From Eledone cirrhosa (taxonomy: Eukaryota): a DNA stretch of 63,963 bases. Shown here one piece after another: positions 1 to 63,963 of the stretch. The stretch covers positions 352,718,001 through 352,781,963 of the forward strand of contig OZ024741.1 in NCBI GenBank assembly GCA_964016885.1, in the 5' to 3' direction. The translations under genes and the position numbers were made by a program. Numbering within the stretch: the first letter of the stretch is position 1; every line of letters begins with the position of its first letter. Under the pieces are notes generated by a model. It saw only the letters and a program-made list of their open reading frames with translations, was not told the origin of the DNA and did no database searches.

Positions 1-258
1 GTGTCTGGTTGAAACTTGTGAGAAAAACTAACAAACAAACTAAATGAATGAATGAATAAATAAATAAATGTCTTTAAAAACTTGAGTTTTAGGACATTCT
101 CTAGCTTTTAGTCATAAGGAACATTTGTTTGTTAACCCATAGCCATAAATATTTGTAAATATATGAGTGTGTGCATGGCTGTGTGTGTATATATAGGCTT
201 GGTTCCATAAATGGAAGAAATAAAAATCAGTACATGAGTAGAGTGGTTACATGCATAC

Positions 259-291
<33 letters not shown>

Positions 292-470
292 TGTATGTTT
301 TCTCTTTCTCTTAATTTCGAGTATATTTTTTTGACCGGCCACCTTCCTGGTGGCAAGGTTGTAAAAGAAAAGAAATTGTCATCCCTTGAATCGCAAGAAT
401 GTTTTGCATATTTTGAAGGTGCCAGCTATCGCAGCCATTTGTAGACTATGAATTAGGGAGCTGCGCTTTT

Positions 471-516
471 TGTATGTATGTATGTATGTATGTATGTATG
501 TATGTATGTATGTATG

Positions 517-545
<29 letters not shown>
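471..545. repeat. (TATG)n microsatellite; a shorter copy lies at ~262-298
   Basis: Perfect tandem tgta/tatg repeats; explains the YIHT/MYVC pseudo-ORFs. Confidence 0.97.
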
Positions 546-547
<2 letters not shown>

Positions 548-2608
548 CCACTCTATTCATGTACTGACTTTTATTTCTTCCATTTATGCAAATATAGAGT
601 GGGTAAAATTCCTGAGATTTTCTTTTCAATGGCTGATAATACCTTGCCGGCAACACTCGAGTAAGGTAATTATTTAACTCCATAAATGGGGCCCTAACAG
701 GTACTACTGCTTCGGGCCAGAGCAGGGTTATCTCCACATTCCCCCACAGCTCCTGAACTCCCGAACTGGAGCCTTGCCACTGGATGAAGTTTAATGTCAT
801 ACCCAGGACCAAATATAGAAAACACACACACACACACACCTCTTCACTTATATCTTCTAGTGTGTTTGGTAAACAAACATCACAATATCTCTTTTCCTCA
901 AGTCTGTAAAATCTACGGTCTTTGTGCTTTGGCCCCCCCCCCCCCAGACAAAACCATAATAAAACAAAACAATATTCTTTGTCATTCTTGTCCATGCTGT
1001 TGTTTAGCCCCAAGGCAGTTCTGATGAAACGGATCTATGACCAGAAGTGTTCCAGTAATGATCACCTCAATTTCTTTTTATATCAGGGACTAGATTGTTC
1101 AATGTGTCCTTTCCTTCTTTTAAAAAAAATTGAATGGTATACTTTGAGGGTGATTTGGCTGTCATTTCTAGCAGCTTAAATAACTGTGAGGCTGCCTTAT
1201 TGATTTGTGATGTGAGTATAGATGGGGTGACATAATTGATATGGAATATGCTGTTGTTGTTGAGCCCCAGGTTAGCCTCTGATAATGCAACCCTTTGATC
1301 AAAGGTGTTCCAGTGATGACCATTCCATTTTTTTGTAATAACATGAGGATTGATGCTTTACATCAGGGCTTCTTGAAGTGGTCCATATAGAGAAATAGGT
1401 GTGAATAAAATTTTAGCCAGAGTGAATAATAGCTTAGGGGTCTATAGGGTGTGAATTTACTACTTTACATTAATTAATCACTTTATAATGGAAGAAGAAA
1501 AATCCTGGATCATATAAACTAGTTGTCAGATATTGTACACATAGTTGAATGCCTGGTTGGGTGTGATGTCCATTAGTGATATGTTGTTTATAATTGACTC
1601 ATTTAGTTACATCAAATTGAATGTTTTATTTATTCAATATGCAAAATCTCTCACTGTCATGAAAAGTCATTGACATTATATACAATTAATTGAGCAGTGT
1701 CTAATAAAAACATAACTATTAAAAACAAAACTATTAAAGGGAACCGAGAGAAAAGAAAATGAAAAGGAGAAAAAAGGTGGATCAAGGAAGAGGGGAAGGG
1801 ACAGACACAACACCCCAGTCTGAGTGGTACATTAGCTGCCCCCATTAAAAATGAACAATCCAGCTCTGATTTAAAAGATTCATCCAACCCATTCTTCCCA
1901 TTAAAAATAATTTAACCATTAAAAGTGCATTTTGCTGTTATAGTTTAATTCTTTTCTCATGTAATTTGTATTCAACATTAGCAAATTACTTCTTCTTCGC
2001 CTAGATGTAAAGGGTTTGATGGATTTTTACTCCCACACACCTTTTTGTTTTCTTTCTTTCTTTGCAATGCAGTTTTCTACAATATATCACAAGATAACTT
2101 TGGCTTTGTATTATTTTTTTACAATACTTTTGATTACTGCACCAGCTCCTGCAATTCTTGCACTTAATTCAGCCTCCTGCCTTTCATCACTCACAAATTA
2201 CTTACATTTTGTAATTTTATATTCAATATTAAATGATAATGATAATGATGCTGTTGATTAATTTGTTTGGGGATAAATGGAAATAAAATTTTGTTACAAG
2301 GGATTTATCAAGTAAAAGGTTTGAGAAAACCTGTTTTATAATTAACTGATGGTCTGGTGCATGTAAGAATGTTAGAGATGAAGGTAGTATTTGTAGCATT
2401 ATGCCTATAACAGAAATTGTTGTTATTTTGAGTATTGGTTGATGATTCTCGGATATGCAATGAAACATCATGGTTGGTCAACAGGTGTGGTTGCTGTTTT
2501 TTAGCCATGTCTTTCTACATCTCAACTGATTGACTGAGCTGCTGTCATGGAAGAACAAACCAAGATCGGGTAGCTGATATCTGAAATGTTGTTTGCTTCT
2601 GATAACAC

Positions 2609-3200
2609 TCATCATCATCATCGTTTAACGTCTATCTTCCATGCTAGCATGGGTTTAGACGGTAATTGTCCCACTCGAAGCAAGATTGGTCGTCTCGCTC
2701 GTCTAGGACTCTCTGGCAGGTTTTCTACGGTTGGATGCCCTCACTAACACCAACCACGTTTACAGTGTGGACTGGGAGGTTTTTACCGTGTTACCTACAC
2801 GGCCACATTACAGCGTGGACTGTGTGTTTTTTTGTCATGACACCTTCACAACCTTATTTATTTAGGACTGGATGTTGTGGTACCAACATAACTTTACAGA
2901 GAAAGGGGTGGTGTTGATAGGGGTGGGGTAGTGGGATGGGGGGTGTATATTTGATTAAGAGGTGCCTACTGACTGTAGGTTTCGCTTTGTACTTAGGCAA
3001 GGTGGGTTTTCTGTATTACTGTGTAGCACCAAAGATCTCGGTCCAGTGACATTTTCTTAGAGAGGTGTGTGTAAGGTTGTAATTTATCAAATTGTCCCAG
3101 GTTTTTCTGTGTCTACCTACTCCGTAACTTCCGTCAATTTTGATCGCCCTGCACTTTTTTAATTATACCGTTCATTTACCAAGCTATACCCTCATGTAAT
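2609..3200 (-). mobile_element. Diverged 3' end of an RTE-clade LINE (3' UTR plus last codons)
   Basis: Starts with (ATC)n tail + GTTTAACGTC...; collinear with the 3' UTR of the young RTE copies at 29870-31191 and 57533-61494. Confidence 0.85.
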
Positions 3201-3204
3201 GAAG

Positions 3205-3920
3205 TCAGATTTTTCAACCTTGTACTCCATCTGGTCCTGGATTCTTCTACCTTTTTGCTTGTTTTGTCACAATCTCAATATTTAGTGTTCCTTTTTCCTG
3301 TTTTATTCTCTCTTTATCTGCTCATAATTCTTTCAACCACTCAACTTCTTTCTCCTGACCTTTATTATTATCTCAGATGTTACTCCAGAATATCTTACTC
3401 TCTTTAACATCTGGTTTCTCATTGTTGTTTACTTTCAGCCCATTCAGCTGTTTGTAAACCCCTTTTTGATCCTGTTGGAGCATTTTGTTGATTTTATATT
3501 GGTCTATCCTCTGTTCATACCTCTTAATTTTGGTTGCTTTAGCTTGTAGACTCTATTTAAGTTCTTCCAAAACTACATTTATACCAAACCTACATTTATA
3601 CCCTGCTTTTTCATTTTGTTTTTTTTTAGGTTCAAGTTCCCGATATTTCTCCTTCTGCTTAAGTTTGCCTTATTTCTTTTTGTCTAGGATGCTGATACCT
3701 TTCCTTATTTCCTTAATGGCCTGCTCTATTCTCCCTTTTCACCATGGTTCTTTTCCTTCATAGTTTCCTTTTTGGTTTGTTTTGAGACCTACTTTTCTCC
3801 TAATATCAAGGGTGCATGCCTTGATTAAGTTATTTGTTGCTGATATATTATCTGTCTTTATTTTAGATAACACTCCATTCATCTTTTTCATTCATTCCTT
3901 AAGTAGACTTCTGTAAACTT
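3205..3920 (-). mobile_element. Decayed non-LTR retrotransposon fragment, probably R4/Dong-like (region upstream of RT)
   Basis: Minus-strand translation LEELK*SLQAKATKIKRYEQRIDQYKINKMLQQDQKGVYKQLNG...KIFWSNI resembles the conserved pre-RT segment of R4/Dong elements; contains stops. Confidence 0.55.
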
Positions 3921-4704
3921 CTTCTTATTGTATGACATATGCACAATGGTTAGAGAGAGAGATTGGTGACCCAGACTAAAACGTCATTTGTATTATGGAT
4001 TGCCTCCAGGCCGCTGGGAAAACATCTGAGTGGTAACCTCGAACAACATGCAGTGCTGTCTAGTCAGGATCCCTACAGTCACATGCTGAGATGTTTTTCA
4101 TTTTCCATTGATGAAGATGATGGGTTGTCCTGGCATGTGTTGTGCAGATCTGATTAAAGGACACCTATTGCTTTCAAGGAAGGTCAAAGATGTCTGGTTT
4201 AGATGTGGGGTCCTGGACAAGGTCTTGGTTGGCAAATTTGGACTCACTTTATGATCGTCACCACACTTCCTTCAGATCAAAGTTATTATCTTGAAGGGTT
4301 TTCAAGAACTAAGAAACCATAATAAACTTCTTGAGCATTTTAGAATGAGCAGTTTAAAAGCTATGTTAAGCATTTTCTTTTAATTTTCCTTCCAGTGAGG
4401 TGATTGGCTACATAAGCCTATTGTATTATCTTTTCAACTTTAAACCTCATTTTCTATTATTTGATAGGGTGTATGTACATGGGGCAGTAGAGCACAGCTT
4501 GGGACAGGTGGTGTATTTTATGCACTACTGGTTTCTTAGTATATATTCACTTTGTTATTGCAATGTCATCTACTTCTGTTATTGCTAATGATAGTGATGA
4601 TGATAGTATGGTTTAATTTACAACTTGTTTGTCTACCTGCTATGCTGCTTAAATTTTGCCACCCACTCTATGATAAGAGTTGAACTAAATAAAAGAAGAA
4701 AGAA

Positions 4705-7700
4705 TGCAGTGCTGTCATAAAGTTGGTATGTGATAGGCTGGTATTGTATTGTCATAAGCTGGCAATGTCATGTCATGTCATAAACTGGCAATATTGTGTC
4801 ATAAGCAGGAAATCTATCGTAAGCTGGCAATGTTGTGTCATAAGCTGGCAATGTTGTGTCATAAGCTGGCAGTGTCGTTTCACAAGCTGGCAGTGTCGTC
4901 TCACAAGCTGGCAGTGTCGTCTCACAAGCTGGCAGTGTCATCTCACAAGCTGGCAGTGTTGTAGCAGGCAGTGTCGTCTCACAAGCTGGCAGTGTCGTCT
5001 CACAAGCCAGCAGTGTCGTCTCACAAGCTGGCAGTGTCGTCTCACAAGCTGGCAGTGTCGTCTCACAAGCTGGCAGTGTCGTCTCACAAGCTGGCAGTGT
5101 CGTCTCACAAGCCAGCAGTGTCGTCTCACAAGCTGGCAGTGTCGTCTCACAAGCCAGCAGTGTCGTCTCACAAGCCAGCAGTGTCGTCTCACAAGCCAGC
5201 AGTGTCGTCTCACAAGCTGGCAGTGTCGTCTCACAAGCTGGCAGTGTCGTCTCACAAGCTGGCAGTGTCGTCTCACAAGCTGGCAGTGTCGTCTCACAAG
5301 CCGGCAGTGTCGTCTCACAAGCCAGCAGTGTCGTCTCACAAGCCAGCAGTGTCGTCTCACAAGCCAGCAGTGTCGTCTCACAAGCTGGCAGTGTCGTCTC
5401 ACAAGCTGGCAGTGTCGTCTCACAAGCTGGCAGTGTCGTCTCACAAGCTGGCAGTGTCGTCTCACAAGCCAGCAGTGTCGTCTCACAAGCTGGCAGTGTC
5501 GTCTCACAAGCTGGCAGTGTCGTCTCACAAGCTGGCAGTGTCGTCTCACAAGCTGGCAGTGTCGTCTCACAAGCCAGCAGTGTCGTCTCACAAGCTGGCA
5601 GTGTCGTCTCACAAGCTGGCAGTGTCGTCTCACAAGCTGGCAGTGTCGTCTCACAAGCTGGCAGTGTCGTCTCACAAGCTGGCAGTGTCGTCTCACAAGC
5701 TGGCAGTGTCGTCTCACAAGCTGGCAGTGTCGTCTCACAAGCTGGCAGTGTCATCTCACAAGCTGGCAGTGTTGTAGCAGGCAGTGTCGTCTCACAAGCT
5801 GGCAGTGTCGTCTCACAAGCCAGCAGTGTCGTCTCACAAGCTGGCAGTGTCGTCTCACAAGCTGGCAGTGTCGTCTCACAAGCTGGCAGTGTCGTCTCAC
5901 AAGCTGGCAGTGTCGTCTCACAAGCTGGCAGTGTCGTCTCACAAGCCAGCAGTGTCGTCTCACAAGCTGGCAGTGTCGTCTCACAAGCTGGCAGTGTCGT
6001 CTCACAAGCCAGCAGTGTCGTCTCACAAGCTGGCAGTGTCGTCTCACAAGCTGGCAGTGTCGTCTCACAAGCTGGCAGTGTCGTCTCACAAGCTGGCAGT
6101 GTCGTCTCACAAGCTGGCAGTGTCGTCTCACAAGCTGGCAGTGTCGTCTCACAAGCTGGCAGTGTCGTCTCACAAGCCAGCAGTGTCGTCTCACAAGCCG
6201 GCAGTGTCGTCTCACAAGCTGGCAGTGTCGTCTCACAAGCTGGCAGTGTCGTCTCACAAGCTGGCAGTGTCGTCTCACAAGCTGGCAGTGTCGTCTCACA
6301 AGCTGGCAGTGTCGTCTCACAAGCTGGCAGTGTCGTCTCACAAGCTGGCAGTGTCGTCTCACAAGCTGGCAGTGTCGTCTCACAAGCTGGCAGTGTCGTC
6401 TCACAAGCTGGCAGTGTCGTCTCACAAGCTGGCAGTGTCGTCTCACAAGCCAGCAGTGTCGTCTCACAAGCCAGCAGTGTCGTCTCACAAGCCAGCAGTG
6501 TCGTCTCACAAGCTGGCAGTGTCGTCTCACAAGCTGGCAGTGTCGTCTCACAAGCTGGCAGTGTCATCTCACAAGCTGGCAGTGTTGTAGCAGGCAGTGT
6601 CGTCTCACAAGCTGGCAGTGTCGTCTCACAAGCTGGCAGTGTCGTCTCACAAGCTGGCAGTGTCGTCTCACAAGCTGGCAGTGTCGTCTCACAAGCTGGC
6701 AGTGTCGTCTCACAAGCTGGCAGTGTCGTCTCACAAGCTGGCAGTGTCGTCTCACAAGCTGGCAGTGTCGTCTCACAAGCCAGCAGTGTCGTCTCACAAG
6801 CTGGCAGTGTCGTCTCACAAGCTGGCAGTGTCGTCTCACAAGCTGGCAGTGTCGTCTCACAAGCTGGCAGTGTCGTTTCACAAGCTGGCAGTGTCGTTTC
6901 ACAAGCTGGCAGTGTCGTCTCACAAGCTGGCAGTGTCATCTCACAAGCTGGCAGTGTTGTAGCAGGCAGTGTCGTCTCACAAGCTGGCAGTGTCGTCTCA
7001 CAAGCCAGCAGTGTCGTCTCACAAGCTGGCAGTGTCGTCTCACAAGCTGGCAGTGTCGTCTCACAAGCTGGCAGTGTCGTCTCACAAGCTGGCAGTGTCG
7101 TCTCACAAGCCATCAGTGTCGTCTCATAAGCTGGCAGTGTCGTCTCACAAGCTGGCAGTGTCGTCTCACAAGCTGGCAGTGTCGTCTCACAAGCTGGCAG
7201 TGTCGTCTCACAAGCTGGCAGTGTCGTCTCACAAGCCGGCAGTGTTGTAGCAGGCAGTGTTGTCTCACAAGCTAGCAGTGTTGTAGCAGGCAGTGTCGTC
7301 TCACAAGCTGGCAGTGTCGCCCCACAAGCTGGCAGTGTCGTGTCATAAGCTGGCAGTGTCGTGTCATAAGCTGGCAGTGTCATGTCATAAGCTGGCAGTG
7401 TCATGTCTTAGTATGGCGGTGTCGTGTCATAAGCTGGCAGTGTCATGTCTTAGTATGGCAGTGTTGTGTCATAAGCTGGCAGTGTTATGTCTTAGTATGG
7501 CAGTGTCATGTCTTAGTATGGCAGTGTCATGTCTTAGTATGGCAGTGTCGTGTCATAAGCTGGCAGTGTCATGTCATAAGCTGGCAGTGTCGTGTCATAA
7601 GCTGGCAGTGTCGTGTCATAAGCTGGCAGTGTCATGTCTTAGTATGGCGGTGTCGTGTCATAAGCTGGCAGTGTCGTGTCATAAGATGGCAGTGTTGTGT

Positions 7701-8290
7701 CATAAGCTGGCAGCGTCATGTCTTAGTATGGCGGTGTCGTGTCATAAGCTGGCAGTGTCATGTCTTAGTATGGCAGTGTCGTGTCATAAGCTGGCAGTGT
7801 CGTGTCATAAGATGGAAGTGTCGTGTCATAAGATGGAAGTGTCGTGTCATAAGATGGCAGTGTCGTGTCATAAGATGGCAGTGTCGTGTCATAAGATGGC
7901 AGTGTCGTGTCATAAGATGGCAGTGTCGTGTCATAAGATGGCAGTGTCGTGTCATAAGATGGCAGTGTCGTGTCATAAGATGGCAGTGTCGTGTCATAAG
8001 CTGGCAGTGTCATGTCTTAATATGGCAGTGTCGTGTCTTAGTATGGCAGTGTCATGTCTTAGTATGGCAGTGTCATGTCTTAGTATGGCAGTGTCATGTC
8101 ATAAGATGGCAGTGTCATGCCTTAGTATGGCAGTGTCATGTCTTAGTATGGCAGTGTCATGTCTTAGTATGGCAGTGTCATGTCATAAGATGGCAGTGTC
8201 ATGCCTTAGTATGGCAGTGTCATGTCATAAGATGGCAGTGTCATGCCTTAGTATGGCAGTGTCATGTCATAAGATGGCACTGTCTTATGG
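4705..8290. repeat. 21-bp minisatellite (~170 units), core AGTGTCGTCTCACAAGCTGGC, with diverged flanking variants
   Basis: Direct tandem repetition; the 7-aa periodic ORFs (CRLTSWQ, ACETTLP, AVSSHKL) are by-products. Confidence 0.98.
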
Positions 8291-11200
8291 GGAATTAGTA
8301 AGAATCGTCATGTGTTAGTTGGCAATGTATTGTTATAATTGTCCATGGGATTGTGTATTATATGTTGAAATGATAGTATTATAAACTGCCATAGTATTGC
8401 CATATGCTGTCTACTGCTGTCATTACGGTTTCCATTTCTTGCAGACTGAGCAACCATACAGAGATTGAATCATTAGTTTTGTAGAGTGGTTTACATGTGT
8501 TGGTTGTTGTAGTTAAGGCATTTCAGCTCTGACCATTATTAATTTTTTTGAAAATGGCAAAGTATGATTTGAGGGGGATTTGGCTGATATCTCTAACAGA
8601 TGAAGTGACCACATGGAGGTTCTCACATTAACCCTTTAGAGTGGTTTACAGTGATATACAGTGATTTTACATAGCCAGAATTTCCCCAATCTCTTCCACT
8701 CTTAAATCAATAGACAAAAATGCTCAGTCAGCCAGAAAGTTGTTTTTATGGCTCACACTTATGTAGGTATAACTATCTGGCCACCAAAAAATTGCATCTC
8801 ATAGGAAGTAGCCCTATCATGACACCATTTTTTTCAGTGTCAAATGGGGGAAATTTGACTTCCGAATGCAGAGCTAGAACAGATACCACAAGGCATCATG
8901 TCCATTACTATAAAATTCTACAAATCCAATGCCCTGAACTAGTACTTTATTTGTTGATCCCAAAAAGATGAAACCCCAAGTTGACTTCAGCAAGATTTGA
9001 ACTCAGAGTGCAGAAGGCAAGAATAAATACCATAAAACACTCAGTCCAATGCTTTAACAATAAAAATATATTCATTGCCTATAATCAGTCTTCCCAGGTT
9101 GTTTCCTATTTACTTTCAGGACACACACACACACACACACACTCATTCTTCACCCTATGGCTGTTACTTTTTAATCTGGTTGGATGTGTGTTAATGATGA
9201 TATAGCCACAGCCACCCCCTTGCCCCCACTATCTTGTGTCTACCCCATCTACCTTGCACCTGCCCTGTTCTACCTTGAAGGTCAGTTACAAACCAGTGGA
9301 GGATGTGAAAGGCAAGTTAAACAGGAATGTTAAGTGTCAATGTAAATATTATCATATGTTACATTTCATTTTAAAACCTGTCTACCTAGGTAGACTGCTA
9401 TTTGTGTGTGTATATATGTGTGTATTTGTGTGTACATATGTATGCTTATTTGTGTGTGTATGCAGATGTTTGTTGTGATTCATCATGCTGAGTTCTGCAT
9501 TAGGGAGTTTTTGAGGAAGCGGGAGAAGGCAATGTTGGAATTTTTATGGAGGTTGAGTTAAAAGTTTACTGCTGGTGGTATTAGGTGTGCAGATGTTATA
9601 AAATTATGAAATTGGGATTGGTATTTTTACATACTTTACCTTTGTTATATTATCATATAATTTAATAGTTCTGTGTGTAAAGTTCAGCTGAGGTCAACTT
9701 AACCTCTATCTGAAACAAGAAAGAATGTACCCCCAGAGTAGTCATGACTGGGTTGCTTTTATTCATAGGCTTGGTCAATCAGGGCTGACATGCAGTGTCT
9801 TCTTATCTGCATATATGGTTCAATATATTTAATGACCAGTCATTTTCTCAGCTCATTTCTCAGTTACATATGGGTTCATTTGAGCCCATATGTAACTGGG
9901 AATAAGCGTAACAGTGTGATTAAGTATACTTAACAGCCACATGGTTCTGGGATCAATCCCTCTGCATGGATTTATGGGAAAGTGTTTTCTGTCATAACTT
10001 GGGCTGACCAGTACTTTGTGAGCAGAAAGAAACTTTGTAGAAGCCTGTCATGTGTATATCTGTGTGTGTGTCTGTATGTGTGTTTTTCACCCATGTATAT
10101 CAAGCAATTATGGTATTTGTTCCGGCTCTCTGCTCTCTCAGTTCAAATCCCACCGAGGTCAACTTTGTCTTTCATCCTTTCGAGGTCGATAAAAAAAAAG
10201 TACCAGTCCACTTTGATACTTAACCTTTTTAATACCAACCTACCTGAAACCGCTTATAATTTTATAAAACAATGTATCTAGTTTAAAAGGTTAATATTAA
10301 AATTTAAACTTTCCAACATAATTTTCATTAAAAAAGCATCTATTTTAAAGGGTTCATATTAAAATTCAAACTTTCCAACATAATTTTCAGTAAAAAACCT
10401 TTAATATACATTCTTAATATCATTTTAATAATGAAAGGTAATTTATTTGACTAAATCCTTCCTGATTCATATTTTCAAAATTTATTGTAATACATAGAGA
10501 TACGGTAATGAAAAAATTAAACATAATGCTACTGTATTAGACCCATGAGGAAGCATCTACTTGGGTGAAATCACTTGCTAGAAATAACAACCAAATCGCC
10601 CTGAAATCACATTATATCAGGAAACAGAATGGATGTGTAGTCCTAGATGTACTTACAACATCTTATCCATGGTGTTCAGTGGACAGCAAATAATTCTTTA
10701 CCGCACTCCAACTTTGTTTGGTCTCTAGTCTATTGAGGTAATACAGATCGTCCGAAAATTATCTGTACTACTTCATCCTTACATGAAATTTATGATGGTA
10801 CATGTAAGATTATTAAACAAGATACTTTTAGAATGTGTTTCTTACAAAGTTTCTTTTAGTAAAGTAACAATACCACAAACACTTGATATATGCATTAATT
10901 AGTGTTTCACAAAATACCCAGTCAATTCTCCAAATATTATATATATTGCAATATTTCCACATCAATTCATTCAATAGCAGCTGTGATTCTTGCTGTGATT
11001 TGATTCATCTGTGATTTGCTTTGCTTTCCATAACACATTCAACAGCCTGTGCTTTTTGTGTCCATTCGTTTTACATGGGTGCATATGAATATGTGAGAAA
11101 AAAAAAAAAATCAAATTTGGTGCAAACAATAAAACCTTATACCGACCCCCCCATCCCCCCCAAACATAAGTTTCTTTGAAAAACGGCATAACACAGGAAT

Positions 11201-11394
11201 TTTTACACTTTGTGATTGACTATTAATAACAGGTGAATGTTTAGACAACCTATGTTCTTAGAAAATGACCTGATATCTATTCCTAACAGATAAGTGATTT
11301 GAAGCAACAGATTAAGTGCACTTCCTAAACTGGCCCTTAAAACCCTGCCCTTCCCTTATCCAGAACTTGAGATATTTACATTTCTCGGATTAGG

Positions 11395-12210
11395 GTGGTA
11401 GATGGGCAGAATCATTGGAGTGCTTTGCAGCATTTAGTTATGACGCTTTAATTTCTGAGTTAAAATCCCATCTAGGTCAACTTTGCCTTTCATTCTTCTG
11501 AGGTTGATTAAATAAAGTTCCAGTCAAGTACTGGGGTTGATATAAGCAACTTTCATTTCTCTTAAATTGGTTGTCTTGTGCCAAAATTAGAAATCAATAT
11601 TACACCTGAGAAAAGCAGTGGATTTGCAGAATTGGTAGAGTGTCAGACACCAATGCTTCACAGCATAGAGTTACGGCTCTTTATGGTCTGGGTTTAAATC
11701 CCGCTGAGGTTAACTTTGCCTTTCATCCTTATGAGGTTGATAGATAAAATAAAGCACCAGTAATGCACTAGGGTTGATTTACAAAATTGCCAGCCTTGTA
11801 CCTATAGTAGAAATCATTATTACATCTGAAAGGTTGATTGGTATAATCTGGAGAGAAATGGACAAAATGCTTGGTAATATATAGTTATGCCCTTTTATTT
11901 TCTGAGTTCTAAACCTGCCAAGATTGATTTTGCCTTTGATCCTTTCAGGTTCAATAAAAGAAAAGTACCAGTTGTCAATACAAGGGTCAGTTTAATCGAT
12001 TGCCTGACCTCCCATTACAAAAATATTGTTGCCTTGTATCTATTTTAGGACAGAGCTATTTGATCTAGTTCTTTACATTATCTTAACATTTTGCTATGGT
12101 CAACTTCTTAAATTTTTTTCCAAGTTGATAAAATAAAATATCAGTCAAATGATGTCAACTTAATCAACTGGCTCCCCCCCCCCCCCCATAATTTCTAGCC
12201 TATGTTCTAT
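11395..12210 (+). mobile_element. Cluster of 3-4 diverged SINE copies in tandem
   Basis: Repeated GAGTT(C)AAATCCC B-box-like motif, AACTTTGCCTTTCATCCTT...GATAAAATAAAGTACCAG core and GGCCTTGTGCC...AGAAA(C)ATTATT tail. Confidence 0.8.
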
Positions 12211-13723
12211 GATCAAAAGAACTTATATATTTTTGGTTTTATGTCTGTTATCCATAATCCAACAGACCTGGGTTAAAAGCATTCTAGCTATGACGAAGCT
12301 AGATATTGTTAAATGTGATAGGTATGCACAAATGCACACCTCTTCTCCATAATGTCTTACCATCTTTCCTTTCTCTGACCAATGTGAAATATTTTGTAAT
12401 AACATTAATTATTGTGTTTATGACCCTGTAACTTGAAGGTCATCACTGACTGTCATCCCCCTGCAGTTAGAAAGCCATCAAAGCAGTTCACCCATGATGG
12501 TAACATTGTTCACATTTAGCTCACCAGTCTGTCCCCTCCCTTATTTACAACAGTATCTTTTGAGTGCTCTTTCTTTGCTATTAGTTGTTGGTGTTGTTAT
12601 TGCTGTCATTGTTGTTATTTAACCCTAGGTTAGCCCTGATTGAATAAACTTATGATCAAACGCTTTCTAGCCATGACCATTTTGTTTTCAAATATCACAA
12701 ATACTATATTATCTAATGTAGTTTTAGATGTTTTAGATATTAAGATGTGATTTAACCCCTTCATTACCATATTTTCGATAAATTACACTGTATATTGATT
12801 AATCACTGAAGAATTTGGAGGGATTTACTAAAATTATTTCAATTTATGAAGATGGTATAACAAAAAGGTTCTTATATAAAATTATTTTGTAAAATTTTAA
12901 TTTAAATAGGAACCTTTTAAATGAATGTTTTTGTTCCTTAGTATCAGATCCAGTTTTGGGCAGGTTCATATCAAAATGGTTAAGGGAAATCTGGCTGCTA
13001 TTTCTAGCTGGCCAAGTGATCATGCAGAAGCTCTCTTGTTATTGCTGTTGTTATGGTTGAACAGTAAAGAAGTTAACTTCACATCATGGGTTCCAGGTAC
13101 AGTTTCATTTAGTAACTGCCATGGCAAGTGTGACTTACCATCACCTTCAATCAATCCAAGTCTTGTGAGTGAAAGTGGGCAGACAAAAATTGTTTGGAAC
13201 CGCATTGGATTGGTCTACCTGTAAATTGAAAGGACAGCTTCGTCAGACACAATGTCATGTTGAATGAAATACTTAGCCAATTACAAGTTAATTTAATAAG
13301 GTCATTCCACTGATTGAACTACTCAAACACGTATCATCAAAACTAAGAGGAGTTAGTTTAAGATTGCTGTTGTTGTTTGTCTCCAGGTCAGCCATAATTG
13401 AGTTGGAATCTGATCATAGGCAACGTAGCTGTGACTATTTAGTCTTTTTTGTTATTTTCAATCATCTGTCTCATACTACATTATCTAGTGTAGTCTTAGA
13501 TATCATAATTTTTTAACTTTTACCATCCGTACCACATGAAACTGCATTAGCAAGACATTTATTGAAAAGTATAAAACAACACTATAACTGTATCTCATAA
13601 AGAAATTAGTCTTTATTTGAGTTTACTGCTCATTTTCACAACAATAAACATTTGAATTAACAAACCTGTTTTTCAGATATTTTCTGCTAAATCATAACAG
13701 GATGTTAAGAGTTAAGATTTAGT

Positions 13724-13952
13724 CTAACCCTTTAGCATTTATATTACTTTATATATACTATTGTATTTTTATGGTAAACATTTTACCTTGCATAATTATC
13801 TCACATAATATTGAATCTATGAAATTTTGATATTATTTATTTTGAGAACAATACCTCAACATCAGTATGATCAGTTGGTTATGGCCAGTTTGATCAGAAA
13901 GAGGTGAGAGAAATCTGGCCAGATATGGCTAATTTAAATTGCTAAAGGGTTT
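13724..13952. mobile_element. piggyBac-like MITE (CCC...GGG termini, TTAA-like flanks)
   Basis: Terminal inverted repeat AACCCTTTAGCA ... TGCTAAAGGGTT; internal sequence matches, in reverse, the copies at ~17210 and ~20717. Confidence 0.65.
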
Positions 13953-13961
13953 AGGGAAACA

Positions 13962-14117
13962 ATACTACAGTAACAACTATAATAGCAATAACAACATTAG
14001 TAACAATAACAACAACAGCAACAATAACAGCAATTGTAACAGCAGCAGTAATAGTAACAACACTAACAACAACAGCAGCAGAAGCAACAACAGCAACAGC
14101 AATAGCAACAGCAACAT
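13962..14117. repeat. Degenerate (AAC/AGC/AAT)n trinucleotide microsatellite
   Basis: Tandem aac/agc triplets; explains the poly-N and poly-L pseudo-ORFs. Confidence 0.9.
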
Positions 14118-14169
14118 TGAGCAAATTGAACCAATGAGGGAGCCTGGTTGTAGAAGTAGAAATTGCAGG

Positions 14170-14500
14170 AAAGGCATACTGTAGTTTATTGAAGTGTTCT
14201 GATCTAAGCTAAGTGGTGATCTGTAATATTTTGATGTTGAAAATGTTCCTAACAGTAACTCCTTCTCCTCCCCACTTCTGTCCTTTTCTGGTAACAGTGT
14301 GGCCTTGCAGATGAGGAAGATATTAAGCAGCACAGGAACCAACGGAAACCCTTGCATGACTCTTGTTTTTGCACTAAATGACACAGATCTCTGCTTCCAA
14401 CAATAATTCAGGCCATCATCTTTGTGAGTAATTGGTAGAGGAGGAAGATTTGCAAAATTATTCAGGGAACCATGCCCATTGTTTGAGCAGACTCCCTTGT
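14170..14500 (-). mobile_element. Decayed LINE reverse transcriptase fragment
   Basis: TRVMQGFPLVPVLLNIFL matches the RT motif GVxQGxxLxPxLFNIF. Confidence 0.6.
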
Positions 14501-14544
14501 TTTGAATATAGTGGTGATATTAACATCCTTCTAATATTAAGGTA

Positions 14545-14597
14545 TATGAGGGTTGGCTGAAAAGTTCATAGGCTGACCAAGATACTTTCATGGAATG
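14545..14597. mobile_element. Isolated mariner-type terminal inverted repeat fragment
   Basis: TATGAGGGTTGGCTGAAAAGTTC resembles the TIR of the mariner at 23040-24306 (GGGGGTGCTGAAAAGTTCC). Confidence 0.5.
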
Positions 14598-15212
14598 GAA
14601 GTCTCTAGAAAGAAACAATGTAGTTATTAATAAGAAGAGTTGAAATTAATCATCATCATCATCATCTTTGTTTAACGTCCATCTTTCACGCTAGCATGGG
14701 TTAGAGTTGTCCCACTTGAGGCAAGGTTGGTTGGGTGACCGTGTCTCGCTCATATAGGACTATCTGGCAGGTTTATAACGGCTGGATACTTTTGGTTCCA
14801 CTCCTCCACATTGTAGTGAAGTGTTTGTGTATAGAGGAGATAACTAGTTTCCTCCTTCAAAATCTCTGCCAAATTGTTGGCTGCACATATACATGCATGC
14901 GCACGCACACACACATGCATGCAAAAAAAAAAAACTTCACTTACCATCCTCCCCATACATCTGCAGAATGGCTGGTTATATGTTTGTGTGTGTTTGTGTG
15001 TGTACATGCATGTGTAGAATATTAAAAGTTGAGTCTACAGGAGTTGCTACTCTGAGTTTTTTGTTATCAATACTCAAGGATCAGTAATGAAAAACTCATG
15101 TAGGCTTAGATTTTAATTTATATTATTCCACTTTATTTTTTTCACAGCTTTGCAGTTCATACCAACATAAACCCATAATCATCTACCTCCCCACCTCTCT
15201 TATTCATATATA

Positions 15213-15593
15213 ATTGTTTCTAATTTTGGCACAAGGCCAGCAATTACCCAGTACATTACTGGTACTTTATTTTATCAACCCCATAAGGATGAAAGGCAAA
15301 GTTAACCTCGACGGGATTTAAACTCAGACCGTAAAGAAACGTAACTATGCTAGAAAGCATAGCGTCCAACTCTCTACCGATACTGCCAATTCACATATAT
15401 AATGATACATATATAATTGTTTCTACTTTTGGCACAAGGCCAGCAATTAGCCCAGTGCATTACTGGTACTTTATTTTATCGACCCCGTAAGGATGAAAGG
15501 CAAAGTTAACCTCGGCGGGATTTGAACTCAGAATGGCAAGGGCCGTAACTCTATGCATCAAAGCATGGTGTCCGATCCTCTACCGATACTCCA
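15213..15593 (-). mobile_element. Two tandem SINE copies
   Basis: Two ~180-bp copies, reverse complement of those at 29215-29596 and 33113-33300. Confidence 0.9.
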
Positions 15594-15686
15594 CATATAT
15601 AGGTATATAAATAGCAAAGTTGCACATTCAAAAGAACAAAGTATGTGCATACACACATACATACACGCACACACACACACACGGAT

Positions 15687-15737
<51 letters not shown>

Positions 15738-18123
15738 TACCCACATACACACACACACACACACTACATACAGAAATATGCGCTTGTATTTGTATATTTG
15801 TCTGGTTGGATAGATAGATATCTCTGAGAGAAAGGCAGACAGTCAGGCGGTTGTGTTCTAAAATTAACCACATATTTTAAACTCACAATAATAGACACTT
15901 ACTCATCTGAGCAATGAAATGGAACTGATAAAATATATTGTATAACATTACTGCCTTTGTTATTGGTAGTGGTGTTGTTATGAGTGGTTTTGTTGATGTT
16001 ATTGTAGCTGGTGTGTTTTTGTGTATGGAAAAACAGGCATTAACCCTTTTGATACCAACCCACCTAACATTGCCCCTGGGTTTATGATATAAATTTCTTA
16101 TGTTAAAGTGTTTATATTTATCTAAAGATCTTCCTTCATCATTTTATGTAACAACCTTTGAATTTATGCTTTAAATGTCAGTTATTTAATGAAAAAGGTT
16201 AGTTATATTTCTAAATTTAGTGACAACTGATAGTTATCCTATAGTAGCAGTCTTCATATTTGCTATCACTGTTTCTGGCATCAGTTTAAGGAGTATGTGT
16301 ATGTTGGTTGTTAGCAGCAGTAATGTAAGTGTAAGGGCTGGTTATGCTGCACGTGCACATTGACCAGATGGAACTAAGGTGGTCTTTGCAGCATATCTGG
16401 AGCCAAGTCTTGAAATTCCTTTACAAAAAATGTCAATGGCAACAAGTTAAGTCAGTCTTCCTGTTAATAGATATCACAGGTGGCTACAATTTGTGCAGTT
16501 TCTCACCAAGGCAAGAATGACAGTTGCTAGGTCCAGAGGAGTAACTAGAAAGCTGTCAAGGATGTTCCATGTAATATTGGGGGAGTTATTTCCAAATACT
16601 GGAACTTACCATGAGCAATACTTAAAACAAAAAAAAAATAGAAAAAGAAAAAATAGACATTAAGAATTGTGACGAATCCCAGCTTTATGTGTTTAGATAT
16701 GTCACCATCATTGCCTTCAGATTTCGGACCACTCTCATGACAACACTTCTGGGTGAAAGTAGGATCTGATAAGGTATATATACACAGAGGCAAAACATTT
16801 AACTAATATGTACTAGTTCCCTTTTATATCTACACGTACAGTCTTTCATACAATGATTTCTCAATATAAATGAATTAAAAAGAAGCACTCAAGACTTTTG
16901 ATACTAGTCTGCCCAGAACTTCCATAGGTTCTATGAAACAAAACTGCCTGTTTTAAAGGATTTTTATTTAAAATAAAATCTTCCAATATAATTTTAAAGT
17001 TACTGTCTTAGTAATGAAATAATTTTAGTAAATCCATCAAAATTATTCATTATTTAATTGAAATAGAATATATTCCATTAGAAATATGGCCACAAAAGGG
17101 TTAAACAAGTGATATAATTCAGACTCTATTCAATTTATTGTTTAAAATGGAGGTATTTCAAGTCCTTTATATGTGTGCATAATCAAAATGAAATTAACCA
17201 ACATGGCATTTAACCCTTTAGCATTTAAACTGGCTGTATCCGGCCAGAATTCTCTCACCTCTTTGTGTTCAAACCAATTCTAATCGGCCACTCATACTGA
17301 TGTTAAGGTATTGTTCTCAAAATAAATGATTTCAAAATCTCAAAGATTTGATATTATGTGAGATAATTATGTGAGGTAAAGCCTTTACCGTGAAAATATG
17401 ATAGTAAATTTAGAGTAATGTAAATGTTTGAACTGATAACATAAATATGTGTACCCAGATATTAGAGGAATAAAACAACAAAAATAAACCAAAAGCTGGC
17501 CAGTATGGAGGGATGGAGCCACAAAGTTTACATTATTGGGATATTGGGTTAATGGAATCATTAGAGGGTTAAACAAATGCGGTATTTGTTCTGGCTCATT
17601 ATGTTTTGAGTTCAAATTCTTCTGAGGTAAACTTTGCCTTTCACTCTTCCAAGGTCAGTAAAAGAAAGTACCAGAGAAGTACTGTGATCTATCTTGTCAA
17701 CTTTCTGCTCTCACCCCCGGACACAAATTATTGGTTTTTTGCCTAAATTATGCATATCCCCCCCCCCCCACTCTCTCGCTCTCTCTCTCTCTCTTTTTGT
17801 ATATCTAGGTGAGTGTCTATTTGTATATATATATATATATATATATACAGATTTACATATATATGTATAAACAATCACTGAGAGAGAGGGGGGGGGGATG
17901 TGGATAGTGTGTTTTTAAATTATGTAAACACTTGAGAAATGTCCACTATAAAATGTAAGAATTAATTGTACCATATGCCATTCTCCACTCCAGTGTACCA
18001 TAAAATGTGTTGTTTAAGGATATTTTCTGTGTCTATTTCTCTAGGGAACTGGCAAACATTCCTCTCTAGCTATTCCCATGACTTTTGTCACCTGATTAAT
18101 TTCTTTCTGTTGATTATTAGTTA

Positions 18124-18266
18124 ACACACACACACACGTACACACACACACACACATACAATCTGTCTCTCACACACACACGCACATATACATACACATA
18201 CACTCACACACGCACATATACATACACACACACACACTCACACACACTCACTCACTCACACTCACT

Positions 18267-18352
<86 letters not shown>

Positions 18353-18392
18353 CTCTCTCATACACAAACACACATGCAAACACTCTCACACA
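18124..18392. repeat. Long imperfect (CA)n microsatellite; others at ~15650-15765 and 22925-23040
   Basis: Direct dinucleotide repetition. Confidence 0.95.
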
Positions 18393-20716
18393 CAAAAGCC
18401 AACACTAACATTCTTGACTGTCTTTTGAATATTAGGTTCAAAATTACTTAGTACATTGTCATTAACATTTTTACACACACACACACATCCACACACACCC
18501 ACTTACACCCAAGTACATTTTCTTTTTCATTTCATAGATATTCAAACTGATATATAATTCATACATATTTGTGTGTGTTTGTTTGTTTGCATATGTGTGT
18601 GTGTGTGTGTGTGTTTGTTAATCTCCTTCTTAATTAAATGCAATCAATATAGAACACAACGCATGAACATTCACACATACATACTCATATAGATATTCAA
18701 ACAGATATAATTCATATAAAACATATTTGTATGTGTGTGTGTGTGTGTGTGTGTTAATCTCCTTCATAAGTAAAAGCAATCAATATAAAACACAACACAC
18801 ACATACACACACAGATGAAGTCACTGCCACTTTTCTTTGAAAATATATGTCTACACACTACCCACCACTATTGCATGCTCATTCAGTTATTTGAATGTTT
18901 AAAATGCTACAGAAAATGCAGTGAGAGCAGACCTTGTCCTCCTTTTCTTAACTTGCTGAAAATAATGATTTAGAATTTAAGCAGAAGTCCAGCAAATTTT
19001 TTGTGGGTGGGTAATGTTGATTAAATGATCACTAGTATTTTACTGGTACTTTATTTTATCGACTCCATAATGATAAAAAGGAAAGTTAACCCCAGTTGTA
19101 TTTGAATTCCAGATGTAAAAGCCAGAACTACAATAGCAGGTATTTGTTCTGGCTTTTACATCCTGTGAAACATATTCCTTTAGCAATTTGGCTAAACTAG
19201 AATGATTAGATATACCTGTACTCTTAGGACTTGCATAATGGTCCCTCCCCACCCCCACTTATTAAATTTTGCTAATCCATCTCTGGTGAAATTTTATTTT
19301 AAGTGGTAGCATTCCTGTAACAATTAATTTTCTTTAGACATAAAAAAATTTATACATGACCCCCAAAATACATTACTAGAAATCCCATACATTATAAAAT
19401 AAATAGAATGGGGTGGGGTCTCAATATGTAAACTAAACAACTCGATTTAAAATTTTTTTTTTTTTTTTTAATTAAATAAATGGAGACAGCCTAGAAAAAT
19501 TACTTATTTTGCCCCTCCCGCTTATTCCAACTCCCTCACTTATTCCCTCTTCTTATTCCAACCCTCTCCCTATTATTTGGGACCTGGGAGTACAGTAAAT
19601 GAAAAGGAATTATACATTAATTGTATGAACTCTATTTATGCATACTATTTGTATGTATGTATACATTTTATGCAAAGCTTTCCTCCCAGGTATACTTGCT
19701 TCTACCCTTTGTGGACACATATAAACAGTGCTTAATTCCTTTCAACTTGCTATGTGAATATGTTTCTCTAAAGAGATCTAACATGATTGAAACATCTCTG
19801 TTGCTTTCACCAAGCTGGTCAAATGACAAAGTCCACTCCCACTGCATTGTCTTAAATTGTTCCAGCTCAAACTACAAAGAAATTTGGTCCTGAAACTGCA
19901 ATCATAGTCTCAAGTAATTGAAGTCTCTTTTCTACTCATTTTCTTTAGAATGTGAAATACTTCTTGTGTGTATACACTTCATGCAGAGCACTATCTCTAG
20001 GCATTGTCACCTCCACTCTTTGTTGACACACACACACCCATGCACACACTCATTTGTGTATATGGGTCTGTGCATTAGTATGTATTACATGCACATTCTT
20101 GTGCTATGAAGATATATGCTTTTTATCACAATCTTAAAGTATTTACACACACACACACACACACACACACCTATACAACAAATAGATAGACACACCTTTA
20201 AAAAAAAAACTAAAAAAACTAGCTCAATAAACAACATACAGCTTGAAGGATAAGTGAAACCTGATAAACTTCCACTTATGACAGGAATCTTATCAGGGAA
20301 CATTCTATTGTCTCGCATGCATTGTTGTCGCTCATATTGTTATTAACGTTGTGTCTTCTCATATTTTAGTAGTCGTAGGCAGAAATTATATGGCTGAGTG
20401 GATATGGTATTTGACTCAGCTCATAGGTTTTCATTTCAAATTAAGGTATTGCATTAAATTAAATGTATGTGATTCTATGCATCCCATGTTCATTCCCTTA
20501 CCAATCGGAGGAAATAGGTTCCTATTTATCTGCAGGGGTAAGTTTTCTCTCCCATATCCCAGGGAGATATATTTATGTTTAGATATGGTAATACCAAGGT
20601 TCCCTTTTACATGTTCCTGTTATTATTTTATGGTTTCACTCTCATTTACTGACCATTGTCCTTTAAGAGCAAGTTTCTTTGGGGATGAGGTTTTAAGAGA
20701 TATATTTGTTTTTGTA

Positions 20717-20936
20717 TTAACCCTTTATTTAAACCAGCCATATCTGGCCAGAATTCTCTTAACTCTTTCTGTTCAAACCGGCCATAACCAGCTGCTCATA
20801 CTAATGTTAAGGTATTGTTCTCAAAATAAATAGTATCAATATCTCATAGATTTGATATTATGAGTGATAATTATGTGAGATAAAGTGTTTACTGTGAAAA
20901 TGTAATAGTAAATATAGAGTAATGGTAAATGGTTAA
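20717..20936. mobile_element. piggyBac-like MITE (same family as ~17210-17430 and 13724-13952)
   Basis: TTAACCCTTT...AAATGGTTAA termini; shared internal GGCCAGAATTCTC...CTCATACT(A/G)ATGTTAAGGTATTGTTCTCAAAATAAAT. Confidence 0.65.
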
Positions 20937-21879
20937 GGTGTTGTAATACCAATGTTTTCCTTTACATGACAGTATTCTTAACAGCAGAATGTCCATCCAA
21001 TTACTTGGTATATAGAGCATTAGGTACCATATTTACCTGCATTGTGAATGTCCTGAGCTTGAAGATGTGGCTCCAATTTTGACTTGAAAATTTTGAAAAA
21101 TTTATAAGCATAAATACAAGATCTCAATACTTTCATGTACTTTACTGAGATGCTTTGTTAATGACTTAGTTACACATAGATCCTGTTGTTCACTTAAAGC
21201 CTGCATTTTATACTTTACTTTTATAGTACAGACACACAATACGTTAGCAGCTAATATGGTTGAAAAGAAAGTATCTCAAGGGAGTGGTTTGCATATTAAA
21301 TACATAAAAGAGATATTCTTACATAATATAGTGAGGTTAAATACTTCTATTAATTGTGATTATCCATATAATTGAGAGATAATGAATTTTCATGATTATG
21401 TATGATACATTTTCTTTACTTTTTTATGTTTTAGTGTTACCTTTTGTATATTTACTTTGTACATTTACTATTGCAACTGAACATTATACACTTCATTCAT
21501 AGGTTACATGCATGAGTTCAAACTGCATAGAACCAGAAGTGGTTTTTGCAGGGTTAGTATCAAAAGGATTAATCTGTAAAATAAATACCAGGGATGTACT
21601 AGCTCAATTCAGTTTAGTTATGCTCCTCCACTAACAGATTTATGGATTTATTGTAGTCATAAGATGTCATTATTTGTTACTAGTAGGTTGGTGGCGTTAT
21701 GGCCCTGTACATTCTGAGTTCAAATCCCGTCGAGGTTAGCTTTGCCTTTCATTCTTACGAGGTCAAAAGTGCCAGTAACGCACAATTTGTTTAACTTTCC
21801 CCCTCCCTAAAATTGCTGGCCTTGTGCCTATCGTAGAAATCATTATTTGTTGCTAAGTGATTGTGAACTCAAGTGTGAT

Positions 21880-22720
21880 GCAAGGAGATGCCACAAAATG
21901 TAAAAAAAAGCTATTCTCAAATATAATTACATACAAAGTCTTCCTTTCTTGTCAGCTGGCAGGCTAACAGGAAATGAAAACTTTGTATATAATAGATGTT
22001 CAGGGAAAATTGACAGTAAGAGTGTTGGTGATATACAGCTTTTTCAATCTTGAGCAGGATCCATAGAAGTGGTTGATAGCTTCTGCTATCTTGGTGACCG
22101 AATTAGCTGTGGAGGTAGGGGCTCCAGGAGCATAGTAGCTAGAATAAGAGGAGGATGGAAGAAGTTTAGAGAGCTACTATTCCTGTTGACAACAAAAGGT
22201 TTCTCCTTATAAATGAAAGGTCAGCTGTATGAGACCTGTGTATGATGTGCAATACTGCATGGTAGTAATATATGGGTAGTGACTGCAGAGGATATGTGGA
22301 GGCTGGAAAGAAATGAAGTGAGCATGATTCGATAAATGTACAATGTTAATGTACATGAACAACAAAGTATAGATGAACTGAGAGAAAAACTGAGTATAAG
22401 AGGAATCGGATGTGTGCAGGAGAGAAGATTGTGCTAGGATGGATGATGATCACTGGGTAAAGAAATGCCAATAAATCCCAGCTGAAGGAAGCTGCAGTAG
22501 AGGAAAACCTGGATGGAAGTAGGAAGTAGTGAGAGCTGATCTCAAATTGCTGAAGCTCACTGTAGAGATAACAAAAAATCACAATGAATGGAGGTATGGA
22601 AAAGCAGACCTGAAATGATATTGATGATGGTAATGAATTACAAACAATTCCAGCCCATGCTATCATGGCTGAAATGAATACGAATGAAATAAATGATGAA
22701 AATAGCAAATGATGATGATA
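21880..22720 (+). mobile_element. Old, decayed RTE LINE 3' fragment
   Basis: Homologous to the RTE C-terminal coding region (VDSFCYLGD, GWKKFRELL, MKGQLYE) with stops; ends in (GAT)n. Confidence 0.8.
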
Positions 22721-22754
22721 ATGTTGATTCTATTCTTTTTTCTTTTCTTTGCAG

Positions 22755-22797
22755 AACAACTCATTTAAAAGAGGAAAATGATCGAAGACTGAGAAAT
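22755..22797 (+). CDS. LMO7: Exon of LMO7/LIMCH1-family gene (CH-domain C-terminal part: TTHLKEENDRRLRN)
   Basis: Polypyrimidine + GCAG acceptor, GTAAGT donor; 43 nt, splices in frame to 27763; resembles LMO7 VTVKQEETDRRVKN. Confidence 0.8.
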
Positions 22798-22945
22798 GTA
22801 AGTGATGCCATCTTGATTTTATGTCAAAGTGATTGATGAACATCTTGGTGTCATTCTGTTTTATATAAATTTGTTAGTGCTAGCATGGAAAGTAGATGTT
22901 AAACGATAACGATGATGATGATCGCACACACACGCACGCACACGC

Positions 22946-23039
<94 letters not shown>

Positions 23040-23043
<4 letters not shown>

Positions 23044-24306
23044 GAAAGTTCGTGGCTTTGGGTAAAAGAAAATACCGGAGAATCATTTAGTTACAATTTT
23101 ATTCAGCATATTCCTCTCTCAGATTCACTTACTTAAAGCAGTGGTCTTTCAGTTTTTTTATGCTCTGTAAAAAGGATGGGCCTCCAACCAGGCTTCTGTA
23201 GCAGCGATCACTTCCTAATTGGAGTGAAATTTCAGTCATGAGATGTTTCTTCTGTTGTGCAAAGAGGTGATAGTCAGATGGGGCCAAGTCAGGAGAGTAA
23301 GGTTGGTGGTCTACCAATTCGACACCAAAGTTGCTTATTCTCCTTAGAGTTTCATGTGCTGAGTGTGCTGGTACAGTGTCCTGCACAATCAGAATACCAT
23401 GGCTCGGCTTTCCACTACGTTTCTGCTTCAAAGCTTCACACAGTTAGTCCAACAGATACATGTAGTATCCTGCATTGCTGGTGCGACCCTTTGGCAGATA
23501 GTTTTAAGGAGTACTCCAACTTTTCCCCAGAACACTGAAGCCAGAATCTTTCCAACAGACTTCTGGGTCAGAAACTTCTTGGGATGCAGTGAACTTTTGT
23601 GCTGCCACTCCATTGATTACTGCTTCGTCTGGGGATCATAATGATGAAGCCAAGTTTCATCCATGTGGACTAAACGAGCCATAATTAGCCATAAACGAGA
23701 TCAGCCACTACAAACCAGTCCCAAATCATTTTTGATGTTGTCACTCTGATGTGCCTCTGATCTGCGTTTAGGTATTTCGGCATCCATTTTGTGGAAAGCT
23801 TTCTCATATCCAGAATGCTATGGATGATGTGGTCAACTCTTTCGTGGGAAATCCCCAGAGTCTCAGCTATGACTTTAGCTGAAATCTGGCAGTCCTCGAG
23901 AATCAAGATGTGCATTGCATCAGCTTTGTCCTTTGTGGTCGTGGAAGCTGACCGTTCCTCACTGGGGTTCATCTGTGACCTCAAAATGATCAGTCCGAAA
24001 CATTGACACCCAGATTTTCACTGAGGTGTAAGATGGGCAGCCATACTTCAAGACTTCCTTCATCTTGCCATAGATTTCCACGGCTCCTTTGCCTTGCAAG
24101 ACGAGCAACTTCATGACCTTTAATTTTCCCATAATCTACCGTCAGAACTGCCATCATGCGTTAAATCTGCACAACAGAGAAAGATATATTGTCTATCATC
24201 CTGATATTTTGCATATCTTCTCCTAAATAGTTGTACTACCTTCCCTGTAAAGGTAACAGCTCTTTTACAATACTCTTAAAGCCAGGAACTTTTCAGCACC
24301 CCCTTG
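23040..24306 (-). mobile_element. Decayed mariner (Tc1/mariner) transposon, transposase pseudogene
   Basis: Frameshifted fragments KWMPKYL (WVPxxL), EWQHKSSLHPKK..KILASVFW, HQPYSPDLAPSDYHLF; imperfect TIRs CTGGAAAGTTCGTGGCTTT / AAAGCCAGGAACTTTTCAG. Confidence 0.92.
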
Positions 24307-24317
24307 TGTGTGTGTAT

Positions 24318-24640
24318 GTATGGTCCCATAACTCCTGATGGAGTTATAGGGGTGCCATATTGACATACAGTGTTTCTAGGGTATTTTTAAAGCCTGGCGA
24401 AGGCCATCCCTCTCCTGGCCTGACACCAGAAGATTTCTTCCAGAGAAAGATAGGAAGTGAAAGAATGGATATGAGAAAGAGATATAGAGGAAGATATAGA
24501 CAGACTGGCCCTTTTTTATCAACTTTGAATGGACGAAAGGCAAAGTTGGCCTTGGCGTGATTTGAACTCAGAGAGTTCAGGGAACTGAAAGGAATACTGT
24601 AAAGCATTCTGACGTTCTAGCAACTCTGCCAATTTGCTGC
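24318..24640 (-). mobile_element. SINE with alternative 3' tail ending GGACCA(TACA)n
   Basis: Same head and core as the other SINEs, but a ~170-bp tail shared only with 35050-35380. Confidence 0.75.
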
Positions 24641-24671
24641 CTCTCTCTCTCTCTCTCTCTCTCGATATATA

Positions 24672-25612
24672 TATCATCATCATTTTACATCCATTGTTCC
24701 ATGTATGCATGGGTTGGATAGGTCCTTCTTCGTACAGCATCTCTCTACTTGTTGCGTTCCTTTATCTCCTCATTGAGCTTTAGCAATCTGAGATCAACTT
24801 CCATCCAGGTCTTCTTTAGTTTTCCTTTACTGCAGCTTCCTTTCACTGGGATTATTTGACATTTATTCATCCATGTACATCACATGTCCTTACCAACACA
24901 ATCGCCTCTTCTGCACATTACTTCTAATTCTTCTTATGCCTAGTTTCTCTCTGTTTCTCCTTGCTTTGTTGTTCTCATACATTAGCATTGCACATCCATT
25001 GAAGCATGCTTGCCTCATTTCTCTCTAGCTTCCACATGTCCTTTAACTGCCCATGTCTCACTCCCATGTAGTATGGCACTTCACACACGGGCATCATACA
25101 GCTAAACTTTCATTCATAAGGAGACACGTTTTGTTGTTAGCAGGAGTATCAGTTCCTAAACTTCCATCCTGTCTTATTGTAGCTACTGTGCTCTCCATGC
25201 ACTCACCTTCACTGCTAATTAAGTTACCTAGGTAGCAGAAAAGGTTTATATTATATATTTTATTATTAGCATTCTTACTATCAATTAACCCTGAACATCT
25301 ACTACATACATAGTCTTCTTTTCCTGTTAGTCTGCCTGTTATCCCACCTCACCTCTTGTGTACCAAAGATTTGCAGTGTGTCCACTGTATAGAGTTTATG
25401 CCTATTCCTTTTCTACATATTGAGTAAGGCCACTTCCCTGATGAGATTGGTGTCCTATCTTCATTCCTATTTATTAACATTTTGCTATTTCTTCTAAATT
25501 TACCCCATGTCTCTTTGATTCTAAGTTCTGTTTCTACAGCTGGAATTTATTCTCTAGTTCTTCTGAAGATTTAGCGATGAGGATAAGATCATCACCATAC
25601 AGCAGTTCCAGG
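24672..25612 (-). mobile_element. Old, decayed RTE LINE fragment (RT YADD region to 3' tail)
   Basis: ELLYGDDLILI and PHD-like residues recognisable on the minus strand; (ATC)n tail at 24673. Confidence 0.8.
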
Positions 25613-26404
25613 GGTAGCAAGTGAGAAGAATATACACTCTTCACAAGGAGCAATATACCCCGAAACAATTGTCAATTGTTGATGTTTTCTCTCAGCTACC
25701 GATGGAACAAAAAGATGATGTCATCTAGCACATGGTGTTTTTATGAGACTGTTTACTTGTAAACAAACCGAATATTAATAATATTATGATAATGTTATAA
25801 TATTATCATTATTCACTCACGAATACATTTGGAGATATATTTCTTTCAAATATAAACTATACTATAACTTTTCACTAGTGCCATCTCTCGAATGTAACAG
25901 ATTTTTATTTAACATACACATCAAAGGAAATGTGCATTGTGAAAAACTTGGAAACAGTTTAACATCGGACAAGTATTAAACTTGTATTAGACTTCTAGAG
26001 CAAGAGAAGGGAGAGAGAAGGGAGAGAGAGCAACAGAGAGGGTGGAAGAGAGTGAGTGAAATAAAACAAAACAAGATTGAAACAAAAAGTATAATAATAT
26101 AATTACCTTAGTCGCTGCACATGTATTTATGTAAGCGTGTGCATGCATGTATGCATTTATGTATAGGGGATATTTATGTATTAAAAAGTTCAAATAGTAA
26201 AACTTAGTGGGAATGTTTTCAAGGCAATAAAACTGCTGACAATATAGCAAATATAGAAAAACTGTTCATTGTGAAATAATAACTCCAGATATTTTAGCAT
26301 CTTATTTACATAGAATTTGAAGTTGGTGAAAATTGTCAAAATATTGATCCCCGAATATAATCTGACCTCCCCCACCTCCGTAGCTGTTTAGAAGATGATA
26401 TACA

Positions 26405-26446
26405 TACTTTCTGATGAAGACCCAAATATGTCTGAAGATCAAAGTA
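26405..26446 (+). ncRNA. Degenerate minimal type I hammerhead ribozyme
   Basis: TACTTT-CTGATGA-AGAC ccaaatat GTCT-GAA-GATC-AAAGTA: 6-bp stem I, 4-bp stem II, core lacks one A of GAAA. Confidence 0.5.
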
Positions 26447-26527
26447 ATTATTGTTTTTCAATTTACAAGGAAACGTGCATATTTGGCATGATTACTTGTT
26501 TATAAACTAAAAATGTGTAAATATATA

Positions 26528-26968
26528 CAGTAGAACATCACGAGTGCCCCATTGTACGAGTAATTTACTGTATGAGCGGAGGCTCGTGCAAATTTTTGTC
26601 TTGTAGTGCTAGTGGAAATCTGCAGTACAAGTGACCGCTAGTTGGCGCTGAGCTCGCACACGCTCTCCCAATAAGCGCAGCTTCCGTTCGCTCAGTTCAC
26701 GTGTTTATCACATTGTGGCAGCATCCCTATTGTGTTTTCCCAGTGTTTTTTTTTTAGTTTTGTGTGTTTTTTGCTATTATTTTATTATAACTGCACCTTT
26801 TCTGTTTTAAAATCCATAAAAAATGATTTTTGGGTGGGTTTAGAGGGCTGGAACGGATTATTTATATTTTAATTAATTTCAATAGGGAAAATTGATTTGT
26901 AAAACGAGTAAATCGTAAAACGAGTTCGGTCATGGGATAGATTAAACTCGTACTTTGAGGTATCACTG
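26528..26968. mobile_element. Tigger/pogo-like MITE
   Basis: TA|CAGT...ACTG|TA ends, imperfect TIRs and internal (A/T)ACGAGT repeats. Confidence 0.7.
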
Positions 26969-27762
26969 TATACATATTTATTCAGTGTTTATTACCTCTG
27001 TACTGTATATTTGCTGGCACAGCTTTGTTGTATTCTTCAGTTGCTTAGAACATCAGTTATATATAATATCTTTCAACATAGGTCTACTCGATTAAGACTG
27101 ACCTTGGTCTACTCAATATTACCAAGTCCTCAGAATCTCAGATTGGCTGATTCATTAGAGTGCTGGAGAAAATGTTTTGCAATATTTAGTTATAGCTTTT
27201 TATGTTCTGAGTTCAAATCCCACCAATATCAACTTTAAATTTTATCCTGTGTTGGTGTTGTTAATCATCATCATCATCATTTAACGTCCATTTTTCCATG
27301 CTAGCATGGATTTCATTCAATTCTATGATTCCATAAACCTGTTTCAAATAACAATACAACAACAAGTATTTTAAGGCCATTTTCCTTGATAAAGTAGGGA
27401 AGCAGGGGTTAGTCTTGCAGAGACCTCATGACAAGCTTCTCCACTTTTTCCTATTGTCTGCATCCCGATCTTTCATTTCTTCCTCTCTAATTTTTAGTCA
27501 TGTCTTTCTTGGTCTTCCCCTTCCTCTACTTCCTTCCAGATTCATTTCCATCACCTCTTTCACACAATCACTTTAATTTTTTTTCCTCAACACACAACCC
27601 AACTATCTCATTCTATTTTCTTTTCACAACATTCATCTCTATTCCCATCATCCTCTGCAATTTGTCTGTCTCCTTCTCTCTCAGTGATTCTTCACTATAT
27701 AACAAGAACAACAACAATGACCATATTTTTTTTTTTTTTTTTTTCTTAATCTTTCCTGACAG

Positions 27763-28195
27763 GTTGCTGTAACGATATTTTTTTTGGGAAAAAGTGCTAT
27801 CGCGTCAGACTTCAATGGACCTCGGATCGACCCAAATGCATTTGCTGGCTTGTTTGAACATCAGCATGTCGACCTAATTCCAGAGAAGACATCAGCATAC
27901 TCGAGCTCATGGGAAAGCAAGCGGTTGCAATCAAATAAATATTTCTCAAGGTCTGATCAGTTCAGTGGCAGCAGTGGTATTGGAAGCCGATTCACTGACG
28001 ACGACCAACACATTGGAGATAGCTCCTATGAATCAATTGGCTCCAAGGGTTCTGATGACAACCAGAGCATATGCAGTGATGGAATGCCTTCCACAACATC
28101 TGGAATGCATCACTTTGGAGGCAGCTTGAATTCCTTACAGCAGGCAAAGAGTTTTGACAGTGACATCTACCAGAGCACACCCAGCTTGTATGACG
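27763..28195 (+). CDS. LMO7: Exon of LMO7/LIMCH1-family gene (VAVTIFFLGKSAIASDFNGPRIDPNAFAGL...YD)
   Basis: Long polypyrimidine + ACAG acceptor, G|GTAAAA donor, 433 nt open; start resembles LMO7 VLITLYWLGRKAQSNPYYNGPHLNLKAFENL. Confidence 0.88.
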
Positions 28196-29214
28196 GTAAA
28201 ACTCTATTTGCTTGACCTTTACTTTCACATGACTGTGGTGGTTTCTCCTAAATAAACATTTTTTAATGTATGTATGTATAGAATAGAAATAGAAGCTATG
28301 CCATAATATTGACTATATAATGTAGTCTAATAATGGGGCATATAAACTCACTGAATGGAAAAAGATAGTCATATAATCGAGTGTATAAACCCACTGTTAT
28401 ATAGTCAATGTTACACTGTAGCTTCTATTTCTATTCCAATTCAAACTTCGCTAGCTTCGTTCCAAACTTACTTTGTATGATTGTTTGTATGTATGTTTGT
28501 GTATGTGAGTGACAAACTTCTTCACTACTCATAATTCCATTTTGGTGGAGTAGCAATGGCATGAGGAGAGGGGAGTAGGAAAAAACCACCAAGGGAGGTT
28601 CTATCTGATCATTTAACCTGCTATATATAGCAGCCACATCTCCCAAAGATAAAAGGAAAGACACATTGGATATGGTAGTCTTAGATACACTACACCCCAT
28701 AAAAAGTCAGGATTGTCACACCCAGTATTTTGTTTTTTAAAGGATTTGTTTGGTTTAGTGGAAAGGGATATGCTCTTGGTCTTTGCAGCCCCTCCAATAT
28801 TGATGACATTGATGCAGCTGTTGTTTTTGCATAACTGCAAGGCCATGAGTGCAGGAAAAGCATTGGCACTGGAAGGCGACCCAGAAGGCTAATGTTATGG
28901 GTAGGAAATAGGGATCAAACACAATACTGTTGGCTTTGGAATGTATTCTCCACAAAGGATAGATTTCACGAGGGAAGAACAAAGAAAAAGACACACACGC
29001 ACATGCACACTCTCTGTGATAGAGAAATGGAAAGAAAGAAAAACTCATATTAAATGTTTTTTTTTTCATGAATTCTATCAGAAAATAAGTGTTTTGTGTT
29101 AAAAGGTTTCTTTCTTTTTATTTTTATAAAATGAAGTATTTATTTTGTAATTTTAACTGAAAAACCTATAACACACAAAGAAAAAAACAAAGCAGTAGTT
29201 ATATTTAGAAGGTA

Positions 29215-29596
29215 TTGGATTGGCAGTATCAGTAGAGGGTCGGACGACATGCTTTCCAACATAGTTACGTCCCTTTACGATCTGAGTTCAAATCCCGCCG
29301 AGGTTAACTTTGCCTTTCATCCTTACGGGGTTGATAAAATAAAGTACCAGTAATACACTGGATAATTGCTGGCCTTGTGCCTAAAAAGTAGAAACAATTA
29401 TCACAGGGCGGTGGATTGGCAGTATCGGTAGAGGGTCGAATGCCATGCTTTCCAGCATAATTACGTCCCTTTACGGACTGAGTTCAAATCCCGCCGAGGT
29501 TAACTTTGCCTTTCATCCTTACGGGGTCGATAAAATAAAGTACCAGTAATACACTGGATAATTGCTGGCCTTGTGCCAAAAGTAGAAACAATTATC
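29215..29596 (+). mobile_element. Two tandem young SINE copies (tRNA-like head, Nin/Deu-like core)
   Basis: GGATTGGCAGTATC.GTAGAG head, GAGTTCAAATCCC B-box, GCCTTTCATCCTTACGGGGTCGATAAAATAAAGTACCAG core. Confidence 0.9.
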
Positions 29597-29869
29597 ACAG
29601 AATAGTTAAGTTTATTGCACTATTAATTTGATATTTTGGAAATATTTAATTTCTGAACAGGCATGGCTGTGTGTTTACGATGTTGTTTGCTTTGTAACCA
29701 CATTGTTTTGGAGTCAACCTCACTGTTTGGCACCTTGGGCAAGTCCTTTATACTATAATTTCAGGATGACCAATGCCTTGTGAGAGAAATTGACAGGTGG
29801 AAACGTGTGTGTGTGTATATATATATATATATTTACATATATATAAACTAACAATGATGATGATATATA

Positions 29870-31191
29870 TCATCATCATCATCATCATCAACGTTTAACG
29901 TCCGTGTTCCACGCTTGCATGGGTTTGGACGGGGGTAGTCCCACTTGAGGCAAGAGTGATTGTCTTGCTCGCATAGGACTGTCTGGCAGGTTTTCTACAG
30001 TTGGATGCCCTTCCTAACACCAACCACATTTACAGTGTGGGTCTGGGAGGTTTTTACCGTGTTGCCTACACGGCCACATTACAGCGTGGACTGTGTGTTT
30101 TTTTGTCGTGACACCTACACGATCTCATTTGTTTCGGCCCGGATGGCGCGGCACCAACATAACTTTACATAGGACGGGGTGGTGTGGATGGGGTGGGGGT
30201 GGTGGTGGTGGGACGGGGTGTATTTTGTTAGAGATGCCTACTGGCAAGGCGGGTCTTCTCTGTTACTGAGTACCGCCAAAGGTCTCGGTCCAGTGACATT
30301 GTCTTGGAGAGGTGTAAGTGTGTGAGGTCGGAGTTTATCAGCTCGTCCCAGGTTTTTCTAGGTCTGCCTATTCCGTGGCTACCGTCTATCTTTATTGCCC
30401 TGCACTTTGTTATACAGCTATCGACTTTCATGCGCATCACGTGTCCATACCAACGTAGCCTTCTCTCGAGTAAACAACATCTGATCCCTCTTATCTCTAA
30501 TTTTTTCCTTAGTTCGTTTATGCTTTGCCGTTCACGTATATTACTGTTACACATCCAGCGGAGCATGCAAGCTTCGTTCCTCTCTAGTCTGCGTATATCC
30601 TCTGCACACAATGCCCAGGTCTCACTGCCATGCAACATTGCTGTTCGTATGCAGGCATCGTACAACCTGCCTTTCATTTTTAGGGAGAACCCTTTAGCAG
30701 CTAATAGTGGTATAAGCTCTCTGAACTTTTTCCAACCAGTTCTGACTCTAGCTACAGTACTTTCAGAGCACCCTCCCCCACTGCTGATTTTATCGCCCAG
30801 GTAACGGAAGCTGTCCACTATTTCTATAGAACCCTCTGCGCAATTGAAAGAGCTAGTATTGTGTGGGCACTTGCTGCTACTTATTGCACCAGAACACCGG
30901 CCACATGTAAAATCTATGTTCTTAGTTAGCTTACCTGTGATCCCACTACATCTTTTATGCACCCATACTTTGCATTTAGGACACAAAATGGAGTTTCTAC
31001 CTACGCCTTTCCTACACACCGAGCACGACCATTTCCCAGAAGGGACCGCCGCCTTGTTTTCTTTCCTACAAACTAGAACTTTGGTCTTAGCCAGGTTAAT
31101 TTTAAGTCCTTTTGACTCTAGGCCGTGCTTCCATGTTTGGAATTTCTTCTCTAGCTCGGCCATTGATTCCGCTATGAGTGTCAGGTCGTCT
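29870..31191 (-). mobile_element. 5'-truncated young RTE LINE (ORF 30228-31191: end of RT, PHD finger, C-terminus)
   Basis: Nearly identical to 47341-49146; (GAT)n tail; truncated at the YADD motif. Confidence 0.96.
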
Positions 31192-31352
31192 ATCATCATA
31201 TACATATATATCAGTTCTGTATGAACAAGACATAGTAACCTGACCTAGCATTGCCCACACCAGGACAACTCGTCTAAGCCATGCTAATGTGGAAAATGGA
31301 CATAAAATGGTGATGATGATGATGGTGTGTGTGTGTATATATATATATATAT

Positions 31353-32790
31353 ATCATCATCATTGTCATTTTAATGTCCGCTTTCCCTATTAGCAAGGGT
31401 TGTACGTCATAAGGGTCAGCATGAACCAAATCTGTACTGAAGCAGAGCCACTGATCTCCCAGGCAGGTCAAGGATATGTATCTCGCTTTATGTACGGTTG
31501 ATGCTCCACTGTGTGCACAGGAGAGGTTGTCATGTCTTTGACACAACTGAGGGTCCCGCCTACTTTTATATTCTATGGCTGGATGGCCTTCCTATCACCG
31601 ACCACTTTACAGCATGCACTGGGTGCATTTATCATGTAGATCACCAACACTAGGGAGGCTGTAGTGTCCTTGACATAGCTGAAGAGTCCTCCCAACCCTT
31701 CATTCGTTTAGCCCCCACTGTTGAATGCCCTTCCCATCACCAACTGCTTCACAGGAGGGGGAACTGCTGGGAAGGGTGCTTGAGTGGTAGGGTTGAAGTA
31801 GTGATGTTGATTTTAACTGTTGGGAAGTGCTAGTGGAGATGGGGGTATGGGGATAAATCAGGTCACATTGTATGTTGCAGGTTAGGCCTTCCTACTTACT
31901 TGTACTTGTGTTGACATTCACCCTGGACGGGTTGAGCTGGCTTCTTCCCTTGTCCTGACGGCATCCTGAACCATGGCAGCCCATGCATGACGGTCCCGGG
32001 CTAGGTCACTGGAGATAGCGAGCCAGTCACGGTTCCATCGCCGCAGGCCGACCACCTGCGGACCTAAGAGTTCGGAGAGGTCCTCCTTGATCGTTGTTGC
32101 CCAGGTCGTCAGCTGCCTGCCAACGTGCTTGCGCCAGTTAGGGAGTGGAGGTGGGAGGAGAACATCGCGGATCAGCTCACCCTCAGGGCACCGGGCCACG
32201 TGACCAAACCATCTCAAGCGCCGTTGCAGAAGCACTGAAGGAAGGGGTTGAAGATTCAGGCGAAGACGAAGACTGGCGGTAGGTACCCGATCAACGCTTC
32301 GGCAGCGAAGAATGCGGTGGAGACAGTCATTGTCGAAGACCTCCAGCCCTCGTTGATTGACTACCCTCATAGGCCATGTTTCACAGCCATAGAGGAGGAT
32401 AGTGCGAATGACGGCCTGGTAGATTCTCCCTTTGGTCGCCTAGGTGATCTCTCTTCTGTCCCACAGAGACCACTGGAGGCGCCCAAAAGCGGATCTGGCA
32501 GCACCTATGCGACGCTTGACATCAGCTGCACCCTGTCCCGTTGGAACCACTGTTGAGCCCAGGTAAACGAAGGACTCCACATCCCCCAGGTCCACGCCCT
32601 TGAGAGATATTGGCTGCCAGGCATCAGGCGAGACCAGTGACCTTCGACTTGGCGGCATTGATTCGTAGACCAACAGCGGCGGCTGCAGTGTGCACCATTC
32701 TGAGAACACCCTGTACATCTGTCCCGTTAGCGCCCATCAGCTCGATGTCATCCGCGTAGGCCAGGTCCGTCACCATGACCTCCCATCCAG
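31353..32790 (-). mobile_element. 5'-truncated RTE-clade LINE of a second family (frameshifted)
   Basis: DLAYADDIEL, VESFVYLGS, RRIGAARSAF, RRLRWFGHVAR motifs; GC-rich; 3' UTR ending in (GAT)n at ~31353; no PHD finger. Confidence 0.85.
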
Positions 32791-33112
32791 CTGTAGAAAT
32801 CAAGTCAGAATCAGTTCCCGTATGAGCAAGACAAGGTCAGCCGACCGGACACTGCCCACAACAGGACACCCCATCTAACCCATGCTAGCGTGGAAGAACA
32901 GACGTAAAACGGTGATGATGATGATATATATACTTATATGATGATGATGATGATGATGATATACTTTGGGAGTGTCATGCTGCCAATAAAAGCTCACATA
33001 CCTGGTGCATGTGATTTTTATTGGCTGTATGACCTTTCCAAAGTATAACAATATCTATTTCAACACACAAAAACCATATGTTGGTTTTTGTGTGTATATA
33101 TATATATATATC

Positions 33113-33300
33113 GGTGGATTGGCAGTATCGGTAGAAGGTCAGGCGACATGCTTTGATGCATAGAGTTACGGCCCTTGCCATTCTGAGTTCAAATCCCGCC
33201 GAGGTTAACCTTGCCTTTCATCCTTACAGGTCCGATAAAATAAAGTACCAGTAATGCACTGGGTAATTGTGGCCTTGTGCCAAAAGTAGAAACAATTATT
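33113..33300 (+). mobile_element. SINE copy
   Basis: Near-identical to 15414-15593 (reverse) and 29410-29596. Confidence 0.9.
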
Positions 33301-34096
33301 ACCATTTAATGTCTATTTGCCATGCTTCCATGAGTTAGACAGGTTGTCGCATTCTAAGGTTAGATAAGTCAAGTGGTTGAATCATGTTCATACTTTCCAT
33401 TTTGGCTTGGTTTCTAGGGCTGGATACCCTTCCTAATGTTAATTACTTTACAGTGTGTACTAGGAACATTTTATTGTGACTTCAGCACTACCACCTTACA
33501 GAGTGGACTGGGTGCTTTTTTTGTGGATCCTCTGTGTGTGTGTGTATGGGACAGGTATATCCTAAGTAAGTATGCCAGCTCTGCACCAGAATCTCTGGGG
33601 TTATTTTAATTTCTGATTCTAAATTTCAATTTTTTGTTTTTTATATTGGTAAAATATGAGATGGTGTAATAGAAGAGTTTTCTGGGAGGAGGAGAGGACT
33701 TGGTTTTCTATGTGGGTATTATGTTTTGTAATTTTTAATATCATTTTGGTGTTGGTTTGGGGAATGATGCACACACATACACACATGCTCACACAGACAG
33801 ACTCGCATATATATAGGAAACGAGTCAGGACCCTCCGACGGCAGAGCTCAAGCCATTTCGACGGCTATTTCTGTATTATTATGTATATGTGTGTATGTAT
33901 ATAGATTTTCATCATTGTTTTTTTGTCTGTTTTCCCTGCTAGCATGGGTTGATTATGTTGTCATAGACTGGTCAGTACTCAAACAGAGCTACTGACCTTT
34001 CAGATAGGCAGGGACATACATCTCACTTACATAGGTTCCCATACCTTATCAATTGCATTATTTATGTCCATTTTCCCTGTTAGCAAGGGTTGGACA

Positions 34097-34439
34097 TAGA
34101 GGGTACCCTCGGCATTCGCAGTCCTGGAATTTGTGGTCCCGGTCATTCACAGAATTTTTCTTAGAACCAAACTAATAAATATTCGTGGAAACCACCGCAT
34201 ATTTGCGGAATCATAAATATCTTCTGCAAATTTTTATTGGCTTTTTTGGTGGTAATATATATTTTTTCACGCTTTTTAACAGTAAATTATTATTAACAAT
34301 ATACTGTATTTGCTGGCCTTTATTTTACATTGTTTTGACGTTTATAGGCATTTTTATGCACCACATCCAATACTTGCAGTTTTTCACTCTTCACTGGTGC
34401 TCTAGGAAGGTAACCCCCATGAATACTGGGGGACAACTG
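34097..34439. mobile_element. Tigger/pogo-like MITE
   Basis: Imperfect TIRs (AGAGGGTACCCTCGGCATTCGC / GAATACTGGGGGACAACTG) around an AT-rich core. Confidence 0.55.
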
Positions 34440-35049
34440 CATATTAATATTAACAGAGCATAAAAAAGGTAGAAATAACTACTACTCACAGAATATTGGT
34501 TCTTCAGGGGATGTTACCCATGGTATGTTCTTGTTTCTGTGGGTCCTCTTATATGGATGGGAAGTAGGCTGGTTGTTCTTTTCTTCACAGGAAGATCTAT
34601 TTAAATTTATTTTATGGAACTAAAATTAATACTCTCAAATATCACAACTTCACCCTCAGTTAATGTAATGTATTAAAAAACTGTGAAGGCACATGGCTTA
34701 AAGTGTTTGTCTCATGATCATATGGTTGTGAGTTCAATTCCTGGCAGATACTTTATTTCACTTTATTGAGTATGACACTTTATTTCACATTACTCCAGTC
34801 CTATCTGCTGTCAAAAATGAGTTTTACCTGTAATTAAAAGGGCCAATCTTGTCACACATTGTGTTATGCTGAATCTCTCTGAGAATTATGTTAAGGGTGC
34901 ATATATCTGTGGAATTCTCAACTGCCTTTTCTGTTGATTGAATTAACTGGAACACTCATTGTTGGAACCGATGTAGTTCAACACACATTCGAAAGGTATT
35001 AAAAGGTATTAAAGTTATGAATTTTTTTAGAGAAGTTATAAAACTTATA

Positions 35050-35380
35050 GGGTGGCAAATTGACAGAATCATTAGAACGTTGGATAGAATGCTTTATGGC
35101 AGTCATTCAGGCTCTCTGCTCTTGGAGTTCAAATCCCACTGAGGTCAACTTTCCCTTTCCTCCTTTCAAGGTCGAAAAAAAGTACCAGTCTAGGACTGGG
35201 GTCGATTCTTCCTCTATATCTCTAATTTCCTCTCTCTCACTTTCTATCTTTCTCTGGAAGAAATCTGCTTTACTCAGGCCTGGAGAGGGATGGGCTCCGC
35301 CAAGCTTAAAATGCCTAAGAAATGCTGTAGTCAATACGGCGCCCCTAGGACTTTAGCAGGAGTTACAGGACCATACATAT
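35050..35380 (+). mobile_element. SINE with alternative 3' tail ending GGACCA(TACA)n
   Basis: Collinear with 24318-24640 (reverse). Confidence 0.78.
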
Positions 35381-35854
35381 AAAACTTATAGAGCATTTGC
35401 ATACATACACATGCTAATACTGGGCTTACCAACAAGGTTTTCATATGTACAGATTCTTTGATTTTCATGTTTCTCTGTTATGGTTTTCTATTAATTATGG
35501 TAATTTATGTTATAGATACAGTTCTTATGTTCTTTAGTTAATTTTGGATAGGCATAACTTCAATGAGAAAAGTGAGGAATCTGTGAAATGTGTTACTTTT
35601 TAACATGGTTATGATTTTATGTTGAATTTGGTTTGTGTTTGATTGTGGGTCTTATATGATAGACTAGGTATTTTTTATTCAGATTACATTTCTGGTAACT
35701 CATTTCTTCTGTATAAGTTGATACATTGGTGCAGATTCCTTTTATTATAGGTAATTTATGATCCCTTTCTTTAACCATTTCATTACCTATGATTTTCAAA
35801 TAATTTTGAAAATGAATATATTTTGGAGGGATTTAGTAATATAACTAACTTTCT

Positions 35855-36032
35855 GGATTGGCAGTATCAGAGAGCGTCGGACACCATGCTTTGCGGCATA
35901 GTCCTTTACATTCTGAGTTAAAATCCCGCTGAGGTTAACTTTGCCTTACATCCTTACGGGGTTGGTAAAATAAAGCACCAGTAATGCACTGGGGAAATTG
36001 CTGGCCGTGTGCCAAAAGTAGAAACAATTATT
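35855..36032 (+). mobile_element. SINE copy
   Basis: Same head, core and tail as 29215-29596. Confidence 0.85.
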
Positions 36033-36267
36033 AACTGTTTAGAAAATAGCTTAACATGAAACCATGATGGAAGGTTTTTAGATAAATATGAAAACTTTAA
36101 AATAAACAGCTGTGCATCATAAAATAAGTGGTAGTTTCAGGCAGATTGATATTGAAAGGGTTAATATTGTAAGGCTGGTGAGACATTGTTTAAGTAAAGT
36201 CCTGTCGGCTTTGATGTTCCTCTATCTTTGCTACTGTTTATCACCAAACTATTGTCTATTCTTGCAG

Positions 36268-36536
36268 ATATCAGAAAGTCTCCGGCATCAACTGATAGTG
36301 CTGACGCCATGTCTAACAGTAGCCACTCACGGCAGTCATCTGGCAGTGTGGAGGGCTCCTCACAGCGGAAACCATTGCAAAAGGGAACAGCTGTAGTTGC
36401 CACTGATCCACTTCAGTTCATCAAACCAAAATCAAATCCTTTATTAGAGACAGCACAGAAGCAAATATCGCTGACCGAGAAGAACAAGGTAGTTCGTACC
36501 AGTATTTCTTTGGACACTGAAGAAGACTGGCACCAG
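36268..36536 (+). CDS. LMO7: Exon of LMO7/LIMCH1-family gene (DIRKSP...DPLQFIKPK...EEDWHQ)
   Basis: TTGCAG acceptor, CAG|GTAAGT donor; phase 1 start matches the previous exon; 269 nt open. Confidence 0.88.
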
Positions 36537-36599
36537 GTAAGTTAAGAATAGATGTGGAAATACCTTTCCAGGATCCAGAATTGAAATGTGTGTTATAGA

Positions 36600-36810
36600 G
36601 TCATTAATACTGTGCCTAAGAATAGCTAAATTTCCAAATTGATAATGGAATTTTCTACCAAGTGGATGGGATGGTTATGGATTCAACATTATAACCAGTA
36701 GTAGTAAAACATCTATATGGAGTATTTTGAAGACTTAGTTCTAGAAAGTACATCACTAAAAACTGAAGCTTGGTCAAGGTATGTGGATGACGCCTTTGTA
36801 CTCTGACAAT
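36600..36810 (+). mobile_element. Decayed Penelope-like RT fragment (Penelope/Poseidon-type)
   Basis: Translates FYQVDGMVMDSTL*PVVV/NIYMEYFEDLVLESTSLKTEAWSRYVDDAFVL, matching PLE GxxMGSxLSPxxANIYMExFE...WxRYVDDxF. Confidence 0.75.
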
Positions 36811-37506
36811 ATGTACTCTGACAATACCAAGAGGATATTCTTGTGTGTGGTAGAGTGTAGAAATTCTGGAAAGAACTTACAGCACTCCCTTACGCACCTT
36901 TTCCATTTAATACTTCTTACTCGTTGTTTTGAGCATCAGTGAATACAAACAACCTATGGTGAGGACTTCTTTTTTTTTTCTCAAGGGTTTTAGTCAATTC
37001 ATATATGACTGTTAATAATTTTATCAACTTTGGATGGAATAAAGGCAGAACTTAAAGGAGTCTAACCAAATAGCACAAGGCATTTGACACCCAACACCAA
37101 TGTTATATATATTCTAATAAAGGGAATGTGTGTATGTGAACAGAGTGCTCTCCAGTCATGATACAGACAACATCTCTATTGTTGGTAGCATGGTAAAATA
37201 TACTCAGACCATGCTGTAAAATCGCTCATAATTGAAGGACATCTAGCCAAAAAAACAGAACAAAACAAAAATAAAATGACATTCACAGTCACAAAGATTG
37301 GCATTTTTTCTGTGTTGTTGTATATGCCAGATGATGATGTTCCAAGGTAAATGGTGAGATATTGTGAGACCTGTCCAACCAATGCTAATATAGAAAAAAA
37401 AGATATAAAATGATGATTAAGATATATAGGTAATTAGTCTGTTCCTCTATCAATTTTGCCAGTGAATTCAATGTGTTAAATATTAATTTCTTCATATTGC
37501 TTACAG

Positions 37507-37628
37507 AACTTAAATTCTTGGAAGTCAAAAAGACAGATTAGGAAGTCTGTTTCAACAAATGATGAACCAGAGGATACACAGGTTACTAAACGAGCTTCGA
37601 AGACTTTTAAGGAAATAGTTGAAGAAAG
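37507..37628 (+). CDS. LMO7: Exon of LMO7/LIMCH1-family gene (NLNSWKSKRQIRKS...RASKTFKEIVEER)
   Basis: TTACAG acceptor, AG|GTAAAT donor; in phase; resembles LMO7 WQDDLAKWKDRRKS...RSKTFKEM (DUF4757 region). Confidence 0.9.
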
Positions 37629-39029
37629 GTAAATGTTACCTTCAGTTGTTACTATTTTTTTCTCTTAATTTTGTTTTATATGCTCTAGAGTGCTGTTAAA
37701 GACACCCAAATTATAGGATCCATGTGGTGATAAACTGGGTAACAGATTAAGTCTGTCACAAGAACAGGTATAGTCCAGTCTCTTCCATGGGCTTCTACAC
37801 AGTTTTTGTCTACCAAATTACACTTTTAAGACCTCCAAGGCTAAGGTAGAAGACATGCACATGCTGCACAGTGGCATGACACTTGAAACCATATATTGGT
37901 TTGATATCTGGAGTGTTTTTTGTTACAGCTCACACTTGCATAAGGGAGAGAGAGAATTGATCCCAGTACTGAATTGCTATATTATTTATTGACCTCAAAA
38001 GGAAGGAAGTCAAAATTGACACCAGCGTGATTTGAACAATGAGCTTAAACAAATACTGAAGCATTTTTAATCTGATGCCTTTACGTGTCTGCAAATTTGC
38101 TGCATTGGTGGGGGTGTATACTTGACCTTTTATAGGATGGTCTTCTCAGCATAGGATCTCTCCATTTGCCGCATTTCTTCGACATCTCCTCTGTGAGTCT
38201 CAACGATTTGAGATCAGCTCTCACCACTTATGTCCAGGTCTTTCTTGGTCTACCTCTACTGTAGCTTCCTTTCACTGGCACTTCTTCACCCATCAGGATT
38301 GATAAATAATACACCAGCCCAGTGTATTAGGGAGATTTTTAAAGCATTGAATTGGATGCTGTGTATATTCTAAGCTCAAATCCCAACATGATTGAACTGA
38401 AGCTCTTAACATCAAAACACCCGGAAAAACTCCCTATAAGATGCAACCTCATAGGAGGCTAGCTAAACTCGTGCAGGTGTGAGCTGTAACATTAATAACA
38501 AAAAACACTCCATATATCAAACCACCAAAGAATTACTTGCTACTGTTTTTATCACTTTTGATTGCTTGCCTACTTGATTGATTTGAGTGTCTATTGTTCT
38601 GGTATCACAGAAACTACTGACTTATCAAAGATTGTGTGGAAAACACTTTTTAATGTTCGTTATTTTGTTTTATTTTTACCTGTTAGCAAATAATTTGTAA
38701 ACAGTATGTCATATGCTCAATATATGAGATTGGCTATCTGTGGATTAGATTTCAATAAAAGAGGAAATCTTCTCAGGATTAAGAAGGCAAAGAAACAGCA
38801 ACAAAGAAACTAATAAATAAATAAAAACAAAATATATATATATATAAAAAGCTTTCATGCACATAGTTACATAGCAACATAATTCTTTCAGACATTGGGA
38901 GTGTTAATACATAGCTATAGAAAATACTTTTTAATATTAACAACATATTGTAGGAGCTGGTGCAGTAATGCGCCAGCTTCAGCATACAGTAATCAGAAGG
39001 AAGGAAGGTGACTGAAAATATGTGATCAC

Positions 39030-39420
39030 AAATATAAGTGGCCAGAATGAGGTTAATCCAAAGGGTCTTTGGAGTAACATTACTCAATAGAGTGCATAGC
39101 TCGAAGATCAGAGAGTCACTCCAGGTAGAACTGCTACTTCTCAAAATTGAGAGATCACTGCTCCGATACTATAAGCATGTGGTTAGAATGTGTCAGGAAA
39201 GAATTGCTGGACAGATTTTACAGGCAATACCAATCGGCAGGTGGCCCAGAAGTAGACCCCAAGCAAGATAGTTGGATTACATTGATGAGCTTGGCTGGTC
39301 ATGCTTTGGGATCCAACTGGATCAGTTGGAGAGGGTTGCTTCTGACAGGACCTGCTGGAAGTAGTGTTTGAGGACTCTGCTCTCATGACCCTCTCAGGAA
39401 TAAGTGGGCGAAGAATAAGT
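39030..39420 (+). mobile_element. Decayed RTE-clade LINE 3' fragment (third family)
   Basis: RMRLIQRVFGVTLLNRVHSSKIRESLQVE...IERSLLRYYKHVVRM...GRWPRSRP, typical RTE C-terminus. Confidence 0.75.
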
Positions 39421-39684
39421 AGGATATTTTGTCTGAATTTCTGAGATGAAGAATTATCATTATTAATGTATGAATACTGCACAGAAACCTTTAATTAATA
39501 TAGAAAGAACATTAAGCTTAAGATAATAAAAAAAATATATGTTAGGTTTAAAGATCCTAATTTCCATCATCTAGTTGCCTTACTAGACAGTAGCACGATC
39601 AATATAAGCATTGGTTAAGAGTCAAAAGTGGTAATTTATCTACTGGTCCTGAGTTCAGGTTAGTGTATCTCTATATACACAAGT

Positions 39685-39948
39685 TTAACCATTTTGTTAC
39701 CATATTACTAATGAAAGACACAACATAAGATTTTCAAATAATTTTTAAAATAACCATTAATTTGGAAGAATTTATTAAGTTGCTGTTTGAAACATAACTT
39801 AATAATGGTTCTTACATAAAATGATGAGCAAAGGTTTTTAGACAAATATAAATACTTTAAAATAAACAGTTTTGTATTATAGAACCAGGGATGGTTTTAG
39901 GTAGTTTTGTATATATATATATATATATATATTAAAAAAAAGGGTTAA
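39685..39948. mobile_element. piggyBac-like MITE (related AT-rich copies at ~10220, 12752, 16040, 16880-17104, 43558)
   Basis: TTAACCATTTTG...AAAAGGGTTAA ends. Confidence 0.55.
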
Positions 39949-40260
39949 GTGGAATGAACAAGTAACATCACAATTAACTAACAATTAAAATGAGGTTATC
40001 CTAGTCATGGAAAACAGAATGAGATCAACCTAGTTTGAATAAAGGCTTCAGTTTCAAATTTTGAGAACATTACCAAATATGGCAAATACCTGAAGAAAGG
40101 TACAATGGCCAAAATGTTGTGACACCATGCTGAGGACACTAGTTTAACTATATCAGTGTATAATAATGATTTTTAATTGAGGCATGGGCCAACAACTTGT
40201 AGGGAGGGGAAAGTTGATTACATCGAACCCTTGTATCAGTGTATAAATATTACCATGTAT

Positions 40261-41693
40261 GTAGCTGAATCAATGACCGAACTAGAGAAGAAATTCCAAA
40301 CATGGAAGCACGGCCTAGAATCAAAAGGCCTTAAAATTAACTTGGCTAAGACTAAAGTTCTAGTTTGTAGGAAAGAAAATAAGGCGGCGGTCCCATCTGG
40401 GAAATGGCCATGCTCAGTGTGTAGGAAAGGCGTAGGTAGAAACTCCATTTTATGTCCCAAATGCAAAGTATGGGTGCATAAAAGATGTAGTGGGCTCACA
40501 GGTAAGCTAACTAAGAACATAGATTTTACATGTGGCCGGTGCTCTGGTGCAATAAGTAGCAGCAAGTGCCCACGAAATACTAGCTCCTTCAACTGCGCAG
40601 AGGGTTCTATAGAAATAGTGGACAGCTTCCGTTATCTGGGTGACAAAATCAGCAGTGGGGGAGGGTGCTCTGAAAGTACAGTAGCTAGAGTCAGAACTGG
40701 ATGGAAAAAGTTCAGAGAGCTTATACCACTATTAGCCGCTAGAGGGTTCTCCCTAAAAATGAAAGGCAGGTTATACGATGCCTGCATACGAACAGCAATG
40801 CTGCATGGCAGTGAGACCTGGGCATTGTGTGCAGAGGATATACGCAGACTAGAGAGGAACGAAGCTTTCATGCTCCGCTGGATGTGCAATAGTAATATAC
40901 GTGAACGGCAAAGCATAAACGAACTAAGGAAAAAATTAGAAATAAGAGGGATCAGATGTTTACTCGAGAGAAGGCTACGTTGGTACGGTCACGTGATGCG
41001 CATGAAAGACGACAGCTGTATAACAAAGTGCAGGGCAATAAAGATAGACGGTAGCCACGGAGTAGGCAGACCCAGAAAAACATGGGACGAGCTGATAAAT
41101 TCCGACCTCACACGCTTACACCTCTCCAAGACAATGTCACTGGACCGAGACCTTTGGCGGTACTCAGTAATAGAGAAGACCCGCCTTACCTAAATACAAA
41201 GTAAAAACCTACTACAGTCAGTAGGCATCTCTATCAAAACACACCCCCGTCCCACCACCTCCACCCCACCCACACCGCCCCTTTCAATGTAAAGTTATGT
41301 TGGTCCCACAACATCCAGGCCGAAACAAATGAGATCGTGTAGGTGTCACGACAAAAAACACACAGTCCACGCTGTAAATGTGGCCGTGTAGGCAACACGG
41401 TAAAAACCTCCCAGCCCCACACTGTAAATGTGGTTGGTGTTAGGAAGGGCATCCAGCTGTAGAAAACCCGCCAGACAGTCCACGCTGTAATGTGGCCGTG
41501 TAGGCAACACGGTAAAAACCTCCCAGCCCCACACTGTAAATGTGGTTGGTGTTAGGAAGGGCATCCAACTGTAGAAAACCCGCCAGACAGTCCTATGCGA
41601 GCAAGACAACCACTCTTGCCTCAAGTGGGAAAACCCCCGTCCAAACCCATGCAAGCGTGGAACACGGACGCTAAACCTGATGATGATGATGAT
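40261..41693 (+). mobile_element. 5'-truncated RTE LINE with PHD finger; 3' UTR carries a ~113-bp tandem duplication
   Basis: ORF to 41193 (ends EKTRLT); 3' UTR collinear with 61083-61494; (GAT)n tail. Confidence 0.96.
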
Positions 41694-41860
41694 GTAAAGA
41701 AAAATTCCTTTGTTTATTTTCACACATTAAACTCTTGGAGATTAATGTTGGATCAGTTATTTCCTGTGATTATGCAAGAAAATGAGGGTGGAGGATAGGA
41801 GTGGTGCTCAGTGAATTCAGCCAAACTAGTGTTCATTTTGTTTTGGTACTTTATTTTCAG

Positions 41861-41933
41861 AGAAAAACGGAAGAGTTTAAGAACTATTATTCAGACAGAT
41901 GATGATTCAGAAAATAGCCTTCCTCTCAGTGAT
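41861..41933 (+). CDS. LMO7: Exon of LMO7/LIMCH1-family gene (EKRKSLRTIIQTDDDSENSLPLSD)
   Basis: TTTTCAG acceptor, GTAAGT donor; phase 2 start completes AG+A = Arg from the previous exon. Confidence 0.82.
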
Positions 41934-41962
41934 GTAAGTGGACATATGCGTGTAGCGCGCGC

Positions 41963-42011
<49 letters not shown>

Positions 42012-42849
42012 CACACACACAAATTGATGATTATGTCTTAGTGGTCACTAAACTTAGAATTGGACACAGAATGCGTGTTTGTGCATGTGTGTATGTTTTA
42101 TGATGTTTGTTTTTTAATCATGGGGCCTTTGATTTGATTCCACAGTACGGCACCATGAGCAAGAATCTTCTACAATAGGCTTGTGAATGAAATTGGGTAG
42201 TCTTTCAAATGGACTGTACCTGTAATTCAAAGGTTCAGCCATGTCCACTCACAATGTACAGTCCTTCCTATGGGCTTCCATACAGATTTTGTCTATGCAT
42301 TTTCATTCATGGATTTGATTAGGAGGCATAGTTCTGTAAATAGAACCTTAGAAACTAAAAGACTAGCCTGGAAAGACTTGAAGTTAGGGGGAAGTAAAGA
42401 ATAATATAATGTAGCTAGATGGCAGGGCTACATAATATGAAGAGAAGCTTAAAGCAAGAGGTTTTCCCTTTTTCTATGACATGAGGTGTTCTTGATCTGG
42501 ATTTTGAGGCTGTGTGTCAGTGTGAAGCAAGATTGTTAGGGTAAAGAGTGTCAGGAATGACTAGTGCACTGGCAGTTAGATGAAAAATGCATGGAAATGT
42601 TATGAGAGATTACTAAATGTGGAAGGAGGAAGAGGGATAACTTCTCCAGTAGAACCAACAGACCAGCTATTAGGATCAACAGTTATATGACTAAAGAAGC
42701 CATTAAGAATGTCTTGCAAATGAGATTTCATGTGGTACAGAACATGTTAAGGGTTAATAAAAAGTAAACAAAAAAAAAATCTGCCTTTCTCATTTTGTGT
42801 CTGCTTAACACGTGATGTTATATCTGTCTGTTTTCTTGTCATTTAACAG

Positions 42850-43416
42850 AGTCTTCAAAGTGAAAATGTTTCGAGAAATAGTGATTCTACAAAGTTGTTG
42901 CCGACATCTGTCCACTCCAAACCTGATGATACTGTGATAAAGAAACAAGAAGGCAGCAACAGAAAAGACAACAGCAGCATAAATAGCAACAGCAATGCCA
43001 ATAGCAACAAAAACAATAATAATAGCAACTATGATAATTCTGATGATGATGTGTTTGTAGTTAAAAGAAAAAGAGAGGAAGCAGTGTTGAAGCCGACAGA
43101 GGCAAAGGCTGTTGAGAGTGCAAGGGACCTCAGGACAAAGAATGATGTTGAGGCAAACAACTTAAAAAACATCAAACAAACTGCAGGAGTGGAAGAGACA
43201 CAACCTCCACTGCCCTCACTGGTGTCTCCCATATTACTACCACCAGCATCACCACCATCACAAGCACCACCAGACCACCAAGAAAATGAGCAACAACTGC
43301 AGCCTCCACAGAACCAAATATCTCATATATTCAAAAGCGATGAGCTTCGTTCTGAAACCAGTTTGAATGCCACACCTGCTTCAGTGGAGAGGGTTGCTTC
43401 TCCAAGACCTGAGAAG
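42850..43416 (+). CDS. LMO7: Exon of LMO7/LIMCH1-family gene (low-complexity, Asn- and Pro-rich, 189 codons)
   Basis: AACAG acceptor, AAG|GTAGGT donor; phase 0 at both ends; fully open. Confidence 0.8.
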
Positions 43417-43806
43417 GTAGGTTAAATAAAAGCAACGTTCAATGTCAAGACTGTAATTGTGTGAGAAATGTTAACCTTGAATGGTGAGGTCAGAAGAGAA
43501 AGTGGGATTGGGGAATTATAAGAGTAATCCCCATATTAGTACTTTTGCTTTTGGTTTAAACCTTTTGTGACCATGTTTCTAAATAAATACACACTTTCAA
43601 TTGAAATGATTCATTTGAGAAAAATCTAGAATTTGGAGTAATTTAGTAACGTAACTAATATTTTCATTTTAAAGTTGGTATTTGGAACATAACTTAACAA
43701 AGGTTTTTACATAAACTTATGAAAGATTTTCATTTAAATGTTAATACTTTAAATCATCCTGCATGATGTATGAATGCATATTTGTGTCTGTGTGTATGAA
43801 TGTTTG

Positions 43807-43848
<42 letters not shown>

Positions 43849-43897
43849 TAAAAGAGGGTGTTGTAGTTTGCTTGGAACATTGTGTTAGTGTATAAAG

Positions 43898-44830
43898 CAA
43901 TATGTTATTTAAAGGTTATGGCAATGCAAAATAGTCAGTAGGTTTCAGAATGAATTGAAGGCAACAAAGATTTTAGTGCATCACCTGTTATTTTATTTAT
44001 CTGTTTCAATATTTCGGGTCTAAAACCCTTTGTCAGAAAACTAGAATAAGAAACTGATTCAGAGTTTGTGCTATTGTTGTCATTATTGGTTCACTATTTT
44101 TCCATACTTTGTTTGTAAGCTGTCAGAAATGATGTCATCTATGATGACATATATAATGATGTCATACTTTTGTTTATTTTTACGTTAAATTTTTGAAGGC
44201 AAATGTTGTGACAAGTTGTAATAGATTATTATGTATTAGGACTTGTGTATATGTGCGTGTATATGTCAAATGTGTGTCTAGTTGCAATTATCTTTAAAGT
44301 TAGCTATCATGTGTATGCATTATTGTGTCAGAAGTTACATATGTGTGCTTTCATATTAAGTATTGCGTGCTGAGTTCTAATCTGTTGTTGATTTGTGAGT
44401 TTAGCCTGGCTATTAGTATTCCTTCTTTGATTCTAAAGTTGCCTAAGTTCCTCTCCCTGACTTGAATAGTAACTGTTGTGTTTTTGTTGTTGTTTTGCAT
44501 TTGTCTAAGTGTTTCTTGAATGACAGGAACATGTACACACTACATTATAAACATCAGTCCACAGACAGCATCACTCTGGCAGCTTACAAACAAAAGATGA
44601 AAAAATAGCAAATCAATAATGACAACAATAGTATGAACTCCAACCCAACTGATAACAGCAAGGATAACATAAATTCTGAGCCCGTGTTTTAGTGTCTTCT
44701 GACGAAGGGCTTCAGACCCAAAATAATAGAGCAGGTAAATAAAATAACAGGTGGCCAAAATTTTTGTTTCCTTCAATTTATTCTGAAATCTACCATCTAT
44801 TTTGCATTGTCATAGCCCTCAAGTAACACA

Positions 44831-44833
<3 letters not shown>
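43898..44833 (-). mobile_element. Old PLE remnant: GIY-YIG C-terminal scrap + pLTR (-) and inverted pLTR (+), each with a decayed HHR
   Basis: Inverted arms 43898-44126 and 44576-44833; HHR-like cores CTGAC(A/G)A-aGGG..CCC-(G/A)AAA; RIKE/GILIARLNSQIN on the minus strand at ~44390-44440. Confidence 0.6.
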
Positions 44834-47340
<2,507 letters not shown>

Positions 47341-49146
47341 GATAGGAGTAACTATAGAGGCATTAAATTAATCGACCAGGTCATGAAGGTCACGGAAAAA
47401 GTAATAGCGCAACTAATCAGAGAGAGAATTGATCTAGATGAAATGCAGTTCGGGTTTGTGTCAGGCAAAAGCACCACAGACGCTCTTTTCATAGTACGAC
47501 AACTACAGGAGAAGTACCTAGCTAAAGGTAAACCCCTCTACTTAGCTTTTGTCGACCTGGAGAAAGCCTTCGACAGAGTCCCCCGCTCCATTATCTGGTG
47601 GGCTCTTAGAAAACTAGGCGTTGACGAATGGCTTGTGAGGGCTATACAAGCCATGTATAAAGAAACAGTCAGCAAGGTTAGAATTAACAACGAATATAGT
47701 GAAGAGTTAAGCGTAAAAGTTGGCGTCCATCAGGGCTCTGTTCTCAGCCCCCTACTATTTATTATTGCCCTTCAGGCTATAACAGAGGAGTTCAAGACAG
47801 GCTGCCCATGGGAACTCCTATACGCAGACGACCTGACACTCATAGCGGAATCAATGGCCGAGCTAGAGAAGAAATTCCAAACATGGAAGCACGGCCTAGA
47901 GTCAAAAGGACTTAAAATTAACCTGGCTAAGACCAAAGTTCTAGTTTGTAGGAAAGAAAACAAGGCGGCGGTCCCTTCTGGGAAATGGTCGTGCTCGGTA
48001 TGTAGGAAAGGCGTAGGTAGAAACTCCATCTTATGTCCTAAATGCAAAGTATGGGTGCATAAAAGATGTAGTGGGATCACAGGTAAGCTAACTAAGAACA
48101 TAGACTTTACATGTGGCCGGTGTTCTGGTGCAATAAGTAGCAGCAAGTGCCCACAAAATACTAGCTCTTTCAATTGCGCAGAGGGTTTTATAGAAATAGT
48201 GGACAGCTTCCGTTACCTGGGCGATAAAATCAGCAGTGGGGGAGGGTGCCCTGAAAGTACTGTAGCTAGAGTCAGAACTGGTTGGAAAAAGTTCAGAGAG
48301 CTTATACCACTATTAGCTGCTAAAGGGTTCTCCCTAAAAATGAAAGGCAGGTTGTACGATGCCTGCATACGAACAGCAATGTTGCATGGTAGTGAGACCT
48401 GGGCATTGTGTGCAGAGGATATACGCAGACTAGAGAGGAACGAAGCTTGCATGCTCCGCTGGATGTGTAACAGTAATATACGTGAACGGCAAAGCATAAA
48501 CGAACTAAGGAAAAAATTAGAGATAAGAGGGATCAGATGTTGTTTACTCGAGAGAAGGCTGCGTTGGTATGGACACGTGATGCGCATGAAAGTCGATAGC
48601 TGTATTACAAAGTGCAGGGCAATAAAGATAGACGGTAGCCACGGAATAGGCAGACCTAGAAAAACATGGGATGAGCTGATAAACTCCGACCTCACACACT
48701 TACACCTCTCCAAGACAATGTCACTGGACCGTGACCTTTGGCGGTACTCAGTAACAGAGAAGACCCGCCTTGCCAGTAGGCATCTCTAACAAAATACACC
48801 CCTCCCGCCGCCACCCCCACCCCATCCACACCACCCCGTTCTATGTAAAGTTATGTTGGTGCCGCGCCATCCAGGCCGAAACAAATGAGATCGTGTAGGT
48901 GTCACGACAAAAAAACACACAGTCCACGCTGTAATGTGGCCGTGTAGGCAACACGGTAAAAACCTCCCAGACCCACACTGTAAATGTGGTTGGTGTTAGG
49001 AAGGGCATCCAACTGTAGAAAACCTGCCAGACAGTCCTATGCGAGCAAGACAATCACTCTTGCCTCAAGTGGGACTACCCCCGTCCAAACCCATGCAAGC
49101 GTGGAACACGGACGTTAAACGTTGATGATGATGATGATGATGATGA
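47341..49146 (+). mobile_element. 5'-truncated young RTE LINE; open ORF 47383-48789 (RT + PHD finger)
   Basis: QFGFV, AFVDLEKAFD, GVHQGSVLSPLLF, LLYADD motifs; (GAT)n tail; flanked by TA repeats. Confidence 0.97.
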
Positions 49147-49196
49147 TATGTTTATATATATATATTTATATATATATATATATTTATATATATATT

Positions 49197-49229
<33 letters not shown>

Positions 49230-49232
49230 ATT

Positions 49233-49325
<93 letters not shown>

Positions 49326-49580
49326 ATATTTATATAGTTTTGCGAGGTTTTTTATATGAAATCGTGTGTCGAAACAGATATTGTTATATTTGGGGAGGGT
49401 CATATTTGCGTAATATTGCCAGAATTAATAACAGAACACACTCACTGTTTGGTTGGTTTTCGCTTCTCGCTGTCTTTTATATATATATATCTGCGATCTA
49501 ACTTACTCGGTCCTCAATGTTGCCATTGACTGACCGGCGGTCAAAAATAATACAGATACAATATAGACAAACACATATAT

Positions 49581-49638
49581 ATATAGTTTACATAAATCTT
49601 TCGTTGCACATCTGCAACATCGTCAGTGGTGTTATATT
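49581..49638 (-). ncRNA. Hammerhead ribozyme (minimal type I) in the 3' pLTR of PLE A
   Basis: Minus strand ..CA-CTGACGA-T-GTTGCA gatg TGCAAC-GAA-AGATTT-A|TG..: intact core, 6-bp stem II, quasi-palindromic stem III, short stem I. Confidence 0.78.
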
Positions 49639-49904
49639 CATTGTTCCTCCTGTTGTGTTGTATGTCTACGCCATTTTTTTTTTTTTTGTTCAGTCTGTCT
49701 ATATATTTATTTATTTATTTGCTTGTTTGTTTATCTTATTTTATTTTGTCTTCTTTGCGCATGCGTTTGCGTGTGTGTATAGTGTTATGTGTGATGTGTG
49801 ACTAGTGTGTATAGTGTTGTGTCTGCTGGGTGACTAGTGTGTGTTTATGTGCTTGTGTATGTATTTATTTATCTTATTTTATTTAATTTAATTTACTTAT
49901 TTAT

Positions 49905-52900
49905 TTATACTTCTCTTAGGTCAGTGTTGTTTGTTTGGGTGTTGTTGTTGTTCCACTCATTCTTTCTGTTTAGCTTTGGTCTTCTAATTTCTATTTCACT
50001 GGCCTCTCTGATTTGCCTATCTGCTGGGTCATTCCTATGTTTAGATATTATTCTAATTTCTATGTTGTCTATGTTACCGTCATGATGTTGTCTAGCATGT
50101 TCGTATAGTACTGACCCGTTTTTTCGTCCTTTTAGTTCCCCCCAGTGTTGGTCTATCCTTTCACCTATGCTACGAGCTGTCTCACCTATGTATGTTGTTG
50201 TCGTGTTTCTGCAAGTACCCTCTGTACATCTTATGCTATAGACTACGTTTCTAGTTTTACAGTTTATCCGGGGGTTCACCTTACATATGATACATTTCCT
50301 ATTGGTACAGTGGGTTTTCTTAAAAGGGTAGGTTTTGCTGATCAGGGATTTTATGGTGGTTCCTGGCTTTTCTACCACCTTTATTTTTAAGTGGGTCTTT
50401 CTCAGGGCCTTTCTACACTGGTTAGCTAATTTCCCTCCAGGGGTGGCGTCCACAAACATGACACTCTGATATCTCTGGTTGTCGTACCATGATGTGGCCT
50501 TCCCTATCTTATGTCTAGCCCTATCTAAGCTATTCCATGATTTGCTCCTGTATAGTGGGCAAATTCCTTTCATGTCCAGTTCTATGAGGGTCTTATACTT
50601 TTCCATGGCTCCTTCGTATACTCTGACTCTGTCTCTTTGGTTGTAGCCAGAGAACTGCATGCGGTTGATGAAGTGTTGGATGTGTCCTTCCATTTCTGTT
50701 GGGTCGCACATGCTGGACACATTCTTCATCACTCGTACCAAATCTGCGATCAGAATATTAAACTTAGCACTACTGGACATTGCTGAGTTTTTGAGTATCA
50801 GGTATTTGGAGGCCATGGGTTTAGCATAGTGTGAGTGGAGAATTTGGGCTCTCTCGTCTATAGTGTTAATCCAGAGTTCTGTGTCTAATACAGGTAGTCT
50901 ATTGTTAGAGTGTTTGGAAGGGAAGTCTATAGTTACAGTTATACTCTGGTGTATGGAATTAGCTATCTGCTGGATGCTTTCCATCGTGCTACGTTCTAAA
51001 TCAAACTTGTTAGTGCTCTCTAGTGGGGGTGTTCTTATAACTATATTGATATCGTCTACATAACGAGAGTACATGATGAGGTCTATGGAGCTTTCATTAA
51101 GGAGATCTTTAAGTCTCCTTTCCCACCATACCATGAAAAGGTTGGCAACATCGCCAGCTATGCTGACGCCGATGGCTGCTCCCTCATTTTGGGTGTAGAT
51201 TTTCTCATTGAACTTAAATATGTGGCCCTTTAGGGTAGTTTTGATACTAGCCCCTATTGCATGTGCGACCATTTTTCTTACCTGATCAGTGTTTTGGGGG
51301 GTCCGTATAGCTTTGGTCCACCCAATCCACCTTCCTATGGGAGTCTTTTTAGCCATTGAGGTTATGGTGGGGGGTCTACCTCTTATAGGTCTACTAGGGC
51401 AGAAACATCTAAGGTCATGGCTGTCTAGGTAGTCAGTGTCGTAGGTAAGTCTAAGTAGGAGGCCCAGTTCGTCTGTGTCGACGTCGCAGAACTCCACCTC
51501 ACTCTCAATGATCATCTCCACACATCTTTTCACAGCAAAATCAATGTTAATGGATGGGTACAGTGACACCACATCCATGCTGCCTATTATGCAGTTGGAT
51601 AGGCTCCTGTTTTTGTTGCACTCACTGATTCTGCTGAGGAGGTCCTCTGTACTTTCACATACATCTGGGGACATCTTGATTATGGGGCGTATAACCATTG
51701 AGAGGAAGTAGGAGATCCTGTAGTTGCTAGCTATATTAGCTCCGCATACAGGTCTTGTTGGTGGTCCTATTGTCGGGTCGTCGACTGTCTTGTGGTCTTT
51801 GCGGAGCCCATACAAGGGTGGTATGCCATTGTTAGACGCCTGGAAGTTGTTGGCAGTGCGTCTGCTTGGCTTTAGGATGTCAGTCCACATCATCATGTGA
51901 GCGTTGAGGATTTTTTCTCTCCCATCGTGTGTTAGTTGTGCAACTTCGCTCGTGTTGGTGATGTGGGGTTGCATTGCCTCGATGTAGTTCGGCATGCTAT
52001 CTATTGACATCCTACCAGACTTATCTGTGGGTAGACACACTACCTCACCATCCCTTGTGCGCTGCTTGAGGCTAACCAAGCCTTCTACAGGTTTTATCCC
52101 AAGTTGTTGGGCCTCTGGTCTGCTCTGTCTCATAGTGTACCTGTCTACTACTTGTCTAATCTTATTTCTAGCTATGGTGAACTGTGCCTCCGTCTCGTCA
52201 TCTATTTGTTGTGGTATGCAAACTCTTTTATTAAAGGGTAGCCTCGTAGGATAGATATTACCCATCTTATATGTTTTGTCAGCTGGGTTGAAAAATAGTT
52301 TCTCTAAGGGGTTGTCGTTATTTCTATCGTCATAGTTGTGTGTGTTGCTATTATTGTTATCATGGTGGTTGTTGTTGTTTCTATCCTTAGCATTAATATT
52401 ATTATTGTTATGATTGCTAGATGTATTGTTGTTTACTTCACCGTTATTGTTGTTGTTGTTACTGCTATTTCTACCATTGTGGTTGTTACTATTATTATGT
52501 TTCTTGTTTTTGTTGATGTTGCTACATGTACTATTTCCATTATTACCACTGTGGTTATTGTTGTTGTTGTTGTTCGTATTGTTACCGTTATTACTACTGT
52601 GGTCACTGTTGCTGTGTCTGTGGTTAACGTTTCTATTATTATTATTATTGTGGTTGTTGTTGTTCTGTCTATCGCTAGTATTATTACCATTATCACTATT
52701 TCTCACTTTCCTGCCATTGTTATGGTTATGGCTGTTATTTCTATACCCAGAGTTATTGTTTATATTACTACTACCGTTATTATTGTTGTTGTTGTTTACC
52801 TTTGCATTCCAACGTATTTTTGTGAAACACTTTTCCAGCTCCGTTTTGCATTCCATAGGATTAATCTTTTTGTAGATGGCAAATTTTGGTGGTAACTTTA

Positions 52901-53537
52901 GGATTTGTTGTTCTTGTTCACTGATTAAAGTGTTCCCATAGATATTTACTGTGTGGTCATTGGTAAATTCTTCCGGTAGTTTTACATCACTCATACGGAT
53001 GTTGTCGATGTTATCTGGGTATTTTTGAGAATATTCGATTTTCCTTTCTTGTAGTTTTTTCTTATTCATCCATTCTAATTTCTTCTTGAAATGCCTACAG
53101 CATTCGTTTTGAGCATATTTCGTTTCGCGTCGGATGACGCTCATGAAGTCATCTCTCTCGTTTGCTGTGATGAGATTTCGGATTTCCTTACCGTTGATGC
53201 GTTTTTGTCTGTAGAGTGCGTTGACTTTTGTGTATGTTGTTCTTTTCATATTAACTGTTATTGTGTGTTTTAGCCGTTCAGCTTGTGTTTTGTTCAATAA
53301 TAAATTATTTACTTGTTTTGATATGTTTGTTGTGTATGTTTTGGAGGAAACACAGTGTTTTAAGAAGCGGATTTGTTCTGTTGTTATTGTAGTTTTTATA
53401 TAACAGAAAACAGTGTCTTTCAATAACCTTTCAGCTTGGCACAAGCTAATGCCATAGCGGCGATGAATTAGTTTTGCGAGGTTTTTTATATGAAATCGTG
53501 TGTCGAAACAGATATTGTTATATTTGGGGAGGGTCAT
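49905..53537 (-). CDS. PLE polyprotein, 1210 aa: N-terminal domain with Asn-rich insert, RT (PTDKSG, YGLRKDHK, MDVVSLYPSI, RYVDD), Cys-rich linker, C-terminal GIY-YIG endonuclease (NVVY...YIGETAR...E...PKLN)
   Basis: Uninterrupted ORF with the PLE catalytic motifs. Confidence 0.95.
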   Translation of the reverse strand: MTLPKYNNICFDTRFHIKNLAKLIHRRYGISLCQAERLLKDTVFCYIKTTITTEQIRFLKHCVSSKTYTTNISKQVNNLLLNKTQAERLKHTITVNMKRTTYTKVNALYRQKRINGKEIRNLITANERDDFMSVIRRETKYAQNECCRHFKKKLEWMNKKKLQERKIEYSQKYPDNIDNIRMSDVKLPEEFTNDHTVNIYGNTLISEQEQQILKLPPKFAIYKKINPMECKTELEKCFTKIRWNAKVNNNNNNNGSSNINNNSGYRNNSHNHNNGRKVRNSDNGNNTSDRQNNNNHNNNNNRNVNHRHSNSDHSSNNGNNTNNNNNNNHSGNNGNSTCSNINKNKKHNNSNNHNGRNSSNNNNNNGEVNNNTSSNHNNNNINAKDRNNNNHHDNNNSNTHNYDDRNNDNPLEKLFFNPADKTYKMGNIYPTRLPFNKRVCIPQQIDDETEAQFTIARNKIRQVVDRYTMRQSRPEAQQLGIKPVEGLVSLKQRTRDGEVVCLPTDKSGRMSIDSMPNYIEAMQPHITNTSEVAQLTHDGREKILNAHMMMWTDILKPSRRTANNFQASNNGIPPLYGLRKDHKTVDDPTIGPPTRPVCGANIASNYRISYFLSMVIRPIIKMSPDVCESTEDLLSRISECNKNRSLSNCIIGSMDVVSLYPSINIDFAVKRCVEMIIESEVEFCDVDTDELGLLLRLTYDTDYLDSHDLRCFCPSRPIRGRPPTITSMAKKTPIGRWIGWTKAIRTPQNTDQVRKMVAHAIGASIKTTLKGHIFKFNEKIYTQNEGAAIGVSIAGDVANLFMVWWERRLKDLLNESSIDLIMYSRYVDDINIVIRTPPLESTNKFDLERSTMESIQQIANSIHQSITVTIDFPSKHSNNRLPVLDTELWINTIDERAQILHSHYAKPMASKYLILKNSAMSSSAKFNILIADLVRVMKNVSSMCDPTEMEGHIQHFINRMQFSGYNQRDRVRVYEGAMEKYKTLIELDMKGICPLYRSKSWNSLDRARHKIGKATSWYDNQRYQSVMFVDATPGGKLANQCRKALRKTHLKIKVVEKPGTTIKSLISKTYPFKKTHCTNRKCIICKVNPRINCKTRNVVYSIRCTEGTCRNTTTTYIGETARSIGERIDQHWGELKGRKNGSVLYEHARQHHDGNIDNIEIRIISKHRNDPADRQIREASEIEIRRPKLNRKNEWNNNNTQTNNTDLREV

Positions 53538-53714
53538 ATTTGCGTAATATTGCCAGAATTAATAACAGAACACACTCACTGTTTGGTTGGTTTTCGCTTC
53601 TCGCTGTCTTTTATATATATATATCTGCGATCTAACTTACTCGGTCCTCAATGTTGCCATTGACTGACCGGCGGTCAAAAATAATACAGATACAATATAG
53701 ACAAACACATATAT

Positions 53715-53772
53715 ATATAGTTTACATAAATCTTTCGTTGCACATCTGCAACATCGTCAGTGGTGTTATATT
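53715..53772 (-). ncRNA. Hammerhead ribozyme in the internal pLTR of PLE A, ~190 nt upstream of the ATG
   Basis: Identical to 49581-49638. Confidence 0.78.
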
Positions 53773-54040
53773 CATTGTTCCTCCTGTTGTGTTGTATGTC
53801 TACGCCATTTTTTTTTTTTTTTTGTTCAGTCTGTCTATATATTTATTTATTTATTTGCTTGTTTGTTTATCTTATTTTATTTTGTCTTCTTTGCGCATGC
53901 GTTTGCGTGTGTGTATAGTGTTATGTGTGATGTGTGACTAGTGTGTATAGTGTTGTGTCTGCTGGGTGACTAGTGTGTGTTTATGTGCTTGTGTATGTAT
54001 TTATTTATCTTATTTTATTTAATTTAATTTACTTATTTAT

Positions 54041-55821
54041 TTATACTTCTCTTAGGTCAGTGTTGTTTGTTTGGGTGTTGTTGTTGTTCCACTCATTCTT
54101 TCTGTTTAGCTTTGGTCTTCTAATTTCTATTTCACTGGCCTCTCTGATTTGCCTATCTGCTGGGTCATTCCTATGTTTAGATATTATTCTAATTTCTATG
54201 TTGTCTATGTTACCGTCATGATGTTGTCTAGCATGTTCGTATAGTACTGACCCGTTTTTTCGTCCTTTTAGTTCCCCCCAGTGTTGGTCTATCCTTTCAC
54301 CTATGCTACGAGCTGTCTCACCTATGTATGTTGTTGTCGTGTTTCTGCAAGTACCCTCTGTACATCTTATGCTATAGACTACGTTTCTAGTTTTACAGTT
54401 TATCCGGGGGTTCACCTTACATATGATACATTTCCTATTGGTACAGTGGGTTTTCTTAAAAGGGTAGGTTTTGCTGATCAGGGATTTTATGGTGGTTCCT
54501 GGCTTTTCTACCACCTTTATTTTTAAGTGGGTCTTTCTCAGGGCCTTTCTACACTGGTTAGCTAATTTCCCTCCAGGGGTGGCGTCCACAAACATGACAC
54601 TCTGATATCTCTGGTTGTCGTACCATGATGTGGCCTTCCCTATCTTATGTCTAGCCCTATCTAAGCTATTCCATGATTTGCTCCTGTATAGTGGGCAAAT
54701 TCCTTTCATGTCCAGTTCTATGAGGGTCTTATACTTTTCCATGGCTCCTTCGTATACTCTGACTCTGTCTCTTTGGTTGTAGCCAGAGAACTGCATGCGG
54801 TTGATGAAGTGTTGGATGTGTCCTTCCATTTCTGTTGGGTCGCACATGCTGGACACATTCTTCATCACTCGTACCAAATCTGCGATCAGAATATTAAACT
54901 TAGCACTACTGGACATTGCTGAGTTTTTGAGTATCAGGTATTTGGAGGCCATGGGTTTAGCATAGTGTGAGTGGAGAATTTGGGCTCTCTCGTCTATAGT
55001 GTTAATCCAGAGTTCTGTGTCTAATACAGGTAGTCTATTGTTAGAGTGTTTGGAAGGGAAGTCTATAGTTACAGTTATACTCTGGTGTATGGAATTAGCT
55101 ATCTGCTGGATGCTTTCCATCGTGCTACGTTCTAAATCAAACTTGTTAGTGCTCTCTAGTGGGGGTGTTCTTATAACTATATTGATATCGTCTACATAAC
55201 GAGAGTACATGATGAGGTCTATGGAGCTTTCATTAAGGAGATCTTTAAGTCTCCTTTCCCACCATACCATGAAAAGGTTGGCAACATCGCCAGCTATGCT
55301 GACGCCGATGGCTGCTCCCTCATTTTGGGTGTAGATTTTCTCATTGAACTTAAATATGTGGCCCTTTAGGGTAGTTTTGATACTAGCCCCTATTGCATGT
55401 GCGACCATTTTTCTTACCTGATCAGTGTTTTGGGGGGTCCGTATAGCTTTGGTCCACCCAATCCACCTTCCTATGGGAGTCTTTTTAGCCATTGAGGTTA
55501 TGGTGGGGGGTCTACCTCTTATAGGTCTACTAGGGCAGAAACATCTAAGGTCATGGCTGTCTAGGTAGTCAGTGTCGTAGGTAAGTCTAAGTAGGAGGCC
55601 CAGTTCGTCTGTGTCGACGTCGCAGAACTCCACCTCACTCTCAATGATCATCTCCACACATCTTTTCACAGCAAAATCAATGTTAATGGATGGGTACAGT
55701 GACACCACATCCATGCTGCCTATTATGCAGTTGGATAGGCTCCTGTTTTTGTTGCACTCACTGATTCTGCTGAGGAGGTCCTCTGTACTTTCACATACAT
55801 CTGGGGACATCTTGATTATGG
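54041..55821 (-). pseudogene. 5'-truncated tandem copy of the PLE A ORF (RT core + GIY-YIG)
   Basis: Translation matches the C-terminal ~590 aa of the 1210-aa ORF; the predicted N-terminus runs into the inverted pLTR. Confidence 0.93.
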
Positions 55822-55971
55822 CAACATTGAGGACCGAGTAAGTTAGATCGCAGATATATATATATAAAAGACAGCGAGAAGCGAAAACCAACCAAACAGT
55901 GAGTGTGTTCTGTTATTAATTCTGGCAATATTACGCAAATATGACCCTCCCCAAATATAACAATATATATT

Positions 55972-56004
<33 letters not shown>

Positions 56005-56131
56005 ATATATATTTATATATTTATATATATATATATATATTTATATATTTATATATATATATTTATATATATATATATTTATATATTTATATATATTTAT
56101 TTATATATATATATTTATATATATATTTATT

Positions 56132-56162
<31 letters not shown>

Positions 56163-56351
56163 ATTTATATATATATATTTATATATATTTATATATATAT
56201 ATATATATTTATTTATATATATATATTTATTTATATATATATTTATTTATATATATATTTATTTATATATATATATTTATATATATATATATATATATTT
56301 ATTTATATATATATTTATTTATATATATATATTTATTTATATATATATATT

Positions 56352-56402
<51 letters not shown>

Positions 56403-56455
56403 ATATTTATTTATATATATATATTTATTTATATATATATATTTATTTATATATT

Positions 56456-56540
<85 letters not shown>

Positions 56541-56550
56541 ATATTTATAT

Positions 56551-56993
56551 ATCATCATCATCATCATCATCAACGTTTAACGTCCGTGTTCCACGCTTGC
56601 ATGGGTTTGGACGGGGGTAGTCCCACTTGAGGCAAGAGTGATTGTCTTGCTCGCATAGGACTGTCTGGCAGGTTTTCTACAGTTGGATGCCCTTCCTAAC
56701 ACCAACCACATTTACAGTGTGGGTCTGGGAGGTTTTTACCGTGTTGCCTACACGGCCACATTACAGCGTGGACTGTGTGTTTTTTTGTCGTGACACCTAC
56801 ACGATCTCATTTGTTTCGGCCCGGATGGCGCGGCACCAACATAACTTTACATAGGACGGGGTGGTGTGGATGGGGTGGGGGTGGTGGTGGTGGGACGGGG
56901 TGTATTTTGTTAGAGATGCCTACTGGCAAGGCGGGTCTTCTCTGTTACTGAGTACCGCCAAAGGTCTCGGTCCAGTGACATTGTCTTGGAGAG
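56551..56993 (-). mobile_element. RTE 3' end (last codons + UTR) in the TA array
   Basis: Apparently identical to 29870-30311. Confidence 0.95.
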
Positions 56994-57046
56994 ACATTTA
57001 TATATATATTTATATATATATATATATTTATTTATATATATATATT

Positions 57047-57077
<31 letters not shown>

Positions 57078-57269
57078 ATATATTTATTTATATATATATT
57101 TATATATATATATTTATAAATGGAAAAAATGAAACAATATTTCATTTCCCACTCTTAGTACGGCTGTTACTTAAATATAAGTATGTACACGTACATACAT
57201 ATATGTATACCGACGTACAGTAGTATGTATATATATATATATACATACATGCACAAAAGTGACAAAGGA

Positions 57270-57312
57270 ACGCTGTACTAGTTTCAAGCTTGTTAGCTAT
57301 CGTCAGCAACGT
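57270..57312 (-). ncRNA. Hammerhead ribozyme (minimal, dimer-type) at the 5' end of a ~190-bp non-coding insert (57120-57312)
   Basis: ACGTTG-CTGACGA-T-AGCT aaca AGCT-T-GAA-ACTAGT-A|CAGCGT: 6-bp stem I, palindromic ACTAGT stem III, GUA cleavage triplet. Confidence 0.8.
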
Positions 57313-57353
57313 ATATATTTATATATATATATATATTTATTTATATATATATA

Positions 57354-57386
<33 letters not shown>

Positions 57387-57412
57387 TTATTTATGTATAT
57401 ATACATATATTT

Positions 57413-57453
<41 letters not shown>

Positions 57454-57532
57454 TATATATATATATATATATATATATTTGTTTATATATATATATATAT
57501 ATATATATTTGTTTATATATATATATATATAT

Positions 57533-60500
57533 GTACTCATTTTTCTAGCTTTCTAACATCCGCTTAATCCATAGTCCTTCCAAACCTATTTCCTCCTGTA
57601 TTTTCCAAAACAAATCTCTTGTATTTTGTCCTGATTGTAAAATATGGAAGTTTTTGGCGTATCTTACTAAACAAATCTTGTATTTTTGTTTACGTTCGTA
57701 AAATACTAGGATCTAACTTAAACCTATTCCTCTCGCTAACAACTCAACACCCCTCCCTTCTGCCCCCACGCACCACCATTATTATCACGTGGACCAATCA
57801 TAAGCCAGAGGCCTATACTATCACTTACCTGGTCGCCTTCGGTATGTAGGATGGAAGGACTACGGAGTTCCGGAGAGTTGAAGAGAGAAAAATCTGGACG
57901 CTCAGCGACAATGCCAAAGTTAAAGACAAACACACCTCGTGGACGAGAATGCGAACATGCCTCTTTGTTTCGGCCGCGGATGGCTAACACAACCCCATCT
58001 CCCCCCTCTCCCCACCTTTCCCACCCTCCAAACGCAATCCCAAACTTCAGATTTGGTACCTTGAATGTAGGCACCTTAAAGGGTCGCTCTAACGAGGTTG
58101 TAGAAATGCTTGAACGTAAGGAGGTCGATGTTTGTTGTATTCAAGAGACCAGGTGGAGGGGTGGATCTGCTAGATTCATTGTGGGTAGAAAACGATGCTA
58201 TAAGCTTTTCTGGGTGGGAAATGACAATGGGCTGTGTGGGGTAGGAATCATGGTAGCAGAAAAGTGGGCAGATAAGATAATAGACGTAAATAGAGTGAAC
58301 GACAGAATAATTAAAATAAGACTTGTCCTCAATAGAACCACGGTGACAGTAATATCCGCGTACGCACCCCAATCCGGACTGCCCAGCACTATAAAAGACA
58401 GATTCTATGAGACACTGATGCTCACTACCTCCCAAATAATCGACAGTGACTATATAATTATTGCAGGCGACCTAAACGGTCACGTTGGACAACATTGTGA
58501 CGGCTACGACGAAATCCATGGAGGCTATGGGTTTGGTACTAGAAATGAGGAAGGCTCCAGAATCCTGGAATTCTGTGACGCAAATAACCTAACTATCTGC
58601 AACACTAACTTCAAAAAACAAGACAATCACTTGATCACCTACAGATCAGGGGAACATACCAGCCAGGTAGATTATATCCTTACCAGAAGATGTGACAAAG
58701 TGACTGTTGTAAACACTAAATCCCTCCCCCATGAAGAATGCACCTCCCAACATAGACTGATAATTAGCGACCTAATAGTCAGGACGAGACGTACTAGGCA
58801 ACAGAAGAGGACTACCCTCAGGAGAAAAATATGGAAGCTAAAGGACCCCACAGCCAAAAATAAATTCCAAAGCATATTACTTGATGCTTTCGACAGTAAG
58901 GAAGAGCAAATAGAGTCGTACAAGGTAGAGGAACAGTGGGAATTCCTGAAAGCAAACCGGCTGACGGCGACAGACGAAGTCTGTGGCTGGAGCAGACCTG
59001 TAGGCAGGAGGAGAGTAACATGGTGGTGGAACAGTAAGGTGGAGGGGTCAATTAAGGCCAAAAAGCAGGCTTGGAAAGTATGGCGGGATGGGGGGAAGCA
59101 GAGAAGACTATCAAGTGGCCAGGAGGGAAGCTAGGAGACAAGTGTACTTCGCAAGAAGGGAAGCAGAGGAAAGAAAGTTCAAGCATGTTCTACAACGTGA
59201 GGACCAAAAACGTGAGGTGTTCAGGATTGCTAGGCAATGTGTCAAGGAAAACAGTGATATTGTCGGGGAGAAGTGTGTACTTAACGATGACGGCGTACTT
59301 GCCATCACCGACGCCGATAAGAAGGTAGCTTGGAAGTGTCACTATGAAAGGCTACTCAATGAGGAGACTAAATGGGAGAAAGACAGTCTCCCCCACATCG
59401 ACCCAATAGAGGGACCAGCAGTGTTAGTCGAGGGTAGTAAAATAAGTAAGGCAATCAAAGATATGAAGACAGGCAAGGCGGCTGGGCCTTCGGAAATAGT
59501 TGCCGAGATGCTGAAGGCATCTGGTACGGTGGGACACACCATGGTCACCCGGATAGTCAACCAAGTCATACAGAATGGGGTTGTTCCGAAGGACTGGCGT
59601 AGCAGCATTATCGTTAACTGTTATAAGGGTAAAGGAGATGCCCTAGATAGGAGTAACTATAGAGGCATTAAATTAATCGACCAGGTCATGAAGGTCACGG
59701 AAAAAGTAATAGCGCAACTAATCAGAGAGCGAATTGATCTAGATGAAATGCAGTTCGGGTTTGTGTCAGGAAAAAGTACCACAGACGCTCTTTTCATTGT
59801 ACGACAACTACAGGAGAAGTACCTAGCTAAAAGTAAACCCCTATACTTAGCTTTCGTCGACTTGGAGAAGGCCTTCAACAGAGTCCCCCGTTCCATTATC
59901 TGGTGGGCTCTTAGAAAACTAGGTGTCGATGAATGGCTTGTGAGAGCTATACAAGCCATGTATAAAGAAACAGTCAGCAAGGTTAGAATTAACAACGAAT
60001 ATAGTGAAGAGTTTAGTGAAAAAGTTGCTGTTCATCAGGGCTCTGTTCTTAGCCCCCTACTATTTATTATTGCCCTCCAGTCTATAACAGTGGAGTTCAA
60101 GACCGGCTGCCCATGGGAACTCCTATACGCAGATGATCTAACGCTCATAGCTGAATCAATGGCCGAGCTAGAGAAGAAATTCCAAACATGGAAGCACGGG
60201 CTAGAATCAAAAGGCCTTAAAATTAACCTGGCTAAGACTAAAGTTCTAGTTTGTAAGAAAGAAAATAAGGCGGCGGTCCCCTCCGGGAAGTGGCCATGCG
60301 CAGAGTGTAGGAAAGGCGTAGGTAGAAATTCCATTTTGTGTCCCAAATGCAAAGTCTGGGTTCATAAAAGATGTAGTAGGATCACAGGTAAGCTAACTAA
60401 GAACATAGATTTTACATGTGGCCGGTGTTCTGGGGCAATAAGTAGCAGCAAGTGCCCACAAAATACTAGCTCTTTCAACTGCGCAGAGGGTTCTATAGAA

Positions 60501-61452
60501 ATAGTGAACAGCTTCCGTTACCTGGGTGACAAAATCAGCAGTGGGGGAGGGTGCTCTGAAAGTACAGTAGCTAGAGTCAGAACTGGGTGGAAAAAGTTCA
60601 GAGAGCTTATACCACTATTAGCCGCTAAAGGGTTCTCCCTAAAAATGAAAGGCAGGTTGTACGATGCCTGCATACGAACAGCAATGTTGCATGGCAGTGA
60701 GACCTGGGCATTGTGTGCAGAGGATTTACGCAGACTAGAGAGAAACGAAGCTTGCATGCTCCGCTGGATGTGTAATAGTAATATACGTGAACGACAAAAC
60801 ATAAACGAACTAAGGAAAAAATTAGAAATATGAGGGATCAGATGTTGTTTACTAGAGAGAAGGCTACGTTGGTATGGTCACGTGATGCGCATGAAGGACG
60901 ATAGCTGTATAACAAAGTGCAGGGCAATAAAGATAGACGGTAGCCACGGAATAGGCAGACCCAGAAAAACCTGGGACGAGCTGATAAACTCCGACCTCAC
61001 ACACTTACACCTCACCAAGACAATGTCACTGGACCGAGACCTTTGGCGGTATTCAGTAATAGAGAAGACCCGCCTTACCTAAATACAAAGTAAAACCTAC
61101 TACAGTCAGTAGGCATCTCTAACAAAATACACCCCCGTCCCACCACCCCCACCCCATCCACACCGCCCCCTTCTATGTAAAGTTATGTTGGTGCCACACC
61201 ATCCAGGCCGAAACAAATGAGATTGTGTAGGTGTCACGACAAAAAAACACACAGTCCACGCTGTAATGTGGCCGTGTAGGCAACACGGTAAAAACCTCCC
61301 AGACCCACACTGTAAATGTGGTTGGTGTTAGGAAGGGCATCCAACTGTAGAAAACCTGCCAGACAGTCCTATGCGAGCAAGACAATCACTCTTGCCTCAA
61401 GTGGGAAAACCCCCGTCCAAATCCATGCAAGCGTGGAACACGGACGTTAAAC

Positions 61453-61494
<42 letters not shown>
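57533..61494 (+). mobile_element. Near-full-length RTE LINE (~3.96 kb): 5' UTR, AP endonuclease, RT, PHD finger, 3' UTR, (GAT)n tail
   Basis: GTLNV, CIQETRW, AGDLNGHVG, IDY-like QVDYIL, SQHRL in the EN domain; RT motifs as above; 5' boundary approximate. Confidence 0.93.
57851..61082 (+). pseudogene. RTE ORF broken by a +1 frameshift in a G6 run (59090-59095) and an AGA>TGA stop (60831-60833)
   Basis: ORFs 57851-59134, 59088-60833 and 60882-61082 join into one EN-RT protein; sister copies have AGA at the stop position. Confidence 0.88.
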
Positions 61495-61802
61495 ATATAT
61501 ATATATATATATATGTATGAATGAAGTAATTCCATCGGAAAAGTCCAGGAAAAAAGAGTGCTCTATGTAGGCAACAGAACTTAATTATTATTATTATGTA
61601 ATAAACAACATAAGGCAATTATTCCATTTACCAGTGGTTTCTTAAAAGCAAAAGGCTTTGCTTTCAATCCTCAGAATGAAAAAATCCTGGTTTGTTTATT
61701 GAATTTGGATTTTAAAACAAAAATGCAATCTCTCTATATATATATTTATTTATATATATGTATATATTTATTTATATATATATTTATTTATTTATATATA
61801 TA

Positions 61803-61834
<32 letters not shown>

Positions 61835-62335
61835 GTTATACTTGGGGAGGGTCATATTTGTGTAATATTGCCAGAATTAATAACAGAACACACTCACTGT
61901 TTGGTTGGTTTTCGCTTCTCGCTGTCTTTTATATCTGCGATCTAACTTAATCGGTCCTCAATGTTGCCATTGACTGACCGACGGTCAAAAATAATACAGA
62001 TACAATATAGACACAAACACATATATAGTTTACATAATTTACATAAATCTTTCGTTGCACATCTGCAACATCGTCAGTGGTGTTATATTTTTTCCTCCTG
62101 TTGTGTTGTATGTCTACGCCATTTTTTATTCAGTCTGTCTATATATTTATTTATTTATTTGCTTGTTTGTTTATTTTATTTTGTCTTCTTTGCGCATGCG
62201 TTTGCGTGTGTGTACAGTGTTGTGTGTGCTGTGTGACTAGTGTGTATAGTGTTGTGTCTGCTGGGTGACTAGTGTGTGTTTATGTGCTTGTTGTTATTGT
62301 GCTTGTGTATGTATTTATTTATCTTATTTTATTTA
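61835..62335 (-). mobile_element. PLE family A pLTR (slightly diverged), inverted relative to the family B body
   Basis: Aligns to ~49383-49885 with a few SNPs and indels; contains an HHR. Confidence 0.93.
62035..62090 (-). ncRNA. Hammerhead ribozyme, family A type
   Basis: Same core and stem II as 49581-49638. Confidence 0.75.
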
Positions 62336-62921
62336 GAAAGGCCCTAAATAAACATAAACTCAATATTAAGATAGTAGAAAGACCAGGTACCTCCGTAAAA
62401 ACACTTATTAGCAAGACATACCCTTTTCAAAGACCCTCATGTATAGATAAGAAATGTATAACCTGTAAAATAAGCCCCCATATTAACTGTAAAACTAGAA
62501 ACGTAGTGTATAGCATAAGATATACGGAAGGACAATGTAGAGACAAAAATATAGTGTACATAGGTGAGACAGCTCGTAGTGTAGGGGAACGGATAAATGA
62601 ACACTGGCGAGACCTTCAAGATAGTAAAGAATCATCTGTACTCTACCAACATGCTAAAATAGAACACAAGGGTAAATTAGAGAACAGAGAAATAAAAATA
62701 GAATCTACACACAGAAAAGACCCAATGTTTAGACAAATTACAGAGGCAATAAACATAAAAGAATTACAACCAAAATTAAATAGAAAATATGAGTGGAACA
62801 GCAACATCACAACTTACAATTAAGGACAAAATGAAAACACACACACACACATAGAACAAACAACCAGCCAGTAACATGTAAATAAACAAATAAATAAATG
62901 AACATAAACACACACAGACAC

Positions 62922-62941
62922 CCGGATGTGGCGCATGCGCA
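62922..62941 (+). promoter_or_regulatory. Candidate pLTR promoter: ETS-like CCGGATGTG next to NRF1-like GCGCATGCGCA
   Basis: GCGCATGCG is also kept in the family A pLTR (49756-49765), upstream of the HHR, while flanking sequence differs. Confidence 0.35.
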
Positions 62942-63026
62942 GACTGAGCACAAAACACACACACAGAAACAAAATGGCATAGGACAGAACAAAGGAGAGG
63001 CACAGAAACAAAGAAAGGAATTCCCA

Positions 63027-63067
63027 GTCACTGAAGAGGTCGGAGTGTGTGACGAAAGAACTATGAC
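63027..63067 (+). ncRNA. Hammerhead ribozyme, family B pLTR
   Basis: GTCA-CTGAAGA-G-GTCG gagtgtg TGAC-GAA-AGAACT-A|TGAC: 4-bp stem I, stem II, CUA cleavage triplet; same position relative to the ATG as in family A. Confidence 0.82.
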
Positions 63068-63234
63068 AATATATAAACAACTATCTGGTTGTGGAACCAA
63101 CCAACCAACCAGAAATTTATAAATTTATTATAAATTTATTATAATAATAAATTGAAGTGAAAGCAACTGGTGCATGTGTTTCTTATTGGCAACATGACCC
63201 TCCCAAAGTATAACAATATATTTATATATATATT

Positions 63235-63309
<75 letters not shown>

Positions 63310-63350
63310 ATATATATATTTATATATATATTTATATTTATATATATATT

Positions 63351-63447
<97 letters not shown>

Positions 63448-63472
63448 ATATATATTTATATTTATATATATT

Positions 63473-63527
<55 letters not shown>

Positions 63528-63530
63528 ATT

Positions 63531-63597
<67 letters not shown>

Positions 63598-63620
63598 ATT
63601 TATATATATATATATTTATA

Positions 63621-63653
<33 letters not shown>

Positions 63654-63808
63654 ATACTTATATATATTTATATATATACTTATATATATTTATATATATA
63701 TATATGTATTTATATATGTTTATATATATATATGTTTATATATATATATGTTTATATATATATATATGTTTATATATATATATATGTTTATATATATATA
63801 TATATGTT

Positions 63809-63845
<37 letters not shown>

Positions 63846-63866
63846 ATGTTTATATATATATATATT

Positions 63867-63897
<31 letters not shown>

Positions 63898-63963
63898 ATA
63901 TATATAAATATATATATATATCTTTATATATATTTATATACATATGGAAGTCGGTGTTGTAAC

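Follow-up and report, generated by a model that had tools for sequence, protein, structure and literature searches.

The locus described here bears on two questions about Penelope-like elements (PLEs): by what route their partial tandems are regenerated, and what role the hammerhead motifs play. It lies in a 63,963-nt stretch of Eledone cirrhosa contig OZ024741.1 (the window) and consists of a 6487-nt insert, that is 1.57 units of 4134 nt. Its two arms, 49335-51685 and 53469-55821, align over 2351 nt with 0 mismatches and a single 2-nt gap in a poly-T. The original prediction of a roughly 1.6-mer insertion with a 2.35-kb tandem duplication, differing by 2 nt of poly-T, is thus upheld by the alignment.

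Coding capacity and host gene

A single ORF on the minus strand (49905..53537) runs from an ATG at 53537 to a stop at 49905 and encodes 1210 aa. No stop interrupts it, in line with the predicted RT/GIY-YIG ORF of this length. The ORF comprises an N-terminal region, an Asn-rich stretch, a reverse transcriptase (RT) resembling telomerase, a Zn-finger linker and, at the C-terminus, a GIY-YIG endonuclease (EN). The Asn-rich stretch is of low complexity and in frame (52311..52796, minus strand; residues 248-409, 162 aa, 51% Asn). In Adineta vaga, too, Penelope ORFs are lengthened by such in-frame stretches (Arkhipova et al. 2013, PMC3846280); there they measure 460-554 aa with 25-30% Asn and lie inside or after the RT, whereas ours precedes it.

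The linker finger CX4CxxC, a 7-aa spacer and the endonuclease (VVY...YIG) occupy 49953..50330 on the minus strand. A comparison by eye with PMC8557442 (its Fig. S2) shows the CCHH and the catalytic R, E and N positions in this region, and these GIY-YIG motifs are conserved among the element's homologs. Pfam searches returned a weak RVT_1 match for the RT domain (E 6.5e-5) and no match for the complete ORF or for the endonuclease domain. A sequence search of solved structures gave only weak bacterial RT matches. Telomerases were the top fold matches of the whole RT model, with a VIA Z of 15.8 for 6zd2 (rmsd 3.9, 275 aligned) and a Z of 15.5 for human 9shz (rmsd 4.0, 367 aligned).

All the features expected of an EN+ PLE were found: a telomerase-like RT ORF, GIY-YIG with CCHH, a pLTR partial tandem with an inverted 5′ piece and a tail (43 nt, 30-40 nt being typical), and a hammerhead motif in the pLTR. 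Judged by its sequence, the element is a young, coding-intact Penelope-like retrotransposon with a C-terminal EN. Its description as an intact, very recent PLE holds, given the full ORF and the 2351 duplicated nt free of substitutions.

The host is an octopod LIMCH1/LMO7-like gene on the plus strand, of which we located five exons, corresponding to residues 126-671 of the O. sinensis homolog P0097. Upstream of the element, the last of them (42850..43419, plus strand) is followed by a GT donor, and no exon for the next (PDZ) region of the host homologs was found within the window. Provided that the gene continues as in its homologs, the minus-strand element lies antisense in an intron, as had been proposed.

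Layout of the insertion

The upstream unit (53469..55821, minus strand) is 5′-truncated and contains the 3′ half of the ORF, the 3′ UTR and the pLTR. An inverted pLTR piece of 155 nt (55818-55972, plus strand) forms the 5′ end and is joined to the truncated unit through a 4-nt CCAT overlap. Its part at 55818..55966, ahead of the microsatellite, covers the family from -123 to about +26, counted from the ATG. At its 3′ end the insert extends 258 nt beyond the second hammerhead cut site and 69 nt into the ORF. The 43-nt tail found there (49335..49377, minus strand) equals the distance from the family's long end (+69) to its short end (+26).

TA microsatellites of the same strand polarity flank the insert on the 3′ side (49150..49334) and the 5′ side (55967..56550). 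A target-site duplication is unreadable inside such a repeat. An inverted repeat further out (48706-49122 versus 56573-56993) was rejected as part of the element, since each side is the 3′ end of an RTE-like LINE with many copies in the window. Taken together, the inverted 5′ piece, the partial tandem, the 43-nt tail and the TA-microsatellite target make up a standard PLE layout, which matches published inserts (PMC8557442; PMC3846280).

A second PLE insertion (61830..63209) joins arms of two families directly, without a spacer. The minus-strand arm (61830-62335) belongs to the present family, with 97.5% identity at aligned positions. The plus-strand arm (62332-63209) is decayed and comes from a related, second family (about 75%); it has a hammerhead of its own at 63031, with a 4-bp helix I. 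The ends in the window fall at +69 for the main insert, +26 for its inverted piece, +21 for the 61830 copy and about +26 for the second family. The element's own ends lie within the first 70 nt of the ORF and not at the hammerhead cut. In O. vulgaris alone, 31 families account for 336 recently active PLE insertions (PMC13282606, Table 1).

Reads from four of 24 runs were mapped on one unit without flanks, and no piece spanned that unit. In runs X1 and X6 depth falls by a factor of ~100 or more from bin 53484-53621 to bin 53208-53345, and loose ends in TA occur at 53467 and 53474, among the best 24 of 1796. Within the best 40 of 420 variants, the letters at 54221, 54339 and 55045 are common to both arms and rare in the family, the other letter making up at least 98% of X1 depth and all of X2 depth. 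These shared rare letters suggest that both laps came from one template lineage.

Hammerheads and candidate promoter

Identical CTGACGA cores stand at 53760 and 49626 on the minus strand, 4134 nt apart, within two identical minimal type-I hammerheads (53725..53762 and 49591..49628, minus strand). An Rfam scan of 44000-63963 returned no hammerhead; the motif was found by a dedicated scan instead. That scan recovered the identical pair at the predicted spacing, and standard numbering puts the predicted cuts where they had been proposed, after A17 of the UUA triplet (53727|53726 and 49593|49592). The former lies 189 nt ahead of the ATG.

Hammerhead 1 has a 6-bp helix II with an extra U on the 5′ side, a near-palindromic helix III and a 2-bp helix I; its type and helix III fit the minimal PLE class to which it had been assigned. 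It resembles the D. virilis variant of the minimal PLE hammerhead (PMC4209133): helix II is long, a base ahead of G10.1 is unpaired, G10.1 pairs with C11.1, helix III is small and palindromic, and helix I has 2 bp. Here, however, the helix III self-duplex includes two G-U pairs.

In computed folds, the pairing probability of helix I in the monomer is 0.004, and the active dimer fold reaches -10.4 kcal/mol compared to -27.0 for the dimer MFE. The second family's motif, with its 4-bp helix I, does no better as a dimer (-8.4 versus -23.2), which makes this energy test a weak one. Hammerheads also occur at 4 of 39 metagenome loci, all in sense and 3′ of the RT match, compared to 0.05 in shuffles. 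Being conserved across the lineage, they are under selection for something. Metazoan minimal hammerheads cleave poorly in vitro (PMC4209133). We consider the motif a weak one, probably protein-assisted or regulatory, and not the maker of a unit RNA.

A putative core promoter (53581..53615, minus strand) consists of TATAAAAG at 53615 (-78) and an Inr-like CCAAAC ~31 nt on, a canonical TATA-to-Inr distance. It is kept in the 61830 copy and in three divergent read strings. The motif TATAAAAG occurs 10 times in the AT-rich window, 4 of them in pLTRs of this family, and the second family has no exact match at the corresponding place. For D. virilis Penelope, a TATA-less internal promoter has been described (PMC2377424). 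The 5′ hammerhead is followed 111 nt downstream by the TATA box, and upstream ATGs at 53710 and 53660 both precede TATA and Inr. Accordingly, the element's own mRNA probably carries one hammerhead, and a transcript with two would need an outside promoter. The idea of a pLTR intron beginning with a GT donor at 53640 was dropped, as this donor is lost in the 61830 copy. The 3′ UTR holds six AATAAA.

Origin of the partial tandem

We regard internal priming at two sites, combined with a template switch over a terminal redundancy, as the best reading of the tandem, its chances being about evenly balanced. Transcription of the source would start from the pLTR TATA/Inr, ~47 nt before the ATG, and pass through the ORF, the 3′ UTR and the 3′ pLTR. 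The resulting RNA would be linear and terminally redundant over ~116 nt, and its single hammerhead would mostly stay uncut. An RT/EN dimer would nick both target strands for target-primed reverse transcription into the TA microsatellite. One end would prime at +69 and copy a full unit; RT would then switch templates across the redundancy, entering the 3′ pLTR of either this RNA or another one, and add 0.5 unit more. The other would prime at +26 and copy ~150 nt, and the two arms would join at CCAT. The second lap would restore a promoter ahead of the ORF, and the new copy could then be active.

The green anole Poseidon PAc (Frangieh et al. 2024, PMC11167929) offers a precedent: two internal start sites give rise to the tail, both strands are cleaved, a dimer is predicted and hammerhead cleavage is unnecessary. 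Like our element, PAc has two RT start sites within the ORF that yield the tail, an AT-rich target and a hammerhead near the ORF start. It differs in that RT starts at +111 to +118, whereas our ends are at +26 and +69, and in that its hammerhead overlaps the start codon, whereas our cut lies 189 nt before it; PAc also lacks the linker finger. The spacerless two-family joint at 61830-63209 fits the use of two RNAs in one event. Several observations count against two-site priming with a template switch. A circle would yield an identical DNA product; TATAAAAG is frequent in the AT-rich window and absent at the second family's corresponding place; hammerheads are conserved in the lineage, the D. 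virilis motif likewise has a helix I of 2 bp, and one X22 inversion joint, with a single start position and among the best 15 of 216, falls at the predicted cut (53727). Moreover, many transcripts could end at the six AATAAA before the pLTR.

The original prediction invoked such a circle. Under this model a transcript spanning two hammerheads would be cut at both, the 4134-nt RNA ligated, and RT, primed internally at +69, would cross the junction and run 1.57 laps. The circle is the hypothesis of Cervera and de la Peña (2014), in nearly the same wording (PMC4209133, Discussion), and the circle idea and the tandem themselves are ordinary and already published. Because the insert holds 258 nt beyond the 3′ cut, a linear cut-to-cut RNA is excluded as template, leaving only a ligated circle or uncut RNA. 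The locus is compatible with a circle, which accounts for seamless, identical laps and the shared rare letters, and whose unit includes the whole ORF; the near-palindromic helix III suits action as a dimer, and the conserved hammerheads and the joint at the predicted cut also speak for it. Nonetheless we consider it unlikely, disfavoured by the 258 nt past the cut, the 2-bp helix I and the promoter: one upstream of the 5′ hammerhead is required, the candidate lies downstream, and the TATA of the inverted 5′ piece faces outwards. After cleavage the RNA would lack a cap and carry two upstream ATGs, and the poor in vitro cleavage noted above applies. In the anole element cleavage was dispensable: hammerhead mutants inserted normally in vitro, the principal substrate was uncut RNA and RNA-seq gave no reads terminating at the cut (PMC11167929).

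The tandem could also predate the insertion, if a source locus that already had at least two units produced a long multi-pLTR read-through RNA that was copied once and truncated. Neither switch nor ligation would be needed, a multi-copy mRNA has been proposed by Frangieh et al. (PMC11167929), and in the four mapped runs head-to-tail joints appear only as continuous sequence, which is compatible. This shifts the question, however, as 5′ truncation erodes tandems unless they are regenerated. It also requires two arms without any private difference, and 5′ ORF depth is about 1% of pLTR depth (X1), which implies that long tandems are rare; we judge it quite improbable. Very improbable, in our view, is a DNA-level duplication after insertion or an assembly artefact (a false tandem or homogenised copies), even though 0 substitutions in 2351 nt, the common rare letters, the long microsatellite flanks and the absence of a tandem-spanning read or contig among the four runs, mapped on one flankless unit, would suit it. 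The duplicated segment starts exactly at the family 3′ end and finishes at the microhomology inversion junction, which is the published PLE layout, and the flanks are not duplicated.

An insertion in the RT and the place of the lineage

In the RT, motifs A (D655) and B′ (Q783) are 128 aa apart and enclose a conserved insertion of ~70 aa (51288..51503, minus strand). It coincides in position with the telomerase IFD and is predicted to be helical and well folded. The long spacing recurs in 155 of 158 scored relatives. Among 140 long-spacing relatives the EN follows the RT in 105, 34 end early without an EN match and 1 has the EN first. Named hosts among 20 relatives are O. vulgaris (n=3) and Sanderia malayensis (n=1), the latter without the insertion region. 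Modelled in isolation (129 aa, pLDDT 87), the insertion had a best Z of 4.2 among 48161 chains and no Foldseek match at E 0.001.

Counted by hand in the figures of PMC8557442, the A-B′ spacing is 60 in two Nematis, 57 in two Neptune and 58-60 in Penelope/Poseidon rows (Fig. S1), and that paper (Craig et al. 2021) gives the insertion as missing in canonical EN+ PLEs whose EN is C-terminal. Our RT thus appears to carry an extra conserved segment that is undescribed for this group.

Judged by motif features, the closest known relatives appear to be these canonical C-terminal EN+ PLEs, Nematis above all. Nematis (PMC8557442) shares the C-terminal EN, a CX2-5CxxC linker finger, CCHH and a DKG-type motif, and Nematis_C4 and Nematis_Cr also the 7-aa spacer from finger to next Cys; the A-B′ spacing differs (128 aa here, 60 in two reference rows). 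With the canonical group in general the element shares the pLTR hammerhead, partial tandem, inverted piece, tail and TA target, and differs in motif B′, here GAAIGVS. Neptune, in its Fig. S2 rows, has a spacer of >20 aa and no IFD, compared to 7 aa and an A-B′ spacing of 128 aa here. Penelope/Poseidon have no Zn-finger in the RT-EN linker, and the Hydra group lacks CCHH and has DKT and a CxCX5C linker; our element has CCHH, DKSG and CX4CxxC. An insertion between motifs A and B′ also occurs in Naiad/Chlamys and telomerase RT (IFD). It is longer here: 128 aa, compared to 115 for human TERT and about 81 for Naiad-Amil. In Naiad/Chlamys, moreover, the EN is N-terminal, whereas here it follows the RT, and unlike Naiad the element has a hammerhead.

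We tentatively propose, with more doubt than confidence, an undescribed, deep, diverse and mostly marine-animal PLE clade that combines a C-terminal GIY-YIG, a hammerhead and an independently folded RT-finger insertion of telomerase length. Like the telomerase IFD, the insertion would hold template and product during a template switch or second lap, and so yield more-than-unit copies. The lineage may already stand in Arkhipova 2006 or Repbase.

Implications

A conserved finger insertion in a lineage with a C-terminal EN is at odds with the published division, in which Naiad/Chlamys and telomerase have it and canonical EN+ PLEs do not. It also matters for the question whether the telomerase IFD is an ancestral trait or a repeated gain. 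We found one in vitro study of a full-length PLE protein in the literature, that of the anole PAc (PMC11167929). An intact young copy displaying both start sites can serve as a second model and belongs to another clade than PAc. If the proposed clade is real, this copy would be a ready substrate to settle in vitro between a circle and a template switch.

An intact young element, probably in a host intron

The Penelope-like element (PLE) at 49335..55966 (minus strand) contains a stop-free open reading frame of 1210 aa from 53537 to 49905, whose ATG we number +1. Its arms, a full unit and an upstream 5′-truncated unit, match between 49335-51685 and 53469-55821: the 2351 aligned bases show no substitution and a single 2-nt poly-T gap (95% upper bound on divergence 0.13%). 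The insert amounts to 1.57 units. The original prediction of an intact young PLE was correct. The two predicted hammerhead cores are likewise present, identical and 4134 nt apart, and the predicted cut sites agree with standard hammerhead numbering. The ORF has its closest relative in an O. vulgaris protein (70%). In O. vulgaris, the gene model called dynein regulatory complex subunit 6-like (P0075) includes a 74%-identical piece of it, and is probably an annotation that swallowed an element copy.

The ends and junction of the insertion are directly observed. At the 5′ end lies the terminal repeat (pLTR) in inverted orientation, from -123 to about +26, joined to the truncated unit by CCAT. The 3′ end lies at +69, 258 nt beyond the second cut site, and the difference between the two ends gives a PLE tail of 43 nt. 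A TA microsatellite of one polarity flanks both sides. This layout is the same as that of PLEs in Craig 2021 (PMC8557442) and of rotifer Pen2a in Arkhipova 2013 (PMC3846280). A 5-bp hairpin at 53665-53677 (-) lies just past the stop point of the inverted arm (53660); in a different copy of the family an inversion joint falls nearby, at 53663, and the second PLE insertion in the window (the 61830 copy) keeps the stem with a changed loop. The hairpin is a possible stall site for the reverse transcriptase (RT).

Exons near the element have homologs in LIMCH1/LMO7-like proteins of Octopus sinensis and O. bimaculoides (identity 65-90% for four, 42-46% for a fifth). Together with the O. vulgaris relative of the ORF, they point to a probable octopod host. 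Because these exons map on the plus strand, the element probably lies antisense in an intron of this gene. The predicted antisense intronic position is thus supported by exons up to 43419, but not by the PDZ exon expected next, which was not found within the window. The window also carries many copies of a LINE, which we take to be RTE-like; they terminate with (GAT)n, within TA microsatellites: 47339-49134 (+), 56561-56993 (-), 57740-61495 (+), 29879-31191 (-), 40262-41692, 45850-46115 and 2609-3161. Two stretches, 29891-30311 and 56573-56993, agree at all 421 nt. The copy at 57740-61495 is almost complete, its AP endonuclease and RT lying in broken frames. A long tandem array with a ~21-nt period, GC-richer and with several open frames, occupies 4693-8340, and 32990-33060 (+) is what remains of the end of a third related PLE and looks like the ORF start of the two other families.

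Variation across the family

One unit (51690-55821) was compared with 4 of the 24 listed runs. Depth is maximal in the pLTR and drops toward the 5′ part of the ORF (in run X1, 1.2 million at 53484-53621 vs about 9,400 at 53208-53345), which is the pattern of 5′ truncation. Among the loose ends listed, run X6 has TA ends at 53467 and 53474, so other family copies end at the same place. The listing for run X2, which carries a different species label, includes eight contigs that lie along the unit, each with 0-4 differences. Both window arms have a rare letter at 54221, 54339 and 55045, differing from nearly all X1 depth and all X2 depth; these letters may mark a local subfamily, since the runs need not represent the window's population. 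Among the variants listed, 9 of 20 checked sites are silent, and none of the altered residues falls in an invariant or nearly invariant homolog column. Three species labels (X1, X2, X5) contain the unit at 0.72-0.80 of its words and six further labels at 0.20-0.38, which may reflect close relatives, differences in labelling or a recent horizontal spread.

Hammerhead and candidate promoter

Helix II of the hammerhead has 6 bp, with an extra base and G-C closure that match the minimal PLE consensus in PMC4209133; helix I is 2 bp long, like that of the D. virilis variant described there, and helix III is near-palindromic. A fold calculation disfavours the catalytic fold in both monomer and dimer, a weak test because the 4-bp motif of the second family (the other arm of the 61830 copy) is disfavoured by it as well. 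Since 39 metagenome loci of the lineage, most too short for a pLTR, hold 4 hammerheads vs 0.05 in shuffles, we consider the motif, on sequence grounds, real and conserved. All four are in sense orientation, 3′ of the RT match. A hammerhead at L026:2426 shows U3-A8 core covariation, as described for Schistosoma elements. A motif scan also gave a hammerhead-like core at 61640-61690 (-), with a 12-bp helix II and a candidate 7-bp helix I; it may be due to chance, as the stretch looks palindromic.

TATAAAAG lies at -78, past two upstream ATGs and 111 nt downstream of the first cut; CCAAAC follows 31 nt beyond. We take the latter to be Inr-like and the spacing to be that of a TATA box. A transcript from this candidate promoter would have the ORF ATG first and only the 3′ hammerhead. 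TATAAAAG is retained in the 61830 copy and in three divergent family strings. The promoter reading is nevertheless weakened because the window contains TATAAAAG 10 times, no exact copy is present in the second family, and D. virilis Penelope has an internal promoter described as TATA-less in PMC2377424.

Origin of the insertion

We give about an even chance to internal priming, template switching and microhomology joining. The RT would prime internally at +69 and +26, on two nicked target strands, the second lap would arise by a template switch over roughly 116 nt of redundancy, and the arms would be joined through microhomology; both promoter use and the template switch are our inferences. 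At 61830-63209, an arm of the element's family is joined directly to an arm of a family ~75% alike, and both end outward in TA repeats. This fits two RNAs used in one integration, two successive events being possible instead; the joint has a probable 2-nt TA overlap.

The originally proposed circle, in which self-cleavage and ligation are followed by reverse transcription beyond one unit, appears rather doubtful as the source, and was already put forward for PLE tandems by Cervera and de la Pena 2014 (PMC4209133). Because a linear RNA running from cut to cut would be missing the last 258 nt, the locus fits the proposal only with internal priming on a ligated circle. The proposal draws on the conserved hammerhead and on an inversion joint that falls at 53727, the first predicted cut, one of the 15 joints listed. 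Against it, an anole element inserted normally when its hammerhead was dead; that element used uncut RNA, and no reads ended at the cut (PMC11167929). Furthermore, the candidate promoter lies downstream of the first cut and would leave a single hammerhead, and the inverted piece faces outward, offering no sense promoter upstream. Read-through of a tandem source locus is less probable still, and DNA-level duplication or assembly error is very improbable. The idea of a circle was known before, and the present locus does not prove or favour it.

A finger insertion conserved in the lineage

The endonuclease (EN) is C-terminal, with a CX4CxxC linker, a 7-aa spacer and a CCHH, which is the combination that Fig. 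S2 of Craig 2021 (PMC8557442) shows for Nematis. However, motif A (D655) and motif B′ (Q783) are 128 aa apart, whereas a hand count in its Fig. S1 gives 57-60 for six rows from Penelope, Poseidon, Nematis and Neptune; by the same count, Naiad-Amil has a spacing of about 81, one Chlamys about 119 and human TERT 115. Both anchors are found in 93 of 97 homolog rows, 90 of which have 119-184 aa between them, and the spacing is at least 110 aa in 155 of the 158 scorable sequences of a larger set (243). As the query behind the searches itself carried the insertion, these counts indicate a large lineage and not its share among PLEs. Within the insertion, S679, E690, R716, P723, R736 and W740 are conserved at 81-89%. 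A tree of 142 rows, built with the insertion left out, places 140 long rows apart from 2 short ones, an outgroup too thin to carry much weight. The EN follows the RT in 105 of the long rows, 34 end early and 1 has the EN first. The 1517-aa P0173, an insertion-bearing protein with its endonuclease ahead of the RT, resembles a head-to-tail tandem translated as a single frame, but could be a separate domain permutation.

Telomerases are the best structural matches of the RT model (pLDDT 93). Modelled alone, the insertion region is predicted to adopt a confident helical fold, for which fold searches found no structural match. Craig 2021 (PMC8557442) describes canonical PLEs as lacking the telomerase insertion at this place (IFD), with sporadic IFD-like regions only in Coprina. 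Four motifs of the lineage are absent from the supplements of that study, and text searches of those of Arkhipova 2013 (PMC3846280) gave no hit, the Repbase reference set being outside both. Beyond Craig 2021, we found no published description of such a lineage in a search covering few subscription papers. The novelty of the finger insertion depends on an RT tree with named reference elements. Conserved in a lineage with a C-terminal EN, it is a more surprising feature of this element than its tandem or the proposed circle.

Follow-up and report, generated by a model that had tools for sequence, protein, structure and literature searches.

Inverted, 5'-truncated copies of PLEs are described with a tail often at one end and with a bias for (TA)n, and their formation is called undefined in the accessible part of PMC8557442. 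The commonest form of Penelope is a partial tandem with inverted repeats (PMC2377424). In the part of PMC3846280 that was available, a tail was described on one inverted pLTR, joining of 5' ends by microhomology and microhomology deletions were recorded, a self-priming hypothesis was put forward, and no cross-mobilization was seen. A CX2-5CxxC linker is found in Neptune and Nematis (PMC8557442). Double insertion of TEs at preferred targets has also been described (PMC5932611), and the accessible portion of a preprint (bioRxiv 10.64898/2026.07.22.740005) contained nothing on inverted joints.

The protein of PAc (Poseidon of Anolis carolinensis) nicks and extends both strands, prefers ATT, begins RT at two sites by which the tail is delimited, and has been predicted to form a dimer (PMC11167929). 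The extension of both strands was not linked to inverted pLTRs in the available part of that paper.

In the literature that we covered, no report was found of cross-family PLE inverted joints, PLE twin priming, or a counted one-tail rule; subscription reviews and supplements lie outside this scope, and the statement is not proof of absence. In L1 twin priming, two primers from one break produce an inverted junction with short microhomology, as is seen in PLE pairs. Twin priming of L1 inverts the upstream segment without duplication, whereas PLE pairs duplicate the 3' end. A PLE pair therefore needs either a single RNA with two start sites or a pair of RNAs.

Here, we analyzed a stretch of 63,963 nt (the window) from the 3.0-Gb assembly of Eledone cirrhosa, in which two different PLE families, A and B, are joined head-to-head. 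We concluded that the joint looks real and is most likely a secondary product of two ordinary PLE families.

Genomic setting of the joint

The right third of the window is TA-rich and crowded with insertions of RTE-like LINEs, PLEs and the end of a third family (Table 1). Very long (TA)n arrays with TATT variants were found at 44914-47338, 55963-56552 and 63220-63945; these arrays form an insertion hotspot and contain PLEs, fragments, and copies of RTE-like LINEs that end in (GAT)n tails. The third-family end belongs to a repeat of which two copies (L208, L213) adjoin a 466-aa ORF that we take to be PLE-like by its motifs. At another locus (L187), a family B 5' end is fused directly to a sequence resembling this repeat. 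Far from this region, a minisatellite of about 167 copies of 21-nt units, open in several frames, occupies 4820-8284.

The family A element at 49335-55962 served as the reference structure. It has an open frame of 1184 residues (49905-53459), a homologous inverted arm joined at 55818 with a 4-nt overlap, and a tail at the left end only. The two units of its tandem are 99.9% identical over 2353 nt, the frame is unbroken, and the pLTR boundary has no in-frame ATG; the tandem is a very recent insertion. Upstream of the RT, the ORF has a long in-frame Asn-rich segment (about residues 220-390; window 52300-52900), which recalls the N-rich inserts of Adineta vaga Penelopes (PMC3846280). The family B copy L201 has an Asn/Thr/His-rich segment at a similar place.

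Table 1. Positions in the window of the A/B joint, its parts and the neighboring elements.
Feature	Position	Strand	Remarks
RTE-like LINE copies	47339-49183; 57740-61494		endonuclease domain by Pfam
Family A PLE, partial tandem and inverted arm	49335-55962	-	reference structure for comparison
Third-family end, 216 nt	61515-61730		abundant TA-associated repeat, 1742 genome candidates
Left (TA)n-rich tract	61731..61834		at the 3' end of the A half
Family A pLTR fragment	61835..62335	-	young subfamily A2; outer end TATAAC (61835-61840), no tail
Hammerhead-like core of A	62040..62083	-	CUGACGA, 7-bp stem II, GAAA; stem I weak; predicted only
Junction microhomology ATTT(A)	62331..62335		common to A (antisense) and B (sense); seen on aligning 30 copies of each family
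Family B ORF C-terminus, 162 aa	62335..62823	+	CX4CxxC linker and GIY-YIG endonuclease
Family B pLTR	62824..63219	+	outer end TATAAC(AATAT) at 63209-63219, no tail
Hammerhead-like core of B	63027..63067	+	stem II shortened by 2 nt, a single occurrence in the genome
Right (TA)n-rich array	63220..63945		at the 3' end of the B half

Structure of the joint and identity of its halves

A preliminary description of the window had placed a minus-strand family A pLTR head-to-head against a plus-strand family B fragment at about 62335. This fusion is present in the assembly, and the two halves in addition share an overlap of 4-5 nt that had been missed. The overlap (62331-62334/5) is 4 nt long against most A copies and 5 nt against copy L033, and the B half starts at 62331 and ends at 63219. 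As described earlier, both outer ends lie at TATAAC in (TA)n and no TA array separates the halves. The likeness to the usual inverted 5' pLTR also stood: the arms are head-to-head, they end at an RT start site, and the overlap is within 0-5 nt, comparable to the homologous joint at 55818.

The A half is 5'-truncated about 20 nt past the ORF stop. Its identity to the A copies in the window (49378-49885 and 53512-54021) was 89% with indels counted, whereas identity to the 39 other best-scoring genome copies was 98-100%, which indicates a separate A subfamily. The 162-aa frame of the B half was identical to the C-terminus of family A at 89 of 148 residues (60%), in agreement with the value of about 60% given before. 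Its Pfam match to GIY-YIG was below threshold (E 8e-4). The family A protein carries a YVDD motif; Pfam gave no family on the whole protein, and on a trimmed part it gave RVT_1 below the cut-off (E 1.4e-4).

Families A and B have the organization of EN+ PLEs, namely a single ORF with RT and, at its C-terminal end, a GIY-YIG domain (the RT was seen in A, and the chimeric piece has none) and pLTRs derived from partial tandems, with an inverted 5' copy and an optional tail. The CCHH motif inside GIY-YIG is present in family A; in the B half its first Cys is replaced by Tyr, while 22 of 29 other B copies have the base of the Cys codon. Both proteins have a CX4CxxC linker before the EN domain, which fits the CX2-5CxxC form of Neptune and Nematis.

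The chimera shares with canonical EN+ PLEs the head-to-head geometry, pLTR ends, (TA)n target and C-terminal GIY-YIG domain (PMC8557442; PMC3846280; PMC2377424), as well as the linker of Neptune/Nematis type and, in family A, the Asn-rich ORF insert (PMC8557442; PMC3846280). It differs from them in two ways: the arms stem from separate families, with 60% aa identity between them, and the tail is absent from both outer ends. Target-primed reverse transcription by PAc in vitro is similar in its two fixed 3' ends bounding the tail, its AT-rich targets and its use of either strand, and the ATT preferred by PAc is present at the A/B joint; in contrast, the linker motif in A and B is that of a different clade, and the PAc work, in its available part, did not include an RNA of a second family (PMC11167929). 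As in double TE insertion, where independent insertions gather at a preferred site (PMC5932611), and in the 5' microhomology joining of Pen2_Av, which proceeds without TSD and stands beside common microhomology deletions in PLE copies (PMC3846280), a shared target and a short overlap are found here. The difference is that two families are involved and no target duplication is left in the joint.

A hammerhead ribozyme had been proposed for each half. With CUGANGA, stem II and GAAA as the motif that we assumed for a hammerhead-like core, a core is visible in both halves. Rfam, on the other hand, found no hammerhead in the whole window (E 1) or in 61830-63215 (E 10), stem I of the A core is weak, and the B core, with its 2-nt deletion, does not fold as the intact B copy L003, which folds with stems I and II.

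The chimera appears to be single. Among the best 40 genome candidates, only the chimera itself matched A and B together, which gave no sign that a chimeric family had been amplified. An exact 30-mer across the junction occurred once in the genome, and no A or B match that could represent a reciprocal product was found in 29 kb beyond the window. The suggestion that such joints exchange promoters and ribozymes was not borne out at this locus, where the piece lacks an RT, the B hammerhead-like stem is broken, and no second copy of the chimera was found.

Mixed joints among inverted pairs

To place the joint in context, head-to-head ends were counted genome-wide with gapped 16-mer patterns; the B end alone has 25,674 exact matches in the genome. 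Ends 300-360 nt apart gave 525 B/B, 240 A/A and 6 A/B matches, and ends 361-420 nt apart gave 746 in total, including 5 A/B. Five further windows (120-299, 421-481 and 510-568 nt) gave 10 A/B matches, with denominators measured for the 300-360 and 361-420 nt windows only. The joint under study spans 1.35 kb from end to end and is outside the reach of these patterns.

All 21 A/B matches were inspected. Fifteen were neighbors with TA or other sequence between them (two being one locus), reflecting crowding at the shared target. The rest were one mutated B/B pair, two simple direct joints (L121 and L162), and three TA-less joints with remains of the resident element's second arm (L155, L166 and L217). 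TA-less joints in the two windows with denominators made up 3 of 11 A/B matches (L121, L162 and L166), or 3 of about 1,517 inverted pairs (about 0.2%), whereas free family mixing at the observed family shares would predict 43% A/B. Arms of the same family are therefore the norm in about 99.8% of pairs genome-wide, and the A/B chimera departs from it.

A search with the pattern for tailless ends added one more joint of the stub type (L250). Heterologous joints besides the one described here, which had been expected to exist, thus number six (L121, L162, L155, L166, L217 and L250), and four of these (L155, L166, L217 and L250) keep part or all of the second arm of the resident element. L217 has the 5' end of a family A copy fused straight onto an intact B pair at its outer end. 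Two joints have three parts and one tail overall: A minus, clipped A plus and tailed B plus in L155 (1486-2177), and tailed A minus, clipped B minus and B plus in L166 (1420-1918). Both could be accounted for by an insertion at a later time or by RT switching templates from one family to the other. At L201:1520-2033 (G000:C3:151347019 onward), a tailless A arm with one extra base lies on the head of a multi-unit B tandem, and this is the best remaining candidate for co-insertion of two RNAs.

Subfamily and tail patterns of ordinary pairs

Fidelity extended to subfamilies. At a diagnostic C/T site, scored by eye, 50 listed A/A pairs were C/C in 14 and T/T in 36, with no mixed pair. Genome-wide, 4 mixed A-subfamily pairs were found in the 300-360 nt window against about 97 expected; L172 and L174 resemble single-site changes, L173 is ambiguous, and L175 may be real. 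In 15 pairs of each family, arms diverged by 2.5% (A) and 2.8% (B) within pairs and by 4.8% and 6.4% between pairs, where a match within pairs fits one RNA and two RNAs of the same locus alike and could be raised by gene conversion between close arms. The youngest B pair showed a divergence of 0.5%. Within pairs, the two families diverge to a similar degree, which shows that their periods of activity overlapped; timing alone is therefore not enough to explain the missing mixing.

In ordinary inverted pairs, each arm terminates at one of two fixed positions: at TATAAC or where the tail, a segment of 45-65 nt, ends. The tail was present on exactly one arm in 27 of 30 pairs picked by pattern and in 10 of 11 B pairs ordered by position (37/41). 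Independent choice of start sites would give about half one-tail pairs, against about nine in ten in the sample. Across 30 pairs, the tail showed no apparent preference for the longer or the shorter arm. Three of the four exceptions were L128, which is not a pair and has its own internal tail stub, and L146 and L104/L105, which are read-throughs into the tandem ORF.

The fourth exception, L135, is a B/B pair with two tailless ends and mirrored flanks, which suggests that it arose by a fold-back rearrangement. As a general source of inverted arms, fold-back self-priming is less likely, since both arms stop at fixed sites, while L135 has a mirrored flank.

Pairs with two tailless ends do exist among homologous arms (L255, L256). 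The pattern for two tailless ends gave 19 matches genome-wide in the matching window, and about 5 of the 15 inspected were direct homologous pairs; the anchors of this pattern differ from those behind the total of 771, and perhaps half of such pairs are missed. From these numbers, the share of tailless/tailless pairs would be roughly 1-3%. Solo copies were untailed in 10 cases and tailed in 7. Taken with the pair counts, two untailed ends would be met about once in three times if the copies were independent, and in no more than a few of 100 cases if they came from a single event. The tail is absent from both outer ends of the A/B chimera, unlike the one-tail pattern.

Based on the genomic pattern and the PAc biochemistry, we infer that in ordinary inverted pairs one RNP nicks both strands in cis and makes one cDNA per RT start site. 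Double priming in cis with one arm per start site would give arms matched in family and exactly one tail. The preliminary description had invoked two independent priming events on opposite strands with separate RNAs. Priming on opposite strands agrees with arms that stop at two fixed sites and with PAc (PMC11167929), whereas an independent choice of RNAs does not agree with the fidelity of families and subfamilies, in which mixed A/B pairs were 3 of about 1,517 and mixed A subfamilies 4 against about 97.

Joints that lack a TA spacer

The missing TA spacer was compared with other 5' ends. In 19 of 26 non-inverted copies, the 5' end abuts non-TA sequence; this count excludes 30 position-ordered B ends, several of which were mislabeled by alignment breaks in diverged copies, and some diverged copies inside the counted sets may carry the same mislabeling. 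The excluded B ends comprised 11 non-TA, 0 TA, 14 self-inverted, 2 tandem, 2 beyond the locus and 1 unscored. The youngest A set alone gave 6 non-TA (one being a tail stub) and 4 TA. Non-TA 5' ends are thus usual, and the missing spacer at the A/B joint is uninformative. Overlaps of 0-5 nt and short inserts are likewise usual at the joints of homologous pairs.

Joints with an unrelated element provided a further control. PLE and RTE-like LINE ends lay head-to-head at 300-360 nt in 7 matches, 2 of which had no TA: L237 consists of B, a 29-nt stub of its own arm and RTE, and L234 of A, a 47-nt A piece and RTE. In L050, a family A 5' end lies on an RTE that is 3'-clipped by its last 161 nt. We would not expect a PLE dimer to load RTE RNA. 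The PLE/RTE joints therefore show that later insertion or deletion yields mixed joints without TA about as often as A/B joints occur.

Age of the two halves

Each DNA search scored the best 40 candidates (the best 40 of 2459 for B). The A half had no substitution in 500 nt to L033, the nearest of 29 copies. The B half had 14 differences in 795 nt to the nearest of 29 copies and 11 against the column majority; 7 variants were common to at most one other copy, and 3 were strictly private, one of which may belong to the 2-nt deletion. One-sided Fisher tests of A against B halves gave p 0.005 for the 11, 0.033 for the 7 and 0.23 for the 3 private substitutions. A 33-mer across B half variants occurred once in the genome, so no source copy with these variants is present in the assembly. 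The result leans towards a B half older than the A half, although a lost or unassembled source may have carried the variants.

The arms of the simple joints L121 and L162 show no clear age difference. Both arms of L121 were about 98% identical to their nearest relatives, and in L162 the values were 99% for A and 97-98% for B.

Origin of the joint

In our assessment, a young A copy probably inserted beside an older B copy or clipped it, or a deletion fused the two neighbors, and the A/B joint most likely represents a commonplace consequence of the crowding of many elements in TA tracts. B would have come first, inserted in (TA)n either alone and 5'-truncated or as a usual inverted pair whose left arm bore the tail. 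Later, a young A RNP would have nicked the TA tract on the left and reverse-transcribed about 500 nt, and the end of the A cDNA would have annealed at ATTT(A) in B, with loss of the TA spacer or of the left arm of B. Alternatively, the two insertions could have been followed by a microhomology-mediated deletion, with an identical product. The joint itself holds no target remnant and no second-arm stub, whereas stubs were seen in L155, L166, L217, L250, L234 and L237, so the locus offers no local proof of two steps.

An origin in one insertion from two RNAs is unlikely for this joint. It would take a single double-strand break, occupied by a PLE dimer or a pair of RNPs, in which one strand primed cDNA synthesis on A RNA and the opposite strand on B RNA, with the cDNAs joined at ATTT(A). 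The geometry and the overlap do match homologous pairs (4 nt at 55818), A and B have a common terminal motif, target and overlapping time of activity, and PAc extends both strands and is a predicted dimer (PMC11167929). Among the other joints, the head of a B tandem carries an A arm without a stub in L162, L155 and L166 keep one tail overall, and L175 may be a pair of mixed subfamilies. On the other side, the single event that had been proposed for this joint is disfavored by two tailless ends where 37 of 41 pairs have one tail, by the unequal divergence of the halves, and by mixed joints at about 0.2% against 43%, a level similar to that of PLE/RTE joints (2 in the same distance window). No B source copy was found in the assembly, and an aged B copy absent from it could have been the RNA donor of the B half variants. 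In a related reading, an asymmetric dimer acting on both strands of a break, with one arm per RT start site, would load the RNA of the other family in about one event per thousand, and the joint, or L162/L121, would be a direct fossil of such cross-family co-integration; for the locus described here, this is equally improbable. Across all seven A/B joints, it is possible, if doubtful, that at least one arose by co-integration of two RNAs.

Such a joint could also be an artefact of assembly or library, produced by a read that was chimeric close to where a contig ends, within a long stretch rich in TA. A 200-base run of N lies after the TA array on the right, and a contig end is therefore probably close by; the junction 30-mer is single-copy; and among the read records listed for 4 runs none bridged the joint. 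These records were short contigs and RAD reads whose relation to the assembled individual is uncertain, and their length would not suffice for testing an insertion that this individual alone carries. In contrast, both halves end properly at family termini, and six other A/B joints and two PLE/RTE joints are found elsewhere on large scaffolds. An artefact is thus very unlikely, and we prefer the secondary joining of two ordinary elements.

The survey of tails and families bears on the open question of how inverted pLTRs of PLEs and their one-sided tail form. The one-tail pattern, matched in family and subfamily, fits double priming in cis by one RNP, which is testable in the PAc in vitro system. 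If co-integration of two RNAs were true, it would provide a route to new chimeric PLE families.
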